In this document: positions 1 to 64,000 of the stretch, one piece after another
How the letters are laid out: each line of letters begins with the position of its first letter
Numbering within the stretch: the stretch's first letter is position 1
Assembly: GCA_016649875.1 (NCBI GenBank)
Contig: JAENWW010000002.1
Coordinates: 84,851 to 148,850, forward strand
Reading direction: 5' to 3'
Length of the DNA stretch: 64,000 nt
From: Coriobacteriia bacterium
GTDB lineage: Bacteria; Actinomycetota; Coriobacteriia; WRKU01; JAENWW01
Translations under genes and position numbers: made by a program
Notes under the pieces: generated by a model
What the model was told of the DNA's origin: nothing
What the model saw: the letters and a program-made list of their open reading frames with translations, nothing else
Databases searched by the model: none

Positions 1-354
1 CGCGTCTACGATTTTTCTGACAGTACTGAAATCAATGACCTTCTGTTTGTCGTCGACCTCATTATCTCCGACTATTCGTCGCTGGTTTTCGAGGCGTCGC
101 TGCTTGAAATCCCGATGATTTTCTATGTTTTCGATTACGTGAAGTACGTTCGCGAACGTGACTTCTACTTTGATCTGGATATTTACGCGCCGGGCAAATT
201 GGTGACGAAACAACACGACATCGTGACGGCCATCAAGAATAAGGATTTTGCCGTTGAGAAGATCAAGCCGTTTGCAGAGATGTTCTTTGATCGCCGTGAT
301 GGTAAATCAACGCAAGCCGTGGTCGATCTTATCTACAAGGCGTTGCATGAATAA
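1..354 (+). CDS. CDP-glycerol glycerophosphotransferase family protein (TagF/TagB-like), 5'-truncated by the window edge; C-terminal part only
   Basis: Frame-1 translation from nt 1 reads ...DYSSLVFEASLLEIPMIFYVFDY..., the typical C-terminal region of TagF-like glycerophosphotransferases. Stop TAA at 352-354. Confidence 0.6.
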   Translation, partial: RVYDFSDSTEINDLLFVVDLIISDYSSLVFEASLLEIPMIFYVFDYVKYVRERDFYFDLDIYAPGKLVTKQHDIVTAIKNKDFAVEKIKPFAEMFFDRRDGKSTQAVVDLIYKALHE

Positions 355-1507
355 GCCTGTCTTCATAGAAAAGCTCAAACGGCTCTGTCCGCCGGCGATT
401 TTCCGTCAGTTACAGCGCTTCGAGAACCGCCGTAACATCGCGTGTTATCGAAAGTTCTCGAAAGACGGTATTCGGGAAAACAAGGTTGTTTTTCTTTCGC
501 AAACGCGTGACGAGCTCGACGGCAATTTTCGCTTCATCAACAAGGCGCTTAAAAGCACATCGCTCAAGGCGACAGTCCTTCTCAAAAGCGACCATCGGGA
601 CATGGAAAACGTCATGCGGCAAGTGGCGCATGCCCACTATGTGATCGTTGACGATTTTGTCCGGTATATGTATACGTTGCCGCTTAATCCTCAGAGCAAA
701 TTCATCCAGGTGTGGCATTCAGCCGGCGCTTTTAAGCGCATGGGATTTGCCCGTATGGAGCATGAGGGCTCCACCATCAGAGGCTCGCTGACACATCGCA
801 ATTACACCGATGTCATTGTGAGCTCAGAGGGTGTTGTCGACAATTTCGCCGAGGCGTTCGGCATTGACCGTCAGCGTATACATCCAATCGGGGTTCCTCG
901 TACCGACATATTCTTTGATGAGAAGTACAAACAGCGAAAGCGTGATGAACTGCGCCAAAAGTGTGGCATAAAAGACGGCCGGAAAACCGTGTTGTTCGCG
1001 CCGACATATCGGGGAAACGATGTTAACTCGGCTTACTATCCGAACGGGTTCATTGATTTCAACGCTTTGGCACAGGCTCTCGGTTCTGACTACGTCATCG
1101 TGATCAAGTTCCACCCCTTTATCAAACAGGATGTACACATTCAGCAAGAAAATGAGCACAGGATAATCGATATGTCGGAAATTCGGGAGATCAACGATCT
1201 GCTCTTTATGGCCGACGTGCTTATAACGGATTACTCTTCGGTGATATTTGAATATGCGCTCTTAAACAAGCCGGTGATTTTTTATACTCCCGATAGGGAG
1301 GAATACACGCGCAAGCGAGACTTCTTCTATAATTTTTCAACATACTGTTATGGGCCAGTTGTCACTTCGCAAGAAGGGCTTGCCGAAGCGATTCTGAACC
1401 CTTCTTTTGATTTCGCTCTCAATATGGGGGGGTTCATCCAAAAGTTTTTAAGTGCGTGTGACGGACACAGTACCACACGTTTTGTCGACGAGATATTGGA
1501 AAGATAG
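347..1507 (+). CDS. CDP-glycerol glycerophosphotransferase family protein (TagF-like)
   Basis: The ORF contains FIQVWHSAGAFKRMGF and the C-terminal DYSSVIFEYALLNKPVIFY motifs of the TagF family. The likely start is ATG at 347 (MNKPVFIEKL), overlapping the upstream stop. Confidence 0.7.
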   Translation: MNKPVFIEKLKRLCPPAIFRQLQRFENRRNIACYRKFSKDGIRENKVVFLSQTRDELDGNFRFINKALKSTSLKATVLLKSDHRDMENVMRQVAHAHYVIVDDFVRYMYTLPLNPQSKFIQVWHSAGAFKRMGFARMEHEGSTIRGSLTHRNYTDVIVSSEGVVDNFAEAFGIDRQRIHPIGVPRTDIFFDEKYKQRKRDELRQKCGIKDGRKTVLFAPTYRGNDVNSAYYPNGFIDFNALAQALGSDYVIVIKFHPFIKQDVHIQQENEHRIIDMSEIREINDLLFMADVLITDYSSVIFEYALLNKPVIFYTPDREEYTRKRDFFYNFSTYCYGPVVTSQEGLAEAILNPSFDFALNMGGFIQKFLSACDGHSTTRFVDEILER

Positions 1508-1521
1508 GAATGCCAGACGCT

Positions 1522-2685
1522 TTACGTGCTTTGTTTCCTCTCACCGTCGGCGAGAGGAAACTCACTGAGAATCGCTTCGCATGTATGCCCCTTTGAATAA
1601 GTGCAAAAGCGCGCAGCGAATGCGCGGTATTCTGTCTGTGCCAGTTCGGGCATTCTTGTATTGATATGCGTCTCTTTGATGGCATCGCTCAGCTCGTCGG
1701 TGGTGCGGCAATTGGCGCCGGGAATATCGCGCAGGTAATCGATGTAGAATCCGTTCTGCTTAAGGTAGTCTTTCAGATCTCCGCAAATCTTGAAGAGCGG
1801 CATGCCGAGGAGCGCCGCTTCAAACAGCACCGAGCTGTAGTCGGTGATTAGTCCGTCAAACGCGGGAAGATACACGTTTAAATCATTTTTAGATGAGAGT
1901 ACGGCATCAAAATGTGTATCGGGTGATTCCTTTATCACGGTGTGCGGCTTGTATACGACGGCGTAATTTGAACCGAGAGCATTCTTCAGACTTTCGACAT
2001 TAAATGTCTGAGCTGCAGACTTATCCGCGCTGAATCCGCGAAAAGTCGGTGCGAAGAGCAATAAGATCTTTCCTGCCAATCCAGGGTGTTCGGTCAATAA
2101 GAGCGTGCGTGCCTTCTGTCGCGCATCGGGCGCGAGCAATGTGTCCGTCCGAGGGCTGCCGAGACCAAGAATCCTGTCTTCGCTTATTCCAAACGCCGTG
2201 GCATAAGCCTGGCGTGTAGGTTCCGAGTCGGCAATGACGAAGTCATAGCCCCTGTGCAGGAATCTGTTCTCAACCTTGCGTTCTTCGACGGGCGTGTCGA
2301 GCCCGAACTTCTTGAGCGCGCCGGTCGCGTGCCAGACCTGGATGACCTTCGTCTTCTTTCTATGGGGGATTACGTGAACAGGGAAGAGCGCGTTATCGAT
2401 AAAAAAGTAGTGCGCGGTTTTAAGGTGATACGTCGTTTTGACCAGCGAGAAAAGATACGAGATTTTTCCCCACAGTCCGTACGAATAGGTGCGAAACAGA
2501 ATGACGTTTTTGCCGTCGGGGTAGCGCTTTTTATAGGCGGTCAGCAGCGCCGCCAAGTTGCCCGTCGGCTTGTTATCACGCGCCGAGGCAAAGACGACCT
2601 TTTGTTCGTCAACGGGGAAAAGCGAGAAGAAGAGCCCGCAGACTGATAAAAATGTAATTGATAAATAATATTCAATGATGTTCAT
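1522..2685 (-). CDS. CDP-glycerol glycerophosphotransferase family protein (TagF-like), third paralog
   Basis: Minus-strand 387-aa ORF with an N-terminal TM segment, KVIQVWHATGALKKFG and C-terminal DYSSVLFEAALLGMPLF motifs. Divergent from typA. Confidence 0.7.
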   Translation of the reverse strand: MNIIEYYLSITFLSVCGLFFSLFPVDEQKVVFASARDNKPTGNLAALLTAYKKRYPDGKNVILFRTYSYGLWGKISYLFSLVKTTYHLKTAHYFFIDNALFPVHVIPHRKKTKVIQVWHATGALKKFGLDTPVEERKVENRFLHRGYDFVIADSEPTRQAYATAFGISEDRILGLGSPRTDTLLAPDARQKARTLLLTEHPGLAGKILLLFAPTFRGFSADKSAAQTFNVESLKNALGSNYAVVYKPHTVIKESPDTHFDAVLSSKNDLNVYLPAFDGLITDYSSVLFEAALLGMPLFKICGDLKDYLKQNGFYIDYLRDIPGANCRTTDELSDAIKETHINTRMPELAQTEYRAFAARFCTYSKGHTCEAILSEFPLADGERKQST

Positions 2686-2981
2686 AAGTAACTTTCAATC
2701 GGGTACCAGATAAGTCTATCCTACCGTATTTCTGAAGGCGAGAATCATACATGTATGGTTGCCGGCCCTCGCTCGGCATACGCCGCATCTTCGACCATCA
2801 CGATAAACGCCATCGGTGACATCGCGTTCACGGGCGGCAGCCGTGTTTAAGCCTTAACACGTAATATCGAGCCCGATTTAAGTTTTTACTCAAAGTCGAG
2901 TATGATGGTATGTCCGTGAAATTTGCGCAGATGTGATGCGCATCTTATTTTTCCCTATCGGTGAGAAGGTACTAGTTTTTT

Positions 2982-4802
2982 ATGAAGCAAAACGACATCA
3001 GAAATATTGCAATCATCGCGCACGTCGACCACGGAAAAACAACGCTGGTCGACCGTCTGCTGCAGGCCACGCACGTATTTCGCGAGAACCAAGAAGTGGC
3101 TGAACGTGTGCTCGACTCCAACGACCAAGAGCGCGAGCGCGGTATCACTATCCTCGCGAAGAACTTTTCGATTCGCTACAAAGACGTAAAGATAAATGTC
3201 ATCGATACCCCGGGTCACGCGGATTTCGGGGGAGAAGTCGAGCGTGTATTGAAGATGGCCGACGGCTGTCTCCTCATCGTGGATGCATTCGACGGACCGA
3301 TGCCACAAACACGGTTCGTGCTGAAAAAGGCTCTTGAGAACAAACTCAAGCCGATGGTCGTCATTAACAAAATCGATAGGCCGGGTGCTCGTCCCCATGA
3401 AGTTCTCGACGAGGTGTTCGAGCTCATGCTCGAACTCGGCGCTAACGATTCACAACTTGATTTTCCCGTGATTTACACAAGTGCGGTCAACGGGTATTCG
3501 CGCGTCGAACCCGACGACGGCAATATGGATATGGTTCCTTTGCTCGATGCGATTCTCGAGTACATCCCGGCACCGGATGTCGATATCAACGGTCCGCTCG
3601 CTTTGCAGGTGTGCAAAATCGATTATTCGAGTTATGTCGGACGTATCGGAATCGGACGTTTGTTCTCCGGCACGATTCACGACGGCGAAAAAGTGCTCGT
3701 CATCAAAAATGACGGTACCCGCTATGACGGAAATGTGAAGAAACTCTACACCTTCGAAGCGCTCGGCCGCGTCGAGGCGGAAGAGGCACATGCCGGCGAT
3801 ATCGTCGCCGTCGTCGGAGTCGAGGGAATCGACATCGGTGATATGTTCACTTCGAGTGAGCATCCGATTCAGCTCGACCCGATTCATGTCGAAGAGCCGA
3901 CGATGTCGGTCGTCTTCGAGCCCTCGACAAGCCCCCTTGTCGGACAAGAAGGTTCGATTGTCGGAGGTCGTCAGATAAAAGAGCGTCTCATGCACGAGGC
4001 CGAATCCAACATCTCCATGCGTATCACGGAGACCGAAGACAAAACCGGCATGGAAGTCGCCGGACGCGGCGTTTTGCATATCACCGTTTTAATGGAGACC
4101 ATGCGCCGCGAAGGTTATGAATTTCAGGTCGGACGTCCTCGCGTCATCATCAAACAGGATGAACACGGCAAGAAGATCGAACCGATTGAGCTCGCCGTCG
4201 TCGATGTACCGAGCGATTTGGCCGGTAAAGTCATCGAGATTTTCGGTGCGAAGGGTGGCGAGATGTTGGATATGGTGCAGCGTGATAATCAGGTTCACCT
4301 CGAGTTTAAAATCGCTTCCCGAGGCGTCATGGGGTTGCGAACCCGTATTCTCAACGCCACGCGCGGTGAGGCGACTCTGTTCCACCATTTTGCAGAGTAC
4401 GGTTCGTACCGAGGAGATCTCAGCGGTCGTATGAACGGCTCCCTCATCGCCATGTCGAATGAAAAGGCCGTTGCCTATGCGCTCGATTCTCTTCAACAGC
4501 GCGGTTCGATGTTCGTAAAACCGGGCGATGTCTGTTATGAAGGGATGATCGTCGGCGAGCACTCGAAGTCCGGCGATATGGTCGTAAACGTAGCGAAGGC
4601 AAAGCAACTGACCAACATGCGTACCTCCTCGGCCGATAAAGGAATCATTCTCGAGCCTCCGATGACCTTCACTTTGGAAGAGGCGCTCGAATATATTGAA
4701 GATGGCGAGCTTGTCGAAGTAACACCGAAGAGCATTCGTCTGCGCAAGCGACTTCTCAACGAGAAAGATCGCAAGAAAGGTCATGCGGGTATGGGCAGAT
4801 AA
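2982..4802 (+). CDS. typA: Translational GTPase TypA/BipA
   Basis: 606 aa. N-terminus [27 protein letters not shown] (G1 motif), DTPGHADFGGEVER, and an EF-G-like domain organisation. Confidence 0.9.
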   Translation: MKQNDIRNIAIIAHVDHGKTTLVDRLLQATHVFRENQEVAERVLDSNDQERERGITILAKNFSIRYKDVKINVIDTPGHADFGGEVERVLKMADGCLLIVDAFDGPMPQTRFVLKKALENKLKPMVVINKIDRPGARPHEVLDEVFELMLELGANDSQLDFPVIYTSAVNGYSRVEPDDGNMDMVPLLDAILEYIPAPDVDINGPLALQVCKIDYSSYVGRIGIGRLFSGTIHDGEKVLVIKNDGTRYDGNVKKLYTFEALGRVEAEEAHAGDIVAVVGVEGIDIGDMFTSSEHPIQLDPIHVEEPTMSVVFEPSTSPLVGQEGSIVGGRQIKERLMHEAESNISMRITETEDKTGMEVAGRGVLHITVLMETMRREGYEFQVGRPRVIIKQDEHGKKIEPIELAVVDVPSDLAGKVIEIFGAKGGEMLDMVQRDNQVHLEFKIASRGVMGLRTRILNATRGEATLFHHFAEYGSYRGDLSGRMNGSLIAMSNEKAVAYALDSLQQRGSMFVKPGDVCYEGMIVGEHSKSGDMVVNVAKAKQLTNMRTSSADKGIILEPPMTFTLEEALEYIEDGELVEVTPKSIRLRKRLLNEKDRKKGHAGMGR

Positions 4803-4937
4803 AAATATCGCCCGTTCTAGTCAGAACTTACGAATGCTTTTCGACATTCGTAAAGATTCGGTGAATTTGAGCAACCAAACGATGACAAAGCGTCCCGGTA
4901 ATTTAAGGGTCCCTTTTCTTGTGCGTACAATGAGGTC

Positions 4938-6821
4938 ATGAAGCGCAAAAAGACATTTTCATTCTTAATCGCCGCGGCCATATTGGCTCTGCTGTTCGTC
5001 GTCGTTTACTCAGTGCGCGATATCGTGCCGGAGAATCAACAGAAAGACGATCTCCTCGGAGTCGCGCGTTCTGCGGAGGCTACGCAATCCGATGCGGCCT
5101 CTTCGGTCGCATCCGCCGAGGCATCCTCCTCCGCGGCGAGTGATTCATCTAAAAGCACCGGGTTTATGACCACACTCGAAGAAAGTGACATCACTTCTGC
5201 GACGTTGTCTTCGGGTGACGGATTCTCCACGTGGATAGCACAGCCGACGACGGTGACGCTTCAGACACCGTCATGGGCGACGACGACGACATATCGTCTC
5301 GACGACGGCAACGATTCGAACTATGTGACACCGATTGCGTTCAACTCCGAAGGCAAACATTCGCTCTATTATCAATCGACGAGTGATCGACAAGTCGAAA
5401 CGCTTCAGGCGCAAGAGGTTTGGATTGATTTCACACCCCCGAGCATGCCGGGAAAAGTCGTTTTCAGCGAGCCTGCGAGTGATGGATTTTCATGTGCTTT
5501 CGGTGAGTCGACGGATGCAGTTTCAGGCATAAAAAGCTATGAAGTCACGGTCACTCCCGAAGGTGATGAGACCGCGGCAACCTTCAGCAAAGAATTCGAC
5601 GGCCCCAACGGCGTCGTGACCGGCCTGAAGGCGGGACGATATGTGCTCGGTATCACGGCGGTCGATTTTGCGGGAAATCGCTCCACGACGCAGACGATGC
5701 CGGTTGCAGTGGGGCTTCCCGCACCGATTCTTACTTGTAAGTTCGACGATTCGAATGTGGCAAACGATGTCGCGCTCGGTAAATGGATCACTTCGGATGC
5801 AGGTGTTCGTATGATTGTGTCGATCGAGTCGTCGGCTCCTGCGGTCACATTGAAAAATACGACGCTTGCGGGCTCGCTCGAGACAACGGAAGCGACTCAG
5901 ACTTCTTACGGTGCGATTCCGCTTGCTTTTATCGATGAGGGCAGCGGGAAAGTCGTGATTTCAGCGACGGACATGTACGGTAACGATTCAATAGAAACAA
6001 GTTTTACGCTCAATATCGATCACACCCCGCCCAGTCGAGTAAGTATCGTAAAGGCGAGCGTCGAACCTGCGGTATCCGATTCCTCTCAGAAAAATTTGAA
6101 GATTTCATGGCAAAGTTCGGGCGATGCGGTATCGGGCGTGAAAGGCTACCATATTCGTATTGTTCGGAAAGACTCGGGATTTTCGGGAACGCGCGAAATA
6201 TTCGTCATGGGCGCGAATTACACGGCGACGGATGTGGAAGACGGAACATATGCGGTGACCGTGACCGCCGAAGACAACGCAGGTCTCATCGGCACGGGGG
6301 TTACCGTCCAATCGAGCTTCGGTCGAAACGATGTTGCTGAAAACAGTTCAGGGGCATCCGCCGGTGCGAGCGCATCGAGCACAAAGAAAGATAGCAGTTC
6401 GGATTCTTCCGGCGGCGGTGCGAGCGCATCGAGCACAAAGAAAGATAGCAGTTCAGGGGCATCCGCCGGTGCGAGCGCATCGAGCACAAAGAAAGATAGC
6501 ATTTCGGATTCTTTCGGCGTCGGTACGAGCGCATCGAGCACAAAGAACGAGAGCAGTTCGGATTCTTCCGGCGGCGGTGCGAGCGCCTCTGCGAAAGCGA
6601 GCGCCGGCATCGCTGGACGGATTGCGACCACAACGCAGGCGATGATGAAAGCGATGTGGGACGCATTGCCCCAATCGCTTACAAAAGACTGGCGTCTGTG
6701 GATTATCGGTGCCCTCGGATTCTTATTGGCAGTCTCTTTGATGACGTATTATTTCGTGTCGAAACATCGATTTGCTCGTAAAGAAAAGCCTCAGCCGGTG
6801 TCTTCTTCCGTGTCGGCGTGA
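4938..6821 (+). CDS. Cell-surface protein with N-terminal signal/TM segment, Ig/fibronectin-like central region, Ser/Gly/Ala-rich tandem repeats and a C-terminal TM anchor
   Basis: N-terminus MKRKKTFSFLIAAAILALLFVVVYSV. Central beta-rich region. Repeats ASASSTKKDSSSDSSGGG x4-5. C-terminal WRLWIIGALGFLLAVSLMTYYFVSKHRFARKEK hydrophobic anchor plus a basic tail. No LPXTG motif seen. Confidence 0.6.
   Translation: MKRKKTFSFLIAAAILALLFVVVYSVRDIVPENQQKDDLLGVARSAEATQSDAASSVASAEASSSAASDSSKSTGFMTTLEESDITSATLSSGDGFSTWIAQPTTVTLQTPSWATTTTYRLDDGNDSNYVTPIAFNSEGKHSLYYQSTSDRQVETLQAQEVWIDFTPPSMPGKVVFSEPASDGFSCAFGESTDAVSGIKSYEVTVTPEGDETAATFSKEFDGPNGVVTGLKAGRYVLGITAVDFAGNRSTTQTMPVAVGLPAPILTCKFDDSNVANDVALGKWITSDAGVRMIVSIESSAPAVTLKNTTLAGSLETTEATQTSYGAIPLAFIDEGSGKVVISATDMYGNDSIETSFTLNIDHTPPSRVSIVKASVEPAVSDSSQKNLKISWQSSGDAVSGVKGYHIRIVRKDSGFSGTREIFVMGANYTATDVEDGTYAVTVTAEDNAGLIGTGVTVQSSFGRNDVAENSSGASAGASASSTKKDSSSDSSGGGASASSTKKDSSSGASAGASASSTKKDSISDSFGVGTSASSTKNESSSDSSGGGASASAKASAGIAGRIATTTQAMMKAMWDALPQSLTKDWRLWIIGALGFLLAVSLMTYYFVSKHRFARKEKPQPVSSSVSA
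6352..6596 (+). repeat. In-frame 54-nt tandem repeat array (4-5 imperfect copies) inside the surface-protein gene
   Basis: Direct repetition of gcgagcgcatcgagcacaaagaaagatagcagttcggattcttccggcggcggt with small variants. It produces many spurious antisense ORFs (6218..6674). Confidence 0.65.
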
Positions 6822-6854
6822 GGCTTTTCCTGAATATCTCAAAATAGATTGAGC

Positions 6855-8024
6855 TTAACTGCAACTTCCCTGGCAAGGAATCGCCTTGTCTGAATAGGCG
6901 GTCGGTATTTTACGTTCGCTTGGGTGAAGTATGCACGATATATCTTCTTCCATGGTGTCGCCTGTGCGCTGCCAGGCCTTGACGCGGCAGCCGCGGCAGA
7001 TGCGACTGTATTCGCACTTCTCGGGGGCGCACTGCCCCTTGGATTCTTGGGTATCGATTTCAAAGAGGCGAGAGGTCGCTTCGGCAAAAGAAATCTCTCG
7101 GATATTTCCAACGGTCCAATCTTGGGCGAACTGACAGGCCATGACTCCGCCCTCGGAATTGATGGTCATATGTCCTTTTCCGACGGGGCACGCGGAGAAG
7201 ATTTGGAGACGTTCGAGTCCCTTATGGACATCGATTCCTTGTTCGATGAATTTTTCCGCGATGTAGGGGATGACCGAGGGGATGGCGCCGATGTCATAAT
7301 CCAAATCGTTGCCGGGCTTTTGGATGTCTTCGACGATGAAATCGCACAATTCGCGCCACTGTTCAGTGGTCACACGCATGTCCTCTTCGCCCTCCGAACG
7401 CCCCGACGTGATGAGGTCACAGATGTAAATCATGCCGCAATCGAGATCTTTGCACATCTGGATGATATCGAAAATATAGTTCCATGTTTCCTTGGTGAGC
7501 GCGGTCTTGAGTACGACGCCGACATCGTTTTTCCGAAGAGTCTTGATGGCGCTCATTACTCTTGCGTGCGTTCCCGGCACGCCGACCATGTCATCATGGA
7601 ATTTTTCCGGACCGTACATCGAAGTCGCCACCCAACGTACCCCGTTTTCCTTGAGTCGTTTGGCGCTTTTCTCGTCGATGAAGGTACAGTTCGTCGAAAT
7701 GGTGGGACGGACACCGGTGGCTGCGACCGCCTCGAGAATCTCCCAAAAGTTTTCGCGCATCATCGGCTCGCCGCCGCTCAAAAACGCGACCGGGACCTTC
7801 GCCTCGCTCATACGCTTCACGAGGTCTATGCATTCGGCGTCGGTTAGCTGGTCGGGAAGCGTGTGGGCATCGGCGGCCATATAGCAGTGATTGCATTTGA
7901 GATTGCAGCGATTGGTGATGTTCCAAATCAAACTGCTGGGACGGCCGAGCTTGACCGCCTGAAGCGCCTTGTTTTCCGATTCGGACGCGGCACCTTCAAA
8001 AAATAATGAGCGAACGTGAGCCAT
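6855..8024 (-). CDS. Radical SAM enzyme with C-terminal SPASM-like Cys-rich domain (peptide/protein maturase-like)
   Basis: CNLKCNHCY matches the CxxxCxxC radical SAM cluster motif, followed by a GGEP motif. The C-terminus carries multiple Cys clusters (CQFAQDW...CAPEKCEYSRICRGCRVK...C..C), typical of SPASM/twitch domains. The likely start is ATG at 8024 (MAHVRSL), preceded by AGGAGG. Confidence 0.7.
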   Translation of the reverse strand: MAHVRSLFFEGAASESENKALQAVKLGRPSSLIWNITNRCNLKCNHCYMAADAHTLPDQLTDAECIDLVKRMSEAKVPVAFLSGGEPMMRENFWEILEAVAATGVRPTISTNCTFIDEKSAKRLKENGVRWVATSMYGPEKFHDDMVGVPGTHARVMSAIKTLRKNDVGVVLKTALTKETWNYIFDIIQMCKDLDCGMIYICDLITSGRSEGEEDMRVTTEQWRELCDFIVEDIQKPGNDLDYDIGAIPSVIPYIAEKFIEQGIDVHKGLERLQIFSACPVGKGHMTINSEGGVMACQFAQDWTVGNIREISFAEATSRLFEIDTQESKGQCAPEKCEYSRICRGCRVKAWQRTGDTMEEDISCILHPSERKIPTAYSDKAIPCQGSCS

Positions 8025-8170
8025 GGCTCCTCCTAAACGATTCAAAACATATATGAGATAAGTGTACATGCATCGTCTGAAATGGTGGAGCTCTTGTAAC
8101 AACTGTGTTTGAAAGTACTTACCTTGTACCTTGTATTTTTGGTATTATTACAAGGTAGGAGGAAATAAAA

Positions 8171-10420
8171 TTGCTTCATGGACTCGATATACGGCATCTA
8201 GTGCCCAAGTTGGTTGGGTTCGGTGTTGCTGTATTGTTGGTGTCCGTTGCCGGGATTGCATTTTGTGGTCACGAAATTAGAACGGTGCTTGAAAACGACA
8301 CGGTTCAAAAACTTGATTTCACGGCGCGGTCCGTCGCTTCTACTCTCGATAATCAAATAACGCTCATGCAATCGAAATTGAATACGCTCCAAATCTCTGC
8401 AAAGCTTGCGGATCCTTTTCGACCGTTGAATGAGAAAATGTCTGCGTTGGCATATTTCGGAGAACAGAATAACCTCGTTCGCGGGGGTATCGTCGATATC
8501 AACGGCAGTGCCCGCACCTATGCCGGTGCGATATTCGACGCGTCGAACAGTGATTGGTTCAAGGGGTCCAAAGACGGGAATGCGACCATATCGAACTCGG
8601 CGATAGCCGATGCATCCTCCGGAAAAGACATCGTCACCATAGCCCAACCGTTGTATTGGAATGGCACAATAGTCGGAGTCTCGTTCATTTCACAATACAC
8701 GGCGGAATATTTATCTTCTCCGGTGGCATCGCTTACCGACGGAGAATACAAAGTGAATGTCGTGGACGAAAATAGGCGCTTTCTTTTGAAAGACCGTGGG
8801 AATGTCGATTTTTTGCAGCAAGTAAAAAGAGAAACGCCTCCGAGAGATTATCAAAAGCTCGTCGATGACTTGACCAATCAACAAGCGGGAGTCGCCTCGG
8901 TCGTGATTAAGTCGCAGGGGTATGAAGTCGCGTATCACCCCCTTATGAAACAGAATGGGTGGTCAATCGTCGCTATCACTCAGACGCGAAATGCAAACTC
9001 ATATGTCGAGGATATTTTTACCTACCTCGATATCTTCGGCGGAGTAATCGCCGTGCTGTTGTTCGTCCTTGTGGAGACGCTCGTCATCGAGGTGGAGAGG
9101 AAACATATGAAAGAGGCGGAAAGTCTTCCTTTCGATGTCGAGACCGAAGAAAATCTTCGAGCCGCCGTCCCGCAAAATGAACGAGGCGTTTTGGAGAGGA
9201 TAGAGTGCATCAAGAGGGGTTTAGCTGCCGATGAATTAGCGGTGATAGGGATACTGGAAATAGAGTCGCTTTCGAAATTTCCTCAGGTATATAGTCGACG
9301 AATTGCTGGAAAAGTGGTGGTGGCGCTCTCCGAGAAGCTCGCTTCTTTCGATGATGGCAAATGCGCTATCACCTCTTTCGATCGAACTTTCTTTGTTATC
9401 AGTTGCGCAGGCTTCCACTCCCGGAGAGAGTGCCGTGAATATATTCAGGATATCGAAGAACTGGTGAACGAGCCCATCAGAATCGACGAGCTCGTGCTCA
9501 CTGTAACCATGCATATGGGCGCACATATTTATCATAAGAATCCGGAAAATGGGAAAGATGCACAAGGGCTTCTCGATGTCGCGAAGCGCGCGCTCGACGA
9601 GGCTCGTTCCACCCGGAAAGGCCTTGTGTTTTATAGTCAGGCAATGGAAAAAAGTGAGGAAAAAAGTAATTTCATTCAAAATAATCTTCCCTTTGCGATT
9701 GCGCATGATGAATTGCAGTTGGTTTATCAACCTCAATTCGATTTGCGCACACAAAAGATGACGGGGGTCGAAGCGTTGTTGCGATGGCACAGTGCAGAGT
9801 ATGGCGTTCTTTTGCCGAGAGAGTTCCTGCCCATTGCCGAAAGCGAAGGCCATATTCTCGAAATCGGTCGGTGGGTTGTCGACGAAGTATTCAAAGATGC
9901 CGCTGCTCACGCAGATAGAGATTTGGTGTTTTCGTTTAACGCATCCCCGCTCGAACTTTTCAATCCGGGTTACGTGTCATATGTCATTGAAAAATTCACC
10001 CACTATGGACTCAAACAGGGTTCGGTTGCAATCGAATTCAGCGAGGAAGGCATAGTCGATATCTTGGAGCAAGTTTTTCCGGCGCTTGAGACGCTGCGAG
10101 CGGCGGGTCTCTTGGTATACATCGATCAGTTCGGCTCTCAAATTGAGGCTCTTGTACGTTTTGCAAACGCACCTCTCGATGCGATAAAAATCGAAGGTCG
10201 GTATTATGAGTCCATGGAGCTGGACATACGCCGACGGATGCTTGTGGAATGCAGTGTGGACTTTGGAAATAAATTAGGTATCCATGTAATGGCGCAAGAT
10301 GTCATGACCGATGCGCAAGAACAGTCGCTCATTAACAAAGGATGCGAAAAAGGGCAGGGATACCTGCTGTCTCGACCGCTTCCCCTAGATGTGCTCATGC
10401 AGCTTCCGCTGGTATCATGA
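8171..10420 (+). CDS. Membrane sensor c-di-GMP phosphodiesterase: TM, periplasmic Cache-like domain, degenerate GGDEF and EAL domain
   Basis: N-terminal TM, ~250-aa extracytoplasmic region, second TM. Degenerate GGDEF region. EAL-domain motifs ELQLVYQPQ, EALLRW, and a conserved EAL-like loop. TTG start at 8171 with AGGAGG 8 nt upstream. Confidence 0.75.
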   Translation: MLHGLDIRHLVPKLVGFGVAVLLVSVAGIAFCGHEIRTVLENDTVQKLDFTARSVASTLDNQITLMQSKLNTLQISAKLADPFRPLNEKMSALAYFGEQNNLVRGGIVDINGSARTYAGAIFDASNSDWFKGSKDGNATISNSAIADASSGKDIVTIAQPLYWNGTIVGVSFISQYTAEYLSSPVASLTDGEYKVNVVDENRRFLLKDRGNVDFLQQVKRETPPRDYQKLVDDLTNQQAGVASVVIKSQGYEVAYHPLMKQNGWSIVAITQTRNANSYVEDIFTYLDIFGGVIAVLLFVLVETLVIEVERKHMKEAESLPFDVETEENLRAAVPQNERGVLERIECIKRGLAADELAVIGILEIESLSKFPQVYSRRIAGKVVVALSEKLASFDDGKCAITSFDRTFFVISCAGFHSRRECREYIQDIEELVNEPIRIDELVLTVTMHMGAHIYHKNPENGKDAQGLLDVAKRALDEARSTRKGLVFYSQAMEKSEEKSNFIQNNLPFAIAHDELQLVYQPQFDLRTQKMTGVEALLRWHSAEYGVLLPREFLPIAESEGHILEIGRWVVDEVFKDAAAHADRDLVFSFNASPLELFNPGYVSYVIEKFTHYGLKQGSVAIEFSEEGIVDILEQVFPALETLRAAGLLVYIDQFGSQIEALVRFANAPLDAIKIEGRYYESMELDIRRRMLVECSVDFGNKLGIHVMAQDVMTDAQEQSLINKGCEKGQGYLLSRPLPLDVLMQLPLVS

Positions 10421-10455
10421 ATACCGATACGCACCTGTAGAGGGACGAGAGGTTT

Positions 10456-12480
10456 GTGCTAAGAAATCGAATCAGATATGGCTTTTTGGCCTTTGCATTG
10501 ATTCCGTTGCTCATAGTGGGCTCGGTCGCAGCTTCGGTGATGTACGGCATAGTGTATCGTTCCGAATACAGCAAAGCCACCAGTCTTGTGGATGCGACGG
10601 CTTTTTCCGTCGACACGTATTTTGCCGATGTGATCACGAATCAAAAAATTCTCGCTCGATCGCCTTCGGTTGAAAATGCATTTGCAGAGGGGAACGACTC
10701 TGCGCAAGGCGATGTTTTGAAAAGCTTCAAAGAAAGTTCAGACGATTTTGACTGTTTCATGGTGATCGATGAACAAAATAAAGTGAGAGCCTCATCGCTT
10801 CCGCAATATGTCGGATGTGTTTTCACCCAAGACAGTTCGAGCGTTCAATACAATAACGAAGACCAGTACGTTTCGTCGGTTGTCTCATCACAGGTTTTTT
10901 CCGGTCTGCCGTGGGCTCATGACGAAATGTTCATCAGTACTCCTTGTTTTAAGAACGGGGAATACAAGGGGAGAATCATCGCTTTTCTCAATCTCGGGTA
11001 TTTTGAACGTCTCATGATGACGACTCAAAAAAGCAGTATGGTAGCAGTGGCGATTTTCGATTCCGAAGGTAACGGGGCGGTCGGCAATCCACGTATTTTA
11101 TCCGAGGAGCAGAGAACATCGTCACAAAATGAGGAGTTTCAAGGAATTGTTTACGGGGAAGCCGTTCGTGGTACGGGCGAACCGAAGAAGTTTTCCACCG
11201 AGATAGGTAAAGACAGGTTTCTTGCCGCGGCGCAGGTGGCGACCGGATCTCGGTGGGTGGTGGTGGGGTTTGTAAAAGCGAGCGCGCTTTACGAACCGGT
11301 CGTCACGCCGGCGCTTATCGTCGGACTTGTGATTTTCCTCATATTGATACTGGCTAATTTTGTCGCCGATATGCATGCCCGGCGATTGATCGATCCGTTT
11401 GAAAAGGATTTTTTGCCGGCGATTCACGCGATTGCCGCCGGAGACCGACATACGAAAATAAAGTACGACAAAGACGATGAAATCGGGATGGTCTCTCGAG
11501 CATTCAATGATTTGGTTGAAGATATCGATGAGCGCGAGAGGGAGCTACGGGTCAGCGAGGTACGCTATCGTATGATGGTCGAAGAAAATCGCTATATAGT
11601 ATTCGAATGGAGTGCCGGTACCGACACGATGGAGATGGCTCCGTTGTTCAACCAGAGGTTCGGGTTCAATCCGAGTCTGGAAAACGTGTCGAACACATTC
11701 TCGAAACTCGAAATCGTGTTTCCCGACGACGTTGCCGAGTTCAAGCGATTCTGTGACGATATTTTCATTCGACATTGTAACTCCAGGGCTTCTGTCCGTC
11801 TCAAAAGCGCATCGGGAGAGTATACGTGGTTCGAGGTTCGTACCGTTGCGCTTTACAATCTGTCGCAAGAATACTACGGAGCTTTCGGAACCTTTTCCGA
11901 TATCGATGCCGTCAAACGCGAGGAGATTCGCCTTAGAGAGCAGAATCGTACGGATGATCTTTCTCGCGTCTTGAATAGTCGAGCCTTCAACGATGCGACC
12001 GACGAGATGTTGGAGGACTCGAAAGGGTCTGACAAGACGGTGACCCTGTTTTTCATCGATATCGATGATTTCAAGATGTTCAATACCGATCACGGGCACG
12101 CGTTCGGCGATCGTGTCATTCGCTTTTTTGGAGTGGTATTACGTACGGCGGCGGACGGTTACGGGGTCATCGGTCGTGTCGGTGGAGATGAATTCGCGAT
12201 GTGCTTGGAGCTTCGGGATTCGGACCCGAGCCCCGAGCAAATCTCTCGGCAGATATCTTCTGCGCTCGCTCGTGGTCTGCAAGTGCGCGATGGCGGGGGC
12301 CCTCTTCCCATTCGTGCCAGTATAGGAATCGCGCAATACCCGCTCGACGGGCAGAACTACAGCGAACTCATGCATGCCGCCGACCAGAAGATGTACTTCA
12401 TCAAACAGGAGTCGAAAAAGGACCGCCAAATGGCCACATTCCGAAAACTCGAAGACGAGGGCGCCGATCTTCCGACTTAG
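10456..12480 (+). CDS. Membrane sensor diguanylate cyclase: TM, Cache-like, HAMP, PAS and GGDEF domains
   Basis: N-terminal TM plus extracytoplasmic domain. HAMP-like segment (VSRAFNDLVEDIDERE). PAS-like region. GGDEF active site RVGGDEFAM with upstream DxD. GTG start at 10456. Confidence 0.75.
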   Translation: MLRNRIRYGFLAFALIPLLIVGSVAASVMYGIVYRSEYSKATSLVDATAFSVDTYFADVITNQKILARSPSVENAFAEGNDSAQGDVLKSFKESSDDFDCFMVIDEQNKVRASSLPQYVGCVFTQDSSSVQYNNEDQYVSSVVSSQVFSGLPWAHDEMFISTPCFKNGEYKGRIIAFLNLGYFERLMMTTQKSSMVAVAIFDSEGNGAVGNPRILSEEQRTSSQNEEFQGIVYGEAVRGTGEPKKFSTEIGKDRFLAAAQVATGSRWVVVGFVKASALYEPVVTPALIVGLVIFLILILANFVADMHARRLIDPFEKDFLPAIHAIAAGDRHTKIKYDKDDEIGMVSRAFNDLVEDIDERERELRVSEVRYRMMVEENRYIVFEWSAGTDTMEMAPLFNQRFGFNPSLENVSNTFSKLEIVFPDDVAEFKRFCDDIFIRHCNSRASVRLKSASGEYTWFEVRTVALYNLSQEYYGAFGTFSDIDAVKREEIRLREQNRTDDLSRVLNSRAFNDATDEMLEDSKGSDKTVTLFFIDIDDFKMFNTDHGHAFGDRVIRFFGVVLRTAADGYGVIGRVGGDEFAMCLELRDSDPSPEQISRQISSALARGLQVRDGGGPLPIRASIGIAQYPLDGQNYSELMHAADQKMYFIKQESKKDRQMATFRKLEDEGADLPT

Positions 12481-12578
12481 TCGGCGCGTCCTGATCTCGA
12501 TGGTTCGTGCGATATACTATAAAGACACAACGGCAAACGATAAGTATGTGTGGCTACGTAGAGCACCTACTGCGGGAG

Positions 12579-13448
12579 ATGTTTATGGGCGTATCGGTCG
12601 TTACTGATTCAACTACCTGTATTCCGGCTGAATTATTGAAAACTTACGGCATTCGAGTAGTCTCACTCTCTATTCACGACGGCGATACCTGCAGCCGAGA
12701 AATCGACATGGATTCCGCGGCTTTTTATGAACGTCTGAAGGACATGCGCGTGCTCCCCACATCTTCACAACCTTCTCCCGAGGAATTCGGAAGGGTTTTT
12801 TCCGAAATCATCGATGGGGGAGACGATGTTCTCGCGGTCTTTCTTTCCAGCGAAATGAGCGGTACATGTGAAACGGCGAAAATGGTCGCCGAGATGATTG
12901 CAAAAGAAAAACCACACGCTAAAATCTCTATCGTGGACAGCGAGACGAACAGCATGCAAGAAGGCTATGCAGTGCTGTCAGCGGCTGAATGCGCTGCTCA
13001 GGGGGGCACTCTCGATGAGTGCGAACGTGCCGCGCGCGATACCATGGCGAGAAGCCGGTTCTTGTTCGCTCCGCAATCCCTCGAGTATCTCATGCGAGGC
13101 GGTCGCATCGGACGTGCGTCGGCTTTATTCGGTTCCCTACTCAAACTCGTGCCCGTGCTGACTGTGGAAAACGCGGTCACTACGACTTACGCTAAAGTCA
13201 GAACATACCCCAAGGCGTTTGCAGTCATGCGCGATAAACTTGCCGAAGATATCCAAAAAGCCGGTGGTTTGAAAAATATTTGCATTCACATGATAGTGGA
13301 GCGTGAACCGGCCGAAAAGTTCAAAAGGGAATATATCGAGCCGTTCGTCGGACGAGACGTGGAAATAATTCCTCTTCGGCCGGTCATCGGCACGCATGTC
13401 GGTGCCGCGGTCGGCGTCGTTTATGAGACAGTGAACCCTCTTCGCTAG
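12579..13448 (+). CDS. DegV family fatty-acid-binding protein
   Basis: MGVSVVTDSTTCIPAELLKTYGIRVVSLSI is the typical DegV N-terminus. Length is about 290 aa. Start chosen at ATG 12579 (MFMGVSVV); the track ORF extends upstream to 12507. Confidence 0.7.
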   Translation: MFMGVSVVTDSTTCIPAELLKTYGIRVVSLSIHDGDTCSREIDMDSAAFYERLKDMRVLPTSSQPSPEEFGRVFSEIIDGGDDVLAVFLSSEMSGTCETAKMVAEMIAKEKPHAKISIVDSETNSMQEGYAVLSAAECAAQGGTLDECERAARDTMARSRFLFAPQSLEYLMRGGRIGRASALFGSLLKLVPVLTVENAVTTTYAKVRTYPKAFAVMRDKLAEDIQKAGGLKNICIHMIVEREPAEKFKREYIEPFVGRDVEIIPLRPVIGTHVGAAVGVVYETVNPLR

Positions 13449-13460
13449 AAAGGTCAGGCA

Positions 13461-14780
13461 ATGATCCCTCGTTATTCCTATCCCGAAATGGCAAAAATTT
13501 GGGAACTAGAGAACAAATTCGGCATTTGGAAAGAAATCGAAGTGCTCGCCTGTGAGGCTCAGGCACAACTCACCGATGCCGATATCACGCCCGAAGAGGC
13601 TGCGACGATTCGAGCGACTGCGCAGTTCGAAGTCGAGCGTATCGATGAACTTGAGGCGACGCTCAATCATGATGTCATCGCTTTCCTCACCAACATGGCG
13701 GAACACATCGGCGAACCCAGTAAGTGGGTTCATTACGGAATGACCAGTTCCGATCTCGGCGATACGGCGCTTTGCTACCAAATGACTCAGGCGATCGACA
13801 TCATCATCGACGATGTCAGGCGTGTCGGCGCCATTGCGCAACGCCGTGCGTTTGAGACGCAAGATATGCTGTGCGTCGGTCGTACGCACGGCGTTCACGC
13901 CGAGCCGATGACGATGGGCATGAAGTTCGGGCGTTGGGCGCATGCGATGAACCGTGCCATCGAGCGTCTCGAGTTTTGCCGCAAACAAGTTGCAGTGGGC
14001 GCCATTTCGGGCGCCGTCGGTTCCTATAGCAATATCGACCCGAAAGTCGAAGCCTACGTGTGCGAGAATCTCGGTCTTACTCCCGACCCTCTTTCCACTC
14101 AAGTCATCGCGCGCGATAGGCATGCGTTTTTCCTCAGCGTGTTGGCGACGATCGCGACTTCTGCAGAAGAGATTGCAACAGAAGTGCGCGCTCTTCAGAA
14201 GTCCGATACGCTGGAGGCGGAGGAGCCCTTCAAAAAGGGACAAAAAGGCTCGAGTGCCATGCCCCATAAGCGAAATCCCATCACCGCCGAACGTATTTGC
14301 GGGCTCTCTCGTGTCATAAAGGCCAATGCGCAGGTCGGGTTTGACAATGTGGCGCTTTGGCATGAGCGTGATATTTCTCATTCGTCGGCCGAACGCGTCG
14401 TGCTCGCGGACTCGACGATTGCGCTCGACTATATTTTGCGTAAACTCGAGTGGATTCTCGACGGTATGGTGTTGTATCCGAAAAACATGCTCGCGAACTT
14501 GAACAAAACGCGCGGGCTGATTTATTCCTCACGTGTTTTACTCGTGCTTGTCGATACCGGCATGCTTCGCGAAGACGCCTATGCCGTCGTTCAAGAAAAT
14601 GCAATGAAAGTATGGGACGATCTTCAACAGGCTCGCGCGGGCAAAACGTTTCGTGAGCTTTTGGAAGAGGATGAACGGTGTCCGCTCGATGGCGGTTCTC
14701 TCGATATCATTTTCAATCCATGGGAGTTTCTCGGTCGTAAAGATGTCTTGTTCGATCGCTTGAAGGGTCTTGAGTTTTAG
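13461..14780 (+). CDS. purB: Adenylosuccinate lyase
   Basis: 439 aa. MIPRYSYPEMAKIWELENKF, the fumarate-lyase signature region GSSAMPHKRNP, and a PurB C-terminus. Confidence 0.9.
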   Translation: MIPRYSYPEMAKIWELENKFGIWKEIEVLACEAQAQLTDADITPEEAATIRATAQFEVERIDELEATLNHDVIAFLTNMAEHIGEPSKWVHYGMTSSDLGDTALCYQMTQAIDIIIDDVRRVGAIAQRRAFETQDMLCVGRTHGVHAEPMTMGMKFGRWAHAMNRAIERLEFCRKQVAVGAISGAVGSYSNIDPKVEAYVCENLGLTPDPLSTQVIARDRHAFFLSVLATIATSAEEIATEVRALQKSDTLEAEEPFKKGQKGSSAMPHKRNPITAERICGLSRVIKANAQVGFDNVALWHERDISHSSAERVVLADSTIALDYILRKLEWILDGMVLYPKNMLANLNKTRGLIYSSRVLLVLVDTGMLREDAYAVVQENAMKVWDDLQQARAGKTFRELLEEDERCPLDGGSLDIIFNPWEFLGRKDVLFDRLKGLEF

Positions 14781-15460
14781 CCGATGGTCGTGACGCTTTT
14801 TTTCGGGCAGATGTCTGAAAGAAAGCATGCGGTGCATTGAGGTTTTTTCGCATCACAGATTCGTCGCCCCATGTTAATCATCCAGAAGTTGACCATGCGC
14901 CATTGCGTTTGCGGGAACACCGCGCACAAATCCCCTTCGGTTTTCTCCGGAGTGGTGGCATTCGAAAGCCCGAGTCGATGGGAAACTCTGAACACATGCG
15001 TGTCGACTGCGATTCCCGCCGTCACATGAAAACTTTCCGATAGTACGAGGTTTGCCGTTTTTCGGCCGACGCCCGAAAGGGTGACCAGCTCCTCCATCGT
15101 CTCGGGGATCTCTCCTCCGAAGTCGGACTGGACTTTTTGTGCGAGCGCGATGATATTTTTTGCTTTGTCGTGATAAAAACCGAGGGAATGAATGATGGTT
15201 TCCACATCCCCCTGAGATGCCTGAGCCAACTTTTCTGTGTCGGGATACCTTTCAAACAACAGCGGAGTCACCTTGTTCACGTTGGCATCGGTTGTTTGCG
15301 CGGACAATGAGATGGAGACGACGCACTGATAGGGATTTGCGAAATGCAATGCCGGAGTCGGATCTTGTGGGAAGTATTCGGAAAAGCGCACAATGACAGC
15401 CTCTGCACGTTTGCGCATTTCCGAGGTTATCCGGCTGGTCGGTTGAGGATAGTTCGTCAT
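14777..15460 (-). CDS. nth: Endonuclease III (DNA glycosylase/AP lyase)
   Basis: HhH-GPD motifs LVTLSGVGRKTANLVL and a C-terminal [4Fe-4S] Cys cluster CDAKKPQCTACFLSDIC. The real start is ATG at 15460 (MTNYPQP) with an AAGGAAAAG RBS. The 515-aa track ORF is an upstream read-through. Confidence 0.85.
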   Translation of the reverse strand: MTNYPQPTSRITSEMRKRAEAVIVRFSEYFPQDPTPALHFANPYQCVVSISLSAQTTDANVNKVTPLLFERYPDTEKLAQASQGDVETIIHSLGFYHDKAKNIIALAQKVQSDFGGEIPETMEELVTLSGVGRKTANLVLSESFHVTAGIAVDTHVFRVSHRLGLSNATTPEKTEGDLCAVFPQTQWRMVNFWMINMGRRICDAKKPQCTACFLSDICPKKSVTTIG

Positions 15461-15523
15461 CTTTTCCTTTCGCACGTACGCACAGTTTATACTATTACAG
15501 AGGTACGCATTTGAAAGGTCTGT

Positions 15524-18500
15524 ATGAGTTATAACAAGCAATTGGCCAATACCGTTGTCGCCGCTTTGAGCGGTTTGCCCGAATTCAAAGAGACCGAGAA
15601 TGAACTTGCGGCCGGCAACGATATTTCTCTCGCCACCCCGACGATAATTCGGGCGGCGTACATTTTCACGCAATTTCGGATGCGCCCGCGCACGATTTTG
15701 GTCGTTACCGAAAGCGAAGAGGCCGCCGATACCATGCTCGGAAGCCTCGCGGCGTACTTCGACGGTGATGAGCTGGCCCACTTGGCTCTGCGCGATGATT
15801 TCCCTTGGCAAGATAAAGCGCCTAAGCTCGGTCTCGTCACTCGTCGTGTCCGGGCGCTTCATTTCCTCTCGACCGATCGCGAGGCGGTCGTCGTGGCGTC
15901 GGTGCAAGCGCTCATGAGATCCGTTCCGCTCGACCATCCCGAGTTCTTCGCTCCTCTCGAGCTTTCCGTCGGTCTTGAAATCGATATCCTCGAAGTTGTG
16001 GCACGACTCGTCGAAATGGGCTATACCCGTGCAGACTATGCGACGGATGAAGGAATGTTCGCGTTGCGCGGAGATGTTCTCGATATACATCCGGCCATCG
16101 GTACCCAAAGCGTCCGTGTCGAGTTTTTCGGAGATGTGCTCGAGTCGGTGAAGCGACTGGTGCCGGGTTCGGGCCAAACGCTCGGCTCGACCGGCGACGT
16201 CGTGCTGTATCCCCTGCGCGAGATTTCCCTCACCGGTGAGGTGATCGCGGAGGCGACCATGGCACTCGAAAAGGCGGCGTTTCTCAATCCGATGGTCGCT
16301 TACCATCGAGACCTGATCGCACAACGCATCGCCTTCAATGAAATGGAAGGATATTTGCCGCTGCTCGTGAAAAGGGTGGGCTCGGCCGCCGAGTATTTAC
16401 CTGCGCAAGCAAGCGTCGCAGTCTTGGAGCCGCGTATCCTTTTCGATGTCTCCATGCGGGCCTATGAGGAATATAACGCTCTTGCGATGAAAGCGAATTT
16501 CAAAAACGCTTTCGAATCAAAGCAACTCTTGTCGGGATTGTTCTTGGGGCCGGCGGAACTGAATTTCGGTTCTTGCGGGCGCCTCACATGGATGTCCACA
16601 CTCAACACGATGCATGCCGACGTATCTCTTCTCGCCAAACGTCCCGATGTCGCCGGAAGCGATGCACGGCTCGTGACCGCCGTTCGAAATTACCTGCAGT
16701 CGGGTTATTCGGTGACGCTCTGTCTGCCGAATCGCCGTATTCGCGAACGCGTGGGGGAGCTGCTGGTGTTCGAAGGGATTCCCGTCGGTGACAAAGCCCG
16801 TTCGGTGAAGCTCATCGATCACGATGCCGTGGTGGGGTTCATCGTGCCGGATGCCGGAATCGCCGTCATAGCCCAAAGTGATGCGTTTCCGCGTGCGGTT
16901 AAAAAAATACAGAAACGACAAGATATCGATATCACCAAGCTCACGTTCCCTTTCAAGCCGGGCGATTACATCGTTCATTCTTCATACGGCATTGCATTGT
17001 TCAAAGAAGTAACCAGGCGCATCGTCGACGGCGTCGAACGTGATTATCTTCATTTGCAGTATGCGGGTGGAGATACGCTCTACACACCGATCGACCAGAT
17101 CGATCGTGTCACAAAATACGTCGGATCCGACGGGGGCACCCCGAAAGTCACGCGACTCGGCACGAAGTCGTGGACGAAGGCAACCGCCCGCGCCCGCGCA
17201 GCCGCCAAGAAGCTCGCCATCGATCTCGTGGACCTCTACGCGAGAAGAAGCCAGGTCGAAGGGTACGCATTCAGCGAGGATACCGTATGGCAGGCGGAGA
17301 TGGAGGCGCTGTTTCCTTACGAGGAGACCCCCGACCAGCTCGAGGCGATAGCCGATGTCAAGGCGGATATGGAGTCGAGCAAGCCGATGGATCGTCTGGT
17401 GTGCGGCGATGTCGGTTACGGTAAGACCGAGGTTGCGATTCGCGCTACGTTCAAAGCGGTTCAAGACGGCAAGCAGGTGATGATTTTATGTCCGACCACC
17501 ATTTTGGCCCAGCAACATTACACGACCTTTTCGGAGCGTTTCGCTCCCTTCGGGATCGAGGTGGAGGTACTTTCGAGATTTCGTTCTTCGGCCCAGCAGC
17601 GCGTCGCCGTCGAAAAGTTCGCCGAAGGCACCGTCAAAGTGCTGGTCGGTACGCATCGCCTCCTTTCAAAAGATATCAGTCCTTACGACCTCGGGCTCCT
17701 CATCATAGATGAGGAACAGCGCTTCGGAGTCGAACACAAGGAGAAGTTGAAAAACATGCGGGCGAACATCGATGTGTTCGCCATGAGTGCGACGCCGATT
17801 CCGCGCACGTTGCAGATGTCGCTATCCGGTGTGCGCGATATGAGTGTCATCGACACTCCTCCGGCGAATCGGTATCCGGTGAAGGTGCACGTGGGAGAGT
17901 GGGATGAAGACGTCGTTTCACACGCCATTCGAAATGAACTTTCCCGCAACGGACAAGTCTATTACGTTTCGAACCGTGTCAAAACAATCGAGGCGGCAGT
18001 CGAGCGCGTGAGGAAGGCGGCTCCCGAGGCCCGTATCGGCGTCGCCCACGGGCAGATGTCTGAACACCAACTCGAAGAAGTGATGGAACAATTCGCCGCC
18101 AATGAGATCGACGTGCTCATAGCCACCACCATCGTCGAATCGGGAATCGATAACCCACACTCGAATACGCTCGTTATCGAAAACGCCCACATGCTCGGTC
18201 TCTCGCAGCTGTACCAGCTTAAAGGACGTGTCGGCAGAAGCCATGTGCATGCTTTCGCCTATTTTTTGTATCCTCTGGGAGTCGAAATGAGCCAAACGGC
18301 AATCGAGAGGCTCATGGCAATAGCAGAAAACGACGGGCTCGGAAGTGGTATCAGAATCGCCATGCGGGATTTGGAAATTCGCGGTGCCGGCTCGATTATC
18401 GGCGCCGAACAATCCGGCCAGCTCAGTGCCGTCGGTTTCGATTTGTTCGCCGGTATGATATCTGAGGCGGTGGCCGCGGCTCGCGGCGAAGCTGCCCCGG

Positions 18501-18934
18501 TGTTTTCGGAGATTCGCGTCGATTTGCCCGAAGCGGCGTTTATCCCCGAGGAATACATCGAAGATGTCTTCGAGCGCGTCGTTTTGTACAGACGCATTGC
18601 AGGTTTGGCGACGAAAGAAGGTATCGACAAACTTTACCAGGCGATGGTCGATGCACACGGAACACCTCCTGTCGAAACGCAAAATTTGTTCGATATGACG
18701 CGTATCAAAGTGATTTGTGCGGAAATCAAAGCGGACGCGGTGACGGTGGTCGGACCGCATATTCAGGTGCGTATGCCAAAACCGGACGAAAATGTCTTGG
18801 CTGAATTGCGTTCCATCGGTGCGCTCTACGATGATAGGCGAAAGATGTTTCGATGGAAGATTCCTTATGGAGAGAGTGTGGTAAAGGCAACGCGCATGCT
18901 GGTAGGTGCTATATTATTTGATGCTTCGAACTGA
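15524..18934 (+). CDS. mfd: Transcription-repair coupling factor
   Basis: 1136 aa. Superfamily 2 helicase motifs (LVCGDVGYGKTEVA, DEEQRFG), a UvrB-interaction-like N-terminus and a TRCF C-terminal domain. Confidence 0.9.
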   Translation: MSYNKQLANTVVAALSGLPEFKETENELAAGNDISLATPTIIRAAYIFTQFRMRPRTILVVTESEEAADTMLGSLAAYFDGDELAHLALRDDFPWQDKAPKLGLVTRRVRALHFLSTDREAVVVASVQALMRSVPLDHPEFFAPLELSVGLEIDILEVVARLVEMGYTRADYATDEGMFALRGDVLDIHPAIGTQSVRVEFFGDVLESVKRLVPGSGQTLGSTGDVVLYPLREISLTGEVIAEATMALEKAAFLNPMVAYHRDLIAQRIAFNEMEGYLPLLVKRVGSAAEYLPAQASVAVLEPRILFDVSMRAYEEYNALAMKANFKNAFESKQLLSGLFLGPAELNFGSCGRLTWMSTLNTMHADVSLLAKRPDVAGSDARLVTAVRNYLQSGYSVTLCLPNRRIRERVGELLVFEGIPVGDKARSVKLIDHDAVVGFIVPDAGIAVIAQSDAFPRAVKKIQKRQDIDITKLTFPFKPGDYIVHSSYGIALFKEVTRRIVDGVERDYLHLQYAGGDTLYTPIDQIDRVTKYVGSDGGTPKVTRLGTKSWTKATARARAAAKKLAIDLVDLYARRSQVEGYAFSEDTVWQAEMEALFPYEETPDQLEAIADVKADMESSKPMDRLVCGDVGYGKTEVAIRATFKAVQDGKQVMILCPTTILAQQHYTTFSERFAPFGIEVEVLSRFRSSAQQRVAVEKFAEGTVKVLVGTHRLLSKDISPYDLGLLIIDEEQRFGVEHKEKLKNMRANIDVFAMSATPIPRTLQMSLSGVRDMSVIDTPPANRYPVKVHVGEWDEDVVSHAIRNELSRNGQVYYVSNRVKTIEAAVERVRKAAPEARIGVAHGQMSEHQLEEVMEQFAANEIDVLIATTIVESGIDNPHSNTLVIENAHMLGLSQLYQLKGRVGRSHVHAFAYFLYPLGVEMSQTAIERLMAIAENDGLGSGIRIAMRDLEIRGAGSIIGAEQSGQLSAVGFDLFAGMISEAVAAARGEAAPVFSEIRVDLPEAAFIPEEYIEDVFERVVLYRRIAGLATKEGIDKLYQAMVDAHGTPPVETQNLFDMTRIKVICAEIKADAVTVVGPHIQVRMPKPDENVLAELRSIGALYDDRRKMFRWKIPYGESVVKATRMLVGAILFDASN

Positions 18935-19004
18935 TTATATTTTGCGATGCGATTCGCCGTTTTATTTCATTCGGTATAATTTTGAATTGCTTTAGGGAGA
19001 GTTA

Positions 19005-20018
19005 ATGCAAAAAAACGGACCGACTTCACATGTGCTAGTTGCCGTTCTCTGTGTCACCTTGCTTTCCGGTGTGTTGGTCGGGTGTTCGGATTCCGGCAAG
19101 AACGCCGCGAAAGTCAACGGCACGCCGATTACCACGGTGGCGCTCGATGCCGAAGTGGCAAAACTCAAAATTCAACAACCTTCGATTTTCAAATCGGGCT
19201 CGGGCACGAGTGAAGGGACGATTCGTTCCACACTTCTTGATGAGTTGGTCGACCAAGAGTTGCTCACGGAAGAGGCGAAGAAACAAAATATCACCGTCAC
19301 CGATGCCGTGGTGGCGCAAAATCTCGCAAGTTTGAAAGCGGGCTATAGCGATGATGCGCAGTTCGAGGCAGCGCTGAAAAGTGCCGGATACACGCTCGAT
19401 ACGATTCAGGCTGAAGTAAAGTGGGAGCTCATGTCGAACGCGATTCTTGCCAAACTCGTTCCGGTGTCCTCTGTCACCGATAAAGAGGCGCTCGCCTATT
19501 ACAACAGCAATAAAACCAAGTTCAAAGTCGATGCGGCAAAGCGTTCGTCGCATATTCTATTCGCCGCCAAAGACGAAGCGACCGCGAAGAAAGTACTCGA
19601 GCAGCTTCAGGAAGGTGCGAATTTCGCCGCCATGGCCAAGGAGTATTCGACCGATACCGCAAGTGCGCAAAACGGCGGAGATCTCGGTTGGCCGACGCAG
19701 TCATACGCGACTGAATTTCAAAATGCCGTCGACAAGCTCGGGAAAGGCGAAATGTCGGGGCTTGTGAAGAGCTCCTTCGGATGGCACATAATCAAAGTGA
19801 CCGATACCCGTAAAGCCGGGCAAGAAAGCTTCAAGGCCGCAAAAGAAACCGTTGTACAAACGCTTCTCTCCTCCAAACGCCAATCAGCGAACAGTACGCT
19901 CGTTAAAAAGTTGAGATCTTCGGCAAAAATCGAGATTCTCGACCCCGTGGCGAAAAAAGCGAAATCTGCTGCCTCCACAAGCGGCAGTGCAAGTGCCGCT
20001 ACACTGTCGACCAAGTAA
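19005..20018 (+). CDS. Lipoprotein parvulin-type peptidyl-prolyl cis-trans isomerase (PrsA/SurA-like)
   Basis: Signal peptide with lipobox LLSGVLVGC. SurA_N-like chaperone region. PpiC domain SSHILF...GGDLGW...FGWHIIKV. Confidence 0.7.
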   Translation: MQKNGPTSHVLVAVLCVTLLSGVLVGCSDSGKNAAKVNGTPITTVALDAEVAKLKIQQPSIFKSGSGTSEGTIRSTLLDELVDQELLTEEAKKQNITVTDAVVAQNLASLKAGYSDDAQFEAALKSAGYTLDTIQAEVKWELMSNAILAKLVPVSSVTDKEALAYYNSNKTKFKVDAAKRSSHILFAAKDEATAKKVLEQLQEGANFAAMAKEYSTDTASAQNGGDLGWPTQSYATEFQNAVDKLGKGEMSGLVKSSFGWHIIKVTDTRKAGQESFKAAKETVVQTLLSSKRQSANSTLVKKLRSSAKIEILDPVAKKAKSAASTSGSASAATLSTK

Positions 20019-20019
20019 A

Positions 20020-22193
<2,174 letters not shown>

Positions 22194-22214
22194 AGAACCA
22201 GCGAGGACATTCCT

Positions 22215-23081
22215 ATGAAATTCCTGACCCCTGATGCTCGTTTCGGTGCAACGCTCGAATCGTTACTCGATCGGCGTGAACGTGCGGCGATTCACGAGGG
22301 GTCGGCTTTCGGCGAACACGTGTTGTCTCGAAAGCTCATCTCGGGCCTTGCTCCTTATGTACACGCAGGTATCGAAGTGCTCGAGGTCGACCCTGGCCCC
22401 GGGCATCTGACGAAAGGGTTGCTCAAATGCGGTGCGCGAATCACCGCACTCGAGCCGTCTCCTCTGTTCGTCAGTGATTTGCAGGCGCTCGGTGACGGCG
22501 AGAACTTGACGATTTTCGAGGGATTTACCGAAAATCTTCCCGGGGATGCTCACTTCGATGTCGCTTTAGTGTCCTTTCCCGCACGGCGGGGGGCGGGGTT
22601 GCTTGCGCTCGTCAACGAAATCGCTCCTCTCGTAGCCGGAAAGGTACTCGTCGTTTTACCGGATGACGGCTCGCTTGATTGGGCGTATCTTTCGCGCGCC
22701 TGTGCTATCGAGGGTTTCCAAGTCCGCACCGAGTTTTACATCGAAAGTGAAAAGATATCGATTCATGATATGAAACGAGCCGTATTGTTGGTGATTGAAA
22801 AAGTCGGTCCTTATCGCGACTTGCGTCTCGACGGTGTGTGGGAACTCGAAGCTCGCACGATCCACGTTCCCTATCCCGTTCCTCGGGGGGCGGCGACTCG
22901 GCTTGTGCGCTACTTCGTCGCCGGAGGAGACAGGGCGGTACTCATCGCCACCGAACCGCTCGGGCTCAATCGCCTCTATGGTAATCTCCGCACCGCTGCG
23001 CATCGAATCGCGCGAGATGAAGTAACCGTTCGCAGAGTCGACGATGGAGTACAACTCATGCTTATTCCGAAGACGGATTGA
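22215..23081 (+). CDS. Hypothetical protein with N-terminal class I SAM-methyltransferase-like fold (putative)
   Basis: VLEVDPGPGHLTKGLL resembles SAM-binding motif I. ARITALEPSP and FDVALVSFP resemble post-I and motif II. The C-terminal ~130 aa has no recognisable motif. The gene sits between eno and ftsB. Confidence 0.4.
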   Translation: MKFLTPDARFGATLESLLDRRERAAIHEGSAFGEHVLSRKLISGLAPYVHAGIEVLEVDPGPGHLTKGLLKCGARITALEPSPLFVSDLQALGDGENLTIFEGFTENLPGDAHFDVALVSFPARRGAGLLALVNEIAPLVAGKVLVVLPDDGSLDWAYLSRACAIEGFQVRTEFYIESEKISIHDMKRAVLLVIEKVGPYRDLRLDGVWELEARTIHVPYPVPRGAATRLVRYFVAGGDRAVLIATEPLGLNRLYGNLRTAAHRIARDEVTVRRVDDGVQLMLIPKTD

Positions 23082-23084
23082 TCG

Positions 23085-23546
23085 ATGTCGGATACACCGC
23101 GTCGACGCGGTAAAACTAAAGCGGATTCAACTGCGCAAAAAGCGGGCATTTCATTTTTCGCGCGTAAACGCGTTTTGATTCCTTTGGCGAGCTTGGCGAT
23201 TCTTGCTGCAATCGGCTTCATGTATTATGCCCCTCTCAAAATTTTGTATCGGGAGGCTCGCCAGGAGCGTGTTTTGCGCGAGCAACTCGTGGCAGTTCAG
23301 CAGTATAACGTGACCGTAAAACAAGAAATTGTCTCGCTTGAAACCACGGAGGGCACAGAGGATTACGCCCGTAGCCAACTCGGACTGGTAAAAAAAGGCG
23401 ATCATATGGTGGTGGTTCTTCAGGGTGGGAAAAGAGTGACCGTTTCGGAACAATCACGCGAGAAGCAAATACAAGAACTTGAAGTTACGGCAAAACCCTT
23501 CGGCATATGGACTCCGTTTTTAGATGCACTCTTCCAGATTAAATAG
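23085..23546 (+). CDS. Septum formation initiator family protein (FtsB/DivIC-like)
   Basis: Basic N-terminus, a single TM (LIPLASLAILAAIGFMYYA), and a coiled-coil REQLVAVQQYNVTVKQEIVSLETTEG...ARSQLGLVKKGDHMVVV typical of DivIC/FtsB. Conserved position after eno. Confidence 0.6.
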   Translation: MSDTPRRRGKTKADSTAQKAGISFFARKRVLIPLASLAILAAIGFMYYAPLKILYREARQERVLREQLVAVQQYNVTVKQEIVSLETTEGTEDYARSQLGLVKKGDHMVVVLQGGKRVTVSEQSREKQIQELEVTAKPFGIWTPFLDALFQIK

Positions 23547-24033
23547 TATTGTTTCACGCCAACTCGGACGGTCGCCGCGATTGCCGTGGCGTGTCGTGAA
23601 GACCTGCCGTTTCGAGTTTCCCCAAGTAATCGTTTCCCCCTCGTTGCTCGATGACGGAGACAGATTTCCGAACTGGGCGTATTTGTCCTGTCCCCATTTG
23701 GTTCGAAAAATCTCTCGAATCGAGGCGGAGGGCGGAGTTTCCCGGTGGGCTGCTCGCGTTTCGAGTGAGGAGAATCTTCGCAGCTGTCTCGAGCGACTCG
23801 ATACGGAAGTTCGAGAAGTGCGTCTTCTTGAATGCCGCAGCTCAGGTCAAGACGATGATGTGTGCGAAGATGTCGGTTTGGCCGGGCAACGCAATATCTA
23901 CGGCGTGAAATGTCTGCACATCCATGTGGCCTATGCCTTGGCGGGTCTCCATGATCCTATCGGAAATGAAATTCTTGAAGAATTGCGCTTCGAAGGGAAC
24001 GAATCATGCAAAGGGGGAGAACCATGCGCATAG
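23524..24033 (+). CDS. DUF501 domain protein
   Basis: VSRQLGRSPRL...FPNWAYLSCPHL...KCLHIHVAYALAG matches the DUF501 family found between ftsB and ppx in Actinobacteria. The start is uncertain; the ORF overlaps the ftsB-like 3' end. Confidence 0.6.
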   Translation: MHSSRLNSIVSRQLGRSPRLPWRVVKTCRFEFPQVIVSPSLLDDGDRFPNWAYLSCPHLVRKISRIEAEGGVSRWAARVSSEENLRSCLERLDTEVREVRLLECRSSGQDDDVCEDVGLAGQRNIYGVKCLHIHVAYALAGLHDPIGNEILEELRFEGNESCKGGEPCA

Positions 24034-24932
24034 CTGCAATCGATATCGGCACCGTTACGGCGCGTCTGCTCATCGCCGATGTGTATGAGGGCGTGATCGG
24101 CGAGGTCGTTCGCGATATCGAAATCACACAACTCGGCTCACGCCTATCTCAGAGTGGGGCGTTAAGTGATACCGGTATGCAAAACGTGTATGAAGCAGTG
24201 CGGCGTTTTGTGGTGAAAATTTCAGAGAGCAAAGTCGACAAGATCATCTGCACCGCCACGAGTGCGGCTCGCGACGCACATAACGGCGAGGCGTTCAAAG
24301 TCGGCTTGCGCGCCTGCGGCATCGAGCCTCATATCATTTCCGGACAAACGGAGGCGAGACTCTCCTTTCGCGGTGCGACCTACCGGAGACGGGGCGACGA
24401 TCTCCTCGTCATCGATCCCGGCGGAGGTTCGACTGAATTCATTTTTCGAGCCGGTGAAAACGATGCCGTCATCGCACAGTCGATGGATATCGGCTCCCGT
24501 CGTCTCACCGATATGTTCATCCGTCATGACCCGGTATCACCGGAAGAACTTGCAGACATTCGGACTTACATCAAAAAAATCGCCGGTGAATATTTCTTGA
24601 AGTTGCCTCATGCTCCGCGCGAGCTCGTCGCGGTGGCGGGGACTGCGACCACGTTGGTGACCATGAAATATGAGATGGCGGACTATGATCCTCTTTTCGT
24701 TCACGGGAAGGTCATAACGCGCGAGGATTTATCGCATAGTATCGAGCAACTTTGCGCAAAAACGCAAAAAGAGCGCGAAGCTATGCCGGGGCTCGAACCG
24801 AAAAGAGCTTCGGTGATATTGGCCGGATGTCTGATAATAGAACAGGTATTGGAGATTTCGCGCCTTTCGATGCTTACCATTAGCGATTACGACATTCTCT
24901 ATGGCATAATTTTGAGTGTTGATTTATTCTAG
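24024..24932 (+). CDS. ppx: Exopolyphosphatase / guanosine pentaphosphate phosphohydrolase family (Ppx/GppA)
   Basis: MRIAAIDIGTVTARLLIADV (ASKHA fold N-terminus), then DPGGGSTEF and AGTATTL motifs. Start ATG at 24024 with an AAGGGGGAGA RBS. Confidence 0.8.
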   Translation: MRIAAIDIGTVTARLLIADVYEGVIGEVVRDIEITQLGSRLSQSGALSDTGMQNVYEAVRRFVVKISESKVDKIICTATSAARDAHNGEAFKVGLRACGIEPHIISGQTEARLSFRGATYRRRGDDLLVIDPGGGSTEFIFRAGENDAVIAQSMDIGSRRLTDMFIRHDPVSPEELADIRTYIKKIAGEYFLKLPHAPRELVAVAGTATTLVTMKYEMADYDPLFVHGKVITREDLSHSIEQLCAKTQKEREAMPGLEPKRASVILAGCLIIEQVLEISRLSMLTISDYDILYGIILSVDLF

Positions 24933-24992
24933 AAAAGTGTGAATTGCGTGGCGTGTGTGCGGATTGTCGTCCGCACGTCATGAAAACTGCAT

Positions 24993-25068
24993 GGGGGTGT
25001 ATTCCAACGGCAGAGAAAGAGGACTTAAAATCCTTACAGTGTGGGTTCGAATCCCACCACCCCTACCA
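24993..25068 (+). tRNA. tRNA with anticodon UAA (formally Leu-UUA-decoding) but class I geometry: 76 nt, 5-nt variable loop, CCA encoded
   Basis: Manual fold gives acceptor GGGGGTG/CACCCCT (G1-U72), U8, and a D-arm with GG. Anticodon stem GAGGA/TCCTT with loop CTTAAAA (anticodon TAA at 25026-25028). Variable loop ACAGT. T-arm GTGGG-TTCGAAT-CCCAC. A73 then CCA. Confidence 0.6.
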
Positions 25069-25153
25069 CTGCAAAACCACGTCGCTTGATCTTTTCGAGA
25101 TTGAGCGGCTGTTTTTCGAATCGATACCGTGAATTGCGGATATAATCAAAATC

Positions 25154-26218
25154 ATGGATGAAGCAAAAAAAATACGCCTGACTCAAATGTCGAGCAAAGC
25201 CGGTTGAGCAGCGAAGTGGGGTCCGGCGGATCTCAAAGCGGTGCTGGATAAAATCGATCCCGGACAGAGCGACAATCTCATGCTCGGGTTCGAAACAAGC
25301 GACGATGCGGCTGTCTACAAGCTAACCGACGACATCGCCGGCTTGATGACGATTGACTTTTTCACGCCGATTGTCGATGACCCCTATGACTTCGGCCGCA
25401 TCACCGCGGCCAACGCGCTTTCGGACATATACGCCATGGGAGGCAAACCGCTCACCGCGTTGAACATGATTGCGTTTCCGTGTTCTTTGGGTCCCGACAT
25501 CGTCGGCGAAGTGGTGCGGGGCGGCGCCGAGAAAGTCGCGGAAGCCGGTGCAGTCGTCGTCGGCGGACACACGATAGACGATAAAGAACCGAAGTACGGT
25601 CTCTCGGTCTTCGGAGTCGTGAATCCTCTCAAGGTGCTTCGTAACAAGGGAGCGCGTGAGGCTGACGCAATCGTCGTCACCAAGGCGCTTGGCACCGGTC
25701 TATGGGGAACAGCCATTAAGCGCGGTGTGGCCGACGAGACAACCGCCCACGAGGCAATCGAATCCATGGCCAAACTCAATAAATACGCATGCGAGGCTCT
25801 CGAGGGAGTCGATGTCCATGCCCTTACCGACATCACCGGGTTCGGACTCGCCGGTCATCTGCACGAAATGGCGGAGGCGAGCGGTGTGGCCGCCCACATT
25901 GAGACGGAGTGCATACCTCTACTCGAGCAGGTCTATGAACTTTCAACCGGGAATGTGGTTCCGGGTCGCACGGCGGATATCATCGCTTGGACCCGAGAGT
26001 TTTTATCCTGGTCGGCCGAAAGTTATTCTCAGGAGGAGCGCCGCACGTGGATGCAAATTCTCTGTGATCCTCAAACAAGCGGCGGGCTTATGATTGCAAT
26101 GCCTCAAAACCAGGTTGAAACGTATTACGACAATCTCATCCGTATCGATTCGGATGCGATATGCGCAGTCGTCGGAACGTTCGAGCACGGAACTCCGGGC
26201 AAAATCACCATTAATTAG
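25154..26218 (+). CDS. selD: Selenide, water dikinase SelD, selenocysteine-containing (in-frame TGA)
   Basis: The 25241..26218 ORF has SelD motifs (DDAAVYKL, FFTPIVDDPYDFGRITAANALSDIYAMGGKP). Reading upstream in frame gives MDEAKKIRLTQMSSKAG-TGA-AAKWGPADLKAVL. This matches the E. coli N-terminus [30 protein letters not shown], with Sec at the catalytic Cys17 position. The TGA is at about 25205-25207 and the ATG at about 25154 (+/-1 nt counting uncertainty). A hairpin GGGGTCC-GGC-GGATCTC begins 11 nt after the TGA. Confidence 0.85.
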
Positions 26219-26285
26219 CTCGAAATATTTCTCAAATATCAATTATTATTATAATAACTATCAGCACTTTCAAAAAGGAGGCGGT

Positions 26286-26624
26286 ATGAAAAAATTCATG
26301 GTGCTTGCAACAGACGCAATCGGCAAGGGGAACGATGAGCTCGGCGCGATTCTCACACGTGTTTTTTTGACTTGTTTGGGGCAGGGGGAAGAGGTGCCCG
26401 AAGTTCTCGCTCTCATGAATGCAGGCGTTAAGTTGGCGTGTGAGGGCTCCGAAGTCCTCGATGAGCTCAGGGCCGTTGAAGCGCGAGGCGTGAAGATAAA
26501 AGCCTGTGGAACGTGTCTCGACTTTTTCGGAATCCGTGAGCAACTGATGGTCGGTGAGGCGGGAAAGATGCCCGATACCGTCGCAGCGCTCATGACGGCC
26601 GAGGACTCGATTGTAATCTCTTAA
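26286..26624 (+). CDS. Small DsrE/DsrF-like (YedF C-terminal-domain-like) protein, putative sulfur/selenium relay protein
   Basis: 112 aa, MKKFMVLATDAIGKGNDELG...KACGTCLDFFGI. Good RBS AAAGGAGG 6 nt upstream of ATG 26286. Located between selD and selA. The 176-aa track ORF is an artefactual 5' extension through an AT-rich promoter region. Confidence 0.5.
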   Translation: MKKFMVLATDAIGKGNDELGAILTRVFLTCLGQGEEVPEVLALMNAGVKLACEGSEVLDELRAVEARGVKIKACGTCLDFFGIREQLMVGEAGKMPDTVAALMTAEDSIVIS

Positions 26625-26698
26625 AAGAGCGCCTCGTTTCGGGTCCGTTTGTTGAAGCCGCAGGCGCGATTCAGGGATACATACGCTACAATGCAAGT

Positions 26699-28126
26699 AT
26701 GAAAACAAACATCACCACACAAGACCTTTTCAGATCATTGCCCAAGGTCGATGAAGTTCTCTCCGCGGAACAAGTCGCCGCGCTGCTACCGGCGGTTCCG
26801 CGCTCGGTGGTGCTTACTTCGGCACGTACTGCGATAGAAAATATGCGATCTGCCATCGCCACCGGGTCGCGAGCAGAACCGGTGTCACTTGCCGAAGTGG
26901 TGGCGGATACCATCTCAAGTGCACATATTCGTATGCAACCTTCGTTGCGAAGAGTCATCAATGCAACGGGTATAATCATTCACACGAATTTGGGACGGAG
27001 CATTTTGGCCGATTCGGCCGCCGAAGCGGTGCAAGAGGTAGCCTCGCATTATTCGACATTGGAATACAACTATGAAAGAGGCGTCCGCGGCTCACGCCAT
27101 GATCATGTAGAGTCTCTTCTTTGCGAGCTCACCGGAGCTGAGGCGGCTCTTGCGGTCAACAACAATGCGGCGGCGGTCATGATGTGTATCGCTTGTTTTT
27201 CACGTGGCCGGGAGGCAATCGTTTCTCGGGGGCAACTCGTCGAAATCGGCGGTTCGTTTCGTGTTCCCGACATCATGGCGGAGTCCGGTGCGCACATGGT
27301 GGAAGTGGGAGCGACGAACAAAACGCATCTTAAAGACTACGAAAATGCGACCAATGAGAAAACAGGTTTGTATCTCAAGGTCCATTCGTCCAATTACCGC
27401 GTGATCGGATTCACTTCGGAAGTCGAACTCGCCGAGCTTGTGGACCTCGGTGCGAAACATGACATTCCGGTTATGGAGGACCAAGGGTCCGGTGTTTTGC
27501 TCGATTTGAGAAAGTACGGTTTGCCCTATGAACCGACGGTTTCCGAATCGGTGAAAGCAGGGGCGAGCATCGTGACTTTTTCGGGAGATAAGCTTCTCGG
27601 GGGTCCCCAGGCAGGTATCATCGTCGGCAAATCTGAGGCGATTGCCCGGTTGAAAGCCCACCCTCTCGCCCGCGTGCTTCGTCTCGATAAGATGACCTTG
27701 GCCGCGCTGGAAGCCACGTTGATGATTTATCGCGATGAAGACAGGGCGGTTGAAGAAATTCCCACGCTTCACGCTTTGACGATGGATCTCGAAGAGTGCA
27801 AGACACGTGCGAACGGACTCGCCGAGTCTCTCCTCGAAGCTTTGAGAAAAGAAGGTCTACTCGGCACTGTGGATATTTCCGTCGATGTCGATATCGCTCG
27901 CGCCGGCGGAGGGTCGCTGCCTTTGGCCGACATTCCGACCGCTGTACTCTCGTTGAGATTCGAAGACGTTTCCGCCACTGAAGTCGAGCGTCTCTTGCGT
28001 ATCGATTCGCCGGTTCCCATCGTCGCGCGTATAAACGATGAGAGATTGCTCATCGATCCGCGTACGTTCGTGTCTGATGATGCATCTGTCGTCGTGGAGC
28101 AACTATGCAAAATACTGCGCCGCTGA
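26699..28126 (+). CDS. selA: L-seryl-tRNA(Sec) selenium transferase (selenocysteine synthase)
   Basis: 475 aa. SLPKVDEVL N-terminal motif. RVINATGIIIHTNLGRSILADSAAEAV (compare E. coli INATGTVLHTNLGRA). PLP-lysine region FSGDKLLGGPQAGII. Confidence 0.9.
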   Translation: MKTNITTQDLFRSLPKVDEVLSAEQVAALLPAVPRSVVLTSARTAIENMRSAIATGSRAEPVSLAEVVADTISSAHIRMQPSLRRVINATGIIIHTNLGRSILADSAAEAVQEVASHYSTLEYNYERGVRGSRHDHVESLLCELTGAEAALAVNNNAAAVMMCIACFSRGREAIVSRGQLVEIGGSFRVPDIMAESGAHMVEVGATNKTHLKDYENATNEKTGLYLKVHSSNYRVIGFTSEVELAELVDLGAKHDIPVMEDQGSGVLLDLRKYGLPYEPTVSESVKAGASIVTFSGDKLLGGPQAGIIVGKSEAIARLKAHPLARVLRLDKMTLAALEATLMIYRDEDRAVEEIPTLHALTMDLEECKTRANGLAESLLEALRKEGLLGTVDISVDVDIARAGGGSLPLADIPTAVLSLRFEDVSATEVERLLRIDSPVPIVARINDERLLIDPRTFVSDDASVVVEQLCKILRR

Positions 28127-30039
28127 TTCTGGGCACCGCCGGTCATATCGACCACGGAAAATCAACTTTGATAAAGGCTTTGACGGGCGTGGACCCCGAT
28201 CGCCTCGCCGAAGAAAAAGAGCGAGGCATCACCATCGAACTCGGTTTCGCCGAGTTGGTGACACCGAAAGGTGTGCACTTCGGCGTCGTCGATGTTCCCG
28301 GACATGAGAAGTTCGTGCGCCACATGGTTTCCGGTGCCGCCGGAATCGATGTCGCATTGCTGGTAATCGCTGCCGATGACGGAATCATGGTGCAAACGCG
28401 TGAGCATGCGGCCATTCTCAATTTGCTCGGTGTGGAACATGCGGTCGTCGCATTGACTAAAATCGATAGGGTCGAGGCGGACTGGGCCGATCTCGTCGAA
28501 ATGGATATAGAAACCCTTTTAGAGGGAACTCTTCTCGAAGGGTCGCCCGTCGTTCGCGTTTCATCGACGACCGGACGCGGCATCGAGGCGTTGCTAAGCG
28601 CACTCGACGACACTGCCGAAAAGATTGCTGAGCGGGGACGGACAAACAATACGTCCGTCGCTCGGCTTCCGATCGATCGCGTTTTCACCATCTCGGGGGC
28701 CGGGACGGTCGTGACGGGCACGTTATGGTCGGGGGCGATAGTGCTCGGCGATGAGCTGGAAGAGGTGTCCGCACACAAGAAAGTCCGCGTGCGCGGTATC
28801 CAAGTCCATAACGTCGATGTAGAACAAGCGTTGGCCGGAATGCGTGTCGCACTCAATCTATCGAATATCGATAAGTCCGAGGTATCTCGGGGCGACATGC
28901 TTGCCACGCGGGGTGCGCTTCGCGAAACGAATATCTTCAACGCAATCTTTACCTACATCGGCTCCGAGTCCTCGGAAAGCGACACCAAGCCGTTGAAGAG
29001 CGGGACTCGTGTTCACGTCCATCATGGAACCGTCGCAACTGTCGGCCAGATTTTTTTCTTCGACGAAAAGTCGATCCGGCCGAACCGGAGCGTCTTCGCT
29101 CAGATACGTTTGGAAAAACCGATAGCTCCCGTTTATCTCGACCATTTCATCATTCGAAGCTTTTCACCGGTTTTCACCATCGGAGGAGGCGTCGTCCTCG
29201 ATGCGTCTCCTGCAAAGCGTACGCGAATCTCTGCCGATGAGCACGACTTGCTCGAGGCGCTTGCGAGTCGAGATTACGAAAAGGCCGCATGCGAACTCCT
29301 CGTCGTCAAAAAGGAACCCCTGAGCAGTGCGATGATTGCCGGGCTGCTCGGATGCGAGCGGAGCCGCGTTGCAACTGCGCTCAATACTTCGAACGCAGCG
29401 CGCATCAAAGTCGCCAAAGAGACGCTGTTCGTCGATCCTCTCGTATACGACCATGTCGCCGCAGCGATAAAGACCGAGCTTCTCGCGCTCTACGACAGGT
29501 ATCCTTCTGAGCATGCTTTCTCCCTTCCGATGCTCAAAGACCGAGTCGATACGCGGATGACACCGGAGGTTTTTGCGGCATTCGCCGAAATCGCCGCCGA
29601 AGCGCCGGAAATCGAACTTGTCGCCGGTCGAATCAGCCATTCCGGGGCCGCGTCGAATATCCATGCGCTCGAAGATGAGATTGCACGACAGGCGCTCGCT
29701 CGTATCGGGCACCGGGGGTTGGAAGTCGAAACGACCGCTGAACTGGCGAGAGCGCTGGGGGCGGATTCAAAGTTCGTCGGTCGCATTCTCGGACGAATCG
29801 CCTCCGAAGGGGGACTCATCCGCCTCGCGGGGGATTTGCATTTTTTGCCCGGAGATGTCTCAAAAGCTGAAGAAATCGTGAAGAAGGCACTGCGAGATGC
29901 GACTGCCGAGGCACCCGTATCTGCCTCGGAATTGTGCGCTGCAATGGGTTTGAGCAGGAAGTATGCCATTCCGCTTCTCGAGTACTTCGATTCGCAGGGT
30001 GTTACGCGTCGAATCGGCAATGGGAGAATTCTCGTTTGA
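28105..30039 (+). CDS. selB: Selenocysteine-specific translation elongation factor SelB
   Basis: 644 aa. GTPase N-terminus ILGTAGHIDHGKSTLIKALTG, DVPGHEKF, NKID. Long C-terminal winged-helix extension as in SelB. Overlaps selA by 22 nt. Confidence 0.9.
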   Translation: MQNTAPLILGTAGHIDHGKSTLIKALTGVDPDRLAEEKERGITIELGFAELVTPKGVHFGVVDVPGHEKFVRHMVSGAAGIDVALLVIAADDGIMVQTREHAAILNLLGVEHAVVALTKIDRVEADWADLVEMDIETLLEGTLLEGSPVVRVSSTTGRGIEALLSALDDTAEKIAERGRTNNTSVARLPIDRVFTISGAGTVVTGTLWSGAIVLGDELEEVSAHKKVRVRGIQVHNVDVEQALAGMRVALNLSNIDKSEVSRGDMLATRGALRETNIFNAIFTYIGSESSESDTKPLKSGTRVHVHHGTVATVGQIFFFDEKSIRPNRSVFAQIRLEKPIAPVYLDHFIIRSFSPVFTIGGGVVLDASPAKRTRISADEHDLLEALASRDYEKAACELLVVKKEPLSSAMIAGLLGCERSRVATALNTSNAARIKVAKETLFVDPLVYDHVAAAIKTELLALYDRYPSEHAFSLPMLKDRVDTRMTPEVFAAFAEIAAEAPEIELVAGRISHSGAASNIHALEDEIARQALARIGHRGLEVETTAELARALGADSKFVGRILGRIASEGGLIRLAGDLHFLPGDVSKAEEIVKKALRDATAEAPVSASELCAAMGLSRKYAIPLLEYFDSQGVTRRIGNGRILV

Positions 30040-30082
30040 CAATGGGCGTGATTATTCCCACAATGGTAAAGCTTGTAAACTC

Positions 30083-30179
30083 GGAGCCGGATTCGTCCTG
30101 GTGGGCGACGCGGCCTTCAAAGCCGTCGTGAGGGGTGAAGAACTTCTCGGGTGTGTTCGATTCGCACACGGTTCCGCCA
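30083..30179 (+). tRNA. selC: tRNA-Sec (anticodon UCA)
   Basis: 97 nt, GGAGCCGGATTCGTCCTGGTGGGCGACGCGGCCTTCAAAGCCGT...TGTGTTCGATTCGCACACGGTTCCGCCA. 6-bp D-stem TCGTCC/GGGCGA with a 4-nt D-loop TGGT (the Sec hallmark). Anticodon loop CTTCAAA. Long variable arm. T-loop TTCGATT. G73 then CCA. Lies 44 nt after the selB stop. Confidence 0.8.
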
Positions 30180-30202
30180 CCATCTTTATGCACTACCCCT
30201 AG

Positions 30203-30676
30203 GTGTCATTATTCGGAGCAAACGTGAAGCGTAGATATGTGGTCGTTCTTGTGTGTATCGTGTTGATGGGCACAGGCACTGCGGTGCTGAGCGGATGTTC
30301 CGCGAAAAAAAGCACTGCGAATGCGGCGGACGCTTCACAGGTGGCTGAGGTCGGAGCGACCGTCAACGGAGAGATGAAAGCAGGCTATCCGGAAAGCCTC
30401 CCCCTTTGGAGCGGTGCGACGGTCGTCAGTTCGAAGCATACCGACAAAGGGCAGTTCAATGTATATGAACTCAATATGACGACCACGGCGAGCTACAGCA
30501 AAGTCGTGTACGGCTACGGAAAAGGACTGCAAAACGCCGGTTGGGATGCCAGAAGTCTCGGAGGAGACGGAACATCGACGGCAATCTCGGCGACTAAAGG
30601 CTCCCTCGAAGCCGCCATTACCATCTCAAAAGATAAGAGCGGACTGACATCGATAGTGATATCGGTTCAGATGTAA
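30203..30676 (+). CDS. Putative lipoprotein of unknown function
   Basis: Signal peptide with lipobox AVLSGCSA. Low-complexity Thr/Ser-containing mature region. The start (ATG 30203 or GTG 30224) is uncertain. Confidence 0.5.
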   Translation: MSLFGANVKRRYVVVLVCIVLMGTGTAVLSGCSAKKSTANAADASQVAEVGATVNGEMKAGYPESLPLWSGATVVSSKHTDKGQFNVYELNMTTTASYSKVVYGYGKGLQNAGWDARSLGGDGTSTAISATKGSLEAAITISKDKSGLTSIVISVQM

Positions 30677-30681
30677 CGAGA

Positions 30682-31413
30682 GTGATGTTTCAAGTCGAGC
30701 ACATAACAGTCGAGTTGGTCGGTGACGAGGGTACGTTTCTCGCCGTCGACGATGTCTCCCTTACGCTTGAAAGTTCACAAATAGTCGATATCGTCGGACC
30801 GAGTGGCGCCGGAAAGTCCACCTTTTTGCATGCCCTTGCTCTTCTCGTCCCCTATCGTAGCGGAGACCTTATCCTCGACGGGCGACGAGTCTCTTCATTT
30901 GCGCCGACTGAGTGGCGCAGCCTCGTCGCTCTCGTTCAGCAAAAGCCTACCTTGATCGAGGGGTCGGTACAAACGAATTTATTGCTCCCTTGGACGTTGA
31001 AAGTACGAAGAGAGCACAAGCAACCTTCCTTTGAAGAAATGCGAGAATTACTCGACCGAGCCGATTTGTGCGATATATCGCTCGAGCGATCGGTTTTTAA
31101 GCTATCCGTCGGTCAACAAGCGCGTATTGCATTCATCCGTACCTTGCTCACCTCTCCTAAAGTCCTTTTGCTCGATGAGGTCGACGCCGCTCTGGATGTC
31201 GACTCGACGCGGGCGATAGGCGGACTGGTCACTGCATTTTCTCGGCAAGGCGGAGCGGTGTTGCGGGTTCGACATAAAATCGATGATGGGCGCGCATCGT
31301 ATCGTTGTACGTTCGAAGACGGATGCGCCGGCGTTCTCGAGAGCGTGTCTTCGCCCGGGAATGTAGCGTATGCAGACGATATTTCTTGCAGTGAGACAGT
31401 ACCCCATGAATAG
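30682..31413 (+). CDS. ABC transporter ATP-binding protein (FetA/YbbL-like)
   Basis: Walker A GPSGAGKST, signature LSVGQQARIAF, Walker B LLLDEVDAALD. Confidence 0.75.
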   Translation: MMFQVEHITVELVGDEGTFLAVDDVSLTLESSQIVDIVGPSGAGKSTFLHALALLVPYRSGDLILDGRRVSSFAPTEWRSLVALVQQKPTLIEGSVQTNLLLPWTLKVRREHKQPSFEEMRELLDRADLCDISLERSVFKLSVGQQARIAFIRTLLTSPKVLLLDEVDAALDVDSTRAIGGLVTAFSRQGGAVLRVRHKIDDGRASYRCTFEDGCAGVLESVSSPGNVAYADDISCSETVPHE

Positions 31414-32215
31414 TTCGGGAATCATTCATATCGCTCCATGGCAACTCGGCCTTGCCTCGGTGTTCATCGTTGCTTCGATTGTGGTCATTTGGGTTATGAG
31501 ATTCGGGCTGGGCAAGCGACTGGCATGGGCGGCGGTCAGAAGCTATGTGCAAGTGCTCCTTCTCGGCTATGTGCTGTCATGGCTGTTTCATCTCGATAGC
31601 GGACTCATGGTCATCGCGGTGCTGCTCATTATGTCCGGTGTCGCAGCCGTCACCGTGTCGAGGCGCGTCGGCGAGGTGCCGGGCAAAATCATGCGCGCGA
31701 CGTTCGCGGTGCTTTTCGGCGTGTGCGTACTCATCACCTTCACCGTCACCGGTCTTATCGTGCAAGTGCATCCGTGGTATTTGCCGAGGTATGTTATCCC
31801 TGTGGCCGGCATGGTTCTCGGCAACTCGATGGCGAGTGTCGCCATTGCGCTCGAGCGGGTGTTTCGTGATCTCGATGCACGTAACGATGAGATTCGCGGG
31901 CTCGTGGCATTGGGGGCCACTCCGCGCGAGGCGGCCGATGCGTCGATTCGATCCTCTCTCATCGCCGGTTTGATTCCGAGCATAAACACTCTTGCAACTG
32001 CCGGGGTCGTGTTCATCCCGGGAATGATGTCGGGGCAGATTCTCGCGGGAACGGCGCCTGGCGTTGCCGCTCCGTACCAAATAATCATCCTTTTCATGGT
32101 CACCGCCGCATCGCTGTTCAGTTCGACGGCAGCGATATTGCTCGTATATAAGCATCGTTTCAATAAGCTCGGTGCCTATATCGATAAAGGTGTTCGGGAG
32201 CTTTCCGGAACTTAA
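31406..32215 (+). CDS. ABC transporter permease, YbbM/FetB (UPF0014) family
   Basis: About 270 aa and polytopic. Start ATG at 31406 (MNSSGIIHIAPWQLGL) overlapping the ATPase stop (ATGAATAG). Hydrophobic profile and length fit FetB-type permeases paired with the upstream ATPase. Confidence 0.65.
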   Translation: MNSSGIIHIAPWQLGLASVFIVASIVVIWVMRFGLGKRLAWAAVRSYVQVLLLGYVLSWLFHLDSGLMVIAVLLIMSGVAAVTVSRRVGEVPGKIMRATFAVLFGVCVLITFTVTGLIVQVHPWYLPRYVIPVAGMVLGNSMASVAIALERVFRDLDARNDEIRGLVALGATPREAADASIRSSLIAGLIPSINTLATAGVVFIPGMMSGQILAGTAPGVAAPYQIIILFMVTAASLFSSTAAILLVYKHRFNKLGAYIDKGVRELSGT

Positions 32216-32369
32216 GGTTCAAAAGGGTGCCGGGAGGCGGAACCGAACGCCTTATCGCCACTCGCTAAAGGGTGGCTGTCTGTTACCATTAGGAAGTATT
32301 TCTGCAGAGATTTAATCGTCGACATGCAGGTGGGTGCTGTGATGTCGAGGAACAAAAGGAGTAGGTCAG

Positions 32370-33371
32370 ATGGCGAGCTTCGAGCGCTTTTTAAAAACCA
32401 ATCACAAGCGGGTCGATCAGCATATCGCGACGTACTTCACCAATCGGCCCAATGCCGACATGAACCGCTATCTTTACGGTCCGCTGGCAGAATATAGTGC
32501 CAATTCAGGTAAGCGTCATCGCCCGCTCATCTGTCAGCTCGCATGCGAGGCCGTCGGCGGAAACCCCGTCAATGCTCAGCGTTCCGGTGCTGCAATCGAG
32601 CATTTCCATACCGCTGCTCTCATCCATGACGATATCGAAGACGACGCTCTCACGCGCAGAGGCGAACCGTGTTTGCACATAAAAGAGGGCGAAGCGCTCG
32701 CGATAAATGCGGGGGACTTGGCCCTTTCGTTGGTCACAGGCTCGGTCCTTTCCGATGAGCGGCTCGATAATGAGACGAAACTGCGGGTGCTTCAAGAACT
32801 CATAGATATGACGACTCGTACCATCGAGGGACAAGCTCTCGATATCGGGTGGGGTCGTGACAACCGTTTCGACTTGTCGGTCGAAGATTATCTGCTCATG
32901 GCACGTCATAAGACGGCGAGCTACTCGGGCGCCATACCTTTGGCGGTGGGTGCGATAATCGGTGGTGCGGATGAGGAAACCATCGAGTCTTTGCGAACTT
33001 TCGGGATGGCTGCCGGTCTCGCATTCCAAATCCAAGATGATTTGATCAATCTGATCGGTTCCGATAAGAGCAAAGATTTTCGCCTCGACATCACCGAGGG
33101 GAAGCGAACGCTTATAGCGATTCATGCGCTTGAGCACTCCGAACGAAGTGATCGCCTGTTGACGATTCTCGAGACGCGCACCAAAGATACCGTTCTTCAG
33201 GCCGAAGCAGTCGAAATCATGCGTGATGCCGGTTCGCTCGCATATGCAGACGATTACGCCCATAAGCTTGTCACCGATGCAAAAGCAGAGCTTGAAATCG
33301 CGCTGCCGGAATCAAAGGCAAAGGGCATCTTGTTTTCGATGGCCGATTATTTCATCGAACGAAAAAAATAG
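32370..33371 (+). CDS. Polyprenyl synthetase family protein (geranylgeranyl/farnesyl diphosphate synthase-like)
   Basis: First aspartate-rich motif LIHDDIEDD and second motif FQIQDDLINL. Confidence 0.8.
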   Translation: MASFERFLKTNHKRVDQHIATYFTNRPNADMNRYLYGPLAEYSANSGKRHRPLICQLACEAVGGNPVNAQRSGAAIEHFHTAALIHDDIEDDALTRRGEPCLHIKEGEALAINAGDLALSLVTGSVLSDERLDNETKLRVLQELIDMTTRTIEGQALDIGWGRDNRFDLSVEDYLLMARHKTASYSGAIPLAVGAIIGGADEETIESLRTFGMAAGLAFQIQDDLINLIGSDKSKDFRLDITEGKRTLIAIHALEHSERSDRLLTILETRTKDTVLQAEAVEIMRDAGSLAYADDYAHKLVTDAKAELEIALPESKAKGILFSMADYFIERKK

Positions 33372-33378
33372 AAGTGGC

Positions 33379-34266
33379 TTATTCTTTCGGAAAGTGTTTC
33401 ACAAGCTCTTCCACTGCTTGAGGAATCGTCAAAGGCACTGAAAAAGGTGTCTTTGTTCGCCGTGAAAGCTCGGTGAACATTTCCGCCAATATAGGGGGAT
33501 GGATATGGGATTCCCGCAGTATATCCACGTGTTCGAAAATCTCGTCGGGGGTACCTGCAAGTACGATTTCCCCGCCTGACGCGAGTACATAACAATAGTC
33601 GGCTATTTCTCCGATCGAGTCGATGTCATGAGTCGACATAACCATACTGACGCCTTGATTCTTGAGTTTGCACAAAACATCGACGACGGTTTTTCGCACA
33701 ACTGAGTCGAGACCTTCGAAAGGCTCGTCGAGTATCAGCAGCTCAGGTCCGATTGCGAGTGCCCCGGCCAGTGCCACCCGACGCTTTTCACCTCCGGACA
33801 AACTTTGGGGCGTTCGGTGCAACAGCGCTTCGACCCCCAATAATTTCGCAACGCGTTGCACGGCCGGATCGATCGTGTCTTGAGGTCGATGATATTGGCG
33901 AAGCGAAAAAGCGATGTCATCGTAGACGGTCGGCATAATGAGCTGTTGGTCGACATTTTGTAAAACGACACCGATTCGCTCACGAATTTCGGGCCACTGT
34001 CTCGTCGGATCGAGACCGAATACTCGAACCGTTCCTTCTTGCGGTCGCAAGAGCCCGAGAAGGTGTTCGAGTAAGGTCGACTTTCCGGCTCCGTTGGGTC
34101 CGAGCAACACCGTCCGTTCACCTTTGTGCGCGCAAAAGTCCAGGCCACACATTTCAACCGATGCTCCGTCTTCATAAAAATGTTTTATGCAACTGACGTA
34201 GGCGACGTCGTTTGGGTGCGGACCGCCTCGAAGTGCGTGCGCATGTTTTTGTGGGGAACTTTCCAT
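33379..34266 (-). CDS. cbiO: Energy-coupling factor (ECF) transporter ATPase, CbiO-type
   Basis: GPNGAGKSTLLEHL, LSGGEKRRVALAGALA, LILDEPFEGLD. Start ATG at 34266 (MESSPQ) with an AAGGAAG RBS. The track ORF extends to 34314. Confidence 0.8.
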   Translation of the reverse strand: MESSPQKHAHALRGGPHPNDVAYVSCIKHFYEDGASVEMCGLDFCAHKGERTVLLGPNGAGKSTLLEHLLGLLRPQEGTVRVFGLDPTRQWPEIRERIGVVLQNVDQQLIMPTVYDDIAFSLRQYHRPQDTIDPAVQRVAKLLGVEALLHRTPQSLSGGEKRRVALAGALAIGPELLILDEPFEGLDSVVRKTVVDVLCKLKNQGVSMVMSTHDIDSIGEIADYCYVLASGGEIVLAGTPDEIFEHVDILRESHIHPPILAEMFTELSRRTKTPFSVPLTIPQAVEELVKHFPKE

Positions 34267-34270
34267 GGAT

Positions 34271-34948
34271 TTATTCTTCCTTTCGATTACCGGACGCTGC
34301 GGTCGACCTCGCATCGGATGGTGGGGTTTCTCCCAGCACTATGTGACCGTCATATCCGCGCATGTACAAAATATCGTAGTCGGCTTCGGCGAGCGAGACC
34401 GAAAAGAGCATCAGATTTCCGAGAGCGGATGCCAAAGTCTGCAAAGCTTCGAGGGGGTGCCTCCAGCCGAGCACACCGCGCAGTCGGATTGCGCGCATGA
34501 GATTGCTGAGCTCATCGCCTAAGATGAAGAGAGTGCGATAGGTCAACAGCAATGCATCGTTCGCCAAACGGGGAAGAATGTGTCGCGTCATCGAGAAGAT
34601 GACCGGATAGGGTGTGGTCAGGGTGAGCAGAATGCAAGCACATGCCGCGGTCGTGCCTTTGAGCATGATTGAAATCGAAGCAGAAGATCCGAGCTCTGTG
34701 GTCAGTGCGAGCAAAACTGTGAAGATGAGCGGGTAGGCGGAAAGTGTCAATACGAGCTTGAGAGGGAGTTTTGCCGTCACGGCGATGAGTATGAGAGCGA
34801 GAAATATGCAGCCCAAAGCCACGGGGTTCCATAACAGTACAACCGCCGTGATCACACAGACGAGTCCTAGCGCTTTCAGCGGCGGGGCAAGTCTATGCAA
34901 AAAGCTGTCTTTTGAGGTCGCCCAGTAATCAATCGTTGTGATTTTCAT
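34271..34948 (-). CDS. cbiQ: ECF transporter transmembrane (T) component CbiQ
   Basis: 225-aa polytopic membrane protein starting MKITTIDYWATSKDSFLHRL (the CbiQ family start pattern). Strong RBS AAGAGGGAGG. Confidence 0.75.
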   Translation of the reverse strand: MKITTIDYWATSKDSFLHRLAPPLKALGLVCVITAVVLLWNPVALGCIFLALILIAVTAKLPLKLVLTLSAYPLIFTVLLALTTELGSSASISIMLKGTTAACACILLTLTTPYPVIFSMTRHILPRLANDALLLTYRTLFILGDELSNLMRAIRLRGVLGWRHPLEALQTLASALGNLMLFSVSLAEADYDILYMRGYDGHIVLGETPPSDARSTAASGNRKEE

Positions 34949-35618
34949 GTCGGCCTCCCTCTTTGGTCATGATTCCGGTGAGCAAGTTGGGTCGGACGGA
35001 CGCGATATAGCGCAGAATGAATCCGGTCAATGTCGCCTCGATGAGCCAGCCTATCGGACCGAGCACGTAAACTGTTCTGGCAAATACTTTCAACGAGACC
35101 ACTCCGCCCGCATGACTCGGGATACTCCCGGATATCGTCGAAACGACGCCGAGCATCAGAGTGGTTGAAATTGCGAGGGTGATCACGGTGACGATTCCGC
35201 CGATGAGCCCGATGTGTTTCGTGCCGAACAGTTTGACGAATGCACGAAAAAGAAGCGAACCGATGGTCATTTCCAGTGCGCCGAGCACGAGATTGATGCC
35301 GGCGACGGTTATGCCTCCATGCCCCACGAAAGCCAACACGATTTCGATGATGAGAGCGGCAATCGGAGACAGGAGCGGGCCGATGAGTGTGCCCGCCAAT
35401 ACGCTTAAGTTGACATGATAGGCCAGTGGGACGATTTCCAAGCTCATGGCGACGAGCATGAACGCCGATACCACGGCGAGCAGCGGAAGTTTTCTCAATA
35501 TGTCCGGTTTCGATGATGCGATTCTGTTCGCGATGAAAATCCACGCGAGCGCGATAATCCATCCCGTTACCCAGACCCAAACCGGCAGTATGCCGTCCGG
35601 CAAATGTATGTGTGACAT
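34929..35618 (-). CDS. cbiM: ECF transporter substrate-specific component CbiM (Co/Ni uptake)
   Basis: MSHIHLPDGILP N-terminus, a hallmark of CbiM/NikM (the N-terminal His is metal-coordinating). 7 predicted TMs. Overlaps cbiQ by 20 nt. Confidence 0.75.
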   Translation of the reverse strand: MSHIHLPDGILPVWVWVTGWIIALAWIFIANRIASSKPDILRKLPLLAVVSAFMLVAMSLEIVPLAYHVNLSVLAGTLIGPLLSPIAALIIEIVLAFVGHGGITVAGINLVLGALEMTIGSLLFRAFVKLFGTKHIGLIGGIVTVITLAISTTLMLGVVSTISGSIPSHAGGVVSLKVFARTVYVLGPIGWLIEATLTGFILRYIASVRPNLLTGIMTKEGGRHENHND

Positions 35619-35801
35619 TCATGCTCCGTAGCGAAGATAGGTACCGAGAATATAGTTCAGTATAAAGCTTTCGCGTAACAATCCGATAGTTTCGAACCTC
35701 TGTAAGTATAACAAGGCCAAACACGATCATTAGATTACACTTATACTATTGAATACTATTGAAATAACTTATCGTCGGTTTTCTCACTGAAAGTTTTTCT
35801 T

Positions 35802-36692
35802 ATGAATATACAACAGCTTAAAACATTCATAACCGTCGTCGATGCGGGATCGTTTTCCGCGGCCGCCCGCGTGCTCGGTGTTTCCCAACCGGCGGTGACG
35901 ATGCAAGTGCAAAATCTCGAATCGGATATCAACCAGTCACTTCTCGACAGACGTTATCGACGAATCGAGTTGACGGAAGCCGGGAGAGTCCTCGTTCCTT
36001 ACGCACGGGAAATGTTGTCGGAATCGCAAGCTGCGCGTGCAGAGATCAATGCGCTTTCCGGTGAGGTTTCGGGCCCTCTGCACATCGCTTTGAGCACAAC
36101 GCCCGGTGATTATATAATTCCGAACCTCCTCGGCGAGTTTTTGCGTGAGTATCCCGATGTCACCGTACGGCTGACGGTGACGAATACCAATGAAGTGGTC
36201 GAGCACATCGAGGATAGAGATGCCGATATCGGCATGGTCGGAGCACTGTCGAAAAGCAGCTCGGTGAAATTCAAACAGATGGGATCGGACGAGTTGATTC
36301 TCATCACCGGTCCGGATACGCCGTTGGCAAAGCAGGACGGCGAAGTGGGTCTCAAAGAGTTGTCTTCATACCCCTGGGTCGCTCGAAGTGCCGATTCGGG
36401 GACCCAGCAAGTGGTGAAAGCTCTGTTCGTCAAAAAATCAATCGACTACGGAGCATTGCATTTCCTCGTCGAACTCGGAACGGGCGAGGCGGTCGTCAAT
36501 GCTGTCGAAGGTGGACTCGGGATTGCCATCGTCAGCCGTTATGTAGCCGCAAACGCACTTGCATTGCGAACGATCGTCGAGATCGAGTGCGAGGAGCTCC
36601 CTTTGCCGCGACCCTTTTATTTAGTGACGCCGAAGAGAACACTCGCCCGTGCGGCAAGCGCGTTCGTAGACTTTTTGGCGACAAAGTTATAA
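35802..36692 (+). CDS. LysR family transcriptional regulator
   Basis: N-terminal HTH MNIQQLKTFITVVDAGSFSAAARVLGVSQPAVTMQVQNLE and a LysR substrate-binding domain. Divergent from cbiM. Confidence 0.85.
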   Translation: MNIQQLKTFITVVDAGSFSAAARVLGVSQPAVTMQVQNLESDINQSLLDRRYRRIELTEAGRVLVPYAREMLSESQAARAEINALSGEVSGPLHIALSTTPGDYIIPNLLGEFLREYPDVTVRLTVTNTNEVVEHIEDRDADIGMVGALSKSSSVKFKQMGSDELILITGPDTPLAKQDGEVGLKELSSYPWVARSADSGTQQVVKALFVKKSIDYGALHFLVELGTGEAVVNAVEGGLGIAIVSRYVAANALALRTIVEIECEELPLPRPFYLVTPKRTLARAASAFVDFLATKL

Positions 36693-36763
36693 CGTTTTCA
36701 TCATATGATCCAACTTGAGACTCGAGCATGATACACTGACGCCTGCAAAAGGAGATTTTGTGT

Positions 36764-37741
36764 ATGAATGTAATTAAACACGGCTCACGCGGGTCGGCGG
36801 TTGAAGACATACAACGTAGGCTGATATACGTGGGATATTCGCTCGATACAACAGGCGTCGACGGTGTTTTCTTAAATGACACCGAGAAGACGCTCATGAA
36901 ATTTCAGCTTGCAATGGGTCTCGAAGCGACGGGCGAAGTCGATTCGTGCACATGGTCGATGCTCGTCGATTCGACATTTGCATTCGGGGATCGCATGTTG
37001 TATCTGCGCTATCCTTTGTTTCACGGACGGGATGTCGAAATTCTTCAAGTCGCGCTTAACAGTCTCGGCTTTACGTGCGGAGATGTCGACGGCATATTCG
37101 GAACCTATACCGAACGGGCGGTCATAGAGTTGCAATCCAACATGGGCCTTCCCGCCGACGGCGTCGTGGGGCGTGAGACATTTTCCACGCTCAACAGCCT
37201 TAAGCATATGTGGGAAGGCAAGAAGGTCGTATCCCATTCATCGGCGCAGGCGACATCGACTCATCGAAATAAAGTTTTAGCGCATCTGGCGCTCGTCATC
37301 ACGGCACAGGACCCGATGTCGTATCAAGTCGCTCGACGGATTAAAAACCTCGCGCAAGCGTCCTATGAGGATGCGAGTGTCACGACGATATGGGGAGAGT
37401 CGGTATCCTCAATCGGACCTGCGAAAGAGACGTACGAAAACCACGTCGCTTTCACCTTATATGAAGAGGACTCATCGCAGCCGACGACGGCCATTTCTTC
37501 GGTTGTACAGACCGGTTCTTCGGTCAAACTCGATTTGCAACTGGTGGAACTCGGGGAGCGAGAAGATGCCCTTATGGCATCGATTACCCCTCTAGTTGAA
37601 AAAGACCCATGTGGAAGTTTTGTGATTAAAATTCCTGCGAATACACTCGGTCATGGCTCTAAGCAGGGCTTTCAAAATATCGCCGTCTTGATACTGGACG
37701 CGGTGTGTGGCGCGTACGGTGATATTGACCGTGCAATTTGA
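36764..37741 (+). CDS. Peptidoglycan-binding domain protein (two PG_binding_1 repeats) with C-terminal domain of unknown function
   Basis: Two repeats of the ...GSRGSAVEDIQRRL...DGVFLNDTEKTLMKFQLAMGL... pattern, typical of putative peptidoglycan-binding domains. ATG at 36764 with an AAAAGGAG RBS 9 nt upstream. Confidence 0.6.
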   Translation: MNVIKHGSRGSAVEDIQRRLIYVGYSLDTTGVDGVFLNDTEKTLMKFQLAMGLEATGEVDSCTWSMLVDSTFAFGDRMLYLRYPLFHGRDVEILQVALNSLGFTCGDVDGIFGTYTERAVIELQSNMGLPADGVVGRETFSTLNSLKHMWEGKKVVSHSSAQATSTHRNKVLAHLALVITAQDPMSYQVARRIKNLAQASYEDASVTTIWGESVSSIGPAKETYENHVAFTLYEEDSSQPTTAISSVVQTGSSVKLDLQLVELGEREDALMASITPLVEKDPCGSFVIKIPANTLGHGSKQGFQNIAVLILDAVCGAYGDIDRAI

Positions 37742-37813
37742 TACAATGTAAAAGCCGGCTCGGTTCTTGGGGCTACGGTGGAAATTAACCTATGTCAGGA
37801 GCTTATTCTGAAT

Positions 37814-38860
37814 ATGAAAAAGGTCATATCATTTATCGGAGCGTGTGCCATCGGTGTCCTGGCGTTCGGTGCCATGGGAACGAGTCTTTCCGGGGCGATT
37901 CCGGCCACCAAACTCCAAGAGGTCAAAGTCATCAAGGCACAAGTGGATGCGCTTGATACGAGGGTTGAAATTGCTTCCGAAAATTATAACGCAGCATCGG
38001 TTAATTACAATAAAGCCGTCGCGAAGCGTGTAACGGCCCAGGCCAAGCTCACCAAAACCAAAAAACGTCTCGATGTCGTCCAAGTCCATCTCGACGACCG
38101 GGCAAAATCCATGTACCGCCAAGGATCGGCGGGATTTGTCGAGGTGCTGTTCGGTGCCGAGAGTTTCGATGATTTCGCTTCCGTTTGGGGTATCTTGAAC
38201 AACATGAACGAGGATGACGCCAAGTCGGCACAGGAGCTCAAGCAACTCAAAGCGGAAATGGTCTCTTTGACCGATCAGCTCAAGGCGGAGGAAAAAACTG
38301 CTGCGGCCGCTCAGGCGACCATGAAAAATAATAAAGACAGCATCGAGGCACAACTCGCTGAGCGTACGTCGATGCTCAAAGGTGTCCAAGCCGAGGTCGA
38401 CGCGCTGGATCAAGCTGAAGCGGCGGCGGCGCTAAGCGCTGCTGCGGCCTCAGAAAGTTCCGGCGGCGGTTCTTCGGGTGGGGGCAGAACGTTCCCGTCT
38501 CCCACGAGAGCACCGAGAAGCCAAGTCGTCGCCATCGCAAAACGCTACCTGGGAGCTCCTTATAAATGGGGGGAGGACGGTTCGAATTCATTCGATTGCT
38601 CAGGATTGACGAGTTTCGTGTATCGTCAAGTGGGAGTGTCGTTGCCGCATAGCTCACGTGCGCAAATCAACGCACGTGGCACTCAGCGAGTGAGCCGTGC
38701 CGATCTTGCACCGGGTGACCTCGTGTTCTTCCACAGCCCGATCAGCCATGTGGGAATTTACATCGGTGGGGGACGCATGATTGAAGCACCGCATCACGGT
38801 GCCCGTGTGAGAATCGCATCGATAAGCGGTCGTGGTTACGTCGGAGCCTGTCGTCCATAA
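37814..38860 (+). CDS. NlpC/P60 family peptidoglycan endopeptidase with N-terminal signal peptide and long coiled-coil (RipA/PcsB-like)
   Basis: Signal MKKVISFIGACAIGVLAFGAMG. About 200 aa of coiled coil. C-terminal NlpC/P60 catalytic motifs DCSGLTSFVY (Cys) and HVGIYIGGGRMIEAPHHG (His). Confidence 0.75.
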   Translation: MKKVISFIGACAIGVLAFGAMGTSLSGAIPATKLQEVKVIKAQVDALDTRVEIASENYNAASVNYNKAVAKRVTAQAKLTKTKKRLDVVQVHLDDRAKSMYRQGSAGFVEVLFGAESFDDFASVWGILNNMNEDDAKSAQELKQLKAEMVSLTDQLKAEEKTAAAAQATMKNNKDSIEAQLAERTSMLKGVQAEVDALDQAEAAAALSAAAASESSGGGSSGGGRTFPSPTRAPRSQVVAIAKRYLGAPYKWGEDGSNSFDCSGLTSFVYRQVGVSLPHSSRAQINARGTQRVSRADLAPGDLVFFHSPISHVGIYIGGGRMIEAPHHGARVRIASISGRGYVGACRP

Positions 38861-38903
38861 TTGTTGAACTAGCTGTAGGGGTTAAGCCGCGGAAAGGGAG
38901 AAC

Positions 38904-41771
38904 GTGAAGCGCACGAAAGCGTTGGTTTCTGTTGCGTTGAGCGCGCTATGTTTCGGAACTCTGGCCGTGTTGACGCCGATGGCGTACGCCGCGCATGTGG
39001 AGCCTTTGCCTCTACTCGCGTGGCGTTTTTTCATCGCCGCGCTTGTCATCGGATTTTTGGCCTACCGGCGCAATAAGCATGCGTTCAAAGTGCCCAAGCG
39101 CGATTTGGCACGCTATTTCGCTCTTTCGCTATTTGGGTACGGAGCTTCCTCGCTCGCTTTTTTCATTGCGCTTAAGCACGCCGGTTCCGCGGTGGTATCG
39201 GCTCTTCTGTATGCTTATCCCGCTATCGTGGCGCTTGCCGCTGTGGTTTTCTTCAAAGAGAAGTTGAATCGCAACAAAATAATCGCCATTATCGCGGTCG
39301 CCGTGGGATGCTCACTTGTCGTCGGTCTTTTCGGAGGGAAAGCATCCGCCGAGCCGCTCGGCATCATTCTTGCTCTCATGGCGGCATTTTGCTATGCCGC
39401 GTTCAATCTCATGTCGCAAAGGTGGCTTCCCGGACGGTCGTCGATGACGATGATGTCGTTCACGTTCGGATTTTCCGCCGTACTTTTCGTGATACTGTCA
39501 TTGATCAGCGGTGGGCCGGCACTGCTCTTCAGTGCCATCGGTTGGTCGACTCGGGCGTGGGTACTCATGATACTCATCATCATTTTCCCCACGGTGGTAG
39601 CGATTTTGCTGTACTTGCGCGGCGTCAGACAACTCGGTGCTTCCGAGGCGGCTATCGTATCGACGCTCGAGCCTTTGTTCACCGTACTGTTCGCATGGCT
39701 TGCACTCGGACAAGTGCTCGGGTCCGTTCAGCTTTTAGGTGTGCTGCTGATCGTCGGAGGTATCGCCGCAAGCTCCATAGTCGGTAAAACGGCTGAACCG
39801 CCACCGACCGTTCCGTTGACGACCGATGAAATCCAACAAAATCAACAGCCTGAAAAACCGCCTTTGTCGAAGGGGGAAAGGCGTGGCAAAAAAATCTTCA
39901 TTGCAGTTTTAAGTGTCATCGCCGTCCTCATACTCATTCAAGTCATTGTGATATCCGGTGTTGTGTGGCTGCTCAATCAACCCGCCCCCGACATTTCTTC
40001 GCACAACATTTCGGAGCGGTCTTCTCAAGATTCCATCGTCTACGGCGCCGACGGTAGCGTGCTCGCTACGTGGAAGGGCGATGAAGATCGGGCTATCGTT
40101 GCGTATGCAGCGATACCCCAATGCGTGAAAAATTCGACGGTCGCCATTGAAGACAAACGATTTTACGAGCATGGAGGGGTCGACGTAATCTCAATCGCCA
40201 GGGCGTTGAAGAGAAACACCGAAGCCGGGGTCATCAAACAAGGGGGAAGTACCATCACCCAGCAGCTGATTAAGATGCTCTATACCGGAGATAAACGTAC
40301 GCTTTCACGCAAACTCCGAGAAGCCATCATGGCGACGCGTGTCGAGATGGTCTATGACAAAGATCGTGTTTTGGAGGGCTATCTCAACATGGCTTATTAC
40401 GGGCAAGGTGCGTACGGAATCCAAAGTGCGGCAACCAAATATTTCAGCAAGGATGTGCAGAGACTCAATATTCAAGAAGCCGCCATGCTCGCCGGCCTCG
40501 TGCGGTCGCCGAGTGCCTATAATGCTTTCAAAAATCCGGGGCCCGTCAAGAAACGACGAGATTTAGTGCTCAGGGCGATGAACGAGCAGGGGATGATCAC
40601 GGCGGCACAGTATGAGCTTGCGAAAAATTCTCCGCTCGGTCTTGTGCCTCCCAACTCAGTCTCGCAACAAGTGAAATATCCTTTCTTCGTTGATTACGTT
40701 CGGCGCGACCTCATAAGTAAGCTCGGTGAGGAGGCTGTCAATCACGGTGGACTCGCGGTGCGTACGACGTTCGATCCCGCTCTTCAAAATGCGGCGGAAG
40801 CGACAGCGAAGAAATTCAACAAAAATACCGACCCTGAAGTTTCCATCGTCACCGTCCGACAATCCGACGGAGCGGTATTGGCGATGGTCGGGGGACGCGA
40901 TTGGGGACAGAACCAATATAACTTGGCCACACAGGGCAGAAGGCAGCCGGGATCTGCATTCAAGCCGTTTACGCTTATCACGGCACTCGAAAACGGAGTG
41001 TCACTCAGCAAAACGTATTCCACGGCGTCCTATTCGACTCCTGTCAAAGATGGGGTGTGGAAGGTTTCGAACTTCTCAGAGAGCATGACTTCGAGTTCGA
41101 TGACACTTCGTCAGGCAACCGTGTGGTCGGTCAACACCGTATATGCGCGATTGATAATGCAGGTGGGGGCGAAAAAGGTCGCCGCTACGGCGAAAAAGAT
41201 GGGGTTTTCAAGCGAGATCAATCCCGACCCGGCAATTGCGCTCGGTGGCTTGAAATACGGGGTATCTCCTCTTGAGATGGCATCGGCATATGCGACAATC
41301 GCCGATAATGGGCAACGGACACCGACGACGGGAATCGTTTCCGTCGTCGACCGTGACGGAAAAACGCTCTATAAGCCATCCTTGAAAAAGACGCGCATAT
41401 ATTCTGAAAAGACGGGAGTGCAAGTCGCATCCGTTCTGCACGAGGTGGTGGCAGACGGTACGGGGCAGGCCTCACGTATTTCTGAAAGTTCCGCCGGTAA
41501 AACCGGTACGACGCAATCGTATCGCGATGCATGGTTCGTCGGTTGGGCGCACGGTGTTTCGACCGCCGTGTGGATGGGGCATCCCGAAGCCCAAGTGGAA
41601 ATGACTCATGTCAGGGGAAAAGCGGTCACGGGTGGAAGTTTCCCTGCGCAGATGTGGGCCCGATACATGCAAAGCGCCATCGAAATCCGTCCCCTTCAAG
41701 GTTGCCTTATGTCTGCGCACCAGCAAACGGTGACAGGCGGGCAAGGGGTCGATGTGGTGGCTGAGCCCTGA
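38904..41771 (+). CDS. Fusion ORF: N-terminal EamA/DMT-type 10-TM transporter domain (~300 aa) + class A penicillin-binding protein (TM anchor, GT51 transglycosylase, transpeptidase)
   Basis: Continuous 955-aa ORF with a GTG start at 38904 and a GAAAGGGAG RBS. Residues 1-300 are 10 hydrophobic helices with a tandem EamA pattern. Then comes a Pro/Gln linker and a TM KKIFIAVLSVIAVLILIQVIVISGVV. Then GT51 motifs EDKRFYEHGGVD and GGSTITQQL. Then the transpeptidase region (SAFKPF for SxxK, SxN, KTGT). Confidence 0.7.
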   Translation: MKRTKALVSVALSALCFGTLAVLTPMAYAAHVEPLPLLAWRFFIAALVIGFLAYRRNKHAFKVPKRDLARYFALSLFGYGASSLAFFIALKHAGSAVVSALLYAYPAIVALAAVVFFKEKLNRNKIIAIIAVAVGCSLVVGLFGGKASAEPLGIILALMAAFCYAAFNLMSQRWLPGRSSMTMMSFTFGFSAVLFVILSLISGGPALLFSAIGWSTRAWVLMILIIIFPTVVAILLYLRGVRQLGASEAAIVSTLEPLFTVLFAWLALGQVLGSVQLLGVLLIVGGIAASSIVGKTAEPPPTVPLTTDEIQQNQQPEKPPLSKGERRGKKIFIAVLSVIAVLILIQVIVISGVVWLLNQPAPDISSHNISERSSQDSIVYGADGSVLATWKGDEDRAIVAYAAIPQCVKNSTVAIEDKRFYEHGGVDVISIARALKRNTEAGVIKQGGSTITQQLIKMLYTGDKRTLSRKLREAIMATRVEMVYDKDRVLEGYLNMAYYGQGAYGIQSAATKYFSKDVQRLNIQEAAMLAGLVRSPSAYNAFKNPGPVKKRRDLVLRAMNEQGMITAAQYELAKNSPLGLVPPNSVSQQVKYPFFVDYVRRDLISKLGEEAVNHGGLAVRTTFDPALQNAAEATAKKFNKNTDPEVSIVTVRQSDGAVLAMVGGRDWGQNQYNLATQGRRQPGSAFKPFTLITALENGVSLSKTYSTASYSTPVKDGVWKVSNFSESMTSSSMTLRQATVWSVNTVYARLIMQVGAKKVAATAKKMGFSSEINPDPAIALGGLKYGVSPLEMASAYATIADNGQRTPTTGIVSVVDRDGKTLYKPSLKKTRIYSEKTGVQVASVLHEVVADGTGQASRISESSAGKTGTTQSYRDAWFVGWAHGVSTAVWMGHPEAQVEMTHVRGKAVTGGSFPAQMWARYMQSAIEIRPLQGCLMSAHQQTVTGGQGVDVVAEP

Positions 41772-41785
41772 AAGACGTGCGGAGC

Positions 41786-42157
41786 TTAAGACCAGTTACT
41801 TTCGGGCGCATCGGCGAGGCGGGCGAGGCGGCTTTGCTCCTCCTCGATTGCACTTATGACTTTCGGCAGAGTAATCAAACCATCGTAAAAAATTGTTTCG
41901 TTGACCGTGGAAATCGGCCAAAACAAACTGCGCTCCTGTATTTCATGGATGAGTTTTTCACTGAGAAGAGACGGGTTTTCATTGACATCGACATACTCGA
42001 CGTCGACATCGGGGTATCGGCGTTCGACTTCATCGCCGACCATTGCGGTGATCTCAGACTGAGACCATGAAGGGCCTCAACCGCCTGAAAAGCAGTTCGC
42101 TTCTTCGGGACGGTCGTACACTCTGATATGGATGGTTTTTACATTGGGAATCGACAT
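41786..42157 (-). CDS. Candidate selenoprotein: small thioredoxin-fold-like protein with in-frame TGA (Sec) in a C-x4-U-G-P-S motif
   Basis: Minus strand, ATG at 42157. MSIPNVKTIHIRVYDRPEEANCFSGG-TGA(42079..42077)-GPSWSQSEITA runs in frame into the 85-aa track ORF MVGDEVERRY...FWPISTVNETIFYDGLITLPK. A 6-bp hairpin GGTCTC-AGTCT-GAGATC starts 11 nt after the TGA. A complete sel gene set is present in the same window. Confidence 0.45.
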
Positions 42158-42388
42158 GGGCTCAACTTTCTCATTAAAAGTATTTAGATTTTTCAATATA
42201 AAACATTTACGAACGAAATGAAAGGGCTTTGGGAAAATAGGGATATTCCTCATTTTTCAGTTCGAAAAAACAGCTCCGTATTATTGTGTTTAGCTGTGAC
42301 TTCATATAAAGTTTATACTATATGGAATTTATGAGGAGATGCGTTTTCGAATACTCTTCATTTGTGGTTTGAGAAGGAGAAGATACGT

Positions 42389-43327
42389 ATGGCTTGTCAC
42401 CCAATAGCTGCGTTTAAAAACCCAGTGACTCGGCCGCGCGCAATCATTTGGACGGGAACGATTCTTGCATCGTTGTGCATGCTCGTGTTCGTCATGTTTG
42501 CAGCGACCACATCGTATTGGTTCTGCGCCGGCATTTGTCACAGCGTACAAGATGACACTATCGGTTCCTACCAGCGGTCCGCGCACAGCAATGTGTCTTG
42601 TATCGCATGTCACCTTCCCGCTAATGCGAATCCGCTCGTTTACGCAATCCACAAGGTGGAGGCTCTCCCCGAATTGCCGATGGCCATATTCGGCAACTAC
42701 ACTCTTCCGCTCAACGCCGAGAGTGAAGTCTCGATGAGCAAAAAGCTGTTCCCCGACACGCAGTGTACCCAGTGCCATGATTTGAGCACTCGTGAAGTCA
42801 CGCCAAGTAGCGGAATCATCATCGATCACACGGCGCATGCCGATGAAGGCGTTCGTTGTACGATGTGCCACAACCGCGTAGCGCACAACGAATCCGGCGA
42901 TTGGTCTCCGACCGGCGTCAACCCGAAAACTAAAGAGCCGAGCGCAAAGCATGCCGACTTCTTGACGATGACGGCGTGCTATCGTTGCCACGGTCTCGAA
43001 AAAGGTTCGCCTGCGCCCGGAACATGTTTGACATGCCATCCAAAGACTTTCAATTTCAAGCCGAGTGATCACGCGACCGCAGACTTCATGAAAAACCACG
43101 GTAAACTCGCCAAGGCTGAAGTCGAGAAGGTCGCCGAAGCGACCAAGGAAACGGGAGTCCCCTCGCCGACCGCGGATGAAAAATTTGCTTCAGTCGAAAA
43201 ACTGGCTGCTCAAAAGAATGATAAGTCTTCCAAGGATGACGCGACGCTTGCTCCCGTCGGGACGATTGATCGCTGTTATAGCTGTCACGATAAGGCGACG
43301 TTCTGCGACAAGTGTCACGGCAAGTAG
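42389..43327 (+). CDS. Membrane-anchored multiheme c-type cytochrome (NapC/NirT/NrfH-like N-terminus; 7 CXXCH + 1 CX3CH)
   Basis: N-terminal TM AIIWTGTILASLCMLVFVMFAA. Heme-binding motifs CIACH, CTQCH, CTMCH, CYRCH, CLTCH, CYSCH, CDKCH, plus CAGICH. ATG at 42389 with a GAGAAGGAGAAG RBS. Confidence 0.8.
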   Translation: MACHPIAAFKNPVTRPRAIIWTGTILASLCMLVFVMFAATTSYWFCAGICHSVQDDTIGSYQRSAHSNVSCIACHLPANANPLVYAIHKVEALPELPMAIFGNYTLPLNAESEVSMSKKLFPDTQCTQCHDLSTREVTPSSGIIIDHTAHADEGVRCTMCHNRVAHNESGDWSPTGVNPKTKEPSAKHADFLTMTACYRCHGLEKGSPAPGTCLTCHPKTFNFKPSDHATADFMKNHGKLAKAEVEKVAEATKETGVPSPTADEKFASVEKLAAQKNDKSSKDDATLAPVGTIDRCYSCHDKATFCDKCHGK

Positions 43328-43400
43328 ATTCTTCACTCGGAAGAGTTGCGATTCTTGCCACCGCAAGGATTGATAGCGAGAAAGAACGGTCTTGATGAAA

Positions 43401-43429
43401 GAGCCCCGATTTTTCGGGACTCTTTTTTT
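43401..43429 (+). terminator. Rho-independent terminator after the cytochrome c gene
   Basis: GAGCCCCGA-TTTTT-CGGGACTC stem-loop followed by TTTTTTT. Confidence 0.5.
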
Positions 43430-43479
43430 GTTGGATTCGAGATTTGAGTGTTATTCTAGAAAAGCGAGAAAAATAGCGT

Positions 43480-43556
<77 letters not shown>

Positions 43557-43621
43557 TCTTTTTTGCAGGGAACGTTATATTCGGAGTCCGGCTGTGGCCG
43601 GGCTCTCTTTTTATATCGAAA

Positions 43622-44395
43622 TCATTTTGCAAACGCGGATAAGATCGCGCGCCTCCAACTTCCCGGTATACGTGTCGCTATGCCGACGAGCAAGGCGAAC
43701 TGTGTGCCGGGGATGATGACGGGTTTCTTGTTCATCAGTGCCTGGTATCCTTCGCGCGCGACTTGTCCGGGGTTGTATCCGTATTTTTCAAATGCATCGG
43801 TGGTGCGCACGGTATGCGCTCGCTTGGCAAATCCGGTTTTCGCCGGTCCCGGGCAGATGGCCGTCGCGCTGAGATCCCCCTTATGTGCAATCTCGATGTT
43901 GAGCGTTTCGGTGAAAGAGAGTACGAATGCTTTCGTTGCCGAATAAACACCGAGGTAGGGTGTGGGGAGAAATCCGGCAATCGAGCTGACGTTGGCTATG
44001 CGTCCGTACCTGCGGACTGCCATATCTCGGGCGAATAAGTATGTCAATGAGGTGAGTGTTGTGATATTGAGTGAAATCATGTTGAGCTGATCTTCGAGAC
44101 GGAGTTCGAGAAATTCTCCCTCGAGTCCGTATCCGGCGTTGTTGACGAGAAAATCAACGGTGGTGTGCGTAGCGGCCAGCTCGTTATAAATCTCTTCTGC
44201 TGCGTCCGGTCTTGAGAGGTCTTTGACAATCACCGTGGTTTTCACGTCGGCGAACTCGGCAGCCACAGATTCGAGCTTCTCTCTGTTCTGTGCAACGAGT
44301 ACGAGGTCGTATCCGTCCGCCGCAAAAAGGCGTGCGAATTCATGGCCGAATCCTCCGCTTGCGCCGGTGATGAGTGCGGTTTTTCGATTATCCAT
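43622..44395 (-). CDS. SDR family NAD(P)-dependent oxidoreductase
   Basis: TALITGASGGFG (Rossmann TGxxxGxG), NNAG, and a YxxxK catalytic dyad region (YSATKAF). Confidence 0.85.
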   Translation of the reverse strand: MDNRKTALITGASGGFGHEFARLFAADGYDLVLVAQNREKLESVAAEFADVKTTVIVKDLSRPDAAEEIYNELAATHTTVDFLVNNAGYGLEGEFLELRLEDQLNMISLNITTLTSLTYLFARDMAVRRYGRIANVSSIAGFLPTPYLGVYSATKAFVLSFTETLNIEIAHKGDLSATAICPGPAKTGFAKRAHTVRTTDAFEKYGYNPGQVAREGYQALMNKKPVIIPGTQFALLVGIATRIPGSWRRAILSAFAK

Positions 44396-44475
44396 AATCG
44401 CTCCTTGTTATTGAGTGCGGTGGTAAGATTCACTGTAGTCTTAAAGAGATAAAAACAGGAGGAATCGGAAATTTC

Positions 44476-45174
44476 ATGCATGCATTTCTCAATTATATCT
44501 TTTTGGTCGGTTCGGGATTATGCCACCAAATACCTGCGCGCTCGTTATTTTTCAATGGCGTGCAGCTGCCGCTTTGCGCACGTTGCACAGGGATCTATGT
44601 CGGCTTCATCGTAGCATTCCTCATTTTGGCATTTGCGTACCGTTCCGCGAATCGGCGCGGAGGCTTATCCTGGTTCTATTATCCGGTCGGCGTGGTGTTG
44701 ATTCTTCCCATGATTTATGACGGGTTTTCTTCTTACCTGGGCTTTCGTTCGACGACCAACGGACTTCGACTCGTCACGGGCGCCGCGTTCGGAGCGGCAC
44801 TGGCTCCGATCATCTATGCCCTCATCGCGGATGCGCTCATGGCGAGAGGCGAGGAGACCGAGGTACTCGGGGATGTTTCGGGCAGAGTACTTTATTTGTG
44901 TGCCGTTCCCTTGACGGTCATGGGTGTACATGTCGTCGGGGATATTTCGGTCTTTGTTTTGTATTTCCTGGTGGCACTGAGCGTACTCTCGCTCTTTACG
45001 TTGACGGCGCTGGCGGTCGTTGCGACATTGCCCCCGTATTATCGCACGGTTTCAAACGTGCGCACGGCCCTTCTGCCGTGCGCCATCGCGTTGATTCTCG
45101 GTGTCGCGATTTTATTCGGAACATGGCAACTGCAAACCGAAATTCATAGAATGATCGGTTATTCGTCGGTGTAG
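44476..45174 (+). CDS. DUF2085-like integral membrane protein
   Basis: CHQIPARSLFFNGVQLPLCARCTGIY N-terminal Cys motif typical of DUF2085, followed by multiple TMs. Confidence 0.5.
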   Translation: MHAFLNYIFLVGSGLCHQIPARSLFFNGVQLPLCARCTGIYVGFIVAFLILAFAYRSANRRGGLSWFYYPVGVVLILPMIYDGFSSYLGFRSTTNGLRLVTGAAFGAALAPIIYALIADALMARGEETEVLGDVSGRVLYLCAVPLTVMGVHVVGDISVFVLYFLVALSVLSLFTLTALAVVATLPPYYRTVSNVRTALLPCAIALILGVAILFGTWQLQTEIHRMIGYSSV

Positions 45175-45268
45175 GCATGCCTCAATTTATAAAGACGTGT
45201 ATAAAGACGTGTACTATAATGGGACGTAAAAGATATGTTGCGTCGACACGCAGGTTGAAAGGAATCTC

Positions 45269-46069
45269 ATGTTCAACGATGTACCGCAGATTGATATCGG
45301 AGTTTTCGGCGGCAGTGGTTTTTACGATTTGTTGGATTCTGCACAAGAGTATAAAGTCCATACCCCCTATGGCGCCCCTTCTTCGACGGTCATGGTCGGT
45401 GAAATCGGTGGGAAAAAAGTCGGGTTCATCCCTCGCCACAACAAGGAGCACGGCATTCCTCCGCACTTGATCAACTACAGAGCGAATATGTATGCCATGC
45501 ATCTCATGGGGGCGAAACGCGTTCTCGGACCGAGTGCCAGCGGTTCGCTGCAGGCCCATGTCAAGCCGGGCGATTTTGTCATCGTCGACCAATTCGTCGA
45601 TCGCACGTGTTGCCGCGCAGATACGTTTTATGAGTCTCAACGGGTGACGCATGTGTCCTCGGCTGATCCGTACTGCCCCGAACTCAGGCGAATCGCAATC
45701 GACAATTGTAAAAAGCTCGACATTCCCGTGCATGAAACCGGAACGGTCGTCGTCGTCAACGGTCCGCGTTTTTCGACACGCGCCGAGTCGAAATGGTTTG
45801 CAAATCAGGGGTGGGAAGTGATCAACATGACTCAGTATCCCGAGGGTTATCTTGCCCGAGAGCTTGAGATTTGTTATGTCAACATTGCGTTGATAACCGA
45901 CTACGACGCGGGTGTCGACAGCGCCGACGCAGTGGTCAACTCCGATGTCGCTCGTGTATTCGCGGATAACCTCGATAAACTCAAGAACTTGCTTGATGCG
46001 ATGATTCCCGAGATTCCCGTCGAGCGCACTTGCATTTGTTCGACGGCGCTCGAGTTCGCCGAGATGTAG
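45269..46069 (+). CDS. mtnP: S-methyl-5'-thioadenosine phosphorylase (purine nucleoside phosphorylase family)
   Basis: IGVFGGSGFYDL, PRHNKEHGIPPHLINYRANMYAMHLMGAKRVLGPSASGSL, typical of MTAP. Confidence 0.8.
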   Translation: MFNDVPQIDIGVFGGSGFYDLLDSAQEYKVHTPYGAPSSTVMVGEIGGKKVGFIPRHNKEHGIPPHLINYRANMYAMHLMGAKRVLGPSASGSLQAHVKPGDFVIVDQFVDRTCCRADTFYESQRVTHVSSADPYCPELRRIAIDNCKKLDIPVHETGTVVVVNGPRFSTRAESKWFANQGWEVINMTQYPEGYLARELEICYVNIALITDYDAGVDSADAVVNSDVARVFADNLDKLKNLLDAMIPEIPVERTCICSTALEFAEM

Positions 46070-46194
46070 GTTTTGAATTACCGCTTAAGAGGGAAAACCG
46101 ACTCGTCGGGTGGTGTTCGGACGGTTTTTAAGGTATTCTTCGTAGTCGTACAAAGTTGTGCAAGTATTCGTTTCGTTTTGATGGAGGTATTCAT

Positions 46195-46440
46195 ATGCCA
46201 TTTACTGGTGGAATAGGCGCACCTGAACTTATTATCATTCTAGTGGTCGTCCTGGTTCTCTTCGGGCCGAAACAGCTTCCTAAGCTCGGTAAGATGTTTG
46301 GAAAAACTGTGAAAGAGGCTCGTAAGGGAATGGATTCTTTTAACGATGAAATGAAGACCGAAGAAACCGCTGAGGTCGAAGATACGCCCGCCGCGGCGAA
46401 GGAAGCCGATACTTCGGATTCTTCCAAGGAAGCCAAGTAG
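46195..46440 (+). CDS. tatA: Twin-arginine translocase subunit TatA/E
   Basis: [37 protein letters not shown] (TM plus amphipathic helix). GGAGG RBS. Confidence 0.8.
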
Positions 46441-46654
46441 CTGATTTTCGCGTGGAAACGGCATTATGCATGATTTCGCACGAGGTCAAGTGATTTTATA
46501 AACTATTCGGCACTTTTATTGATGAGTTGCTATAATGAGTGGAACTTTATGAATGAAAAGCGGGCTGTCCATACAGGGCGGCCCGCACAGTTGCACAATG
46601 AGGAACTTTGCCGATGCGGCGCATCAAGCTTTGCGTATAGGGGTGTAAAAGAAT

Positions 46655-47134
46655 ATGACTCAAGATTTCATACTTACTGCTGAAGGAAAGAAAAAGCTCG
46701 AAGATGAGCTTTCGAATCTTGTGAATGTCGTGCGCGGTGAAGTAATCGAGCGCATCAAAGAGGCCAAAAGTTTCGGGGATCTTTCCGAAAATTCAGAATA
46801 TGACGAGGCGAAAAAAGCCCAGGGGATGAGCGAAGGTCGCATACAAGAGATTACCCAGATTCTTGAAAACGCTTCGATCGTCGAAGTGCCGAAGCGTATC
46901 ACACGCGTGTCTGTGGGCACCGAAGCGGTTATCGAAGATGTGGACGGTAAAGCCACCATCACCGTCAAAATAGTCGGAACCGCCGAGTGCAATCCGGCGG
47001 ATATGGAAATCAGCAACGAATCTCCCATAGGCTCGGCACTCATCGGCTTGAAAAAGGACGAAATCGCGGAGGTCGACACCCCTGCGGGCCATAAGAGCTA
47101 TAAGGTAGTATCCATTAAAGCAATCAAGAGGTAG
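46655..47134 (+). CDS. greA: Transcription elongation factor GreA
   Basis: LTAEGKKKLEDEL...FGDLSENSEYDEAK is the GreA N-terminal coiled-coil signature. Confidence 0.9.
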   Translation: MTQDFILTAEGKKKLEDELSNLVNVVRGEVIERIKEAKSFGDLSENSEYDEAKKAQGMSEGRIQEITQILENASIVEVPKRITRVSVGTEAVIEDVDGKATITVKIVGTAECNPADMEISNESPIGSALIGLKKDEIAEVDTPAGHKSYKVVSIKAIKR

Positions 47135-47143
47135 TGACACATA

Positions 47144-48649
47144 ATGCCAGAAGATAGAGTTGATTCGCGACAGGCACCCGATTGCGAGGACCCTATGACG
47201 GTTCGTAAGAATAAAGTCGGAGAGTTGCGAGAAGCAGGAATCCAACCTTATGCGAGCGGATACATCCCCGATTCGCGCTCTGGCGATCTCAATGAGAAAT
47301 ACGTCGATTTGGAAAACGATGTCGAAACTCCCGATATCGTCACCGTCGCGGGACGTCTTGTGGCAAAAAGGAACCAAGGTAAAATGGGCTTCTATGTCAT
47401 CCGTGACGCGCAAGGTGATTTGCAACTGTTCGTTCGGAAGAACATTCTCGGTGATGAAGAATACGAAGAGGCCAAGAATCTCGATCTCGGTGATTGGATT
47501 TTTGCGCGCGGCAACGTCGTTCGCAGCCGCCGCGGTGAGCTTTCGATTCAGCCGACGGAAATCGTTTTGCTGTCGAAGTCCTTGCGACCGCTCCCCGAGA
47601 AATTCCACGGTCTTACCGATAGGGAAACCCGCTATCGTCAACGCTATATCGATTTGATCGCAAATCCCGAAGTCCACACCACTTTCGTCACGCGCTTCAG
47701 AATCATTTCGGCAATCAGAGAATTCATGAATGCGAGAGGCTATCTCGAGGTCGAGACACCTATGCTGCAGCCGATTCCCGGCGGAGCGACCGCCCGTCCT
47801 TTCGTAACCCATCACAATGCGCTCAATATGCCCTTGTATTTGCGTATCGCACCTGAGCTCTATCTCAAGCGCCTTCTCGTCGGCGGTTTCGAGAAGGTTT
47901 ACGAAATCAACCGATCATTTAGAAATGAAGGAATGTCTGTACGCCACAATCCGGAATTCACCATGATCGAGGCATACCAGGCGTTCGGCAATATGGAATC
48001 CATGATGGAGCTCGTCGAGTCTCTCATCGTTCATGCGGCGCAAACGGTACTCGGGATCACCGAAGTCGAGTACCAAGGAATGCACGTGTCACTCAGCGGG
48101 CCTTGGCGTCGCGCGAAGCTGGCCGATTTGGTGAGTGAAAAGGTCGGTCACGCCATCGATGTGCATACGCCTCGCGAGGAGTTGGTGGCGCTCTGCGAGA
48201 AGTTCGATGTCTTCTTCGAGGACTCATACGGAGCCGGCAAGCTTCTTCTCGAACTTTTCGAAAAGCTCGTCGAGGCGACGATTATCGAACCGACGTTCGT
48301 CTACGAGTATCCCGCCGAAGTGTCTCCGCTTTCCCGTCGCAACGACGCGGATCCCGATGTGGTCGATCGATTCGAACTCTTTATAACCGGTCGTGAATTC
48401 GCCAACGCATTCTCCGAGCTCAACGATCCCATCGATCAGCGCGAGCGTTTCGAAGCCCAAGCCGCCGCCAAAGATGCCGGCGATGAAGAGGCCATGTGGG
48501 TGGATGAAGATTATCTGCGCGCGCAAGAGTACGGCATGCCTCCCGCCGGAGGAATGGGCATCGGTATCGACCGCCTCGTCATGTTGTTGACGGACTCTCC
48601 CTCCATTCGCGATGTTTTACTCTTTCCTCACATGCGACCGGAAGCATAA
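47144..48649 (+). CDS. lysS: Lysine--tRNA ligase (class II)
   Basis: OB-fold N-domain, class II motifs FRNEGMSVRHNPEFTMIEAY and GGMGIGIDRLVMLL. The start is uncertain (ATG 47144 or 47196). Confidence 0.9.
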   Translation: MPEDRVDSRQAPDCEDPMTVRKNKVGELREAGIQPYASGYIPDSRSGDLNEKYVDLENDVETPDIVTVAGRLVAKRNQGKMGFYVIRDAQGDLQLFVRKNILGDEEYEEAKNLDLGDWIFARGNVVRSRRGELSIQPTEIVLLSKSLRPLPEKFHGLTDRETRYRQRYIDLIANPEVHTTFVTRFRIISAIREFMNARGYLEVETPMLQPIPGGATARPFVTHHNALNMPLYLRIAPELYLKRLLVGGFEKVYEINRSFRNEGMSVRHNPEFTMIEAYQAFGNMESMMELVESLIVHAAQTVLGITEVEYQGMHVSLSGPWRRAKLADLVSEKVGHAIDVHTPREELVALCEKFDVFFEDSYGAGKLLLELFEKLVEATIIEPTFVYEYPAEVSPLSRRNDADPDVVDRFELFITGREFANAFSELNDPIDQRERFEAQAAAKDAGDEEAMWVDEDYLRAQEYGMPPAGGMGIGIDRLVMLLTDSPSIRDVLLFPHMRPEA

Positions 48650-48820
48650 CGCTTTATCCATACGGTGGCATTTCACGATGTGTGACCTTACCATGGGCGG
48701 ACTTCAAGTGTCCTCCGGTAAGGGTATACTTATTTCTACCAATCGTTTTAACGTCGGCGTACCTTGTCGCAAGCTTTCGGCGGGCGCGGGGATACGCTCT
48801 GAATAAAAGTAGGTGAGCCC

Positions 48821-51361
<2,541 letters not shown>

Positions 51362-52675
51362 ATGGCGCATAAGACGCGGAGCATATGGCGTTGCCAGAAC
51401 TGCGGTGCCATGTCTCCGCGTTGGGTCGGTCGGTGCTCTGAGTGCGGCGAGTTCGGCACCATAGTCGAAGAAGCCGAAGAAGTTTCCGGTGAGCAGAAAA
51501 AGTCCGCCCATAAAGGCGGACGGGTTGTTGCGCTTACGGATGCAACGAGCAAGAATTCTCAGCGTATGCAGACCGGCATCAATGAGTTCGACCGTGTGTT
51601 GGGCGGCGGACTTGTAAAAGGTTCTCTGACGTTGTTGAGCGGGTATCCCGGTGTCGGGAAATCGACTCTTCTTTTGCAGATGGCCGGTAAAATCGCTCAA
51701 GCCGGAAAGAATGTCTTATATGCGTGCGGCGAAGAATCCGTCGAGCAAGTGGGGTTGCGGGCGCACAGGCTCGGCCTCAAAGATGAGCCCATAGGGCTTC
51801 TCGCCGAAGTCGATGTGGACACAATCATTGCAACTGCGCTTTCACAACGTCCCGATATCTTGATTGTCGATTCGATTCAAACGGCGTTTACCGCCGAGCT
51901 ATCGGGAGCCCCCGGCAGTGTCGGACAAGTCCGGGCCTGCGCGTCCGCGTTGATGCGTCTTGCCAAGGAACATGCTATTACGACGATTCTCGTCGGGCAT
52001 GTCACGAAGGACGGGTCGATTGCCGGCCCGCGCGTGCTCGAACATATGGTCGATACCGTTTTGAACTTCGAGGGAGATAAAGACAATCTCTATCGTATAG
52101 TCCGCGCCGGAAAGAATCGTTTCGCCTCGACCAGCGAAATCGGCATTTTCGAGATGACGGGGGAAGGCCTTCTTCCCGTGCAGTCGCCCTCTCAAGCGTT
52201 TATCGAACGGCATGATGAGCCCATATCGGGTTCGGTGTATTTTGCGAGTTGCGAAGGAACGCGACCGTTGATCGTCGAGGTGCAAGCGCTCGTCACGAAA
52301 AGTTATCTTCCCGTTCCGCGCAGGCTGGCAAACGGTATCGATACCAGTCGGCTTTTGCAGGTGATAGCCGTGCTCGAACGTCGATCGGGCGTATCTTTTG
52401 CCAATAGGGACGTGATCGTATCGATTGCCGGCGGAGTGAGAATTTCTGAGCCCGCCGTCGATCTCGCTTTGGCACTGGCGCTTATTTCGGCGCAAAAAGA
52501 CAGTGCGCTCGAGATAGACGCCGTCGCTTTCGGCGAAATATCTTTGACAGGTAAAATTCGTCGTGCCCCGTTGGCCGCTTCGCGCGAAAAAGAAGCACAG
52601 AGCATCGGATTTTCGACAATCTATTCCAGCAAACGAATTGATTCTGTCTCAGACTGCGCAAAGCTATTCAAGTAG
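51362..52675 (+). CDS. radA: DNA repair protein RadA (Sms)
   Basis: N-terminal zinc finger WRCQNCGAMSPRWVGRCSECGEFGT, Walker A GYPGVGKST, KNRF motif, Lon-like C-terminal domain. Confidence 0.9.
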   Translation: MAHKTRSIWRCQNCGAMSPRWVGRCSECGEFGTIVEEAEEVSGEQKKSAHKGGRVVALTDATSKNSQRMQTGINEFDRVLGGGLVKGSLTLLSGYPGVGKSTLLLQMAGKIAQAGKNVLYACGEESVEQVGLRAHRLGLKDEPIGLLAEVDVDTIIATALSQRPDILIVDSIQTAFTAELSGAPGSVGQVRACASALMRLAKEHAITTILVGHVTKDGSIAGPRVLEHMVDTVLNFEGDKDNLYRIVRAGKNRFASTSEIGIFEMTGEGLLPVQSPSQAFIERHDEPISGSVYFASCEGTRPLIVEVQALVTKSYLPVPRRLANGIDTSRLLQVIAVLERRSGVSFANRDVIVSIAGGVRISEPAVDLALALALISAQKDSALEIDAVAFGEISLTGKIRRAPLAASREKEAQSIGFSTIYSSKRIDSVSDCAKLFK

Positions 52676-52686
52676 AATCGAGCACC

Positions 52687-53421
52687 ATGGGCGGAGACAA
52701 TCGACATAACAAACGTGATACCGTCGCGATTATAGCGGCCGGAGGCAATGGCACCCGACTGGACGCGTCCGGAGGCAAGCAACTCCTCGAAGTTGCCGGT
52801 AAGCCCGTGCTTTCATGGACCGTCGATGCGATTGCAGCGGCGGAGTCAGTCGATGAGGTTATCATCGCATGCGATCCGAAGCGCGTTGCCGAGTACGCCT
52901 CGGCTGTTTCTCGGTCGGTATCGACCCGAAAGAGAATAAGCTTCGTACCGGGTGGGCTGACAAGGCAGATGTCGGTTTACAGCGCGCTGCTTGAGGTTAA
53001 GTCGCATAGTATCGTCATAATTCACGATGGTGCGCGTCCGCTCATCGAACCTGAAGTCGTTGAAGAAGCCATTGAAACTTTGCGCGAGGGAAAAGCAGAC
53101 GCCCTATCGGGCGTGGTCGTCGGGTACCCGACGATTGATACGATAAAAGCAGTCGACGAGAGTCTCATCATAACAAGCACTCCGGACAGGGCGACATTAT
53201 GGAATGCCCAAACGCCCCAAGTGTTTTGGACGGATGAACTTTATGACGCATATGAGTATGCCCGAACGCACGGTGTAAAGGGAACTGACGACGCAAGCCT
53301 CATGGAGCAATTCGGTAAAAAAGTGGTCATGATCAAAGGTCCGCGTGATAATATCAAAATCACGCTTGAAGAAGACATAGCTTTCGCGCAAGGTATACTG
53401 GCTTTACGCGTACGAGAATAG
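52687..53421 (+). CDS. ispD: 2-C-methyl-D-erythritol 4-phosphate cytidylyltransferase
   Basis: VAIIAAGGNGTRL matches the cytidylyltransferase N-terminus. Length is about 244 aa. Confidence 0.85.
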   Translation: MGGDNRHNKRDTVAIIAAGGNGTRLDASGGKQLLEVAGKPVLSWTVDAIAAAESVDEVIIACDPKRVAEYASAVSRSVSTRKRISFVPGGLTRQMSVYSALLEVKSHSIVIIHDGARPLIEPEVVEEAIETLREGKADALSGVVVGYPTIDTIKAVDESLIITSTPDRATLWNAQTPQVFWTDELYDAYEYARTHGVKGTDDASLMEQFGKKVVMIKGPRDNIKITLEEDIAFAQGILALRVRE

Positions 53422-53433
53422 GAAGCGGAGTTT

Positions 53434-53913
53434 ATGTTGCGCATTGGACTTGGGTATGACGTTCATGCCTTTGCAAAGGGGAGAAAGCTTATTCTCGGGG
53501 GCGTGGAAATCGAGCACACACGTGGTCTGCTCGGGCACTCCGATGCGGATGTGCTCGCCCACGCGCTCGCTGATGCGATTCTCGGCGGTCTGCGCCAAGG
53601 GGACATCGGTAAACTTTTTCCCGATACCGACCCGCGGTATGAAAACGCGGATTCTTTGGTGTTACTTGCCCGTGTCGGGGGCCTCATGCGCGAGCTGGGG
53701 TTCGAGCTTGTCGATGCCGATTGCGTCGTCGTCGCGGAGGAGCCGAAACTGGCACCTTATCGAGAGGCGATGAGAGATAAGCTGAGTTGCGCCTTAGGTG
53801 TAAGCGTCGATAGGGTGGGGGTCAAGGCGACAACGACTGAAAAACTCGGTTTTGAAGGTCGGCAAGAAGGAATGGCTGCGCAAGCGGTCGTCTTGTTGAA
53901 TAAGAATGACTAG
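53434..53913 (+). CDS. ispF: 2-C-methyl-D-erythritol 2,4-cyclodiphosphate synthase
   Basis: MLRIGLGYDVHAF...HSDADVLAHALADAILGG. Confidence 0.9.
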   Translation: MLRIGLGYDVHAFAKGRKLILGGVEIEHTRGLLGHSDADVLAHALADAILGGLRQGDIGKLFPDTDPRYENADSLVLLARVGGLMRELGFELVDADCVVVAEEPKLAPYREAMRDKLSCALGVSVDRVGVKATTTEKLGFEGRQEGMAAQAVVLLNKND

Positions 53914-53928
53914 AGAGCGGCTATTCGG

Positions 53929-54654
53929 ATGATGTTGAAGACATTGCGCGAAGATATAGATGCGGTAAAACGACGCGACCCGGCGCATGCGAGCACATTT
54001 TCAATTATTCTCAATTATCCGGGGCTCCATGCTTTATGGGCCCATCGCATCAATCATGCAATACACACCGCCGGCTTGCATACTCTTGCTCGTTTCGGCT
54101 CGCAGTGCGTCCGGTTTTTCACCGGGATAGAAATCCACCCGGGTGCAACCATCGGAAAGAGATTGTTCATCGATCACGGTATGGGCGTCGTCATCGGAGA
54201 AACCACAATCATCGGGGACGATGTCACTCTCTACCAAGGGGTGACCCTGGGCGGAACGGGAAAAGAAACGGGGAAGCGTCATCCCACGCTCGGCGACAAC
54301 GTCATCGTCGGAGTCGGAGCGGCCGTTCTCGGAGCGATAACCATCGGGGAAAGTAGCAAGGTCGGCGGTGGGGCGGTCGTCATCGATGATGTGCCGCCGA
54401 ATTGCACCGTCGTCGGTGTACCGGGAAGAATTATCGTCTCCGACGGGCAACGTGTCGCCGAGGGTGCGGCGAAACGTCATGAGTCCCTGCCCGACCCGGT
54501 TGTCGAGATGATGCGCTGCATGAGTCAGCGTATCGAACATCTTGAAAAATATATCGCACATATGCGCAGCCTTGAGGTCGATGCGCTCGATCCGGAACCG
54601 TTTGTACCGATTGAGCCGTGCAAAGATGCCTTCGATGAAGAGGAGCAGCCGTAA
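53929..54654 (+). CDS. cysE: Serine O-acetyltransferase
   Basis: N-terminal SATase helical domain (DPAHASTFSIILNYPGLHALWAHRINHA) and left-handed beta-helix hexapeptide repeats (GIEIHPGATIG...). Confidence 0.85.
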   Translation: MMLKTLREDIDAVKRRDPAHASTFSIILNYPGLHALWAHRINHAIHTAGLHTLARFGSQCVRFFTGIEIHPGATIGKRLFIDHGMGVVIGETTIIGDDVTLYQGVTLGGTGKETGKRHPTLGDNVIVGVGAAVLGAITIGESSKVGGGAVVIDDVPPNCTVVGVPGRIIVSDGQRVAEGAAKRHESLPDPVVEMMRCMSQRIEHLEKYIAHMRSLEVDALDPEPFVPIEPCKDAFDEEEQP

Positions 54655-54658
54655 ACCC

Positions 54659-56149
54659 ATGAGACTTTACAACACGCTGAGCCGCAAAAAGGAAGAGTTC
54701 ATTCCGCGTGAAACCGGCAAGGTCGCGATGTATGTATGCGGTCCGACGGTCTATAACCACATACATTTGGGCAACGCGCGTACTTTCCTTTCGTTTGATA
54801 CCATCCGTCGGTATCTTTTGTGGAAGGGGTACGATGTGACATTCATCCAAAATATCACCGATGTCGATGACAAAATAATCAAACGGTCGCAAGAAGAACA
54901 TCGTTCTTTCGATGAGGTCGCCTCCGAATATGCGCAAGCATTCGTAGACATTATGGACGAGATCAACGTATTGCCTCCTACGCGTCGTCCGAAAGCAACC
55001 GAGACGATTCCGTCCATGATCGGTTTGATCGAGCGTCTCATCGAGTCCGATCACGCTTATACAATCGACGGCGACGTCTACTTTTCAGTCAGAAGTTTTC
55101 CGGCGTATGGCAAGCTCAGCGGACGCGATGTTAATGACATGCGCACCGGTACACGCATAGAAGTGGATGAACGTAAAGCGGATTCGCTGGATTTCGCGTT
55201 GTGGAAGAGCGCGAAGCCGGGGGAGCCGAGTTGGGAAAGCCCCTGGGGAAAAGGCCGTCCCGGTTGGCATATCGAGTGTTCGACAATGAGCGAGGCGGAA
55301 CTCGGTTTGCCCCTCGACATTCACGGCGGCGGTGTCGATTTGGTTTTTCCCCATCATGAAAATGAAATCGCGCAGTCCGAAGCGGCCACCGGTAAACGGT
55401 TTTCCACCTACTGGATGCACGGGGGCATGCTTCAAGTCAATTCGGAAAAAATGAGCAAATCACTCAACAACTTTTTTCTTCTCAAAGATGTACTGAAAGA
55501 TTATCCCACACCGGTTATTCGTCTTTTCATGCTGCAGACGCACTACAGAAGTCCCCTCGATTTCTCCGATGCTCGTCTCGAGGAGGCGAAAACGGCACTT
55601 GAGCGACTTGAGACTTTCGTGCGCAACGCGCAGTGGCTGGCCGCAAAGGAGCCCGTCGAAAGTGGCGCTCCGCAAGATGAGAAGACCACATTTGAAAAAG
55701 AGATTGCGAATGCGGTTGCTAAGTTCGAAACAGAAATGGATGATGATTTCAACACGGCGGGTGCACTCGGTGCGATTTTCGAACTTATGAAAGCGGGCAA
55801 TACCTACATTGCCGATTATGAGCAGCGGATGGATAACCGCGATCGGTCGCTCATTGAAAATGCTGCAGCGCGGGCGGTCGATTTGCTCGATGTCCTCGGT
55901 GTCGAGATCGAAGTTCCGCACCCAAACGAAAGTGAGTATCCCCTCGAGGTCGTCTCGCTTGCGCGAGACAGCGGTGGGTATGTCGGAGACGATGCGGAAG
56001 AGGCAATCGAGAGTTTGCTCGCTACGCGCGCAACGGCACGAAGTGAGAAAGACTGGGCGGTGGCCGATGGAGTCCGAGACGGGTTGAGCGCTTTGGGGTT
56101 CACCATAGAAGATACGGCGGCCGGCGCTCGCGTCATATACAACGGCTGA
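54659..56149 (+). CDS. cysS: Cysteine--tRNA ligase
   Basis: MRLYNTLSRKKEEF start, HIGH motif (NHIHLGNAR), KMSKS motif, zinc ligands. The track ORF begins upstream at 54542 but ATG 54659 matches family N-termini. Confidence 0.9.
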   Translation: MRLYNTLSRKKEEFIPRETGKVAMYVCGPTVYNHIHLGNARTFLSFDTIRRYLLWKGYDVTFIQNITDVDDKIIKRSQEEHRSFDEVASEYAQAFVDIMDEINVLPPTRRPKATETIPSMIGLIERLIESDHAYTIDGDVYFSVRSFPAYGKLSGRDVNDMRTGTRIEVDERKADSLDFALWKSAKPGEPSWESPWGKGRPGWHIECSTMSEAELGLPLDIHGGGVDLVFPHHENEIAQSEAATGKRFSTYWMHGGMLQVNSEKMSKSLNNFFLLKDVLKDYPTPVIRLFMLQTHYRSPLDFSDARLEEAKTALERLETFVRNAQWLAAKEPVESGAPQDEKTTFEKEIANAVAKFETEMDDDFNTAGALGAIFELMKAGNTYIADYEQRMDNRDRSLIENAAARAVDLLDVLGVEIEVPHPNESEYPLEVVSLARDSGGYVGDDAEEAIESLLATRATARSEKDWAVADGVRDGLSALGFTIEDTAAGARVIYNG

Positions 56150-56223
56150 CGTCGGAGCAGAAGTTTCGTCTCGACGAACAAGCCCATCCCTTTCCGTAAG
56201 GTACAAGATTAAGGATTCTACTT

Positions 56224-56976
56224 GTGAACATTGAAGGACGTAACGCCGTCTACGAGGCTCTTCGCGCGCATATGACGATGGAAAAAATATTGATTGCGCA
56301 AGGGACGAAGCCGGACAAAACGCTCGATGACATCAAAAAGCGTGCGAACAAACTTCAGATCTCAATGAAAGAAGTTCGGAAGCAAGAACTGGATGCAATG
56401 AGTGACCACGGGGCGCACCAAGGCGTCATCGCGCTTGCCGCGCCGTTCAGATTCACCGCAATCGAAGAAATAATAAAGAGGACGAAAGATGCCCCCGATT
56501 CACTTGTGATAGTTCTCGACCACATCACCGACCCTGGAAATCTCGGAGCGATTGTGCGATCGGCCGAAGTGATCGGTGCTGCGGGAGTTGTCATTCCGAA
56601 ACGTCGCATGGCTGCGATTTCTCCGGTTGCGTGGAAAGCCTCCGCCGGGGCATTCGCCCACGTAGCCGTCGCCCAAGAGACGAATGTCGCACGGGCATTG
56701 ATCAAACTCAAAGACGGAGGATTCTGGGTGGCCGGCGCATCAGAGCACGCAACGCAGGATGTATGGCGGGCTCCGTTGAATGGCAAAATCGCTCTCGTCA
56801 TGGGCTCCGAAGGTGAAGGCCTCGCTCGGCTCACACAGCAAACGTGCGATTTTCTCGTGAAATTGCCGCAGGTCGGAAATGTCGGATCGCTCAATGTCGC
56901 GCAGGCCACGACGGCGATTTCTTATGAGTGGCTGAGGCGTATTCAACTGAAGGCCGGGCAAAATGTCGGCGAGTAG
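56224..56976 (+). CDS. rlmB: 23S rRNA (guanosine-2'-O)-methyltransferase RlmB (SpoU/TrmH family)
   Basis: SpoU substrate-binding N-domain plus the SPOUT methylase region (IVLDHITDPGNLGAIVRSA, LVMGSEGEGL). GTG start. Confidence 0.8.
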   Translation: MNIEGRNAVYEALRAHMTMEKILIAQGTKPDKTLDDIKKRANKLQISMKEVRKQELDAMSDHGAHQGVIALAAPFRFTAIEEIIKRTKDAPDSLVIVLDHITDPGNLGAIVRSAEVIGAAGVVIPKRRMAAISPVAWKASAGAFAHVAVAQETNVARALIKLKDGGFWVAGASEHATQDVWRAPLNGKIALVMGSEGEGLARLTQQTCDFLVKLPQVGNVGSLNVAQATTAISYEWLRRIQLKAGQNVGE

Positions 56977-57016
56977 GTAACAGGCAGATTTTTATTTTTT
57001 GAAAAGAGGTGGCTTC

Positions 57017-57529
57017 GTGAGACAACTCATCATCGATGGATATAATGTCATTTTGCAGGCCACGCCTTATTCTAAACTCGCCGAACGTGGCGATTTCGAA
57101 CTCGCATGTGAGGCGCTGATTTCCGATGCGACCTCATTCGTCGGTCCGCAGTACAGGGTTACGGTCGTTTATGACGGTACGAATAACAAGTTCTCTACCG
57201 GTGAGCCTCAAAAAATCGGGGGGGTAACCGTCATCTATTCACCTTACGGACAAACGGCCGATACCGTCATCGAGAGACTTGCTCACGAGTATCGCGACAG
57301 GGGCGACGATGTCGAAGTCGTCACAAGCGACGAGCAGACCCAGCGAGCGGTCATGGGTGAGAGGATTGTGAGACGATCTTCACGCGAATTCATCGAGGAG
57401 CTCGGGGTGGGTTATTCCGAGTTTGCCGAGAACAAGGAGAGCTCACCGTATTCTAAGGTGACGCTTGGCCAAAGGATCAGTGCCGATGCCGTCGAGCTAT
57501 TGAGAAAAATTCGCGATGGCGAAGTATAA
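57017..57529 (+). CDS. NYN-domain RNA-binding protein YacP-like
   Basis: LIIDGYNVI...VVYDG matches the YacP/NYN pattern. Conserved position between rlmB and sigH. GTG at 57017 with a GAAAAGAGGTGG RBS. Confidence 0.7.
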   Translation: MRQLIIDGYNVILQATPYSKLAERGDFELACEALISDATSFVGPQYRVTVVYDGTNNKFSTGEPQKIGGVTVIYSPYGQTADTVIERLAHEYRDRGDDVEVVTSDEQTQRAVMGERIVRRSSREFIEELGVGYSEFAENKESSPYSKVTLGQRISADAVELLRKIRDGEV

Positions 57530-58076
57530 GTATACCGATGAAGAACTTGCGATCGGTTCGCAAGGCGGAAATGAGAACTTTCGAAAGTTGCTCATCGCAC
57601 GGTACAAGAAGGTAGTTCTTTGGCTCGTTTCACGTCATGTGCACGATGATTTTCTTCGCGAGGACATGTGCCAGGAAGCGCTTCTCGGGTTCATGCGCGC
57701 AATCGACACGTTCTCGTCAACGGTAGGAACGCAGTTCAACACTTACGCAACCGTCTGTGTCGACAATGCTCTCAAGTCTGCGCTTCGAAAACAGAAACAA
57801 TATTTCCGAGAGCGATCCTATGAAGATAAAGACGTTCTCGACATGGATGAGATGGCGATTCCGGGTGGGGAGGATGCACTGTTTTCAACTTCGGTCGCTC
57901 AAGATATCCGCGAAGTCTTGGCGCAACGATTGAGCGAACTGGAATACGACGCTCTTTTTTATCGCGCCGAAGGGTATTCATATAAGGAAATCGCCGAGAT
58001 GCTCGGGTGCGACGTGCGCGCGGTGGGCAACGCATTGACGCGCGCGAATAAAAAGGCGCGTGCCATCTTATCGTAA
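57516..58076 (+). CDS. sigH: RNA polymerase sigma factor, SigH-like (sigma-70 region 2 and 4)
   Basis: Region 2 FNTYATVCVDNAL. Region 4 HTH YKEIAEMLGCDVRAVGNALTRA. Conserved cysS-rlmB-yacP-sigH synteny. Confidence 0.75.
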   Translation: MAKYKYTDEELAIGSQGGNENFRKLLIARYKKVVLWLVSRHVHDDFLREDMCQEALLGFMRAIDTFSSTVGTQFNTYATVCVDNALKSALRKQKQYFRERSYEDKDVLDMDEMAIPGGEDALFSTSVAQDIREVLAQRLSELEYDALFYRAEGYSYKEIAEMLGCDVRAVGNALTRANKKARAILS

Positions 58077-58148
58077 TGTGCTTAAAACCGCTCGCGGGGT
58101 TGTCGCGCGGTGCTCTTTTCCGCTATACTTTTAACTCGCTTTGAAAAA

Positions 58149-58224
58149 GCCAACGTGGCGCAATTGGTAGCGCAACTGACTTGTAATCAGTAGGTTAGGG
58201 GTTCGAGTCCCCTCGTTGGCTCCA
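58149..58224 (+). tRNA. tRNA-Thr (anticodon UGU)
   Basis: Acceptor GCCAACG/CGTTGGC. Anticodon stem ACTGA/TCAGT with loop CTTGTAA. T-loop TTCGAGT. CCA encoded. Confidence 0.85.
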
Positions 58225-58237
58225 TTTTAAGAAGTGA

Positions 58238-58270
58238 TAGACCCGAACCGCTGAGGTACGGGTCTATTTT
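58238..58270 (+). terminator. Stem-loop plus T-tract after tRNA-Thr(UGU)
   Basis: TAGACCCG...CGGGTCTA followed by TTTT. Confidence 0.4.
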
Positions 58271-58378
58271 AATTTTCGAATTCGCGCATTCTTCACAGCT
58301 ATTTTCACGGCGTAATCGTAAAGGAAGAAAGATCACGAGCACGCCGTGATATAGATACGCTCGGCACCGTGTGAAGTG

Positions 58379-58407
58379 TTGACATGCGTACATGTGTGCA
58401 GTAAACT
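58379..58407 (+). promoter_or_regulatory. Sigma-70-type promoter for the downstream tRNA-Tyr/Thr/Met cluster
   Basis: TTGACA, a 17-nt spacer, then TAAACT. Located about 90 nt upstream of tRNA-Tyr. Confidence 0.45.
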
Positions 58408-58497
58408 TTGTTCCTGCTTGTGCCATATGGCGTGGTTTTTTACTCCTATGAAACAAGCGACGTACCTTGACAAGTGCACATATCAGGTTCTCTACAT

Positions 58498-58582
58498 GGG
58501 GGTGTGCCCGAGTGGCTAAAGGGGACGGGCTGTAAACCCGTTGACTATGTCTTCGATGGTTCGAATCCATCCGCCCCCACCA
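58498..58582 (+). tRNA. tRNA-Tyr (anticodon GUA), class II with long variable arm
   Basis: Acceptor GGGGGTG/CGCCCCC. Anticodon loop CTGTAAA. Long variable arm. T-loop TTCGAAT. A73 then CCA. 85 nt. Confidence 0.85.
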
Positions 58583-58585
58583 TGT

Positions 58586-58661
<76 letters not shown>

Positions 58662-58694
58662 TTGATCTGTATTCGCGTATCTGCGATTGCACTT

Positions 58695-58772
58695 GGCGGT
58701 GTAGCTCAGCTGGTTTAGAGCGCACGGTTCATACCCGTGAGGTCGCTGGTTCGAACCCAGCCACCGCTACCA
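58695..58772 (+). tRNA. tRNA-Met (anticodon CAU), elongator type; tRNA-Ile2 (lysidine) not excluded
   Basis: Acceptor GGCGGTG/CACCGCT. Anticodon stem CACGG/CCGTG with loop TTCATAC. T-loop TTCGAAC. CCA encoded. Confidence 0.8.
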
Positions 58773-58867
58773 GAAGTTAACGTCGAACAGGCGTTGAATA
58801 GATATTGAAGAGTAATTTTTATGAGAGGCGGCCTTGAGTCGCTAAGTCCCTTAAAGGAGGAGACACA

Positions 58868-60052
58868 ATGGCAAAAAAGAAGTTCGAGCGTACTAAGCCG
58901 CACGTAAACATCGGTACAATCGGTCACGTTGACCACGGTAAGACCACTCTTACCGCAGCAATTACCAAGCGTCAGGCTGAAAAGGGATTAGCAGAGGCAA
59001 CCCCCTTCGATCAAATCGATAAGGCGCCTGAAGAGCGCGAGCGCGGTATCACCATCTCAATCGCTCACGTCGAGTATGAGACCGAGACCCGTCACTACGC
59101 GCACGTCGACTGCCCGGGCCACGCCGACTATGTAAAGAACATGATTACCGGTGCTGCTCAGATGGACGGCGCGATTCTCGTAATCGCAGCGACAGACGGT
59201 CCTATGGCCCAGACTCGCGAGCATATCCTACTTGCTCGTCAAGTCGGCGTACCTCACATCGTCGTGTTCTTGAACAAGTGCGACATGGTGGACGACGAAG
59301 AGCTCATCGAGCTCGTCGAGATGGAAGTTCGCGAGCTCCTCGACCTCAATGGGTTCCCCGGTGACGACACTCCGATCATCCGCGGTTCCGCACTCAAGGC
59401 ACTCGAAGGCGATCCCGAGTGGGAGAAGAAGATCGACGATCTCCTCGATGCAGTCGATACCTTCATTCCGCTACCTGAGCGCGATATCGAGAAGCCTTTC
59501 TTGATGGCTATCGAAGACGTATTCACCATCACCGGACGCGGTACCGTTGCAACCGGTCGTGTCGAGCGCGGCATCGTCAAAGTCGGAGAGGAAGTCGAAA
59601 TCGTCGGAATCATGGACACTCAAAAGACCATCGTCACCGGTCTCGAGATGTTCCGCAAGCTCCTCGATCGTGCAGAGGCCGGCGACAACGTAGGTGTTCT
59701 TCTCCGCGGCACCAAGCGTGAGGACATCGAGCGCGGGCAGATTCTTTGCAAGCCGGGTTCAGTTACTCCTCACACCGTGTTCGAGGGCCAGGTTTACGTA
59801 TTGACGAAGGAGGAAGGCGGACGTCACACTCCGTTCTTCGACGGATATCGTCCTCAGTTCTACTTCCGTACGACTGACATCACCGGTATCGCCCACCTTC
59901 CCGAGGGAACCGAAATGGTTATGCCCGGCGACAACGTTCTCGTTCGCGGCGAGCTCATTCACCCCATCGCCATGGAGGAAGGTCTCAAGTTCGCTATTCG
60001 CGAAGGCGGTCGTACCGTCGGTTCAGGTCGAGTGACGAAGATCATCAAATAG
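58868..60052 (+). CDS. tuf: Elongation factor Tu
   Basis: [58 protein letters not shown], 394 aa. Confidence 0.95.
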
Positions 60053-60076
60053 CAACCTAAGTACACTTGATTTATC

Positions 60077-60116
60077 GGGGTCCGGTCACTTCGATCTTGG
60101 CCGGACCCCTCTTTTG
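60077..60116 (+). terminator. Rho-independent terminator after tuf
   Basis: GGGGTCCGG-tcacttcgatcttgg-CCGGACCCC followed by TCTTTTG. Confidence 0.6.
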
Positions 60117-60218
60117 CCCCTCTCGAGCAGTTTGACAGTGCATGACTTTAAGGCTAATCTAGCCTTCCGCGTTAAAATGAGCACACGGTGAATTTTACGC
60201 GGTCCTTTAGGAGGACCA

Positions 60219-60368
60219 ATGAGAACTTTGGTGACACTTGCTTGCGCGGATTGCAAGCGAAGAAATTACACCACTAAGAAGAATAAGCAGAACAATCCTG
60301 AGCGCATCGAGTTCAAGAAGTACTGCAAGTGGTGTCAGGGTCATACGGTACATAAAGAGACCCGCTAA
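60219..60368 (+). CDS. rpmG: 50S ribosomal protein L33
   Basis: 49 aa, [23 protein letters not shown]...[15 protein letters not shown], zinc-ribbon L33. GGAGGA RBS. Not in the ORF track (below its length cutoff). Confidence 0.85.
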
Positions 60369-60384
60369 CTCGAAAAAGAGTCAC

Positions 60385-60461
60385 AGGCCAGTAGCTCCAA
60401 TTGGTAGAGCGCCGGTCTCCAAAACCGGATGCTGGGGGTTCGAGTCCCTCCTGGCCTGCCA
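60385..60461 (+). tRNA. tRNA-Trp (anticodon CCA)
   Basis: Acceptor AGGCCAG/CTGGCCT. Anticodon stem CCGGT/ACCGG with loop CTCCAAA. T-loop TTCGAGT. G73 then CCA. Confidence 0.85.
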
Positions 60462-60528
60462 TCCTTTCGATGTATAATCTTCGAAGTGGTTAACCCGTAC
60501 TAAGCGTTTTTATTTGATCGGAAGTATC

Positions 60529-60804
60529 ATGGCAAAAAGTGCAGCGGCTGCAACCGCACCTGCAAAAAAAGGTAATGCGAAAAACACAGGCAAGAATCCT
60601 CAACCGGGTATCGGTGCTCGTTTCGTCGCTTACCTTAAAGGTGTACGCACGGAGCTCAAGCGTGTTATATGGCCTTCACGTGAAGAGGTCGTCAACTCGA
60701 GCATCGTTGTAGTGGTTACCTTGATATTTTTTGCGACATTCGCATTCCTAGTGGACTTTGTGGCCTCTAAGGCCATTTTGGGTCTGCGCGGTATAGTAGG
60801 GTAA
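60529..60804 (+). CDS. secE: Preprotein translocase subunit SecE
   Basis: C-terminal single TM (VVVVTLIFFATFAFLVDFV) and YLKGVRTELKRVIWPSREEV, a SecE signature. Located before nusG. Confidence 0.8.
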   Translation: MAKSAAAATAPAKKGNAKNTGKNPQPGIGARFVAYLKGVRTELKRVIWPSREEVVNSSIVVVVTLIFFATFAFLVDFVASKAILGLRGIVG

Positions 60805-60809
60805 TTTAA

Positions 60810-61331
60810 ATGAAAAAGTGGTACGTAGTACATACTTATTCAGGGTATGAAAAGAAAGTGAAGGCAGGCCTCGAGCATCGCATCGAGAGTCTCAGCATGT
60901 CCGATAAGATTTTTAAAGTCGAGATTCCGACCGAGCAAGTCGTCAACAAAGATGACGGAAAGCTCGTCGAGAAGAATCTTTATCCCGGTTACATCCTCGT
61001 GCAGATGGATTTCGATGAGAGCTCTTGGTACGTCGTTCGCAACACGGACGGAGTGACCGGATTCGTCGGCTCGCGTCATAAACCGACTCCGCTTACCCGC
61101 GATGAATATTATCGTATGGTCGGTCACTCGAAGAAGACCGAGCCTGTCGCCGTCACAAGTTTTGCATCAGGCGAAATGGTCCGCATCAAACAAGGCCCGT
61201 TCGCCGACTACAACGCGCGTATCCAAGAGGTCAACGTCGAAAAGGGCACTTTGCGTTGCACGGTCACCCTCTTCGGCCGTGAAACTCCCGTTGAGTTCGA
61301 GTTCAACGACGTGGAGCTTGTGTATTCTTAA
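60810..61331 (+). CDS. nusG: Transcription termination/antitermination factor NusG
   Basis: MKKWYVVHTYSGYEKKVK NGN domain and C-terminal KOW motif (GEMVRIKQGPFADYNARI). Confidence 0.9.
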   Translation: MKKWYVVHTYSGYEKKVKAGLEHRIESLSMSDKIFKVEIPTEQVVNKDDGKLVEKNLYPGYILVQMDFDESSWYVVRNTDGVTGFVGSRHKPTPLTRDEYYRMVGHSKKTEPVAVTSFASGEMVRIKQGPFADYNARIQEVNVEKGTLRCTVTLFGRETPVEFEFNDVELVYS

Positions 61332-61437
61332 ATTGGTAACGCCGGCGCAGAAGCCGTGTCATGCGGAGCTTCTCTTGTGCGCTGTACGTATAGAAAAGTA
61401 ACCGGCCTTTCGGCCCTTTGGTAGTAAGGATAGAGTA

Positions 61438-61863
61438 ATGGCTAAGAAACAAATTGGTTTCGTCAAGCTGCAAATACCGGGAGCGCAAGCAAACCCCGCA
61501 CCTCCGGTCGGACCTGCACTCGGTGCGCAGCAAGTTAACATCATGCAGTTCTGCCAAGCATTCAACGCAGAAACCGCCGATCGTCCCGGCATGATTCTCC
61601 CTGTCGAAATCACCGTATATGAAGATCGCTCGTATACGTTCATTATCAAGACTCCTCCGGCGGCCGTTCTTCTTCGTCTCGCCGCAGGTGTTGAAAAAGG
61701 TTCCGCAGAGCCGAACAAGACGAAAGTTGCAACCGTGACTTCTGCCCAGGTTCGCGAAATCGCCGAGACCAAGATGCCCGACCTCAACGCACATGATATC
61801 GATGCAGCAATGAGCATCATCGCCGGTACCGCTCGTTCGATTGGCTTTCTCATCGAGGGTTAG
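61438..61863 (+). CDS. rplK: 50S ribosomal protein L11
   Basis: [29 protein letters not shown]. Confidence 0.95.
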
Positions 61864-61958
61864 TTCGTGATGAACGGATGTTTAACTTATAAGTGTGATG
61901 AATTCGCATCACACGTGGGAGGGCCACTCAAAGCCCGTCTAACCACTTGGAGGTTTTT

Positions 61959-62663
61959 ATGACTAAAGTAGGTAAGAAATACGCTGCGGGTGCAGCGAAA
62001 ATCGAGGCTGACAAGCTGTACGCCCCACTGGAGGCGGCAACTATCGTCAAATCGAACGCCACGTCGAAATTCGATGAAACCATCGAAGTGCACTTTCGTC
62101 TGGCCATCGACACTCGTCAAGCCGATCAGCAGCTTCGTGGATCGATTTCGTTGCCGAACGGTAGCGGTAAAGTGGTTCGTATCGCCGTTTTCGCCGAAGG
62201 CGACAAGGCACGTGAGGCTGAGGCTGCCGGCGCAGACTTCGTCGGTTCCGATGAGCTCGTCACAAAGATTCAAGGCGGCTTTTTCGACTTCGACGCCGCT
62301 GTCGCAACTCCCGATATGATGGCGAAGGTCGGTCGCTTGGGTAAGCTTCTCGGCCCTCGTAATCTCATGCCGAACCCGAAACTCGGAACCGTGACTCCCG
62401 ATGTCGCTCGAATCATCGGGGAACTCAAAGCGGGTCGTGTGGAATATCGTGCCGATAAGTTCGGCATTTGCCATATCATCGTCGGCAAAGCATCGTTTAG
62501 TGCCGCGGATTTGGCTGCGAACTACTCAGCTCTCTTCAGTGAGATTTTGCGCGTCAAGCCGGCCTCCGCAAAAGGAAAATATGTCAAGTCGATTACCTTG
62601 ACTTCGACGATGGGACCCGGTGTCCGCGTGGATCCGTCGATCGTTCGCGGTATCCTCGACTAG
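61959..62663 (+). CDS. rplA: 50S ribosomal protein L1
   Basis: [21 protein letters not shown]. Start ATG at 61959 with a GGAGG RBS. The track ORF starts 12 nt earlier. Confidence 0.9.
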
Positions 62664-62987
62664 GAAGATTTCTTCTCGAGTTCTATCGGCCTTTGTCGGC
62701 AACGGGCAAATGGGCTATACTAATCGTTGCTTGAAAAATAAATACGTGTGCTTGCTGCCAGAGACAGTCGGTGCTTTTTAAAAAAAGCTTAAACGAAACG
62801 AGATAATACGTTTCGGCCTGCCGAGGTAATCGCCGGTAATTCATTACCGAACACATTTCGAATTCGAACTGTAGCGACCCTCTTGCCTCACATGGCATGG
62901 GGGTCGTTTTCATTTCTTTTATGATGGGCGGCTCGCTGCAACTACTGCAGGCAGCTGACCATGCGTAAAAGAAAGGAGGTTACTTTT
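62664..62987 (+). promoter_or_regulatory. Long 5' leader of the rplJ-rplL operon (L10 leader-like autoregulatory region)
   Basis: A 324-nt untranslated, structured, GC-mixed region between rplA and rplJ at the conserved position of the L10(L12) leader. Contains several hairpins, e.g. CCGGTAATTCATTACCG. Confidence 0.4.
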
Positions 62988-63506
62988 ATGACTACTAAGA
63001 ATAAGAAAGACGTGCTCGAGGAGATTAAGACTCGCTTCAGCGAGTCCGACTCGGTTATCCTCGTCGATTATCGCGGACTTACGGTCAAGCTCGTGTCCGA
63101 ACTTCGCAAGAATCTTCGTGACGCCGATGCTTCCATGACCGTCTACAAGAACTCGTTGACCGAGCTTGCGATTCGCGAGTTGGCTCTTCCTTCTTTGGAC
63201 GAGTATCTCGAGGGTCCGACGGCTTTCGTCTTCATTTCAGGCGATCCGGTTGCTCCCGCGAAAGTCCTTTCGACGTTCGCTGAGAAAAACAAGGTGCTTG
63301 AAATCAAAGGTGCGCTTGTCGGAAATTCAGTTCTCAGCAATGAGAGAGTAGAGGCACTTGCAAAGCTTCCTTCACGCGAGGAGCTTCTTGCAAAACTTCT
63401 TGGAACGCTTCAAAATCCGATGCGCGGTTTCGTTACCGTTGCTGCCGGACCGGCACGTGGTCTCGTCACCGCTCTCAAGGCGGTTGCGGATCAAAAAGCC
63501 GCGTAA
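62988..63506 (+). CDS. rplJ: 50S ribosomal protein L10
   Basis: MTTKNKKDVLEEIKTRFSESDSVILVDYRGLTV. ATG at 62988 with a GAAAGGAGG RBS. Confidence 0.9.
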   Translation: MTTKNKKDVLEEIKTRFSESDSVILVDYRGLTVKLVSELRKNLRDADASMTVYKNSLTELAIRELALPSLDEYLEGPTAFVFISGDPVAPAKVLSTFAEKNKVLEIKGALVGNSVLSNERVEALAKLPSREELLAKLLGTLQNPMRGFVTVAAGPARGLVTALKAVADQKAA

Positions 63507-63668
63507 TCGAGTTTTTGCAGCTTTGTGCTGCAGAGAAATGTGCGCTACCCGCGTAGTGGTGAGCACAGGTTGATGAAAATGCGATATCCCTCACAGAGGT
63601 GCAATCGCTACAAAAATATTGATATTGATGACTGAATGATACGGTCACCGACGAAAAGGAGAAAGATT

Positions 63669-64000
63669 ATGGCTGTAAGCCGCGAAGAAATCGTAGAGGC
63701 TCTCAAAGAGATGCCGGCACTCGAGCTTTCAGAGCTCGTTAAGGAACTGGAAGAAGTATTCGGAGTATCTGCAGCTGCACCTATGATGGCTGCAGGAGCA
63801 GCTGCCGGCGCAGGCGCCGCAGAGGTTGAAGAAGAGCAGGTCAACTTCGATGTAGTCCTTGAAGGCTTCGGCGACAACAAAATCGCTGTCATCAAGATCG
63901 TTCGTGAGCTAACCGGTCTCGGTCTGAAAGACGCCAAGGATCTCGTCGAGTCAGCTCCCAAGGCTATTCTCGAAGGCGTTGCAAAGGATAAGGCAGAAGA
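63669..64000 (+). CDS. rplL: 50S ribosomal protein L7/L12, 3'-truncated by the window edge
   Basis: [38 protein letters not shown]...[24 protein letters not shown]. Confidence 0.9.

What the first reader, a model, noticed from the sequence alone, without database searches (positions are those of the whole stretch)
24993..30179. Compact, complete selenocysteine-decoding locus: selD(Sec) - dsrE/yedF-like - selA - selB - selC
All components needed for Sec insertion lie contiguously on one strand. These are SelD with its own UGA codon, a small DsrE/YedF-like putative Se/S relay gene, SelA, SelB (overlapping SelA by 22 nt), and a textbook tRNA-Sec 44 nt after selB. In many bacteria selC and selD are unlinked from selAB. 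This arrangement would make the whole Sec trait transferable as one about 5 kb module. It also predicts that the genome encodes further selenoproteins.
Basis: partly seen in the sequence, partly recalled or inferred. Interest (0 to 1): 0.55.

Follow-up and report, generated by a model that had tools for sequence, protein, structure and literature searches.

The report
Ordinary chromosomal selenocysteine operon, correctly read
This stretch holds a complete, intact set of genes for inserting selenocysteine into proteins in an uncultured gut-type actinobacterium (Coriobacteriia), but such clustered sets are already described, this one is already annotated in public databases, and it looks inherited in place, not mobile.

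Summary
On the + strand lie selD (25154-26218, in-frame UGA at 25205-25207), a 112-aa DsrE-fold "short YedF" (26286-26624), selA (26699-28126), selB (28105-30039, 22-nt overlap) and tRNA-Sec (30083-30179). All exceed the curated NCBIfam or Rfam cut-offs. The stated start, 24993, is not selD. It is an unrelated tRNA-Leu(UAA) followed by a terminator-like hairpin.

The locus sits in core chromosome (mfd-eno-ftsB-ppx upstream; tuf-secE-nusG-rplKAJ further downstream). No integrase or transposase domain was found, there is no att-like repeat, and GC, GC3 and codon usage are ordinary. The same order and neighbours recur in relatives. selD-yedF-selA-selB recurs in every short-YedF context sampled (six lineages), and next to mfd-eno-ftsB in one of them. 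This favours vertical inheritance over a mobile 5-kb module.

Co-localised Sec genes are published for Slackia (Coriobacteriia), Mycobacterium and Clostridioides. The YedF protein is 100% identical to an NCBI-named MAG protein.

Additions: a LysR regulator matching the selenium-metabolism family lies 5.6 kb downstream and is syntenic in relatives. The YedF lacks the TusA-like half. The neighbouring tRNA-Leu(UAA) is a rare short-variable-loop (type I) form.

Verdict: correct, ordinary, low interest.

The parts
24993..25068 (+). tRNA-Leu(UAA), 76 nt, short 5-nt variable loop. It lies inside the finding's range but is not part of the sel system.
   Evidence: ARAGORN; Rfam RF00005 58 bits. The 76-nt form is conserved with compensatory changes in L024.
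25081..25109 (+). Terminator-like hairpin plus T-run after tRNA-Leu. Likely the left transcriptional boundary of the sel locus.
   Evidence: Consensus scan. This is a pattern match only.
25154..26218 (+). selD, selenophosphate synthetase (354 aa), a selenoprotein with Sec at residue 18.
   Evidence: Translation; TIGR00476 369 bits against 125; AIRS and AIRS_C domains.
25205..25207 (+). In-frame UGA (Sec codon) of selD, in the motif G-U-AAKWGP.
   Evidence: The same in-frame TGA is present in seven related loci, L007, L010, L014, L015, L018, L019 and L020.
25206..25246 (+). SECIS-like hairpin directly after the UGA. Upper stem 25217-25224 / 25228-25235, apical loop GGC.
   Evidence: MFE -25.8 kcal/mol, z = -2.0. 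Consensus structure over 6 lineages, 13 pairs, 2 with both-sided changes. Confounded by coding constraint.
26286..26624 (+). Short YedF: a 112-aa DsrE-fold protein with an invariant CGTCLD motif and no TusA/SirA-like domain.
26699..28126 (+). selA, L-seryl-tRNA(Sec) selenium transferase (475 aa).
   Evidence: TIGR00474 588.5 bits against 267.9; PF03841 and PF12390; motif FSGDKLLGGPQ present in the translation.
28105..30039 (+). selB, Sec-specific elongation factor (644 aa). Its start overlaps selA by 22 nt, with GGAG 5 nt upstream of the ATG.
   Evidence: TIGR00475 363.6 bits against 242.25; GTP_EFTU, D2, SelB beta-barrel and SelB winged helix 3; sequence.
30083..30179 (+). selC, tRNA-Sec(UCA), 97 nt with encoded CCA. 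8/5 acceptor/T design with a G.A as the 8th pair, 6-bp D stem, long variable arm, G73.
   Evidence: ARAGORN; RF01852 68 bits against 47; 97% mean column identity across 5 lineages.
35802..36692 (+). LysR-family regulator matching the 'selenium metabolism-associated' family. Candidate regulator, outside the finding's range.
   Evidence: NF040786 252.7 bits against a cut-off of 250. Syntenic downstream of the sel locus in L021, L022, L025 and L026.

Best explanation
This is the resident, vertically inherited selenocysteine-decoding operon of an uncultured Coriobacteriia bacterium. It works by the canonical bacterial pathway.

- SelD makes selenophosphate from selenide and ATP. SelD is itself a selenoprotein, so the system feeds back on its own synthesis.
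- SerRS charges tRNA-Sec (selC) with serine.
- SelA converts Ser-tRNA(Sec) to Sec-tRNA(Sec) using selenophosphate.
- SelB-GTP carries Sec-tRNA(Sec) to UGA codons that are followed by a SECIS hairpin, such as the one just after the selD UGA.

The small DsrE-fold YedF between selD and selA is most likely a Cys-based (CGTC) selenium/sulfur relay or redox helper that hands reduced selenium to SelD or buffers it. A LysR regulator of the selenium-metabolism type 5.6 kb downstream is the likely regulator.

Shown: gene identities, intactness, order, conservation and context. Inferred from the established pathway: the enzymology. Hypothesis: the YedF and LysR roles.
For: - Family models are all above curated cut-offs.
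- The UGA sits at the catalytic Sec/Cys position and is conserved in seven related loci, with a conserved downstream hairpin.
- All ORFs are intact. selA and selB are translationally coupled.
- selD-yedF-selA-selB order is found in every short-YedF context sampled: window, L010-13/L025-26, L014, L015, L017/18 and L024.
- tRNA-Sec directly follows selB in the window and in L021, L022 and L025. It lies 4.4 kb downstream in L024.
- Context is core chromosome. In L024, whose YedF is about 60% identical, the locus lies beside mfd-PPIase-mazG-eno-ftsB-tRNA-Leu. In L014 it lies a few kb after ppx-tRNA-Leu.
- GC, GC3 and codon usage are ordinary.
- No att-like repeat.
- YedF has a DsrE fold and an invariant CGTCLD motif.
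- Literature links YedF and LysR_Se with SelD and with sel genes (PMC5322559; PMC9312934).
Against: - Nothing contradicts the identity of the locus.
- No experimental evidence of expression or Sec insertion exists for this organism.
- No selenoprotein other than SelD is visible in the 64 kb.
- The hairpin's stability (z = -2.0) and its conservation are partly explained by the conserved WGPADL coding sequence.
- The YedF function is untested anywhere, and the protein lacks the TusA-like half that the literature uses to define YedF.
- The LysR score clears its cut-off by only 2.7 bits.
- In the L010/L025 lineage the flank upstream of selD differs and a SpoIIE gene splits selD from yedF, so the region does rearrange.
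Confidence: 0.93

Rival explanations
1. The 5-kb block is a recently acquired, self-contained mobile Sec module. This is the first reader's suggestion: horizontal transfer of the whole trait, perhaps using the flanking tRNA genes as integration sites.
For: All components are contiguous, and the block is bracketed by tRNA-Leu and tRNA-Sec. Published work proposes whole-trait transfer where sel genes co-localise (PMC5322559; PMC1273633; PMC13449736). The upstream flank differs in the L010/L025 lineage.
Against: - No integrase, transposase or recombinase domain among the roughly 58 predicted proteins scanned.
- No second copy of the tRNA-Leu 3' end in the window and no repeat bracketing the locus.
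- GC 0.54-0.565, GC3 0.58-0.65 and codon-usage distance 0.10-0.21 all fall within the window's spread.
- The locus sits at the same chromosomal place, next to mfd-eno-ftsB-tRNA-Leu or ppx-tRNA-Leu, in lineages whose YedF is only 54-60% identical.
- The downstream genes are also syntenic.
Confidence: 0.05
2. The locus is decaying. The TGA in selD is a genuine stop that truncates the enzyme, and the system is non-functional.
For: Automatic gene callers truncate selD to 312-314 aa starting after the TGA. No other selenoprotein gene is in the window.
Against: The TGA sits exactly at the catalytic Sec/Cys position, with identical flanking residues, in seven related loci. A conserved hairpin follows it. 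selA, selB, yedF and selC are full length and conserved. tRNA-Sec is 97% identical across lineages whose SelB is 48% identical, which indicates purifying selection.
Confidence: 0.02
3. The small DsrE-like gene is a generic sulfur-relay protein that merely happens to lie in the operon and has no role in selenium metabolism.
For: The fold is that of DsrEFH/TusBCD/YchN sulfur-relay proteins. It lacks the TusA-like domain that Lin et al. treat as part of the YedF signature. Some YedF-bearing organisms lack SelD.
Against: It lies between selD and selA in all six short-form lineages sampled. The two-domain form in Zhaonella also directly follows selD. It passes the TIGR03527 equivalog cut-off. CGTCLD is invariant across the short and long forms.
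Confidence: 0.15

Closest known systems
Co-localised Sec/Se-utilisation gene regions of Slackia heliotrinireducens (Coriobacteriia), Coprococcus comes and others (Lin et al. 2015, PMC5322559)
   Same: All Sec-decoding genes plus accessory Se genes (YedF, LysR_Se) lie in one small region. Slackia is in the same class, Coriobacteriia. The whole-trait transfer idea is already voiced there.
   Different: In Slackia the region is larger and includes YedE, Sec lyase, DUF3343 and a two-domain YedF, with LysR next to selA. Here there are only five tightly packed genes, a DsrE-only YedF, and LysR 5.6 kb away.
Mycobacterial sel locus, selD-selC-selA-selB (PMC13449736)
   Same: Same phylum (Actinomycetota). 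All four sel genes are contiguous, in contrast to E. coli.
   Different: In mycobacteria selC lies between selD and selA. Here it follows selB, and a yedF gene occupies the selD-selA gap. The mycobacterial authors infer gain and loss; here synteny favours vertical descent.
Clostridioides difficile selDAB operon (bioRxiv 10.1101/2021.01.06.425661)
   Same: selD, selA and selB form one operon.
   Different: No yedF or selC linkage is stated in the passages read.
YedF / TIGR03527, 'sulfurtransferase-like selenium metabolism protein' (FdhU of Campylobacter)
   Same: DsrE-like domain with the CGxC motif, linkage to selD, and a score above the NCBIfam cut-off.
   Different: It lacks the N-terminal SirA/TusA-like CPxP domain, matching profile positions 85-193 only. 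No TusA-like ORF exists in the window.
Type I tRNA-Leu(CAA) of Streptomyces coelicolor (PMC6614811). Relevant to the side observation only.
   Same: An actinobacterial tRNA-Leu with a short variable loop, shown there to be leucylated by the single LeuRS.
   Different: Here the anticodon is UAA, the isoacceptor that is type II in Streptomyces, and the organism is a Coriobacteriia. Charging has not been tested.

Membership tests
Bacterial Sec-decoding system (selA, selB, selC, selD) | SelD: selenophosphate synthetase with Sec/Cys and Lys in the N-terminal G-(U/C)-x-x-K motif | tested here: met
   TIGR00476 369 bits against 125. Motif AG-U-AAK at residues 16-21.
Bacterial Sec-decoding system (selA, selB, selC, selD) | SelA: PLP-dependent Ser-tRNA(Sec) selenium transferase | tested here: met
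   TIGR00474 588.5 bits against 267.9; PF03841 and PF12390. SGDKLLGGPQ is present. That the K in this motif is the PLP lysine is from my own knowledge of E. coli SelA.
Bacterial Sec-decoding system (selA, selB, selC, selD) | SelB: EF-Tu-like GTPase with a C-terminal winged-helix SECIS-binding extension | tested here: met
   TIGR00475 363.6 bits against 242.25; PF00009, PF03144, PF25461 and PF09107 at residues 603-643.
Bacterial Sec-decoding system (selA, selB, selC, selD) | tRNA-Sec: UCA anticodon, 8+5 acceptor/T helix, 6-bp D stem, long variable arm, G73 | tested here: met
   RF01852 68 bits against 47. ARAGORN drawing. The 8th acceptor pair is a G.A mismatch with the same bases in relatives.
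Bacterial Sec-decoding system (selA, selB, selC, selD) | A SECIS hairpin immediately 3' of a UGA in a selenoprotein gene | tested here: inconclusive
   There is a hairpin with a G-containing apical loop starting 17 nt after the UGA, z = -2.0, kept in 6 lineages with 2 both-sided changes. The same bases encode conserved WGPADL, so structure and coding cannot be separated.
Bacterial Sec-decoding system (selA, selB, selC, selD) | Actual co-translational Sec insertion | not testable with these tools
   Needs 75Se labelling or mass spectrometry.
YedF (TIGR03527; Lin et al. 2015 definition) | C-terminal DsrE-like domain with a CGxC motif | tested here: met
YedF (TIGR03527; Lin et al. 2015 definition) | N-terminal SirA/TusA-like domain with a CPxP motif | tested here: not met
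   The protein aligns only to profile positions 85-193 of 194. No PF01206 hit. No credible CPxP ORF in the window. It is therefore a DsrE-only short form. Many 111-112-aa homologues exist and are labelled YedF by JGI or NCBI.
YedF (TIGR03527; Lin et al. 2015 definition) | Genomic association with selD | tested here: met
   It lies directly downstream of selD in the window and in L014, L015, L018, L024 and L020. In L010-13 and L025-26 one inserted gene separates them.
LysR_Se (NF040786, selenium metabolism-associated LysR) | Score above the curated cut-off, and proximity to sel genes | tested here: met
   252.7 bits against 250, which is marginal. It lies 5.6 kb from selC here and 3.2 kb in L022 and L025. 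Synteny is kept in four related loci. Regulatory targets are untested.
Integrative genomic island / mobile element | Integrase or transposase, flanking direct repeats (att), and atypical composition | tested here: not met
   No such domains. No tRNA 3'-end duplicate or bracketing repeat. Composition and codon usage are typical.

The most novel reading that the evidence does not exclude
The DsrE-only short YedF could be a dedicated fifth protein component of the actinobacterial Sec pathway. It would be a Cys-based (CGTC) perselenide carrier that delivers reduced selenium to SelD, or shields it between SelD and SelA. That would explain why it is fixed between selD and selA in every short-form lineage sampled, even though it has lost the TusA-like half used to define YedF.
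Probability: 0.3. Interest if true: 0.45.

Novelty: already known. Interest (0 to 1): 0.15.

Why it matters
It matters little beyond correct annotation. It shows that this uncultured Coriobacteriia lineage decodes UGA as selenocysteine, so its selD, and probably other genes elsewhere in the genome, will be truncated by standard gene callers. The public gene calls for selD in the same species and its relatives are indeed cut at the UGA.

The conserved selD-yedF-selA-selB order gives a clean comparative argument that the DsrE-like half of YedF, and not the TusA-like half, is the part tied to selenocysteine synthesis. This is a modest, testable lead on a protein whose function is unknown.

Tried and rejected
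1. Exact-sequence look-ups of the window's SelA and LysR found nothing on record. The source was reached through the YedF protein instead.
2. A scan of about 54 genes for further TGA-interrupted genes flagged only same-frame neighbouring genes (22215-23081/23085-23546 and 36758-37741/37778-38860). Each has its own start and its own domains, so these were rejected as selenoproteins.
3. A search for a separate TusA/SirA-like partner (CPxP motif) found only out-of-frame noise.
4. Searches for att-like repeats or a duplicated tRNA 3' end found none.
5. The longest ORF at 34945-35730 (-) translates to Arg-rich nonsense. The real gene is cbiM at 34929-35618. I first thought LysR might regulate the divergent cbiMQO genes, but that module is absent in L022 and L025 while LysR stays, so the pairing was dropped.
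6. A PDB sequence search with the YedF profile gave only a weak hit to an uncharacterised protein, 2fb6. The fold search was needed.
7. I briefly considered the 76-nt tRNA-Leu(UAA) unprecedented, on the strength of a review statement. A published actinobacterial type I tRNA-Leu(CAA) precedent lowers that claim.
8. The genome-contig scan with SelA returned few loci, because exact peptide words limit its reach. It cannot be used as a phylogenetic ranking.
Full report
**1. The observation**

The window carries, on the + strand:
- selD at 25154-26218
- a 112-aa gene at 26286-26624
- selA at 26699-28126
- selB at 28105-30039
- a 97-nt tRNA-Sec(UCA) at 30083-30179

ARAGORN calls the tRNA. Rfam's tRNA-Sec model scores it at 68 bits against a gathering score of 47. 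The four proteins exceed the curated NCBIfam equivalog cut-offs:
- SelD 369 bits against 125
- SelA 588.5 bits against 267.9
- SelB 363.6 bits against 242.25
- YedF 117.3 bits against 110

Pfam agrees. It finds AIRS and AIRS_C in SelD, SelA plus the Se-cys_synth_N domain in SelA, GTP_EFTU, domain 2, the SelB beta-barrel and the SelB winged helix in SelB, and DsrE in the small protein.

Translating selD from the ATG at 25154 gives MDEAKKIRLTQMSSKAG*AAKWGP. The TGA falls at codon 18, 25205-25207. The selA/selB overlap is 22 nt, with GGAG 5 nt before the selB ATG.

Three details need correcting:
- The stated start, 24993, is the first base of an unrelated tRNA-Leu(UAA) at 24993-25068. A terminator-like hairpin follows it at 25081-25109.
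- The selB-selC spacer is 43 nt, not 44.
- The 8th acceptor pair of the tRNA-Sec is a G.A mismatch. The bases at those positions are the same in all five related tRNA-Sec genes.

**2. Is the UGA a Sec codon?**

The same in-frame TGA, embedded in G-U-AAK(W/V)GP, is present in seven related loci, from a 99%-identical contig of the same species to a Zhaonella genome. Public gene callers start these selD genes after the TGA and so truncate them to 312-314 aa.

A hairpin begins right after the UGA. Its upper stem is GGGGUCC/GGAUCUC with apical loop GGC, and the loop starts 17 nt after the UGA. The MFE is -25.8 kcal/mol with z = -2.0. RNAalifold over six lineages keeps 13 pairs, two of them with changes on both sides. 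This fits a bacterial SECIS. However, the same bases encode the conserved WGPADL peptide, so I rate the structural evidence as inconclusive on its own.

**3. The small gene**

It aligns only with positions 85-193 of the 194-position YedF model. That is the DsrE-like half. It lacks the SirA/TusA-like CPxP domain. No TusA-like ORF is present in the window.

A database search found 113 relatives. Many are 111-112 aa, and some of these are already labelled "selenium metabolism protein YedF". Others are 192-194-aa two-domain forms. The top hit is 100% identical and is named by NCBI [quoted passage not shown]. This locus is therefore already in GenBank and annotated.

Lin et al. 2015 define YedF by the co-occurrence of both domains and propose a redox role through CGXC (PMC5322559). 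By that definition this protein fails one defining feature. I call it a DsrE-only short YedF.

**4. Context and inheritance**

The whole 64 kb is core chromosome. In order it carries:
- typA, mfd, a PPIase, mazG, eno, ftsB/DivIC, DUF501, ppx and tRNA-Leu
- the sel locus
- a small unknown protein with a signal-peptide-like N terminus, fetAB-like ABC genes, polyprenyl synthase, cbiMQO, LysR, cell-wall hydrolases and a PBP
- greA, lysS, clpC, radA, ispDF, cysS, sigH, a tRNA cluster, tuf, secE, nusG and rplKAJ

No integrase or transposase domain was found. The 3' end of tRNA-Leu has no second copy in the window, and no repeat brackets the locus. GC (0.54-0.565), GC3 (0.58-0.65) and codon-usage distance (0.10-0.21) of the sel genes lie inside the window's spread.

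Relatives show the following:
- **L007** (99.2% identical) and **L021** (SelA 91% identical) have the same order.
- **L001/L010-13/L022/L025-26** (Coriobacteriales MAG lineage, SelA 69% identical) have selD, then a minus-strand MASE3/SpoIIE gene, then yedF-selA-selB-selC. The same downstream genes follow, through LysR, the hydrolases and the PBP, to tRNA-Pro. This lineage has no cbiMQO and a different flank upstream of selD.
- **L024** (YedF 60% identical) has mfd-PPIase-mazG-eno-unknown-ftsB-tRNA-Leu-selD-yedF-selA-selB, with selC 4.4 kb further on.
- **L014** has ppx-tRNA-Leu, a few genes, then selD-yedF-selA...selB.
- **L015, L017 and L018** have selD-yedF-selA-selB with no selC within the fetched flanks.

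The four-gene core and its chromosomal neighbourhood are therefore old within this group. selC adjacency is a feature of the window's own clade. This pattern fits vertical inheritance with local rearrangement. It does not fit a recently acquired 5-kb cassette.

**5. What is already published**

- Romero et al. 2005 noted that selD is rarely contiguous to the selAB operon. They argued for horizontal transfer of the whole trait in Photobacterium profundum (PMC1273633).
- Lin et al. 2015 reported that in Slackia heliotrinireducens (Coriobacteriia), Coprococcus comes and a Lachnospiraceae strain, all Sec-decoding genes and some Se-related genes co-localise in one or two small regions. They suggested recent transfer of the whole trait. 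[quoted passage not shown]
- In mycobacteria selC lies between selD and selA, and the authors contrast this with E. coli (PMC13449736).
- C. difficile has a selDAB operon.

Both the arrangement and the idea attached to it are therefore known.

**6. An addition to the locus**

The LysR gene at 35802-36692 matches NCBIfam NF040786, [quoted passage not shown], at 252.7 bits against a cut-off of 250. It is syntenic with the sel locus in L021, L022, L025 and L026.

In the window a cbiMQO module separates it from polyprenyl synthase. In L022 and L025 that module is absent and LysR follows polyprenyl synthase directly. LysR is thus linked to the neighbourhood and not to the transporter. It is a plausible regulator of the sel genes, but this is untested and the score is marginal.

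**7. Mechanism**

The canonical pathway applies, from established knowledge:
- SelD makes selenophosphate.
- SerRS charges tRNA-Sec with serine.
- SelA converts the serine to Sec on the tRNA.
- SelB-GTP delivers Sec-tRNA(Sec) to UGA codons followed by a SECIS.

Because SelD itself needs Sec, the system is auto-dependent.

Transcription is probably organised as follows. tRNA-Leu is a separate unit that ends at its terminator-like hairpin. selD through selB are tightly spaced (gaps of 67 and 74 nt, then a 22-nt overlap). Promoter-like matches occur in the AT-rich selD-yedF spacer (26220-26249) and just before selC (30036-30064). These are consensus matches only.

The short YedF most likely relays or buffers reduced selenium through its CGTC cysteines. 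This is an inference from its fold, its motif and its fixed position.

**8. Side observation inside the finding's range**

The tRNA-Leu(UAA) at 24993-25068 is 76 nt. It has a 5-nt variable loop, a 3-bp D stem, A14, A15, G18, G19, U48, A73 and an encoded CCA. The syntenic gene in L014 is a normal 88-nt type II tRNA. L024 has the 76-nt form again, with paired changes in the acceptor, D and anticodon stems. The short form is therefore a conserved functional gene and not an assembly error.

UUA codons are in use: 76 of 1713 Leu codons. They align with Leu in relatives in 20 of 25 cases, so there is no sign of codon reassignment.

A 2023 review states that tRNA-Leu carries a long variable arm everywhere except animal mitochondria (PMC9976931). 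A type I tRNA-Leu(CAA) is nevertheless documented and shown to be charged in Streptomyces coelicolor (PMC6614811). This tRNA is a further, different-isoacceptor example in another actinobacterial class. Whether a type II tRNA-Leu(UAA) also exists elsewhere in the genome cannot be told from this window.

**9. Verdict**

The locus is real, complete and intact. It is also ordinary. It is a resident chromosomal sel operon of a kind already described, including in the same bacterial class, and it is already annotated in GenBank. Nothing in its context suggests mobility.

- Novelty: already known.
- Interest: 0.15.
- Most novel reading still open: the DsrE-only YedF is a dedicated selenium-relay component of the actinobacterial Sec pathway (probability about 0.3).

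Noticed in passing
window 24993-25068 (+); also L024 8711-8786 and L014 734-821: The tRNA-Leu(UAA) is a 76-nt type I-shaped tRNA with a 5-nt variable loop. It keeps the 3-bp D stem, A14/A15, G18G19, U48 and A73. The syntenic gene in L014 is a normal 88-nt type II tRNA. L024 has the short form with compensatory stem changes. UUA codons still align with Leu in relatives. A precedent exists for tRNA-Leu(CAA) in Streptomyces coelicolor (PMC6614811), but I found none for UAA or for Coriobacteriia.
   Followed up: partly
window 35802-36692 (+): A LysR regulator passes the NCBIfam 'selenium metabolism-associated LysR' cut-off by 2.7 bits. It stays syntenic with the sel locus in four related loci.
   Followed up: partly
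window 33379-35618 (-): A cbiM-cbiQ-cbiO type ECF metal transporter module lies between polyprenyl synthase and LysR in the window and in L021. It is absent at that place in L022, L025 and L026, so it is an insertion or deletion between lineages. The longest ORF there, 34945-35730, is spurious.
   Followed up: yes
window 38904-41771 (+): A 955-aa ORF combines an N-terminal EamA transporter domain with the transglycosylase and transpeptidase domains of a class A PBP. tblastn aligns it over 964-966 positions in L021 and L022, and a 1006-aa gene call in L026 carries the same domains. This is an unusual fusion if it is real.
   Followed up: no
L010 3779-5854 (-); the same gene in L011-L013, L025 and L026: In the sister lineage a MASE3/SpoIIE (PP2C-type phosphatase) gene sits on the opposite strand between selD and yedF. 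This is exactly where the window has a 67-nt AT-rich spacer containing the 12-bp palindrome TTATTATAATAA.
   Followed up: no
window 25141-25154 (+): A perfect TATAAT lies 7 nt before the selD ATG, with no Shine-Dalgarno sequence. This suggests a leaderless selD mRNA. A 10-nt motif, GTGAATTGCG, occurs both there (25129-25138) and upstream of tRNA-Leu (24939-24948).
   Followed up: no
window 30224-30676 (+): A 150-aa protein with no family match has a signal-peptide-like N terminus (MKRRYVVVLVC). It directly follows selC and precedes fetAB-like ABC genes. It is conserved at that position in L021 and L022 (81% and 49% identity).
   Followed up: no
window 42362-43327 (+) and 46156-46440 (+): A NapC/NirT-type multihaem cytochrome c and a TatA gene hint at anaerobic respiratory reductases. 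These are the usual setting for Sec-containing formate dehydrogenases in Coriobacteriia. No such enzyme is in the window.
   Followed up: no

What the first reader, a model, noticed from the sequence alone, without database searches (positions are those of the whole stretch)
24993..25068. Atypical tRNA with UAA anticodon but class I (short variable arm) architecture, immediately upstream of the Sec locus
The sequence folds into a well-formed 76-nt tRNA with U8, GG in the D-loop, a canonical TTCGAAT T-loop and A73-CCA. Its anticodon loop CUUAAAA has anticodon UAA, which would read Leu UUA/UUG. All bacterial tRNA-Leu are class II with a long variable arm; this molecule has a 5-nt variable loop and a G1-U72 pair. 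Its anticodon arm, GGACUUAAAAUCC, differs from the E. coli tRNA-Sec arm GGACUUCAAAUCC by a single anticodon base. Possibilities include a non-canonical Leu isoacceptor for rare UUA codons in a GC-rich genome, or a tRNA-like element or pseudo-tRNA marking an integration site next to the sel module. It could also have a regulatory role.
Basis: seen in the sequence. Interest (0 to 1): 0.6.

Follow-up and report, generated by a model that had tools for sequence, protein, structure and literature searches.

The report
Short-armed leucine tRNA, known type
This is a real, conserved leucine tRNA that lacks the usual long extra arm; the type has already been shown to work in Streptomyces, is common in Actinobacteria, and sits next to the selenocysteine genes here only by accident of gene order.

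Summary
Window 24993-25068 (+) is a 76-nt tRNA with anticodon UAA, a 5-nt variable loop (ACAGU), a G1·U72 pair, A73 and an encoded CCA. ARAGORN calls it and Rfam scores it at 58 bits.

It is not an oddity tied to selenium. The premise that all bacterial tRNA-Leu are class II is wrong. Streptomyces coelicolor has a type I tRNALeu(CAA) with variable loop ACAGC, and its single LeuRS leucylates it (PMC6614811).

A pattern scan of species-representative genomes hit its 120-locus limit with 73-77-nt tRNA(UAA) genes. They occur in Mycobacterium, Nocardia, Rhodococcus, Arthrobacter, Corynebacterium, Coriobacteriia, Planctomycetota and others. Covariation supports the cloverleaf: 99.6% of cells paired and 15 of 20 pairs with double changes. 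A family model built without the window scores it at 88 bits.

In all 41 loci that also hold a Ppx gene, the tRNA lies downstream of it on the same strand, as in the window. None of the 120 loci holds selD or selA. A terminator-like hairpin separates the tRNA from selD.

UUA is a used codon here (4.3 per 1000) and aligns mostly with Leu in homologues. The genome is about 52% GC, not GC-rich.

Verdict: an ordinary type I tRNALeu(UAA), a new member of a known kind, of low interest.

The parts
24993..25068 (+). Type I (short variable loop) tRNA-Leu, anticodon UAA, with encoded CCA. Acceptor 24993-24999 / 25058-25064 (G1·U72). Anticodon 25026-25028. Variable loop ACAGU 25036-25040. Discriminator A73 at 25065.
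   Evidence: ARAGORN. Rfam tRNA 58 bits. Family covariance model built without the window scores it at 88 bits, against 60.9 for the next window tRNA. Covariation in 42 family members.
25081..25116 (+). Terminator-like hairpin (13 pairs, loop of 3) followed by TGTTTTT, 13 nt after the tRNA 3' end and before the selD start at 25154.
   Evidence: Consensus scan. One such site was found in 600 nt, where shuffles give 0.7, so this is suggestive only. Transcriptional insulation of the tRNA from selD is inferred, not shown.
24006..24932 (+). Ppx/GppA-family exopolyphosphatase gene, last gene of a DivIC-DUF501-Ppx run. It is the conserved upstream neighbour of this tRNA gene.
   Evidence: Pfam PF02541, E = 5e-49. 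In 41 of 41 fetched loci that hold a Ppx homologue, the tRNA(UAA) lies downstream on the same strand, 12 nt to 5.1 kb away.

Best explanation
This is a functional elongator tRNA-Leu of the type I (short variable loop) architecture with anticodon UAA. It is the local copy of a gene widely distributed in Actinomycetota that sits downstream of the DUF501-ppx cluster. I infer that it is transcribed with or just after ppx, ends at the hairpin at 25081-25116, and is charged with leucine by the cell's LeuRS. Bacterial LeuRS recognises U8:A14, the D/T elbow and the 3' end rather than the anticodon, and in S. coelicolor it accepts a 5-nt variable loop. The tRNA would then decode UUA, and probably UUG, as leucine. 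Its position 86 nt upstream of selD is an accident of gene order in this lineage and has no link to selenocysteine.

Shown here: the structure, its conservation, the synteny, and that UUA means Leu in this genome.
Shown by others, for a sister tRNA: leucylation of a type I tRNALeu, and in vivo UUA decoding by that body carrying a UAA anticodon.
Inferred: charging and decoding by this particular molecule.
For: - Cloverleaf and tRNA scores.
- Family size: at least 120 species-representative genomes carry a 73-77-nt tRNA(UAA) with the same D arm (NCC-AAYYGGCAG-AGGN, conserved C13·A22 mismatch) and a 5-nt variable loop.
- Covariation: in 42 diverse members, 99.6% of cells pair and 15 of 20 pairs show changes on both sides. 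0 of 500 shuffles reach this, and slid controls give 36-56% paired.
- Invariant positions: U8, A14, G18, G19 and A73 are invariant; A15 and U48 are at least 90% conserved. These are the elements listed as E. coli tRNALeu identity elements in PMC6614811.
- Membership: a model built from 38 members, excluding the window and its two nearest relatives, scores the window tRNA at 88 bits. The next best is 60.9.
- Purifying selection: a relative whose SelA is 66% identical keeps 72 of 76 bases, with a compensatory U10-A25 to G10-C25 change.
- Experimental precedent: S. coelicolor type I tRNALeu(CAA), variable loop ACAGC, is leucylated by its single LeuRS (kcat/Km 6.25 versus 14.2 s-1 uM-1 for type II). 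With its anticodon changed to UAA it replaces bldA (PMC6614811).
- Codon meaning: UUA occurs 79 times in 18,597 codons, spread over 37 of the 50 long ORFs scanned. It aligns with Leu at invariant ClpC positions 198 and 396 and at Mfd position 655. Leu is the commonest residue at 8 of 11 further sites.
- Synteny: ppx upstream on the same strand in 41 of 41 loci; no SelD or SelA in any of the 120 genome loci.
Against: - No expression, processing or aminoacylation data exist for this molecule.
- I could not see the rest of the genome. I therefore do not know whether a class II tRNALeu(UAA) also exists, which would make this one redundant.
- The D stem is weak (3 pairs, two of them U-A), and thermodynamic folding alone does not single the sequence out (z = -0.79).
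- No sigma-70-like promoter was found upstream.
- In PMC6614811, E. coli LeuRS and one Streptomyces LeuRS did not charge the type I tRNA. Charging therefore depends on a LeuRS that I have not examined.
- The characterised S. coelicolor tRNA has anticodon CAA, and CAA-type genes are not at the ppx locus. It is a paralogue, not the orthologue.
Confidence: 0.86

Rival explanations
1. It is a functional type I tRNALeu(UAA) but redundant. A canonical class II tRNALeu(UAA) elsewhere in the genome does most UUA decoding, and this copy is a minor or conditionally used isoacceptor.
For: S. coelicolor carries type I and type II tRNALeu side by side. The window covers only 64 kb and 8 tRNA genes, so the rest of the tRNA set is unseen.
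Against: Conservation of 72 of 76 bases between lineages whose proteins are 47-66% identical, together with conserved synteny across many Actinomycetota genera, argues for strong and constant selection. In S. coelicolor the two types carry different anticodons, so they are not duplicates of each other.
Confidence: 0.25
2. It is a tRNA with a Leu anticodon but another amino-acid identity, acting as a mistranslating or recoding tRNA in the way tRNAProX or allo-tRNAs do.
For: The class I body is unusual for Leu. The G1·U72 pair and the weak D stem are atypical at first sight.
Against: UUA codons sit at invariant or mostly-Leu positions in ClpC, Mfd, SelB, Ppx and others. UUA is used in most of the ORFs scanned (37 of 50), so systematic miscoding would be costly. 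The D arm and tertiary positions (A14, A15-U48, G18G19, 3-bp D stem with a 13·22 mismatch, A73) are Leu-like. G1·U72 also occurs in E. coli tRNALeu(UAA), according to PMC6614811. A sister tRNA is leucylated.
Confidence: 0.04
3. It is a Sec-linked element: a regulatory tRNA-like RNA or selC-like paralogue that belongs to the sel operon.
For: It lies 86 nt upstream of a Sec-containing selD and 5 kb from tRNA-Sec.
Against: In relatives L005/L006 the same tRNA stays 8 nt after ppx, while two minus-strand genes separate it from selD. Relatives L003/L004 have selD-selA-selB-tRNASec with no such tRNA. None of the 120 genome loci with this tRNA has SelD or SelA nearby. It has 7/5 geometry, a 3-bp D stem and no long arm, unlike tRNA-Sec. 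A terminator-like hairpin precedes selD.
Confidence: 0.02
4. It is a pseudo-tRNA or att-site remnant that marks the insertion point of a mobile sel module.
For: tRNA genes of this family are used as integration sites elsewhere: L019, L028 and L118 hold only the 3' half. Content between the tRNA and selD differs between the window and L005.
Against: The window copy is full length with all stems intact. No second copy of its 3' half exists in the 64-kb window at up to 3 mismatches. The composition profile shows no step at the tRNA.
Confidence: 0.02

Closest known systems
Streptomyces coelicolor type I tRNALeu(CAA) (Fan et al. 2019, NAR 47:6369, PMC6614811; Pettersson & Kirsebom 2011 as cited there)
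   Same: Both are bacterial (actinobacterial) tRNALeu with a 5-nt variable loop of almost the same sequence (ACAGC versus ACAGU). Both have U8:A14, G18G19, A73 and CCA, and both serve a UUR codon. The S. coelicolor body with a UAA anticodon decodes UUA in vivo.
   Different: The natural anticodon here is UAA, not CAA. C48 is replaced by U48. The window has G1·U72. CAA-type genes found in metagenomes are not next to ppx, so this is a paralogous lineage. Leucylation has not been tested for the UAA form.
Canonical class II bacterial tRNALeu(UAA), e.g. Streptomyces bldA or E. coli leuZ
   Same: Same anticodon and codon. Same A73. Same Leu-type D arm (3-bp stem with non-Watson-Crick 13·22, A14 A15 ... 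G18G19). E. coli tRNALeu(UAA) also has G1·U72, according to PMC6614811.
   Different: Class II tRNAs have a variable arm of 11 nt or more (17 nt in bldA). This one has 5 nt.
Animal mitochondrial tRNALeu(UUR)
   Same: Type I architecture, UAA anticodon, A73. Human mitochondrial LeuRS charges the S. coelicolor type I tRNA (PMC6614811).
   Different: It is organellar and structurally relaxed. S. coelicolor LeuRS does not charge it. No evidence of direct descent.
tRNA-Sec, selC-like tRNACys and allo-tRNAs (8/4, 9/3 or 8/5 acceptor/T geometry; from my own knowledge of Mukai et al. 2017)
   Same: Only the neighbourhood of sel genes and a similar-looking anticodon stem.
   Different: This tRNA has 7/5 geometry, a 3-bp D stem, no long arm and a sense anticodon. 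The window's real tRNA-Sec is at 30083-30179.

Membership tests
Type I (short variable loop) bacterial tRNALeu, as defined by S. coelicolor tRNALeu(CAA) | Standard 7/5 cloverleaf with a variable loop of exactly 5 nt and no extra arm | tested here: met
   Rfam alignment. Variable loop ACAGU at 25036-25040. The structure is supported by covariation in 42 relatives. PMC6614811 gives A44C45A46G47C48 for the S. coelicolor tRNA.
Type I (short variable loop) bacterial tRNALeu, as defined by S. coelicolor tRNALeu(CAA) | Leucine anticodon | tested here: met
   U34 A35 A36 at 25026-25028. The reference member has CAA, but it works with UAA when mutated.
Type I (short variable loop) bacterial tRNALeu, as defined by S. 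coelicolor tRNALeu(CAA) | Leu-type core: U8:A14, G18G19, U54:A58, A73, C74C75A76 | tested here: met
   All are present in the window sequence. U8, A14, G18, G19 and A73 are invariant in the family alignment. Their importance is taken from PMC6614811.
Type I (short variable loop) bacterial tRNALeu, as defined by S. coelicolor tRNALeu(CAA) | Is charged with leucine by the organism's LeuRS | not testable with these tools
   Needs in vitro aminoacylation or charged-tRNA sequencing. Indirect support only: UUA codons align with Leu.
Widespread ppx-linked type I tRNA(UAA) family (defined here) | Sequence and structure match to a family covariance model built without the window | tested here: met
   88 bits, E = 3e-26, full length. 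The other window tRNAs score 60.9 bits or less.
Widespread ppx-linked type I tRNA(UAA) family (defined here) | Located downstream of DUF501-Ppx on the same strand | tested here: met
   Window: ppx ends at 24932 and the tRNA starts at 24993. The same arrangement holds in 41 of 41 loci with a Ppx hit.
Canonical class II bacterial tRNALeu | Long variable arm (more than 10 nt, forming a stem-loop) | tested here: not met
tRNA-Sec / selC-like tRNAs | Acceptor plus T branch of 13 or 12 bp in 8/5, 9/4 or 8/4 form, 6-bp D stem, long variable arm, UCA anticodon | tested here: not met
   In a focused scan at E <= 1 the kept match here is RF00005 (58 bits); two lower-scoring overlapping matches from the same clan were dropped and not named, and no RF01852 match reached gathering score at this position. 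It has 7/5 geometry, a 3-bp D stem, a 5-nt loop and a UAA anticodon. The true tRNA-Sec is at 30083-30179 (68 bits).
att-site tRNA fragment / tRNA pseudogene | Truncated or stem-disrupted copy, usually paired with a direct repeat of the tRNA 3' end | tested here: not met
   Full-length match to model positions 1-71. No second copy of the 3' 30 nt in the window at up to 3 mismatches.

The most novel reading that the evidence does not exclude
Type I tRNALeu is not a Streptomyces curiosity. It may be the standard, and perhaps the only, reader of UUA (with a sister type I gene for UUG) across much of Actinomycetota, including Mycobacterium, Nocardia, Corynebacterium and Coriobacteriia, and it recurs in Planctomycetota and other phyla. 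If so, the textbook rule that bacterial tRNALeu is class II fails for the UUR isoacceptors of whole phyla. LeuRS enzymes able to charge armless tRNALeu would then be common rather than 'the only prokaryotic LeuRS' as stated in PMC6614811.
Probability: 0.5. Interest if true: 0.35.

Novelty: new member of a known kind. Interest (0 to 1): 0.18.

Why it matters
For this window it matters little. Annotation pipelines that name tRNAs by anticodon, as ARAGORN does here, would call this gene tRNA-Leu(TAA), and its architecture has a biochemically characterised precedent.

The useful outcome is corrective. The tRNA should not be read as part of the selenocysteine locus or as evidence of recoding.

The side observation may be worth a short systematic survey. 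Both scans, for UAA in species-representative genomes and for CAA in metagenomes, hit their 120-locus limits. The only paper on the subject that I could find treats type I tRNALeu as a rarity of some Streptomyces.

Tried and rejected
- Thermodynamic folding of the single sequence gives acceptor, anticodon and T arms but no D arm. The z-score is only -0.79, so it is uninformative and covariation was used instead.
- The sigma-70 promoter scan upstream of the tRNA found nothing. The transcription start is unresolved.
- A search for an att-like repeat of the tRNA 3' half in the window found none.
- Body resemblance to tRNA-Trp or tRNA-Tyr was considered from memory. The window's own tRNA-Trp is unrelated in sequence, and only the 5' acceptor strand resembles its tRNA-Tyr, so this was dropped. 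The family model ranks Thr(UGU) and Trp next, 27-31 bits lower.
- I tested whether CAA-type short tRNALeu genes occupy the same ppx-linked locus, which would make them orthologues with a switched anticodon. None of the 120 metagenome loci has Ppx or DUF501 nearby, though many of those loci are short. The result is negative but weak.
- Literature searches found nothing specific on a natural type I tRNALeu(UAA), on citing papers of PMC6614811, or on mycobacterial tRNALeu structure. One malformed query failed.
- The idea that U34 is a selenouridine target because selD is adjacent was not pursued. The sel linkage itself is not conserved.
- The E. coli tRNA-Sec arm comparison was not checked against a database, because the window's own tRNA-Sec already differs.

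Full report
**Observation**

ARAGORN finds a 76-nt tRNA at 24993-25068 (+) with anticodon UAA. The Rfam tRNA model matches full length at 58 bits, against a gathering score of 29.

The sequence is GGGGGUGUAUUCCAACGGCAGAGAAAGAGGACUUAAAAUCCUUACAGUGUGGGUUCGAAUCCCACCACCCCUACCA. Its features are:
- a 7-bp acceptor stem with G1·U72;
- U8 and A14;
- a D stem of three pairs plus a C13·A22 mismatch, and a D loop AACGGCAG;
- an anticodon stem-loop GAGGA-CUUAAAA-UCCUU;
- a 5-nt variable loop ACAGU;
- a T arm GUGGG-UUCGAAU-CCCAC;
- A73 and an encoded CCA.

The statement that the genome is GC-rich is not: the window is about 52-53% GC.

**Surroundings**

Upstream on the same strand are DivIC-like, DUF501 and Ppx/GppA genes. 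Ppx occupies 24006-24932.

Downstream lies a full selenocysteine operon:
- selD, from 25154, with an in-frame TGA;
- a YedF-like gene;
- selA at 26699-28126 and selB at 28105-30039;
- tRNA-Sec at 30083-30179.

A terminator-like hairpin followed by a T run lies at 25081-25116, between the tRNA and selD. SelA homologues place the organism among uncultured Coriobacteriia-like Actinomycetota. The best hit is 91% identical, the next about 70%.

**Is the tRNA tied to the sel genes?**

It is not.
- In L005/L006 (SelA 66% identical) the same tRNA lies 8 nt after ppx. Two minus-strand genes, a Big_2 protein and a sortase, separate it from selD.
- In L003/L004 the sel genes are present in another context, without this tRNA.
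- The L005 tRNA differs from the window's at 4 of 76 positions. Two of those differences form a compensatory U10-A25 to G10-C25 change.

**How widespread is it?**

I scanned one genome per GTDB species with the pattern GGACTTAAAATCC-N9-11-GGTTCRANTCC, which requires the UAA anticodon arm, a short variable region and a T arm. The scan stopped at its 120-locus limit.

ARAGORN calls a 73-77-nt tRNA(UAA) in 119 of the 127 sequences scanned (126 fetched loci plus the window; searches give the sequences). The hosts include:
- Actinomycetota: Mycobacterium, Mycolicibacterium, Nocardia, Rhodococcus, Gordonia, Corynebacterium, Arthrobacter, Rothia, Kocuria, Rubrobacteraceae, Planktophila and a Coriobacteriia MAG (L075, nearly identical to the window);
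- other groups: Planctomycetota, Verrucomicrobiales, Chloroflexota and some proteobacterial MAGs.

Nearly all share the D arm NCC-AAYYGGCAG-AGGN with C13·A22 and a 5-nt variable loop, often ACAGU, CCAGU or CAAGU.

In an alignment of 42 diverse members:
- 99.6% of pair cells are standard pairs;
- 15 of 20 pairs show changes on both sides, and the five that never vary were fixed by the search pattern;
- 0 of 500 shuffles reach the observed values, and slid controls give 36-56% paired;
- G1·U72 occurs in 16 of 42 members.

A covariance model built from 38 members, excluding the window, L005 and L075, scores the window tRNA at 88 bits. The next window tRNA scores 60.9.

**Synteny**

In 41 of the 120 genome loci a Ppx homologue lies within the 8 kb held. 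In all 41 it is upstream of the tRNA on the same strand, 12 nt to 5.1 kb away, usually preceded by DUF501. Sixteen of the 28 loci with at least 6 kb of upstream sequence show this arrangement. None of the 120 loci contains SelD or SelA. The conserved partner of this tRNA is therefore the DUF501-ppx cluster, and the adjacency to selD is specific to the window's lineage.

**What is known**

Fan et al. 2019 (PMC6614811) describe a type I tRNALeu(CAA) in Streptomyces coelicolor with variable loop A44C45A46G47C48.
- It is leucylated by the organism's single LeuRS with kcat/Km 6.25 s-1 uM-1, against 14.2 for the type II tRNALeu(UAA).
- It could not be deleted.
- U8:A14 and a variable loop of five nucleotides matter for charging.
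- Citing Pettersson and Kirsebom 2011, this is the only isoacceptor that replaces bldA when its anticodon is changed to UAA.

The same paper lists the E. coli tRNALeu identity set: A73, A14, A15-U48, G18/G19-U55/C56 and U54-A58. All of these are present in the window tRNA. The paper also mentions a G1-U72 pair in E. coli tRNALeu(UAA).

The premise that all bacterial tRNA-Leu are class II is therefore outdated. The window's variable loop (ACAGU) differs from the characterised one (ACAGC) by one base.

**Meaning of UUA in this genome**

In 50 long ORFs of the window, UUA occurs 79 times in 18,597 codons. That is 4.3 per 1000, or 4.7% of Leu codons. UUG occurs at 20.4 per 1000. UUA is spread over 37 of the 50 ORFs.

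UUA-encoded positions align as follows:
- with Leu at two invariant ClpC positions, aa 198 and 396, while the other two ClpC sites align with Ile or with a variable position;
- with Leu in the Mfd motif KQVxxL;
- with Leu as the commonest residue at 8 of 11 sites in Ppx, SelD, SelB, an ABC ATPase, a polyprenyl synthase and others.

UUA therefore means leucine here, and a UUA reader is needed.

**Interpretation**

The tRNA is a type I tRNALeu(UAA), a natural UAA-anticodon member of the short-arm tRNALeu kind known from Streptomyces.

Charging by LeuRS and decoding of UUA/UUG are inferred. The grounds are the Leu-type core, the strong purifying selection with compensatory changes, the experimental precedent, and the Leu meaning of UUA.

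That is the main open point.

The rival readings each fail a direct test, as listed under the rival explanations. They are a Sec-linked element, an att-site remnant and a mischarging tRNA.

**Additional scan**

The CAA version of the pattern also saturated the metagenome scan. 108 short tRNA(CAA) genes with the same body plan were found in 120 loci, and none was next to ppx. The UAA and CAA forms thus look like paralogous type I genes for the two UUR codons. Both are far more common than the single literature example suggests. I found no paper describing this distribution.

**Verdict**

Novelty is 'new member of a known kind' and interest is low.

Noticed in passing
window 25154-30179: A complete selenocysteine operon. 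selD has an in-frame TGA (Sec) at 25205-25207 in the motif SKAG-U-AAKWGP. It is followed by a 112-aa YedF-like selenium-metabolism gene (about 26286-26624; TIGR03527, 117.5 bits), selA, selB and tRNA-Sec.
   Followed up: partly
L019 (about 7010-7043, minus strand), L028 (about 3581-3614, minus strand), L118: These loci hold only the 3' half of the type I tRNA(UAA), from the anticodon arm onward, with unrelated sequence in place of the 5' half. They look like att-site duplicates left by elements that integrate into this tRNA gene in Mycobacterium, Rubrobacteraceae and Arthrobacter.
   Followed up: no
L008 3550-3912; L043 1411-1736; L041 687-1504: tRNA arrays in Planctomycetota, Parvularcula and Flavobacteriaceae MAGs in which several Leu isoacceptors (CAG, UAA, GAG, UAG) are all 74-77 nt long, so all are short-armed. 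They are possibly phage or mobile-element tRNA arrays. A short-loop tRNALeu(TAG) in a mycobacterial tRNA cluster is mentioned in PMC6582537.
   Followed up: no
One sequence, GCCTCGGTACTCCAACGGTAGAGAGGGCGGACTCAAAATCC..., recurs 50 times. None lies next to ppx.
   Followed up: partly
L115 (Alphaproteobacteria MAG chromosome OZ245840.1): A tRNA(UAA) with a typical class II Leu D arm (GUGGUGGAAUUGGUAGACAC, G13·A22) but only a 5-nt variable loop. This suggests that the long arm was lost independently in a different tRNALeu lineage.
   Followed up: no
window 24957-24976: A 7-bp inverted repeat, GTGCGGA-TTGTCG-TCCGCAC, lies between the ppx stop (24932) and the tRNA 5' end (24993). It could be a ppx terminator or a processing structure. 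No T run follows it.
   Followed up: no
L005/L006 1537-4351 versus window 25069-25153: Relatives carry two minus-strand genes, a 592-aa Big_2/Ig-like surface protein and a sortase, between the tRNA and selD. The window has only 85 nt there. There has been an insertion or deletion right at the tRNA 3' flank.
   Followed up: no
window 30203-30676: A 157-aa ORF directly after tRNA-Sec has no Pfam or NCBIfam hit. ORFs of 150-181 aa sit at the same position in relatives L001 and L003, before the ABC ATPase and UPF0014 pair.
   Followed up: no

Follow-up and report, generated by a model that had tools for sequence, protein, structure and literature searches.

An in-frame UGA at the catalytic position of selD and a SECIS-like hairpin directly downstream in an uncultured Coriobacteriia bacterium

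The question raised by this locus is whether a selD gene whose frame carries a UGA near its 5′ end encodes a SelD that is itself a selenoprotein, and whether the hairpin that follows the UGA could serve as its selenocysteine (Sec) insertion element. Among the selenoproteins of bacteria, SelD and FdhA are the most widely distributed (PMC5029168, PMC1794560), with Rubrobacter and Symbiobacterium listed as the actinobacterial cases (PMC1794560), and for SelD genes that contain Sec, bacterial SECIS elements are on record (PMC4561486). It has been stated that “SelD is a selenoprotein in many organisms”, and current selenoprotein pipelines handle such genes as routine (PMC12013277). That Sec-type SelD and SPS2 rely on their own product for their synthesis is likewise known (PMC4561486). 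We examined the gene within the window, by which we mean the whole 64,000-nt stretch of DNA that was analysed.

The selD reading frame and the position of its UGA

The features at the 5′ end of the gene are as follows.

25154..26218, + strand: complete selD coding sequence, 354 codons in a single frame with one internal TGA, predicted Sec at codon 18
25202..25204, + strand: Gly17 codon GGU, directly 5′ of the UGA, wobble base invariant in Coriobacteriia
25205..25207, + strand: UGA, putative selenocysteine codon (Sec18), aligned with E. coli Cys17
25241..25243, + strand: GTG taken as a start by a stop-to-stop ORF finder; not the real start, being Val30 in the conserved SelD N-terminus

Reading and translating the DNA directly, we placed the start ATG at 25154-25156 and the stop TAG at 26216-26218, with the TGA at 25205-25207 as the sole stop inside the 354-codon frame. 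The translation reads MDEAKKIRLTQMSSKAG up to this TGA (codon 18) and AAKWGPADLKAVL... beyond it, and the frame that continues as AAKWGPADLKAVLDKID… is open to the TAG. On the 5′ side the frame is shut by an in-frame TGA at 25130-25132, which makes the ATG at 25154 the first canonical selD start. An earlier note on this DNA had proposed that the ATG, the TGA and the GTG form one continuous frame, allowing an uncertainty of 1 nt either way near 25150-25245; all three do share a frame that no further stop interrupts, and the coordinates, the peptide and the hairpin letters given there were exact. The same note expected gene callers to truncate selD at 25241. This held for the mechanical ORF finder, to which the statement should be confined, and which calls the gene as 25241..26218 only, from the GTG start; an exact look-up of the resulting 325-aa product in public gene calls returned no record.

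For the profile and structure searches, we used the 354-residue protein with the UGA replaced by Cys. The equivalog model for selD, TIGR00476 (NCBIfam), scored 369 bits against a cutoff of 125 and matched residues 8-320 over profile positions 1-310 of 311, while the SelD model NF002098 scored 328 bits against 299, and Pfam recognised AIRS (PF00586, 1.6e-27) and AIRS_C (PF02769, 6e-15). Since position 1 of the TIGR00476 profile falls on residue 8, the stretch 5′ of the UGA belongs to the family model, which agrees with the proposal that the N-terminal extension is SelD sequence. Of the solved structures, that of E. coli SelD (3u0o, E 1e-66) matched best, followed by the SelD of Aquifex aeolicus (2yye/2zod, E 1.5e-60). 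In the alignment to 3u0o, residue 5 of the query falls on residue 4 of the chain with no gaps over the N-terminal stretch, so that codon 18, the UGA, lands on Cys17 and Lys21 lands on Lys20, two residues that we take from established biochemistry to be essential in E. coli SelD. The Gly-rich N-terminal loop is therefore present with the UGA at codon 18 and a lysine three residues on, and the UGA occupies the essential Cys17 site, as had been suggested.

Conservation of the UGA and the adjoining selenium genes

To compare the locus among relatives, we scanned one genome per GTDB species, which yielded 467 relatives, and kept the best 80 of these. Among the species representatives searched, the closest relative was 73% identical to the SelD described here, and approximately the top 50 of this best 80 of 467 were Coriobacteriia, Coriobacteriales or “Actinomycetota” MAGs, which makes an uncultured member of this class the most probable source of the window. 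The codon-18 column was TGA in 76 of the 79 loci that had an N-terminus, a count that reflects conservation and not independent origins, since the 80 compared loci are the most similar of the 467 and are thus enriched for the same Sec-type clade rather than being phylogenetically independent. In the three others (L072, L076 and L079) the column was TGT or TGC; alignment of the extended translation with Sec- and Cys-containing SelD, which the earlier note had proposed as a check, therefore sets the TGA opposite Cys. The Sec-type set was mostly Coriobacteriia, and also included Marinimicrobia, Gemmatimonadota, Chloroflexota, Nitrospinota and Clostridia.

Coding sequence was conserved on both flanks of the UGA codon. 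The 30 closest relatives that we inspected all had a start codon 14-21 codons 5′ of the UGA, and the residues between the start and the UGA were kept as protein, with the pattern [IV]-[RK]-L-T-x-[ML]-[ST]-[ST]-K-[AS]-G, while synonymous sites over the upstream 10-17 codons were free to vary (the codon of the invariant Thr10 had a wobble entropy of 1.87 bits). Conserved residues combined with variable synonymous sites show that the segment 5′ of the UGA is translated, and its translation excludes a sequencing error, a pseudogene, or genuine termination with a fresh start further downstream. Were the UGA a true stop, the 5′ end would yield a 17-residue peptide or nothing at all, and functional SelD would have to be made from the GTG at 25241 without the N-terminal loop. 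This is what the mechanical ORF call amounts to, and UGA does end other ORFs in the window normally; however, the shortened SelD would lack the Gly-rich loop that bears the equivalents of Cys17 and Lys20, protein 5′ of the UGA is conserved across the 79 loci with its synonymous sites variable, and the GTG has no conserved status as a start because it corresponds to Val30 of the aligned family. We consider termination at this codon extremely unlikely.

The immediate context of the UGA was also conserved. The base 3′ of the UGA was G in 77/77 Sec-type selD genes, and the Gly17 codon preceding it was GGT in 56/56 Coriobacteriia and in 70/77 of the Sec-type genes overall. The wobble U of this codon lengthens the base of the hairpin in some predicted folds, and the GGU may have a role in recoding.

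Directly downstream of selD, we found the following genes.

26286..26624, + strand: yedF-like selenium-metabolism gene, DsrE-like C-terminal half only (TIGR03527, 117 bits against a cutoff of 110; Pfam DsrE)
26699..28126, + strand: selA, selenocysteine synthase (TIGR00474, 588 bits; Pfam SelA)
28105..30039, + strand: selB, Sec-specific elongation factor (TIGR00475, 364 bits; Pfam SelB-wing_3 and Beta-barrel_SelB)
30083..30179, + strand: selC, tRNA-Sec with anticodon UCA (ARAGORN; Rfam RF01852, 68 bits against a gathering score of 47)

The yedF-like gene covers positions 85-193 of the 194 in the TIGR03527 profile, selA starts 0.5 kb 3′ of selD, and selB overlaps selA and retains its C-terminal winged-helix domain. 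selD, selA, selB and selC all lie within 25154-30179 on the + strand, the last three no more than 4 kb 3′ of selD, and the trans-acting factors predicted to read the selD UGA are thus all encoded within 5 kb.

An intact selA-selB-selC cluster alongside the gene also bears on whether the TGA could be a sequencing or assembly error, or the recent inactivation of a Cys codon (TGC/TGT) in a pseudogene. TGA is a single substitution away from TGC and TGT, and Cys codons do occur in the three relatives named above, but 76 independent assemblies, drawn from several phyla, share this TGA, the remaining codons of the 354 carry no other disruption, and the sequence around the UGA is constrained at the RNA level (see below). 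The probability of an error or a pseudogene is, in our judgement, negligible.

We rejected a reassignment of UGA in the genetic code of this organism: TGA ends 13 of the 52 long non-overlapping ORFs in the window, selA and selB among them, and is therefore an ordinary stop of the standard code to which the selD UGA is a local exception. A scan of the window for further selenoproteins, in the form of same-frame ORF pairs split by a TGA, gave two pairs, both of which we rejected as unrelated neighbours: 22215-23081 with 23085-23546 (a methyltransferase-like gene and DivIC) and 36758-37741 with 37778-38860 (a PG_binding gene and NlpC/P60).

The hairpin and the 5′ end of selD

Two nested elements describe the predicted structure, in which the U of the UGA is numbered as position 1.

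25207..25245, + strand: full predicted SECIS-like hairpin of about 39 nt, starting at the A of the UGA; minimum free energy (MFE) −20.2 kcal/mol
25217..25235, + strand: upper stem-loop, with pairs U13-A31 and G14-C30 through C20-G24 and loop G21 G22 C23 (25225-25227)

The core of the hairpin spans 25218-25234 and consists of GGGGUCC (25218-25224), the loop GGC (25225-25227) and GGAUCUC (25228-25234). With 10 nt between the UGA and the first G of the stem, the core stem begins at the 11th nucleotide. The earlier note had described a stem-loop at exactly this position and with this sequence; its extent, on the other hand, was underestimated, since the predicted fold is larger and adds the pair U13-A31 as well as a lower helix extending down to the A of the UGA. 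Folding of 25205-25250, in line with the check that had been suggested, gave a stable hairpin at 25207-25245 as the one dominant structure, which made up 58% of the ensemble. Its lower helix is formed by the pairs A3-U41, G4-C40, C5-G39, A6-U38, C8-G36 and G9-C35 (25207-25213 with 25239-25245), and an internal loop separates this from the upper helix, U13-A31 to C20-G24, which is capped by the apical loop. Compared with dinucleotide-preserving shuffles, the hairpin was more stable (z = −3.8), with 1 of 200 shuffles reaching its stability.

Across the 56 genes of the Coriobacteriia type, both the upper helix and its loop were practically invariant, with G21 and G22 of the loop present in 56/56; the lower helix forms in most relatives with a shifting register. 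In the alignment of these 56 genes, with their invariant upper stem, the covariation score of the window's MFE structure equalled that of shuffles, and RNAalifold retained just five pairs, all of them invariant. With an upper stem that does not vary and a lower helix that is out of register, covariation neither supports nor refutes the hairpin, and we therefore replaced it with a scan of synonymous-site entropy and with a recoding control.

The entropy scan covered, over the whole of selD in the 56 Coriobacteriia genes, the 76 columns in which a four-fold-degenerate amino acid was at least 90% conserved. Wobble entropy averaged 1.34 bits and was zero at three of these columns, namely Gly17 (GGT, 25202-25204), Gly23 (GGT, 25220-25222) and Pro24 (CCG, 25223-25225). 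The wobble base of Gly23 is U18, which pairs with A26, while that of Pro24 is G21, the first base of the loop. Zero wobble entropy at these three codons is direct evidence that the RNA is under selection precisely at the hairpin and in the context of the UGA. In the wider set, pairs 16-28, 17-27, 18-26 and 19-25 were kept in 75-77 of the 77 Sec-type selD genes.

Since the hairpin sequence also encodes a conserved peptide, we generated 2000 synonymous recodings of this peptide, with codons drawn according to their usage in the window itself. The recodings had a mean of −12.4 ± 3.2 kcal/mol, which gives the native hairpin a z of −2.4, and 2% of them were as stable as the native sequence. The core helix formed in 21% of the recodings, which indicates that it is partly imposed by the peptide W-G-P-x-D-L. 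This share, together with the lack of compensatory changes in the stem within the Coriobacteriia set, is what would be expected if the hairpin were a by-product of the peptide with no RNA function and recoding relied on other signals. Against this stand the use of GGT for Gly23 and CCG for Pro24 in 56/56 genes, when the window as a whole uses these codons at 29% and 43%, the variability of the remaining 73 conserved four-fold sites, every one of which has 0.79 bits or more of wobble entropy, the native fold that beats 98% of recodings in stability, and a two-sided change in one distant homologue (L063) that preserves the helix by replacing U18-A26 with G-C, the single compensatory case in the wider set. 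We therefore regard a hairpin without RNA function as very unlikely. A search of 25100-25400 against Rfam at E ≤ 10 returned only miRNA and snoRNA models at chance level and no curated SECIS match, so that the hairpin is not filed under any Rfam family; relative to the general bacterial SECIS stem-loop model, it shows both the stability and the loop guanines that the model describes.

At the 5′ end of selD, one further element was seen in the sequence.

25141..25146, + strand: TATAAT box, possible promoter for a leaderless selD mRNA, 7 nt 5′ of the ATG

No Shine-Dalgarno sequence precedes the ATG. The closest relative (L001) has the same layout of TATAAT and no Shine-Dalgarno sequence, while other relatives have GGAGG-type sites; a consensus promoter scan called no −35/−10 pair at the TATAAT box. 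The position of the box and the lack of a Shine-Dalgarno sequence together suggest that the selD mRNA could be leaderless. It is conceivable, though we consider it unlikely, that a leaderless mRNA and the invariant GGU belong to an extended recoding signal, acting through the P-site codon and tRNA context or through an extension of the SECIS base, that goes beyond the minimal SECIS model of E. coli. If this were true, then in combination with the self-dependence of Sec-type SelD, the 5′ end of selD would be a compact, selenium-sensing translational switch.

A separate observation concerns the gene that lies 86 nt 5′ of selD, a tRNA-Leu with anticodon UAA at 24993-25068 that is 76 nt long, has a variable loop of 5 nt and lacks the long variable arm. 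All of its stems can form, and A73, A14, A15/U48 and G18G19 are retained. At least 19 relatives that share the synteny from ppx to tRNA-Leu(UAA) have a normal class II tRNA of 87-91 nt. Similar short genes are annotated as tRNA-Leu in 400 phage records, the best phage matches being Pseudomonas phage ZC03 (90.7%) and Prochlorococcus phage P-SSM7 (89%). A junction-spanning pattern matched at least 120 metagenome contigs, and the chromosomal arrangement of ppx followed by the short tRNA recurs on one contig (L103). According to a review, tRNA-Leu's long variable arm is universal except in animal mitochondria, and E. coli LeuRS is independent of the arm (PMC9976931). The short tRNA-Leu(UAA) is more unusual than the selD finding and merits a separate look.

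Comparison with known SECIS elements and SelD proteins

As an archetype for the hairpin, we used the SECIS of E. coli fdhF, whose sequence we located within fdhF in 5419 of the 5426 complete genomes of E. coli. The hairpin predicted for this element runs from A3 to U42 and has G22 G23 U24 C25 as its apical loop. Both elements are hairpins of about 40 nt that start from the A of the UGA and lie inside the coding sequence, and both carry GG in the apical loop, which, counted from the first base of the UGA, falls at +21/+22 in selD and at +22/+23 in fdhF. The selD hairpin (A3-U41, loop GGC) thus has the same position, overall length and loop guanines as the fdhF element, which bears out the earlier description of a hairpin at the position expected of a bacterial SECIS. 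The two differ in that the upper helix in selD is a perfect, GC-rich stem of 7-8 bp with a loop of 3-5 nt (GGC or CGGNN), without the bulged U and GGUC tetraloop of fdhF. Bacterial SECIS elements are heterogeneous, however, and mainly have a stem-loop and a conserved apical G in common (PMC1794560, PMC12013277, PMC9312934).

The missing bulged U and GGUC loop would fit a UGA that is read by something other than Sec, either near-cognate Trp or Cys carried on tRNA-Sec, with the hairpin acting as a general stimulator of read-through instead of a SECIS bound by SelB. The specific structure, moreover, is without proof from covariation, and the first SelD molecules may need some insertion of a residue other than Sec to bootstrap the system. 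Yet the complete Sec machinery lies directly 3′, with a SelB that has an RNA-binding winged-helix domain; Trp at the catalytic Cys/Sec site would be inactive; and G21 and G22 are invariant where fdhF has its loop guanines. We give such a decoding only a very slight chance.

From the conserved reading frame and homology, the TGA in 76 of 79 loci, the stable and constrained hairpin and the adjoining selA, selB and tRNA-Sec genes, we infer with high confidence that this is the selD of a Coriobacteriia-type bacterium whose product is itself a selenoprotein, as the earlier note had claimed, with UGA18 read as Sec by means of the SECIS hairpin. Translation would begin at the ATG at 25154, and the hairpin at 25207-25245, as a bacterial SECIS, would deliver SelB·GTP·Sec-tRNA(Sec) to a ribosome that has paused at UGA18, where Sec would be inserted in place of termination. 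The Sec would sit in the Gly-rich N-terminal loop (S-K-A-G-U-A-A-K) at the equivalent of Cys17, three residues before the essential Lys. The resulting 354-residue SelD is predicted to convert selenide and ATP to selenophosphate, AMP and Pi, and SelA would use the selenophosphate to make Sec-tRNA(Sec), so that the synthesis of SelD would depend on its own product.

The same self-dependence on selenophosphate is found in SPS2 of eukaryotes and archaea, an ortholog that carries Sec at the equivalent residue (PMC4561486). Those genes differ in having the SECIS in an untranslated region, with other factors, whereas the element in selD lies directly 3′ of the UGA and is predicted to be read by SelB. 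With E. coli SelD (3U0O), the protein shares the fold over residues 5-320 and the active-site segments DDAAVY, DFF-PIVD, N-A-SD-AMGG and TD-TGFGL; the E. coli enzyme, however, has Cys (GAGCGCK) where the protein described here has the UGA (KAGUAAK), and its gene has no need of a SECIS. In Aquifex aeolicus SelD (2ZOD, 2YYE), the motif GCAAK aligns with G-U-A-A-K, the Aquifex chain reading SGCAAKVGPGDL opposite AGUAAKWGPADL and SSGCAAKVGPGDL opposite KAGUAAKWGPADL.

The practical value of these findings lies in the right annotation of the gene, 25154..26218 with Sec at codon 18, since the naive call of 25241..26218 drops the catalytic N-terminal loop and masks the use of selenocysteine by the organism. 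This locus extends the already lengthy roll of bacteria with a selenoprotein SelD by another uncultured lineage of Coriobacteriia, a class throughout which the hairpin and the UGA are nearly unchanged, and it raises no new question. Sec-type SelD also occurs in Haemophilus influenzae. It has been reported for Clostridium difficile, Moorella, Rubrobacter and Symbiobacterium (PMC1794560). With Sec-containing bacterial SelD, the gene shares the family (TIGR00476), the UGA at the same codon and the hairpin directly 3′ within the coding sequence, and it differs in nothing fundamental, being a copy from an uncultured Coriobacteriia bacterium that is at most 73% identical to the species representatives searched. 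A Sec-type SelD with a downstream hairpin is known and common in bacteria, and this locus is another ordinary member of that group.

The codon before the Sec UGA and the Cys-type homologues

Immediately 5′ of the Sec UGA of selD lies a glycine codon whose wobble position does not vary:

25202-25204, + strand, Gly codon GGU, directly before the Sec UGA

We found GGU at this position in every one of the 56 selD genes from Coriobacteriia; across all Sec-type selD genes the count is 70 of 77. The codon is among only three four-fold sites in selD that are wobble-invariant. This invariance may reflect an extension of the base of the downstream hairpin, or a codon-context requirement. A cysteine codon replaces the UGA in three of 79 selD homologues (loci L076, L072 and L079; approximately positions 6037-6099), and these have retained the downstream helix unequally. 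Most of the helix is still present in L076, whose codon is TGC; the remnant, GGGCC…GGAUCUC, looks like a fossil SECIS. In L072 and L079, the peptide x-D-L has become K-V-L and the helix is lost.

Transcription and translation start of selD

Between the upstream tRNA-Leu and selD, we identified a terminator-like element:

25081-25119, + strand, intrinsic-terminator-like hairpin of 13 pairs followed by a T-run

From this element it follows that selD is probably transcribed from a separate promoter. The selD ATG follows 7 nt after a perfect TATAAT box (25141-25156, + strand). This box was not called in a consensus promoter scan, and the start region in the window contains no Shine-Dalgarno sequence. 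The same TATAAT layout, likewise lacking a Shine-Dalgarno sequence, was observed in the closest relative (L001, approximately positions 265-284), while selD in more distant relatives has ribosome-binding sites of the GGAGG type. The short distance from TATAAT to ATG, the missing Shine-Dalgarno sequence and the agreement with L001 together suggest that the selD mRNA would be leaderless in this lineage.

A yedF-like gene and further selenoprotein candidates

Another gene with a match to a selenium metabolism family lies between selD and selA:

26286-26624, + strand, yedF-like gene (TIGR03527 match)

Its match to YedF (TIGR03527) is confined to profile positions 85-193 of 194, the DsrE-like C-terminal half; the TusA-like half at the N-terminus is missing. 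The gene is equipped with its own strong ribosome-binding site, AAAGGAGG. Searching the window for adjacent same-frame ORFs separated by TGA returned two pairs, both on the + strand, and we rejected both as selenoprotein genes after Pfam analysis identified unrelated neighbours in each case: a methyltransferase-like gene and DivIC at 22215-23546, and a PG_binding_1 gene and NlpC/P60 at 36758-38860.

A short tRNA-Leu(UAA) upstream of selD

The tRNA gene upstream of selD is unusually short:

24993-25068, + strand, tRNA with anticodon UAA (Leu), 76 nt, directly after ppx

Despite its leucine anticodon, it has a class I shape: the variable loop measures 5 nt and the long variable arm is missing. 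The tRNA has intact stems and keeps A73, A14, A15/U48 and G18G19. In at least 19 Coriobacteriia relatives, the ppx-adjacent position is occupied by a normal class II tRNA-Leu(UAA) of 87–91 nt. When positions 24932-25154 are compared with loci L002-L053, the gap from the ppx-adjacent tRNA to selD is only 86 nt in the window versus approximately 1.6–5.4 kb in relatives; the locus beside this tRNA has therefore undergone rearrangement or gene loss. Similar short tRNA-Leu(UAA) genes were found in 400 phage records. Metagenome contigs, at least 120 of them, carry such genes as well, and among these contigs L103 shares the chromosomal ppx-tRNA synteny of the window. A 2023 review describes the long arm as universal in tRNA-Leu, with the exception of animal mitochondria (PMC9976931); the tRNA examined here is 90.7% identical to a tRNA-Leu of Pseudomonas phage ZC03.

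What the first reader, a model, noticed from the sequence alone, without database searches (positions are those of the whole stretch)
38904..41771. Single 955-aa ORF fusing an EamA/DMT 10-TM transporter domain to a class A penicillin-binding protein
There is no stop codon and no plausible internal start with an RBS between the EamA-like 10-TM region (aa 1-300) and the PBP1A-type module (own TM anchor, GT51 transglycosylase, transpeptidase). A drug/metabolite-exporter-like domain covalently attached to a bifunctional peptidoglycan synthase is not a standard architecture. It could couple substrate or precursor transport to PG synthesis. Alternatively, it could be two genes joined by a frameshift or sequencing error. 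It sits next to an NlpC/P60 endopeptidase and a PG-binding protein (36764..38860), which together form a cell-wall remodelling cluster.
Basis: seen in the sequence. Interest (0 to 1): 0.55.

Follow-up and report, generated by a model that had tools for sequence, protein, structure and literature searches.

The report
Transporter fused to cell-wall synthase
A small clade of uncultured Coriobacteriia has permanently joined a 10-helix EamA/DMT membrane transporter gene to the neighbouring class A penicillin-binding protein gene; the fusion is real and kept by selection, but what the transporter half contributes to wall synthesis is still unknown.

Summary
Window 38904..41771 (+) is one 955-aa ORF: two EamA repeats (10 TM), a disordered cytoplasmic linker, an eleventh TM helix, then an intact GT51 glycosyltransferase and a transpeptidase.

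It is not a frameshift or assembly artefact.
- Seventeen further protein clusters (54-84% identity) from independent assemblies have the same architecture.
- Every segment, junction included, is under purifying selection (dN/dS 0.05-0.19).
- The linker holds no in-frame start codon with a ribosome-binding site.

The fusion arose from neighbours. In related Coriobacteriia (Anaerosomatales-like MAGs), an orthologous stand-alone eamA lies just upstream of an orthologous pbp1A, in the same PG-binding / NlpC-P60 cluster. One locus separates the two by a single in-frame stop codon. Fused sequences are monophyletic in both the EamA and PBP trees, which points to one fusion event. One descendant later lost the PBP half.

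The fusion guarantees equimolar co-expression and co-localisation. Mechanistic coupling of transport to peptidoglycan synthesis is plausible but unproven. It is weakened because many relatives keep eamA without the PBP, and because this EamA subfamily also fuses to unrelated neighbours.

Verdict: a new domain-architecture variant of a known enzyme kind, of moderate interest.

The parts
38891..38900 (+). SD-like purine-rich ribosome-binding stretch (GGAAAGGGAG) ahead of the GTG start at 38904
   Evidence: Read directly from the sequence.
38904..39794 (+). EamA/DMT transporter module, aa 1-297. It has two EamA repeats and 10 TM helices (aa 6-24, 35-53, 72-90, 97-115, 126-144, 152-170, 183-201, 220-238, 250-268, 275-293). 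Family signature motifs are RWLPGRS (cytoplasmic loop between TM6 and TM7) and STLEPLFT (TM9, with membrane-embedded Glu256).
   Evidence: Pfam PF00892, two stretches, E=4.9e-37. Hydropathy. AF2 pLDDT above 90. 40-46% identical to the stand-alone EamA next to unfused PBPs. dN/dS 0.13.
39795..39893 (+). Cytoplasmic linker, aa 298-330 (EPPPTVPLTTDEIQQNQQPEKPPLSKGERRGKK). It is disordered, begins where stand-alone EamA proteins end, and finishes in a K/R cluster before TM11. Compared with its closest relative, this lineage carries an 84-nt in-frame deletion (junction 39827|39828) that removes the RRxDWVGPxGE motif conserved in most other fusions.
   Evidence: Alignment A1. AF2 pLDDT below 60 at aa 300-323. 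DNA alignment with L091. dN/dS 0.19. No in-frame start with an SD-like motif.
39894..39950 (+). TM11, the PBP's own membrane anchor (aa 331-349 by hydropathy; AF2 helix 324-357). It aligns with the N-terminal anchor of unfused PBP1A orthologues.
40053..40580 (+). GT51 peptidoglycan glycosyltransferase domain, aa 384-559. The catalytic motifs are intact: AIEDKRFYEHGG (E416), GGSTITQQ and RKLRE (E473).
   Evidence: Pfam PF00912, E=6e-63. These residues are invariant in A1. dN/dS 0.05. Foldseek matches PBP1b 5hlb at E=8e-33.
40842..41555 (+). Acyl-serine transpeptidase domain, aa 647-884, with S684-A-F-K687, S742-V-N744 and K866-T-G868.
   Evidence: Pfam PF00905, E=1.4e-31. Invariant columns in A1. 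dN/dS 0.10.
38904..41771 (+). The whole fused gene (955 aa), identical to an NCBI MAG protein from 'Coriobacteriia bacterium' annotated only as 'PBP1A family penicillin-binding protein'.
36758..37741 (+). Upstream neighbour: protein with two PG_binding_1 domains. It is conserved at this position in both fused and unfused relatives.
   Evidence: Synteny.
37778..38860 (+). Upstream neighbour: coiled-coil plus NlpC/P60 peptidoglycan hydrolase (PcsB/RipC-like architecture). It ends 43 nt before the fused gene on the same strand.
   Evidence: Pfam NLPC_P60 and CC_PcsB. Best NCBIfam match is RipC at 122 bits, below its cutoff. Synteny.
35802..36692 (+). LysR-family regulator at the head of the cluster in the fused clade.
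   Evidence: Synteny.
41786..42043 (-). Convergent DUF1462 small gene that ends the cluster. In the fused clade it occupies the place of the DnaJ-like gene that follows pbp1A in unfused relatives.

Best explanation
This is a genuine gene fusion with a single origin, maintained by selection.

**Origin.** In the ancestor of a small clade of uncultured Coriobacteriia, a stand-alone eamA (DMT permease) gene lay directly upstream of a class A PBP gene in a conserved cell-wall cluster. The eamA stop codon was lost, and reading continued through the short spacer into pbp1A.

**Product.** The product is an 11-TM protein made of four parts:
- a 10-TM EamA permease with both ends in the cytoplasm;
- a flexible cytoplasmic linker of about 30-110 aa;
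- the PBP's own anchor helix, crossing from inside to outside;
- an extracytoplasmic, catalytically intact GT51 glycosyltransferase and transpeptidase.

**How it works.** Both halves probably keep their original activities. The PBP half polymerises and cross-links lipid II. The EamA half carries a still unidentified solute. The only certain consequence of the fusion is obligatory 1:1 co-expression and co-localisation of two proteins that were already genomic partners. It also removes the PBP's separate promoter and start codon.

**Shown:** the architecture, its conservation, purifying selection on every segment, a compatible topology, the ancestral neighbourhood, and the single origin.

**Inferred:** that both halves are active, and that co-localisation is the selected benefit.

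**My estimates:** real fusion 0.95; both modules functional 0.85; the transporter's substrate is relevant to the cell envelope 0.35.
For: **The fusion is real and conserved**
- ORF and domains confirmed.
- Eighteen protein clusters from NCBI, JGI, ENA and Logan assemblies share the architecture at 54-100% identity. Linker length varies but the frame is continuous.
- One GTDB species representative, L011, also carries it as a 1005-aa ORF.
- dN/dS against the 84%-identical orthologue: EamA 0.13, linker 0.19, TM11 0.17, GT51 0.05, TP 0.10.
- Mean pairwise identity among the fusions: EamA 58%, GT51 67%, TP 62%.
- GT51 and TP catalytic motifs are invariant.

**Topology fits**
- Ten plus one TM segments, with K/R-rich loops after TM2, 4, 6, 8 and 10 and before TM11.
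- AF2 gives a confident EamA bundle, a disordered linker, a single helix and a PBP ectodomain.
- The PBP part matches solved class A PBPs.
- No in-frame start codon with an SD-like motif occurs in any fused linker, and L006 has none at all.

**The ancestral state is two neighbouring genes**
- Unfused relatives carry PG_binding - NlpC/P60 - ... - eamA - pbp1A.
- Their EamA is 40-46% identical to the fused domain, and their PBP is 46-53% identical.
- Of 80 GTDB loci, 36 have a complete pbp1A just downstream of eamA.
- L010 has the two ORFs in the same frame, separated by a single stop codon.
- Fused sequences are monophyletic in both the EamA and PBP NJ trees, 50/50 bootstraps each.
Against: - No expression, protein or activity data exist. 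All members are metagenome-derived.
- Reads for this assembly could not be inspected.
- AF2 gives only moderate confidence for TM11 (pLDDT 50-74). The tool returns no inter-domain error estimates, so no docking of TM11 onto the EamA bundle can be claimed.
- Selection for co-localisation is an inference, and a neutral fusion that is merely tolerated would look the same.
- In 31 of 80 related species eamA persists with no PBP next to it.
- One member of the fused clade (P0121, locus L009) lost the PBP half but kept EamA plus linker.
- The conserved linker motif is deleted in this window's gene.
Confidence: 0.8

Rival explanations
1. Mechanistic coupling. The EamA module transports something that the attached synthase needs or releases, and the fusion channels it to the enzyme. 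Candidates are a soluble envelope precursor or decoration, analogous to LicB supplying choline for teichoic acids, or a polyprenyl-phosphate-linked species such as lipid II or recycled undecaprenyl phosphate.
For: - The eamA-to-pbp1A neighbourhood is old and frequent: 36 complete plus 4 partial cases among 72 determinable GTDB loci.
- It lies inside a cell-wall cluster with PG_binding_1, a PcsB/RipC-like NlpC/P60 hydrolase and VanZ.
- The fusion has persisted through divergence to 54% identity, with the EamA half under purifying selection.
- Envelope-related transporters of this fold are known. LicB is the closest solved homologue (PMC8890701). The more distantly related SMR proteins ArnE/ArnF act as glycolipid flippases (PMC9574504).
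- The family-invariant Tyr105, Tyr164 and Tyr237 align to aromatic-box positions of LicB, and an invariant Glu256 lies within TM9.
Against: - eamA is retained without any adjacent PBP in 31 of 80 species, and L008 and L009 lack the PBP.
- The unfused PBP genes appear to have their own promoter-like motif and are often separated from eamA by an antisense ORF.
- The same EamA subfamily is also found fused to a J-domain, a T2SSE ATPase fragment and an SDR, which suggests opportunistic fusion to any neighbour.
- No NCBIfam equivalog reaches its cutoff, and the LicB charge residues are not conserved.
- The linker is disordered, variable in length, and partly deleted in this window.
- No 10-TM EamA protein that flips a lipid-linked substrate is known to me (from my own knowledge, not tested here).
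Confidence: 0.3
2. Neutral 'accident of adjacency'. Loss of a stop codon joined two functionally unrelated neighbours. The fusion is tolerated because the topology happens to fit (a C-in transporter followed by an in-to-out anchor). It spread by descent and brings no benefit.
For: - A single mutation is enough, as the L010 state shows.
- Other fusions of this EamA subfamily to unrelated neighbours exist.
- The fused clade is small: one 50%-identity representative and 1 of 80 GTDB representatives.
- Secondary loss of the PBP half has occurred.
- The linker is poorly conserved, at 41% mean identity.
Against: - The frame has been maintained through deep divergence (dS saturated; 54% amino-acid identity) and through several linker indels that are all in frame, including the 84-nt deletion here.
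- The gene pair was already linked across an order-level group before it fused.
- Neither point excludes neutrality. Breaking the frame would destroy an aPBP, so frame maintenance is expected under this explanation too.
Confidence: 0.45
3. Assembly or sequencing artefact. Two separate genes were joined by a frameshift or indel in this MAG.
For: - The contig comes from a metagenome assembly and reads were not available.
- More distant relatives do have two genes.
Against: - The same continuous frame occurs in 17 other clusters from independent samples and assemblers.
- I read the DNA of L005, L006, L011, L091 and L092 directly.
- dN/dS in the linker is 0.19 and all indels are in frame.
- Fused-clade loci contain no spacer, promoter motif or start codon for a separate PBP.
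Confidence: 0.02
4. The EamA half is a degenerate relic that serves only as an enlarged membrane anchor, or the PBP is also made separately from an internal start.
For: - aPBPs need only one TM anchor.
- An SD-like AAGGGGGAAAGG stretch lies inside the linker coding sequence.
Against: - EamA dN/dS is 0.13, and 72 columns are invariant across the 30 sequences of alignment A4, which combines this window's fused domain with 29 proteins that lack the PBP module.
- AF2 predicts a confident canonical fold.
- EamA survives alone after loss of the PBP half.
- The GTG after the SD-like stretch is out of frame. No in-frame start codon is conserved, and L006 has none.
Confidence: 0.04

Closest known systems
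Class A penicillin-binding proteins (PBP1A family, TIGR02074; e.g. E. coli PBP1b, S. aureus PBP2, A. baumannii PBP1a, M. tuberculosis PonA1)
   Same: The C-terminal 625 aa have a single TM anchor, a GT51 domain and a transpeptidase, all with intact catalytic motifs. They score above the family cutoff and superpose on solved aPBPs.
   Different: Known aPBPs have a short cytoplasmic N-terminus of about 5-100 aa. Here the N-terminus is a complete 10-TM DMT permease plus linker. The gene has no start codon or promoter of its own.
EamA / 10-TMS drug-metabolite exporter family of the DMT superfamily (YddG, EamA, RhtA; closest solved structure is LicB, 7b0k)
   Same: Two EamA repeats, 10 TM helices, a confident DMT fold, and N-in/C-in topology by the positive-inside rule. 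Three aromatic cavity positions of LicB are retained.
   Different: No characterised equivalog reaches its cutoff: TIGR00950 scores 100 against 230, and YddG 45 against 300. LicB E170, R191 and Y255 are not conserved. The substrate is unknown. The domain is covalently joined to an enzyme.
Stand-alone eamA - pbp1A gene pair of Anaerosomatales-like Coriobacteriia (e.g. OW818687.1; loci L007, L010, L017)
   Same: Both halves are orthologous (40-52% identity for EamA, 46-56% for PBP), in the same order and orientation, within the same PG_binding / NlpC-P60 cluster.
   Different: These are two genes, each with its own stop and start, separated by 150-950 bp. The spacer holds a conserved promoter-like motif and often an antisense small ORF. 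A DnaJ-like gene follows the PBP, where the fused clade has DUF1462.
SEDS (FtsW/RodA) - class B PBP chimeras, 'bifunctional class B synthases' (PMC12516126), including one in Senegalimassilia (Coriobacteriales)
   Same: A polytopic membrane domain and a periplasmic penicillin-binding transpeptidase are encoded as one polypeptide of about 900-1000 aa, formed by fusing functional partners.
   Different: In those chimeras the membrane domain is itself the cognate PG glycosyltransferase. Here it is a DMT transporter with no known role in PG synthesis, there is no FtsW/RodA Pfam hit, and the PBP is class A with its own GT51 domain.

Membership tests
Class A PBP (PBP1A family) | GT51 glycosyltransferase domain with its catalytic Glu motifs (EDxxFxxHxG, GGSTITQQ, RKxxE) | tested here: met
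   PF00912, E=6e-63, aa 384-559. E416, D417, G447-Q454, R469, K470 and E473 are invariant in A1.
Class A PBP (PBP1A family) | Acyl-serine transpeptidase with SxxK, SxN and KTG motifs | tested here: met
   PF00905, E=1.4e-31. S684/K687, S742/N744 and K866-T867-G868 are invariant.
Class A PBP (PBP1A family) | Score above the curated family threshold | tested here: met
   TIGR02074 scores 520.2 bits against a cutoff of 508.75.
Class A PBP (PBP1A family) | Single N-terminal TM anchor that places the catalytic domains outside the membrane | tested here: met
   TM11 (aa 331-349) aligns with the anchors of unfused orthologues. It is preceded by a K/R cluster and by 10 TM helices with both ends inside, so the catalytic domains are outside. 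The anchor is internal to the polypeptide rather than at its N-terminus.
Class A PBP (PBP1A family) | Lipid II polymerisation and beta-lactam binding activity | not testable with these tools
   Needs purified protein, bocillin labelling and a lipid II assay.
DMT superfamily, EamA (10-TMS DME) family | Two tandem EamA (DUF6) repeats of 5 TM each | tested here: met
   PF00892, two stretches, E=4.9e-37. Ten hydropathy peaks. Matching helices in AF2 at pLDDT above 90.
DMT superfamily, EamA (10-TMS DME) family | Membership of a characterised equivalog (YddG, EamA/YdeD, 2A78, RhtA) | tested here: not met
   All are below their cutoffs: TIGR00950 100 against 230, YddG 45 against 300, O-acetylserine/cysteine exporter 16.5 against 472.
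DMT superfamily, EamA (10-TMS DME) family | Transport activity and substrate | not testable with these tools
Indirect evidence comes only from purifying selection and invariant polar and aromatic residues.
LicB choline importers | Aromatic box (W17, Y109, W167, Y233, Y236, Y255, N252) plus E170 and R191 | tested here: not met
   Profile against 7b0k gives E=7e-7. Y109, W167 and Y236 align to Tyr. E170 and R191 align to Phe, Y255 to Glu, and N252 to Ser. The alignment is weak (about 23 bits per segment).
SEDS-PBP chimeric synthases | N-terminal FtsW/RodA/SpoVE glycosyltransferase domain | tested here: not met
   No PF01098 hit. The N-terminal domain is EamA.
Polyprenyl-phosphate-sugar flippases of the SMR/DMT fold (ArnE/ArnF) | Four-TM SMR-type subunits encoded in a lipid-modification operon | tested here: not met
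   The module is a 10-TM fused inverted repeat. No SMR-type family appeared in the Pfam scan. Flipping activity cannot be tested here.

The most novel reading that the evidence does not exclude
The EamA module may be a dedicated partner of the aPBP that moves a peptidoglycan-pathway molecule across the membrane. The most radical version has it moving a polyprenyl-phosphate-linked species: delivering lipid II, or returning undecaprenyl phosphate after glycosyltransfer. In that case the fusion would be a 'Rosetta stone' revealing a previously unrecognised DMT-type transporter class in cell-wall synthesis, with the many stand-alone eamA-pbp1A pairs in Coriobacteriia working as non-covalent complexes. 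A milder version has it moving a soluble wall precursor or decoration, in the manner of LicB.
Probability: 0.12. Interest if true: 0.85.

Novelty: new variant of a known kind. Interest (0 to 1): 0.42.

Why it matters
Fusions of neighbouring genes are one of the few sequence-only clues to functional partnership. Class A PBPs are regulated by partner proteins that differ between lineages and are poorly known in Actinomycetota. The transporters that move lipid II and recycle its carrier lipid were identified only recently, and they vary between lineages (from my own knowledge, not checked here).

A DMT permease that has stayed next to an aPBP across an order-level group, and is covalently fused to it in one clade, gives a concrete and testable candidate partner.

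If the link is only neutral adjacency, the case still has value. It is a clean, step-by-step example of how a multi-pass membrane protein and a bitopic enzyme fuse: gene pair, then a single-stop intermediate, then fusion, then secondary loss. It is also an annotation warning, because the database name 'PBP1A family penicillin-binding protein' hides a 300-residue transporter domain.

Tried and rejected
- **Artefact hypothesis.** Rejected by conservation and dN/dS.
- **Internal translation start.** Rejected. The GTG after the SD-like AAGGGGGAAAGG is out of frame, and no in-frame start with an SD-like motif occurs in any fused gene.
- **Degenerate anchor.** Rejected.
- **Promoter and terminator scan of 35500-42400.** Counts were no higher than in shuffled sequence, so operon structure rests only on the 36-65 nt same-strand gaps.
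- **EamA-only homologue search.** For reasons of the tool's candidate selection it returned only proteins without a PBP module, and did not list the fused proteins. It was still useful for finding the stand-alone orthologues.
- **PDB sequence searches with the EamA module.** Only LicB was found, and weakly. The phmmer and profile searches did not retrieve YddG.
- **Profile search of 1.84 billion representatives with the EamA module.** Among the best 150 hits there was no second PBP-length fusion. This cannot exclude independent EamA-PBP fusions built on distant EamA subfamilies.
- **Looking up the window's own protein (P0001) to get its contig.** It was not on record.
- **Identity of the intervening antisense ORF in unfused loci.** No Pfam or NCBIfam match, and only 26% identity between two examples, so it remains uncharacterised.
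- **Literature searches for EamA plus PBP, transglycosylase or fusion.** Nothing relevant was found.
- **AF2 output.** It gives no inter-domain error estimates, so contact between TM11 and the EamA bundle could not be assessed.


Full report
**1. Observation**

A purine-rich SD-like stretch, GGAAAGGGAG, lies just upstream of the start.

Pfam places four domains in a single frame:
- two EamA repeats (E=4.9e-37);
- a GT51 transglycosylase at aa 384-559 (6e-63);
- a transpeptidase at aa 647-884 (1.4e-31).

The C-terminal part passes the curated threshold of the PBP1A family, TIGR02074, at 520.2 bits against 508.75. The N-terminal part resembles generic DMT permeases but reaches no equivalog threshold.

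Hydropathy gives ten TM segments between aa 6 and 293 and an eleventh at 331-349. Lys/Arg-rich segments follow TM2, 4, 6, 8 and 10, and KGERRGKK lies directly before TM11. The transporter therefore has both ends in the cytoplasm, the linker is cytoplasmic, and TM11 carries the PBP domains to the outside.

An AlphaFold2 model built on a 138-sequence alignment has mean pLDDT 89.6. It shows:
- a confident 10-helix bundle;
- a disordered stretch at 300-323;
- one long helix at 324-357 with only moderate confidence;
- a confident bilobed ectodomain.

The ectodomain superposes on E. coli PBP1b, S. aureus PBP2 and A. baumannii PBP1a.

**2. Not an artefact**

A search of 5.8 billion proteins returned the identical protein. 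It comes from an NCBI MAG labelled 'Coriobacteriia bacterium' and is named only 'PBP1A family penicillin-binding protein'. The search also returned 17 further clusters of 954-1027 aa at 54-84% identity, from JGI, ENA, Logan and NCBI assemblies. All carry EamA, Transgly and Transpeptidase.

In their alignment the frame is continuous while linker length varies by indels. The GT51 motifs (EDxxFxxHxG, GGSTITQQ, RKxxE) and the transpeptidase motifs (SxxK, SxN, KTG) are invariant.

I read the DNA of five such loci (L005, L006, L011, L091, L092). Each has one uninterrupted ORF.

Nei-Gojobori dN/dS against the 84%-identical orthologue in L091:

| Segment | dN/dS |
|---|---|
| EamA | 0.13 |
| Linker | 0.19 |
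| TM11 and stalk | 0.17 |
| GT51 | 0.05 |
| Transpeptidase | 0.10 |

Mean pairwise identity among the 18 fusions is 58% for EamA, 67% for GT51 and 62% for the transpeptidase. The transporter half is therefore not decaying.

No fused gene has an in-frame ATG, GTG or TTG preceded by an SD-like motif in the linker, and L006 has no in-frame start there at all. The GTG that follows the SD-like AAGGGGGAAAGG in the window is out of frame. The PBP half can only be made as part of the fusion.

**3. Origin**

The closest unfused PBPs (645-667 aa, 46-53% identity) come from related Coriobacteriia. Their loci read PG_binding_1 - NlpC/P60 - T2SSE ATPase - VanZ(-) - EamA(+) - PBP1A(+) - DnaJ-like.

That stand-alone EamA is 40-46% identical to the fused domain over its full length, including the RWLPGRS loop motif. 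Both halves of the fusion therefore have orthologues that sit side by side.

Fused-clade loci read polyprenyl synthase - CbiMQO - LysR - PG_binding_1 - NlpC/P60 - EamA::PBP - DUF1462(-) - multihaem cytochrome - DUF2085. This matches the window.

I scanned one genome per GTDB species with an EamA alignment. This gave 80 loci, all from Coriobacteriia or Actinomycetota MAGs, two of them named Anaerosomatales. The census of what follows eamA:

| State downstream of eamA | Loci |
|---|---|
| Fused | 1 |
| Complete pbp1A on the same strand | 36 (4 with a ~150-bp spacer, 32 with a 0.65-0.95-kb spacer holding a weakly conserved antisense ORF) |
| Partial PBP match | 4 |
| No PBP within at least 3 kb | 31 |
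| Contig ends too soon | 8 |

Further points on how the fusion formed:
- Stand-alone EamA proteins end (...P-x-x-V*) where the fused linkers begin (EPxPxVPL...).
- In locus L010 the two ORFs are in the same frame, separated by a single stop codon and an otherwise open spacer. One substitution would recreate a fusion.
- The spacers of unfused loci share the motif TTTGCGTGCTAC(C/G)AT, which looks like an extended -10 element. This suggests the PBP originally had its own promoter (inference).
- In neighbour-joining trees of the EamA part and of the PBP part, the fused sequences form one clade with no unfused member inside, in 50/50 bootstraps each. This indicates a single fusion event.
- P0121 (locus L009, 356 aa) is nested in that clade and is 91% identical to P0009 in the EamA domain. 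It retains the fused-type linker motif RRLDWIGPNGE but lacks TM11 and the PBP, and DUF1462 follows directly. This is a secondary loss of the PBP half.
- The window's gene has an 84-nt in-frame deletion in the linker relative to L091, which removes the RRxDWVGPxGE motif that most fusions share.

**4. What it does**

Shown:
- a catalytically intact class A PBP, tethered through a flexible cytoplasmic linker to a conserved DMT permease;
- purifying selection on both halves.

Inferred: both halves are active, and the fusion enforces 1:1 co-expression and co-localisation.

Whether transport is coupled to peptidoglycan synthesis remains open.

In favour of coupling:
- the gene pair is old and lies in a cell-wall cluster, next to a PcsB/RipC-like hydrolase;
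- the fusion has lasted a long time;
- envelope-related transporters of this fold exist. LicB, a choline importer for teichoic-acid decoration, is the closest solved homologue (PMC8890701). The related SMR proteins ArnE/ArnF act as glycolipid flippases (PMC9574504).

Against coupling:
- eamA is retained without the PBP in about 40% of related species;
- this EamA subfamily is also found fused to a J-domain (L087), a T2SSE ATPase fragment (P0242) and a short-chain dehydrogenase (P0343), so it seems to fuse to whatever lies next to it;
- the linker is disordered, variable in length and partly dispensable;
- the LicB proton and charge residues are not conserved, although three aromatic cavity positions are.

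My estimates:
- real fusion: 0.95;
- both modules functional: 0.85;
- an envelope-related substrate: about 0.35;
- a lipid-linked substrate: below 0.1.

**5. Comparison with what is known, and novelty**

The C-terminal module is a member of the PBP1A family, and every testable defining feature is met. The N-terminal module is a member of the EamA/DMT family but of no characterised subfamily.

The nearest architectural precedent is the SEDS-bPBP chimeras described in 2025, one of them from Coriobacteriales (PMC12516126). In those the membrane domain is itself the cognate glycosyltransferase. Here it is a transporter, and there is no FtsW/RodA hit.

Full-text searches found no description of an EamA-PBP fusion. 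At 50% clustering the family collapses to one PBP-length representative among 1.84 billion proteins. Independent fusions built on distant EamA subfamilies could not be excluded.

I rate it a new variant of a known kind. It is real and cleanly explained in evolutionary terms, and of moderate interest. It offers a testable but currently weak lead to a transporter partner of class A PBPs.

**6. Context**

The window is an ordinary chromosomal region. It carries selD-selA-selB, ABC transporters, a polyprenyl synthase, cbiMQO, the cell-wall cluster, a cytochrome, greA, lysS, clpC, radA, ispD, ispF and cysS. GC content does not shift at the gene, so nothing suggests recent horizontal acquisition.

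Noticed in passing
L087:7098-9335 (+): In a GTDB representative that has lost the PBP, the EamA orthologue reads on in frame into a J-domain (…YKALSLKYHPDRRP…). This is an EamA::DnaJ-like join of the two genes that flank pbp1A elsewhere. The ORF tail overlaps an antisense DUF362 gene, so the true end is uncertain and a frameshift is possible.
   Followed up: partly
L010:6001-7200: The unfused eamA and pbp1A are in the same reading frame, with a single stop codon (ending at 6909) and an otherwise open ~150-nt spacer. This is a one-mutation 'pre-fusion' state.
   Followed up: yes
L009:5878-6948 (protein P0121): A member of the fused clade keeps EamA and the fused-type linker (RRLDWIGPNGE) but lacks TM11 and the whole PBP, and DUF1462 follows directly. 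This is a secondary loss of the synthase half. It sits on a short 7.6-kb contig, so a misassembly cannot be fully excluded.
   Followed up: partly
window 39827|39828: An 84-nt in-frame deletion relative to the 84%-identical orthologue (L091) removes the linker motif RRxDWVGPxGExxPxY that most fusions share. The deletion is flanked by GATGA/GAAA microhomology.
   Followed up: yes
L007, L010, L021, L013: spacer between eamA and pbp1A: A conserved DNA motif, TTTGCGTGCTAC(C/G)AT, lies about 80-110 nt upstream of the unfused PBP start codon. It is probably an extended -10 promoter element, and it is absent from the fused genes.
   Followed up: no
L001:7364-7912 (-), L003:7290-7892 (-), and 32 GTDB loci with a 0.65-0.95-kb spacer: A small antisense ORF (182-200 aa, hydrophobic) lies between eamA and pbp1A in most unfused loci. 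It has no Pfam or NCBIfam match and only 26% identity between two examples. Whether it is a real gene is unclear.
   Followed up: partly
proteins P0242 and P0343: Other chimeras of the same EamA subfamily exist: a T2SSE ATPase fragment plus EamA (520 aa), and EamA plus a short-chain dehydrogenase (582 aa). This suggests the permease is repeatedly fused to its neighbours.
   Followed up: partly
window 42362-43327 (+): The NapC/NirT-type multihaem cytochrome ORF is only 321 aa, whereas the gene at the same position in relatives encodes 539-697 aa (L005, L091, L092). It may be truncated, frameshifted or a shorter variant.
   Followed up: no
window 25241-30039 (+): A complete selenocysteine machinery cluster is present: a SelD-like AIRS protein, SelA and SelB. 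The organism therefore probably makes selenoproteins.
   Followed up: no
L001/L003/L007/L010, upstream of eamA: In unfused relatives a VanZ-like gene is divergently adjacent to eamA, and a T2SSE-type ATPase lies between the NlpC/P60 gene and VanZ. Both are absent from the fused-clade cluster.
   Followed up: no
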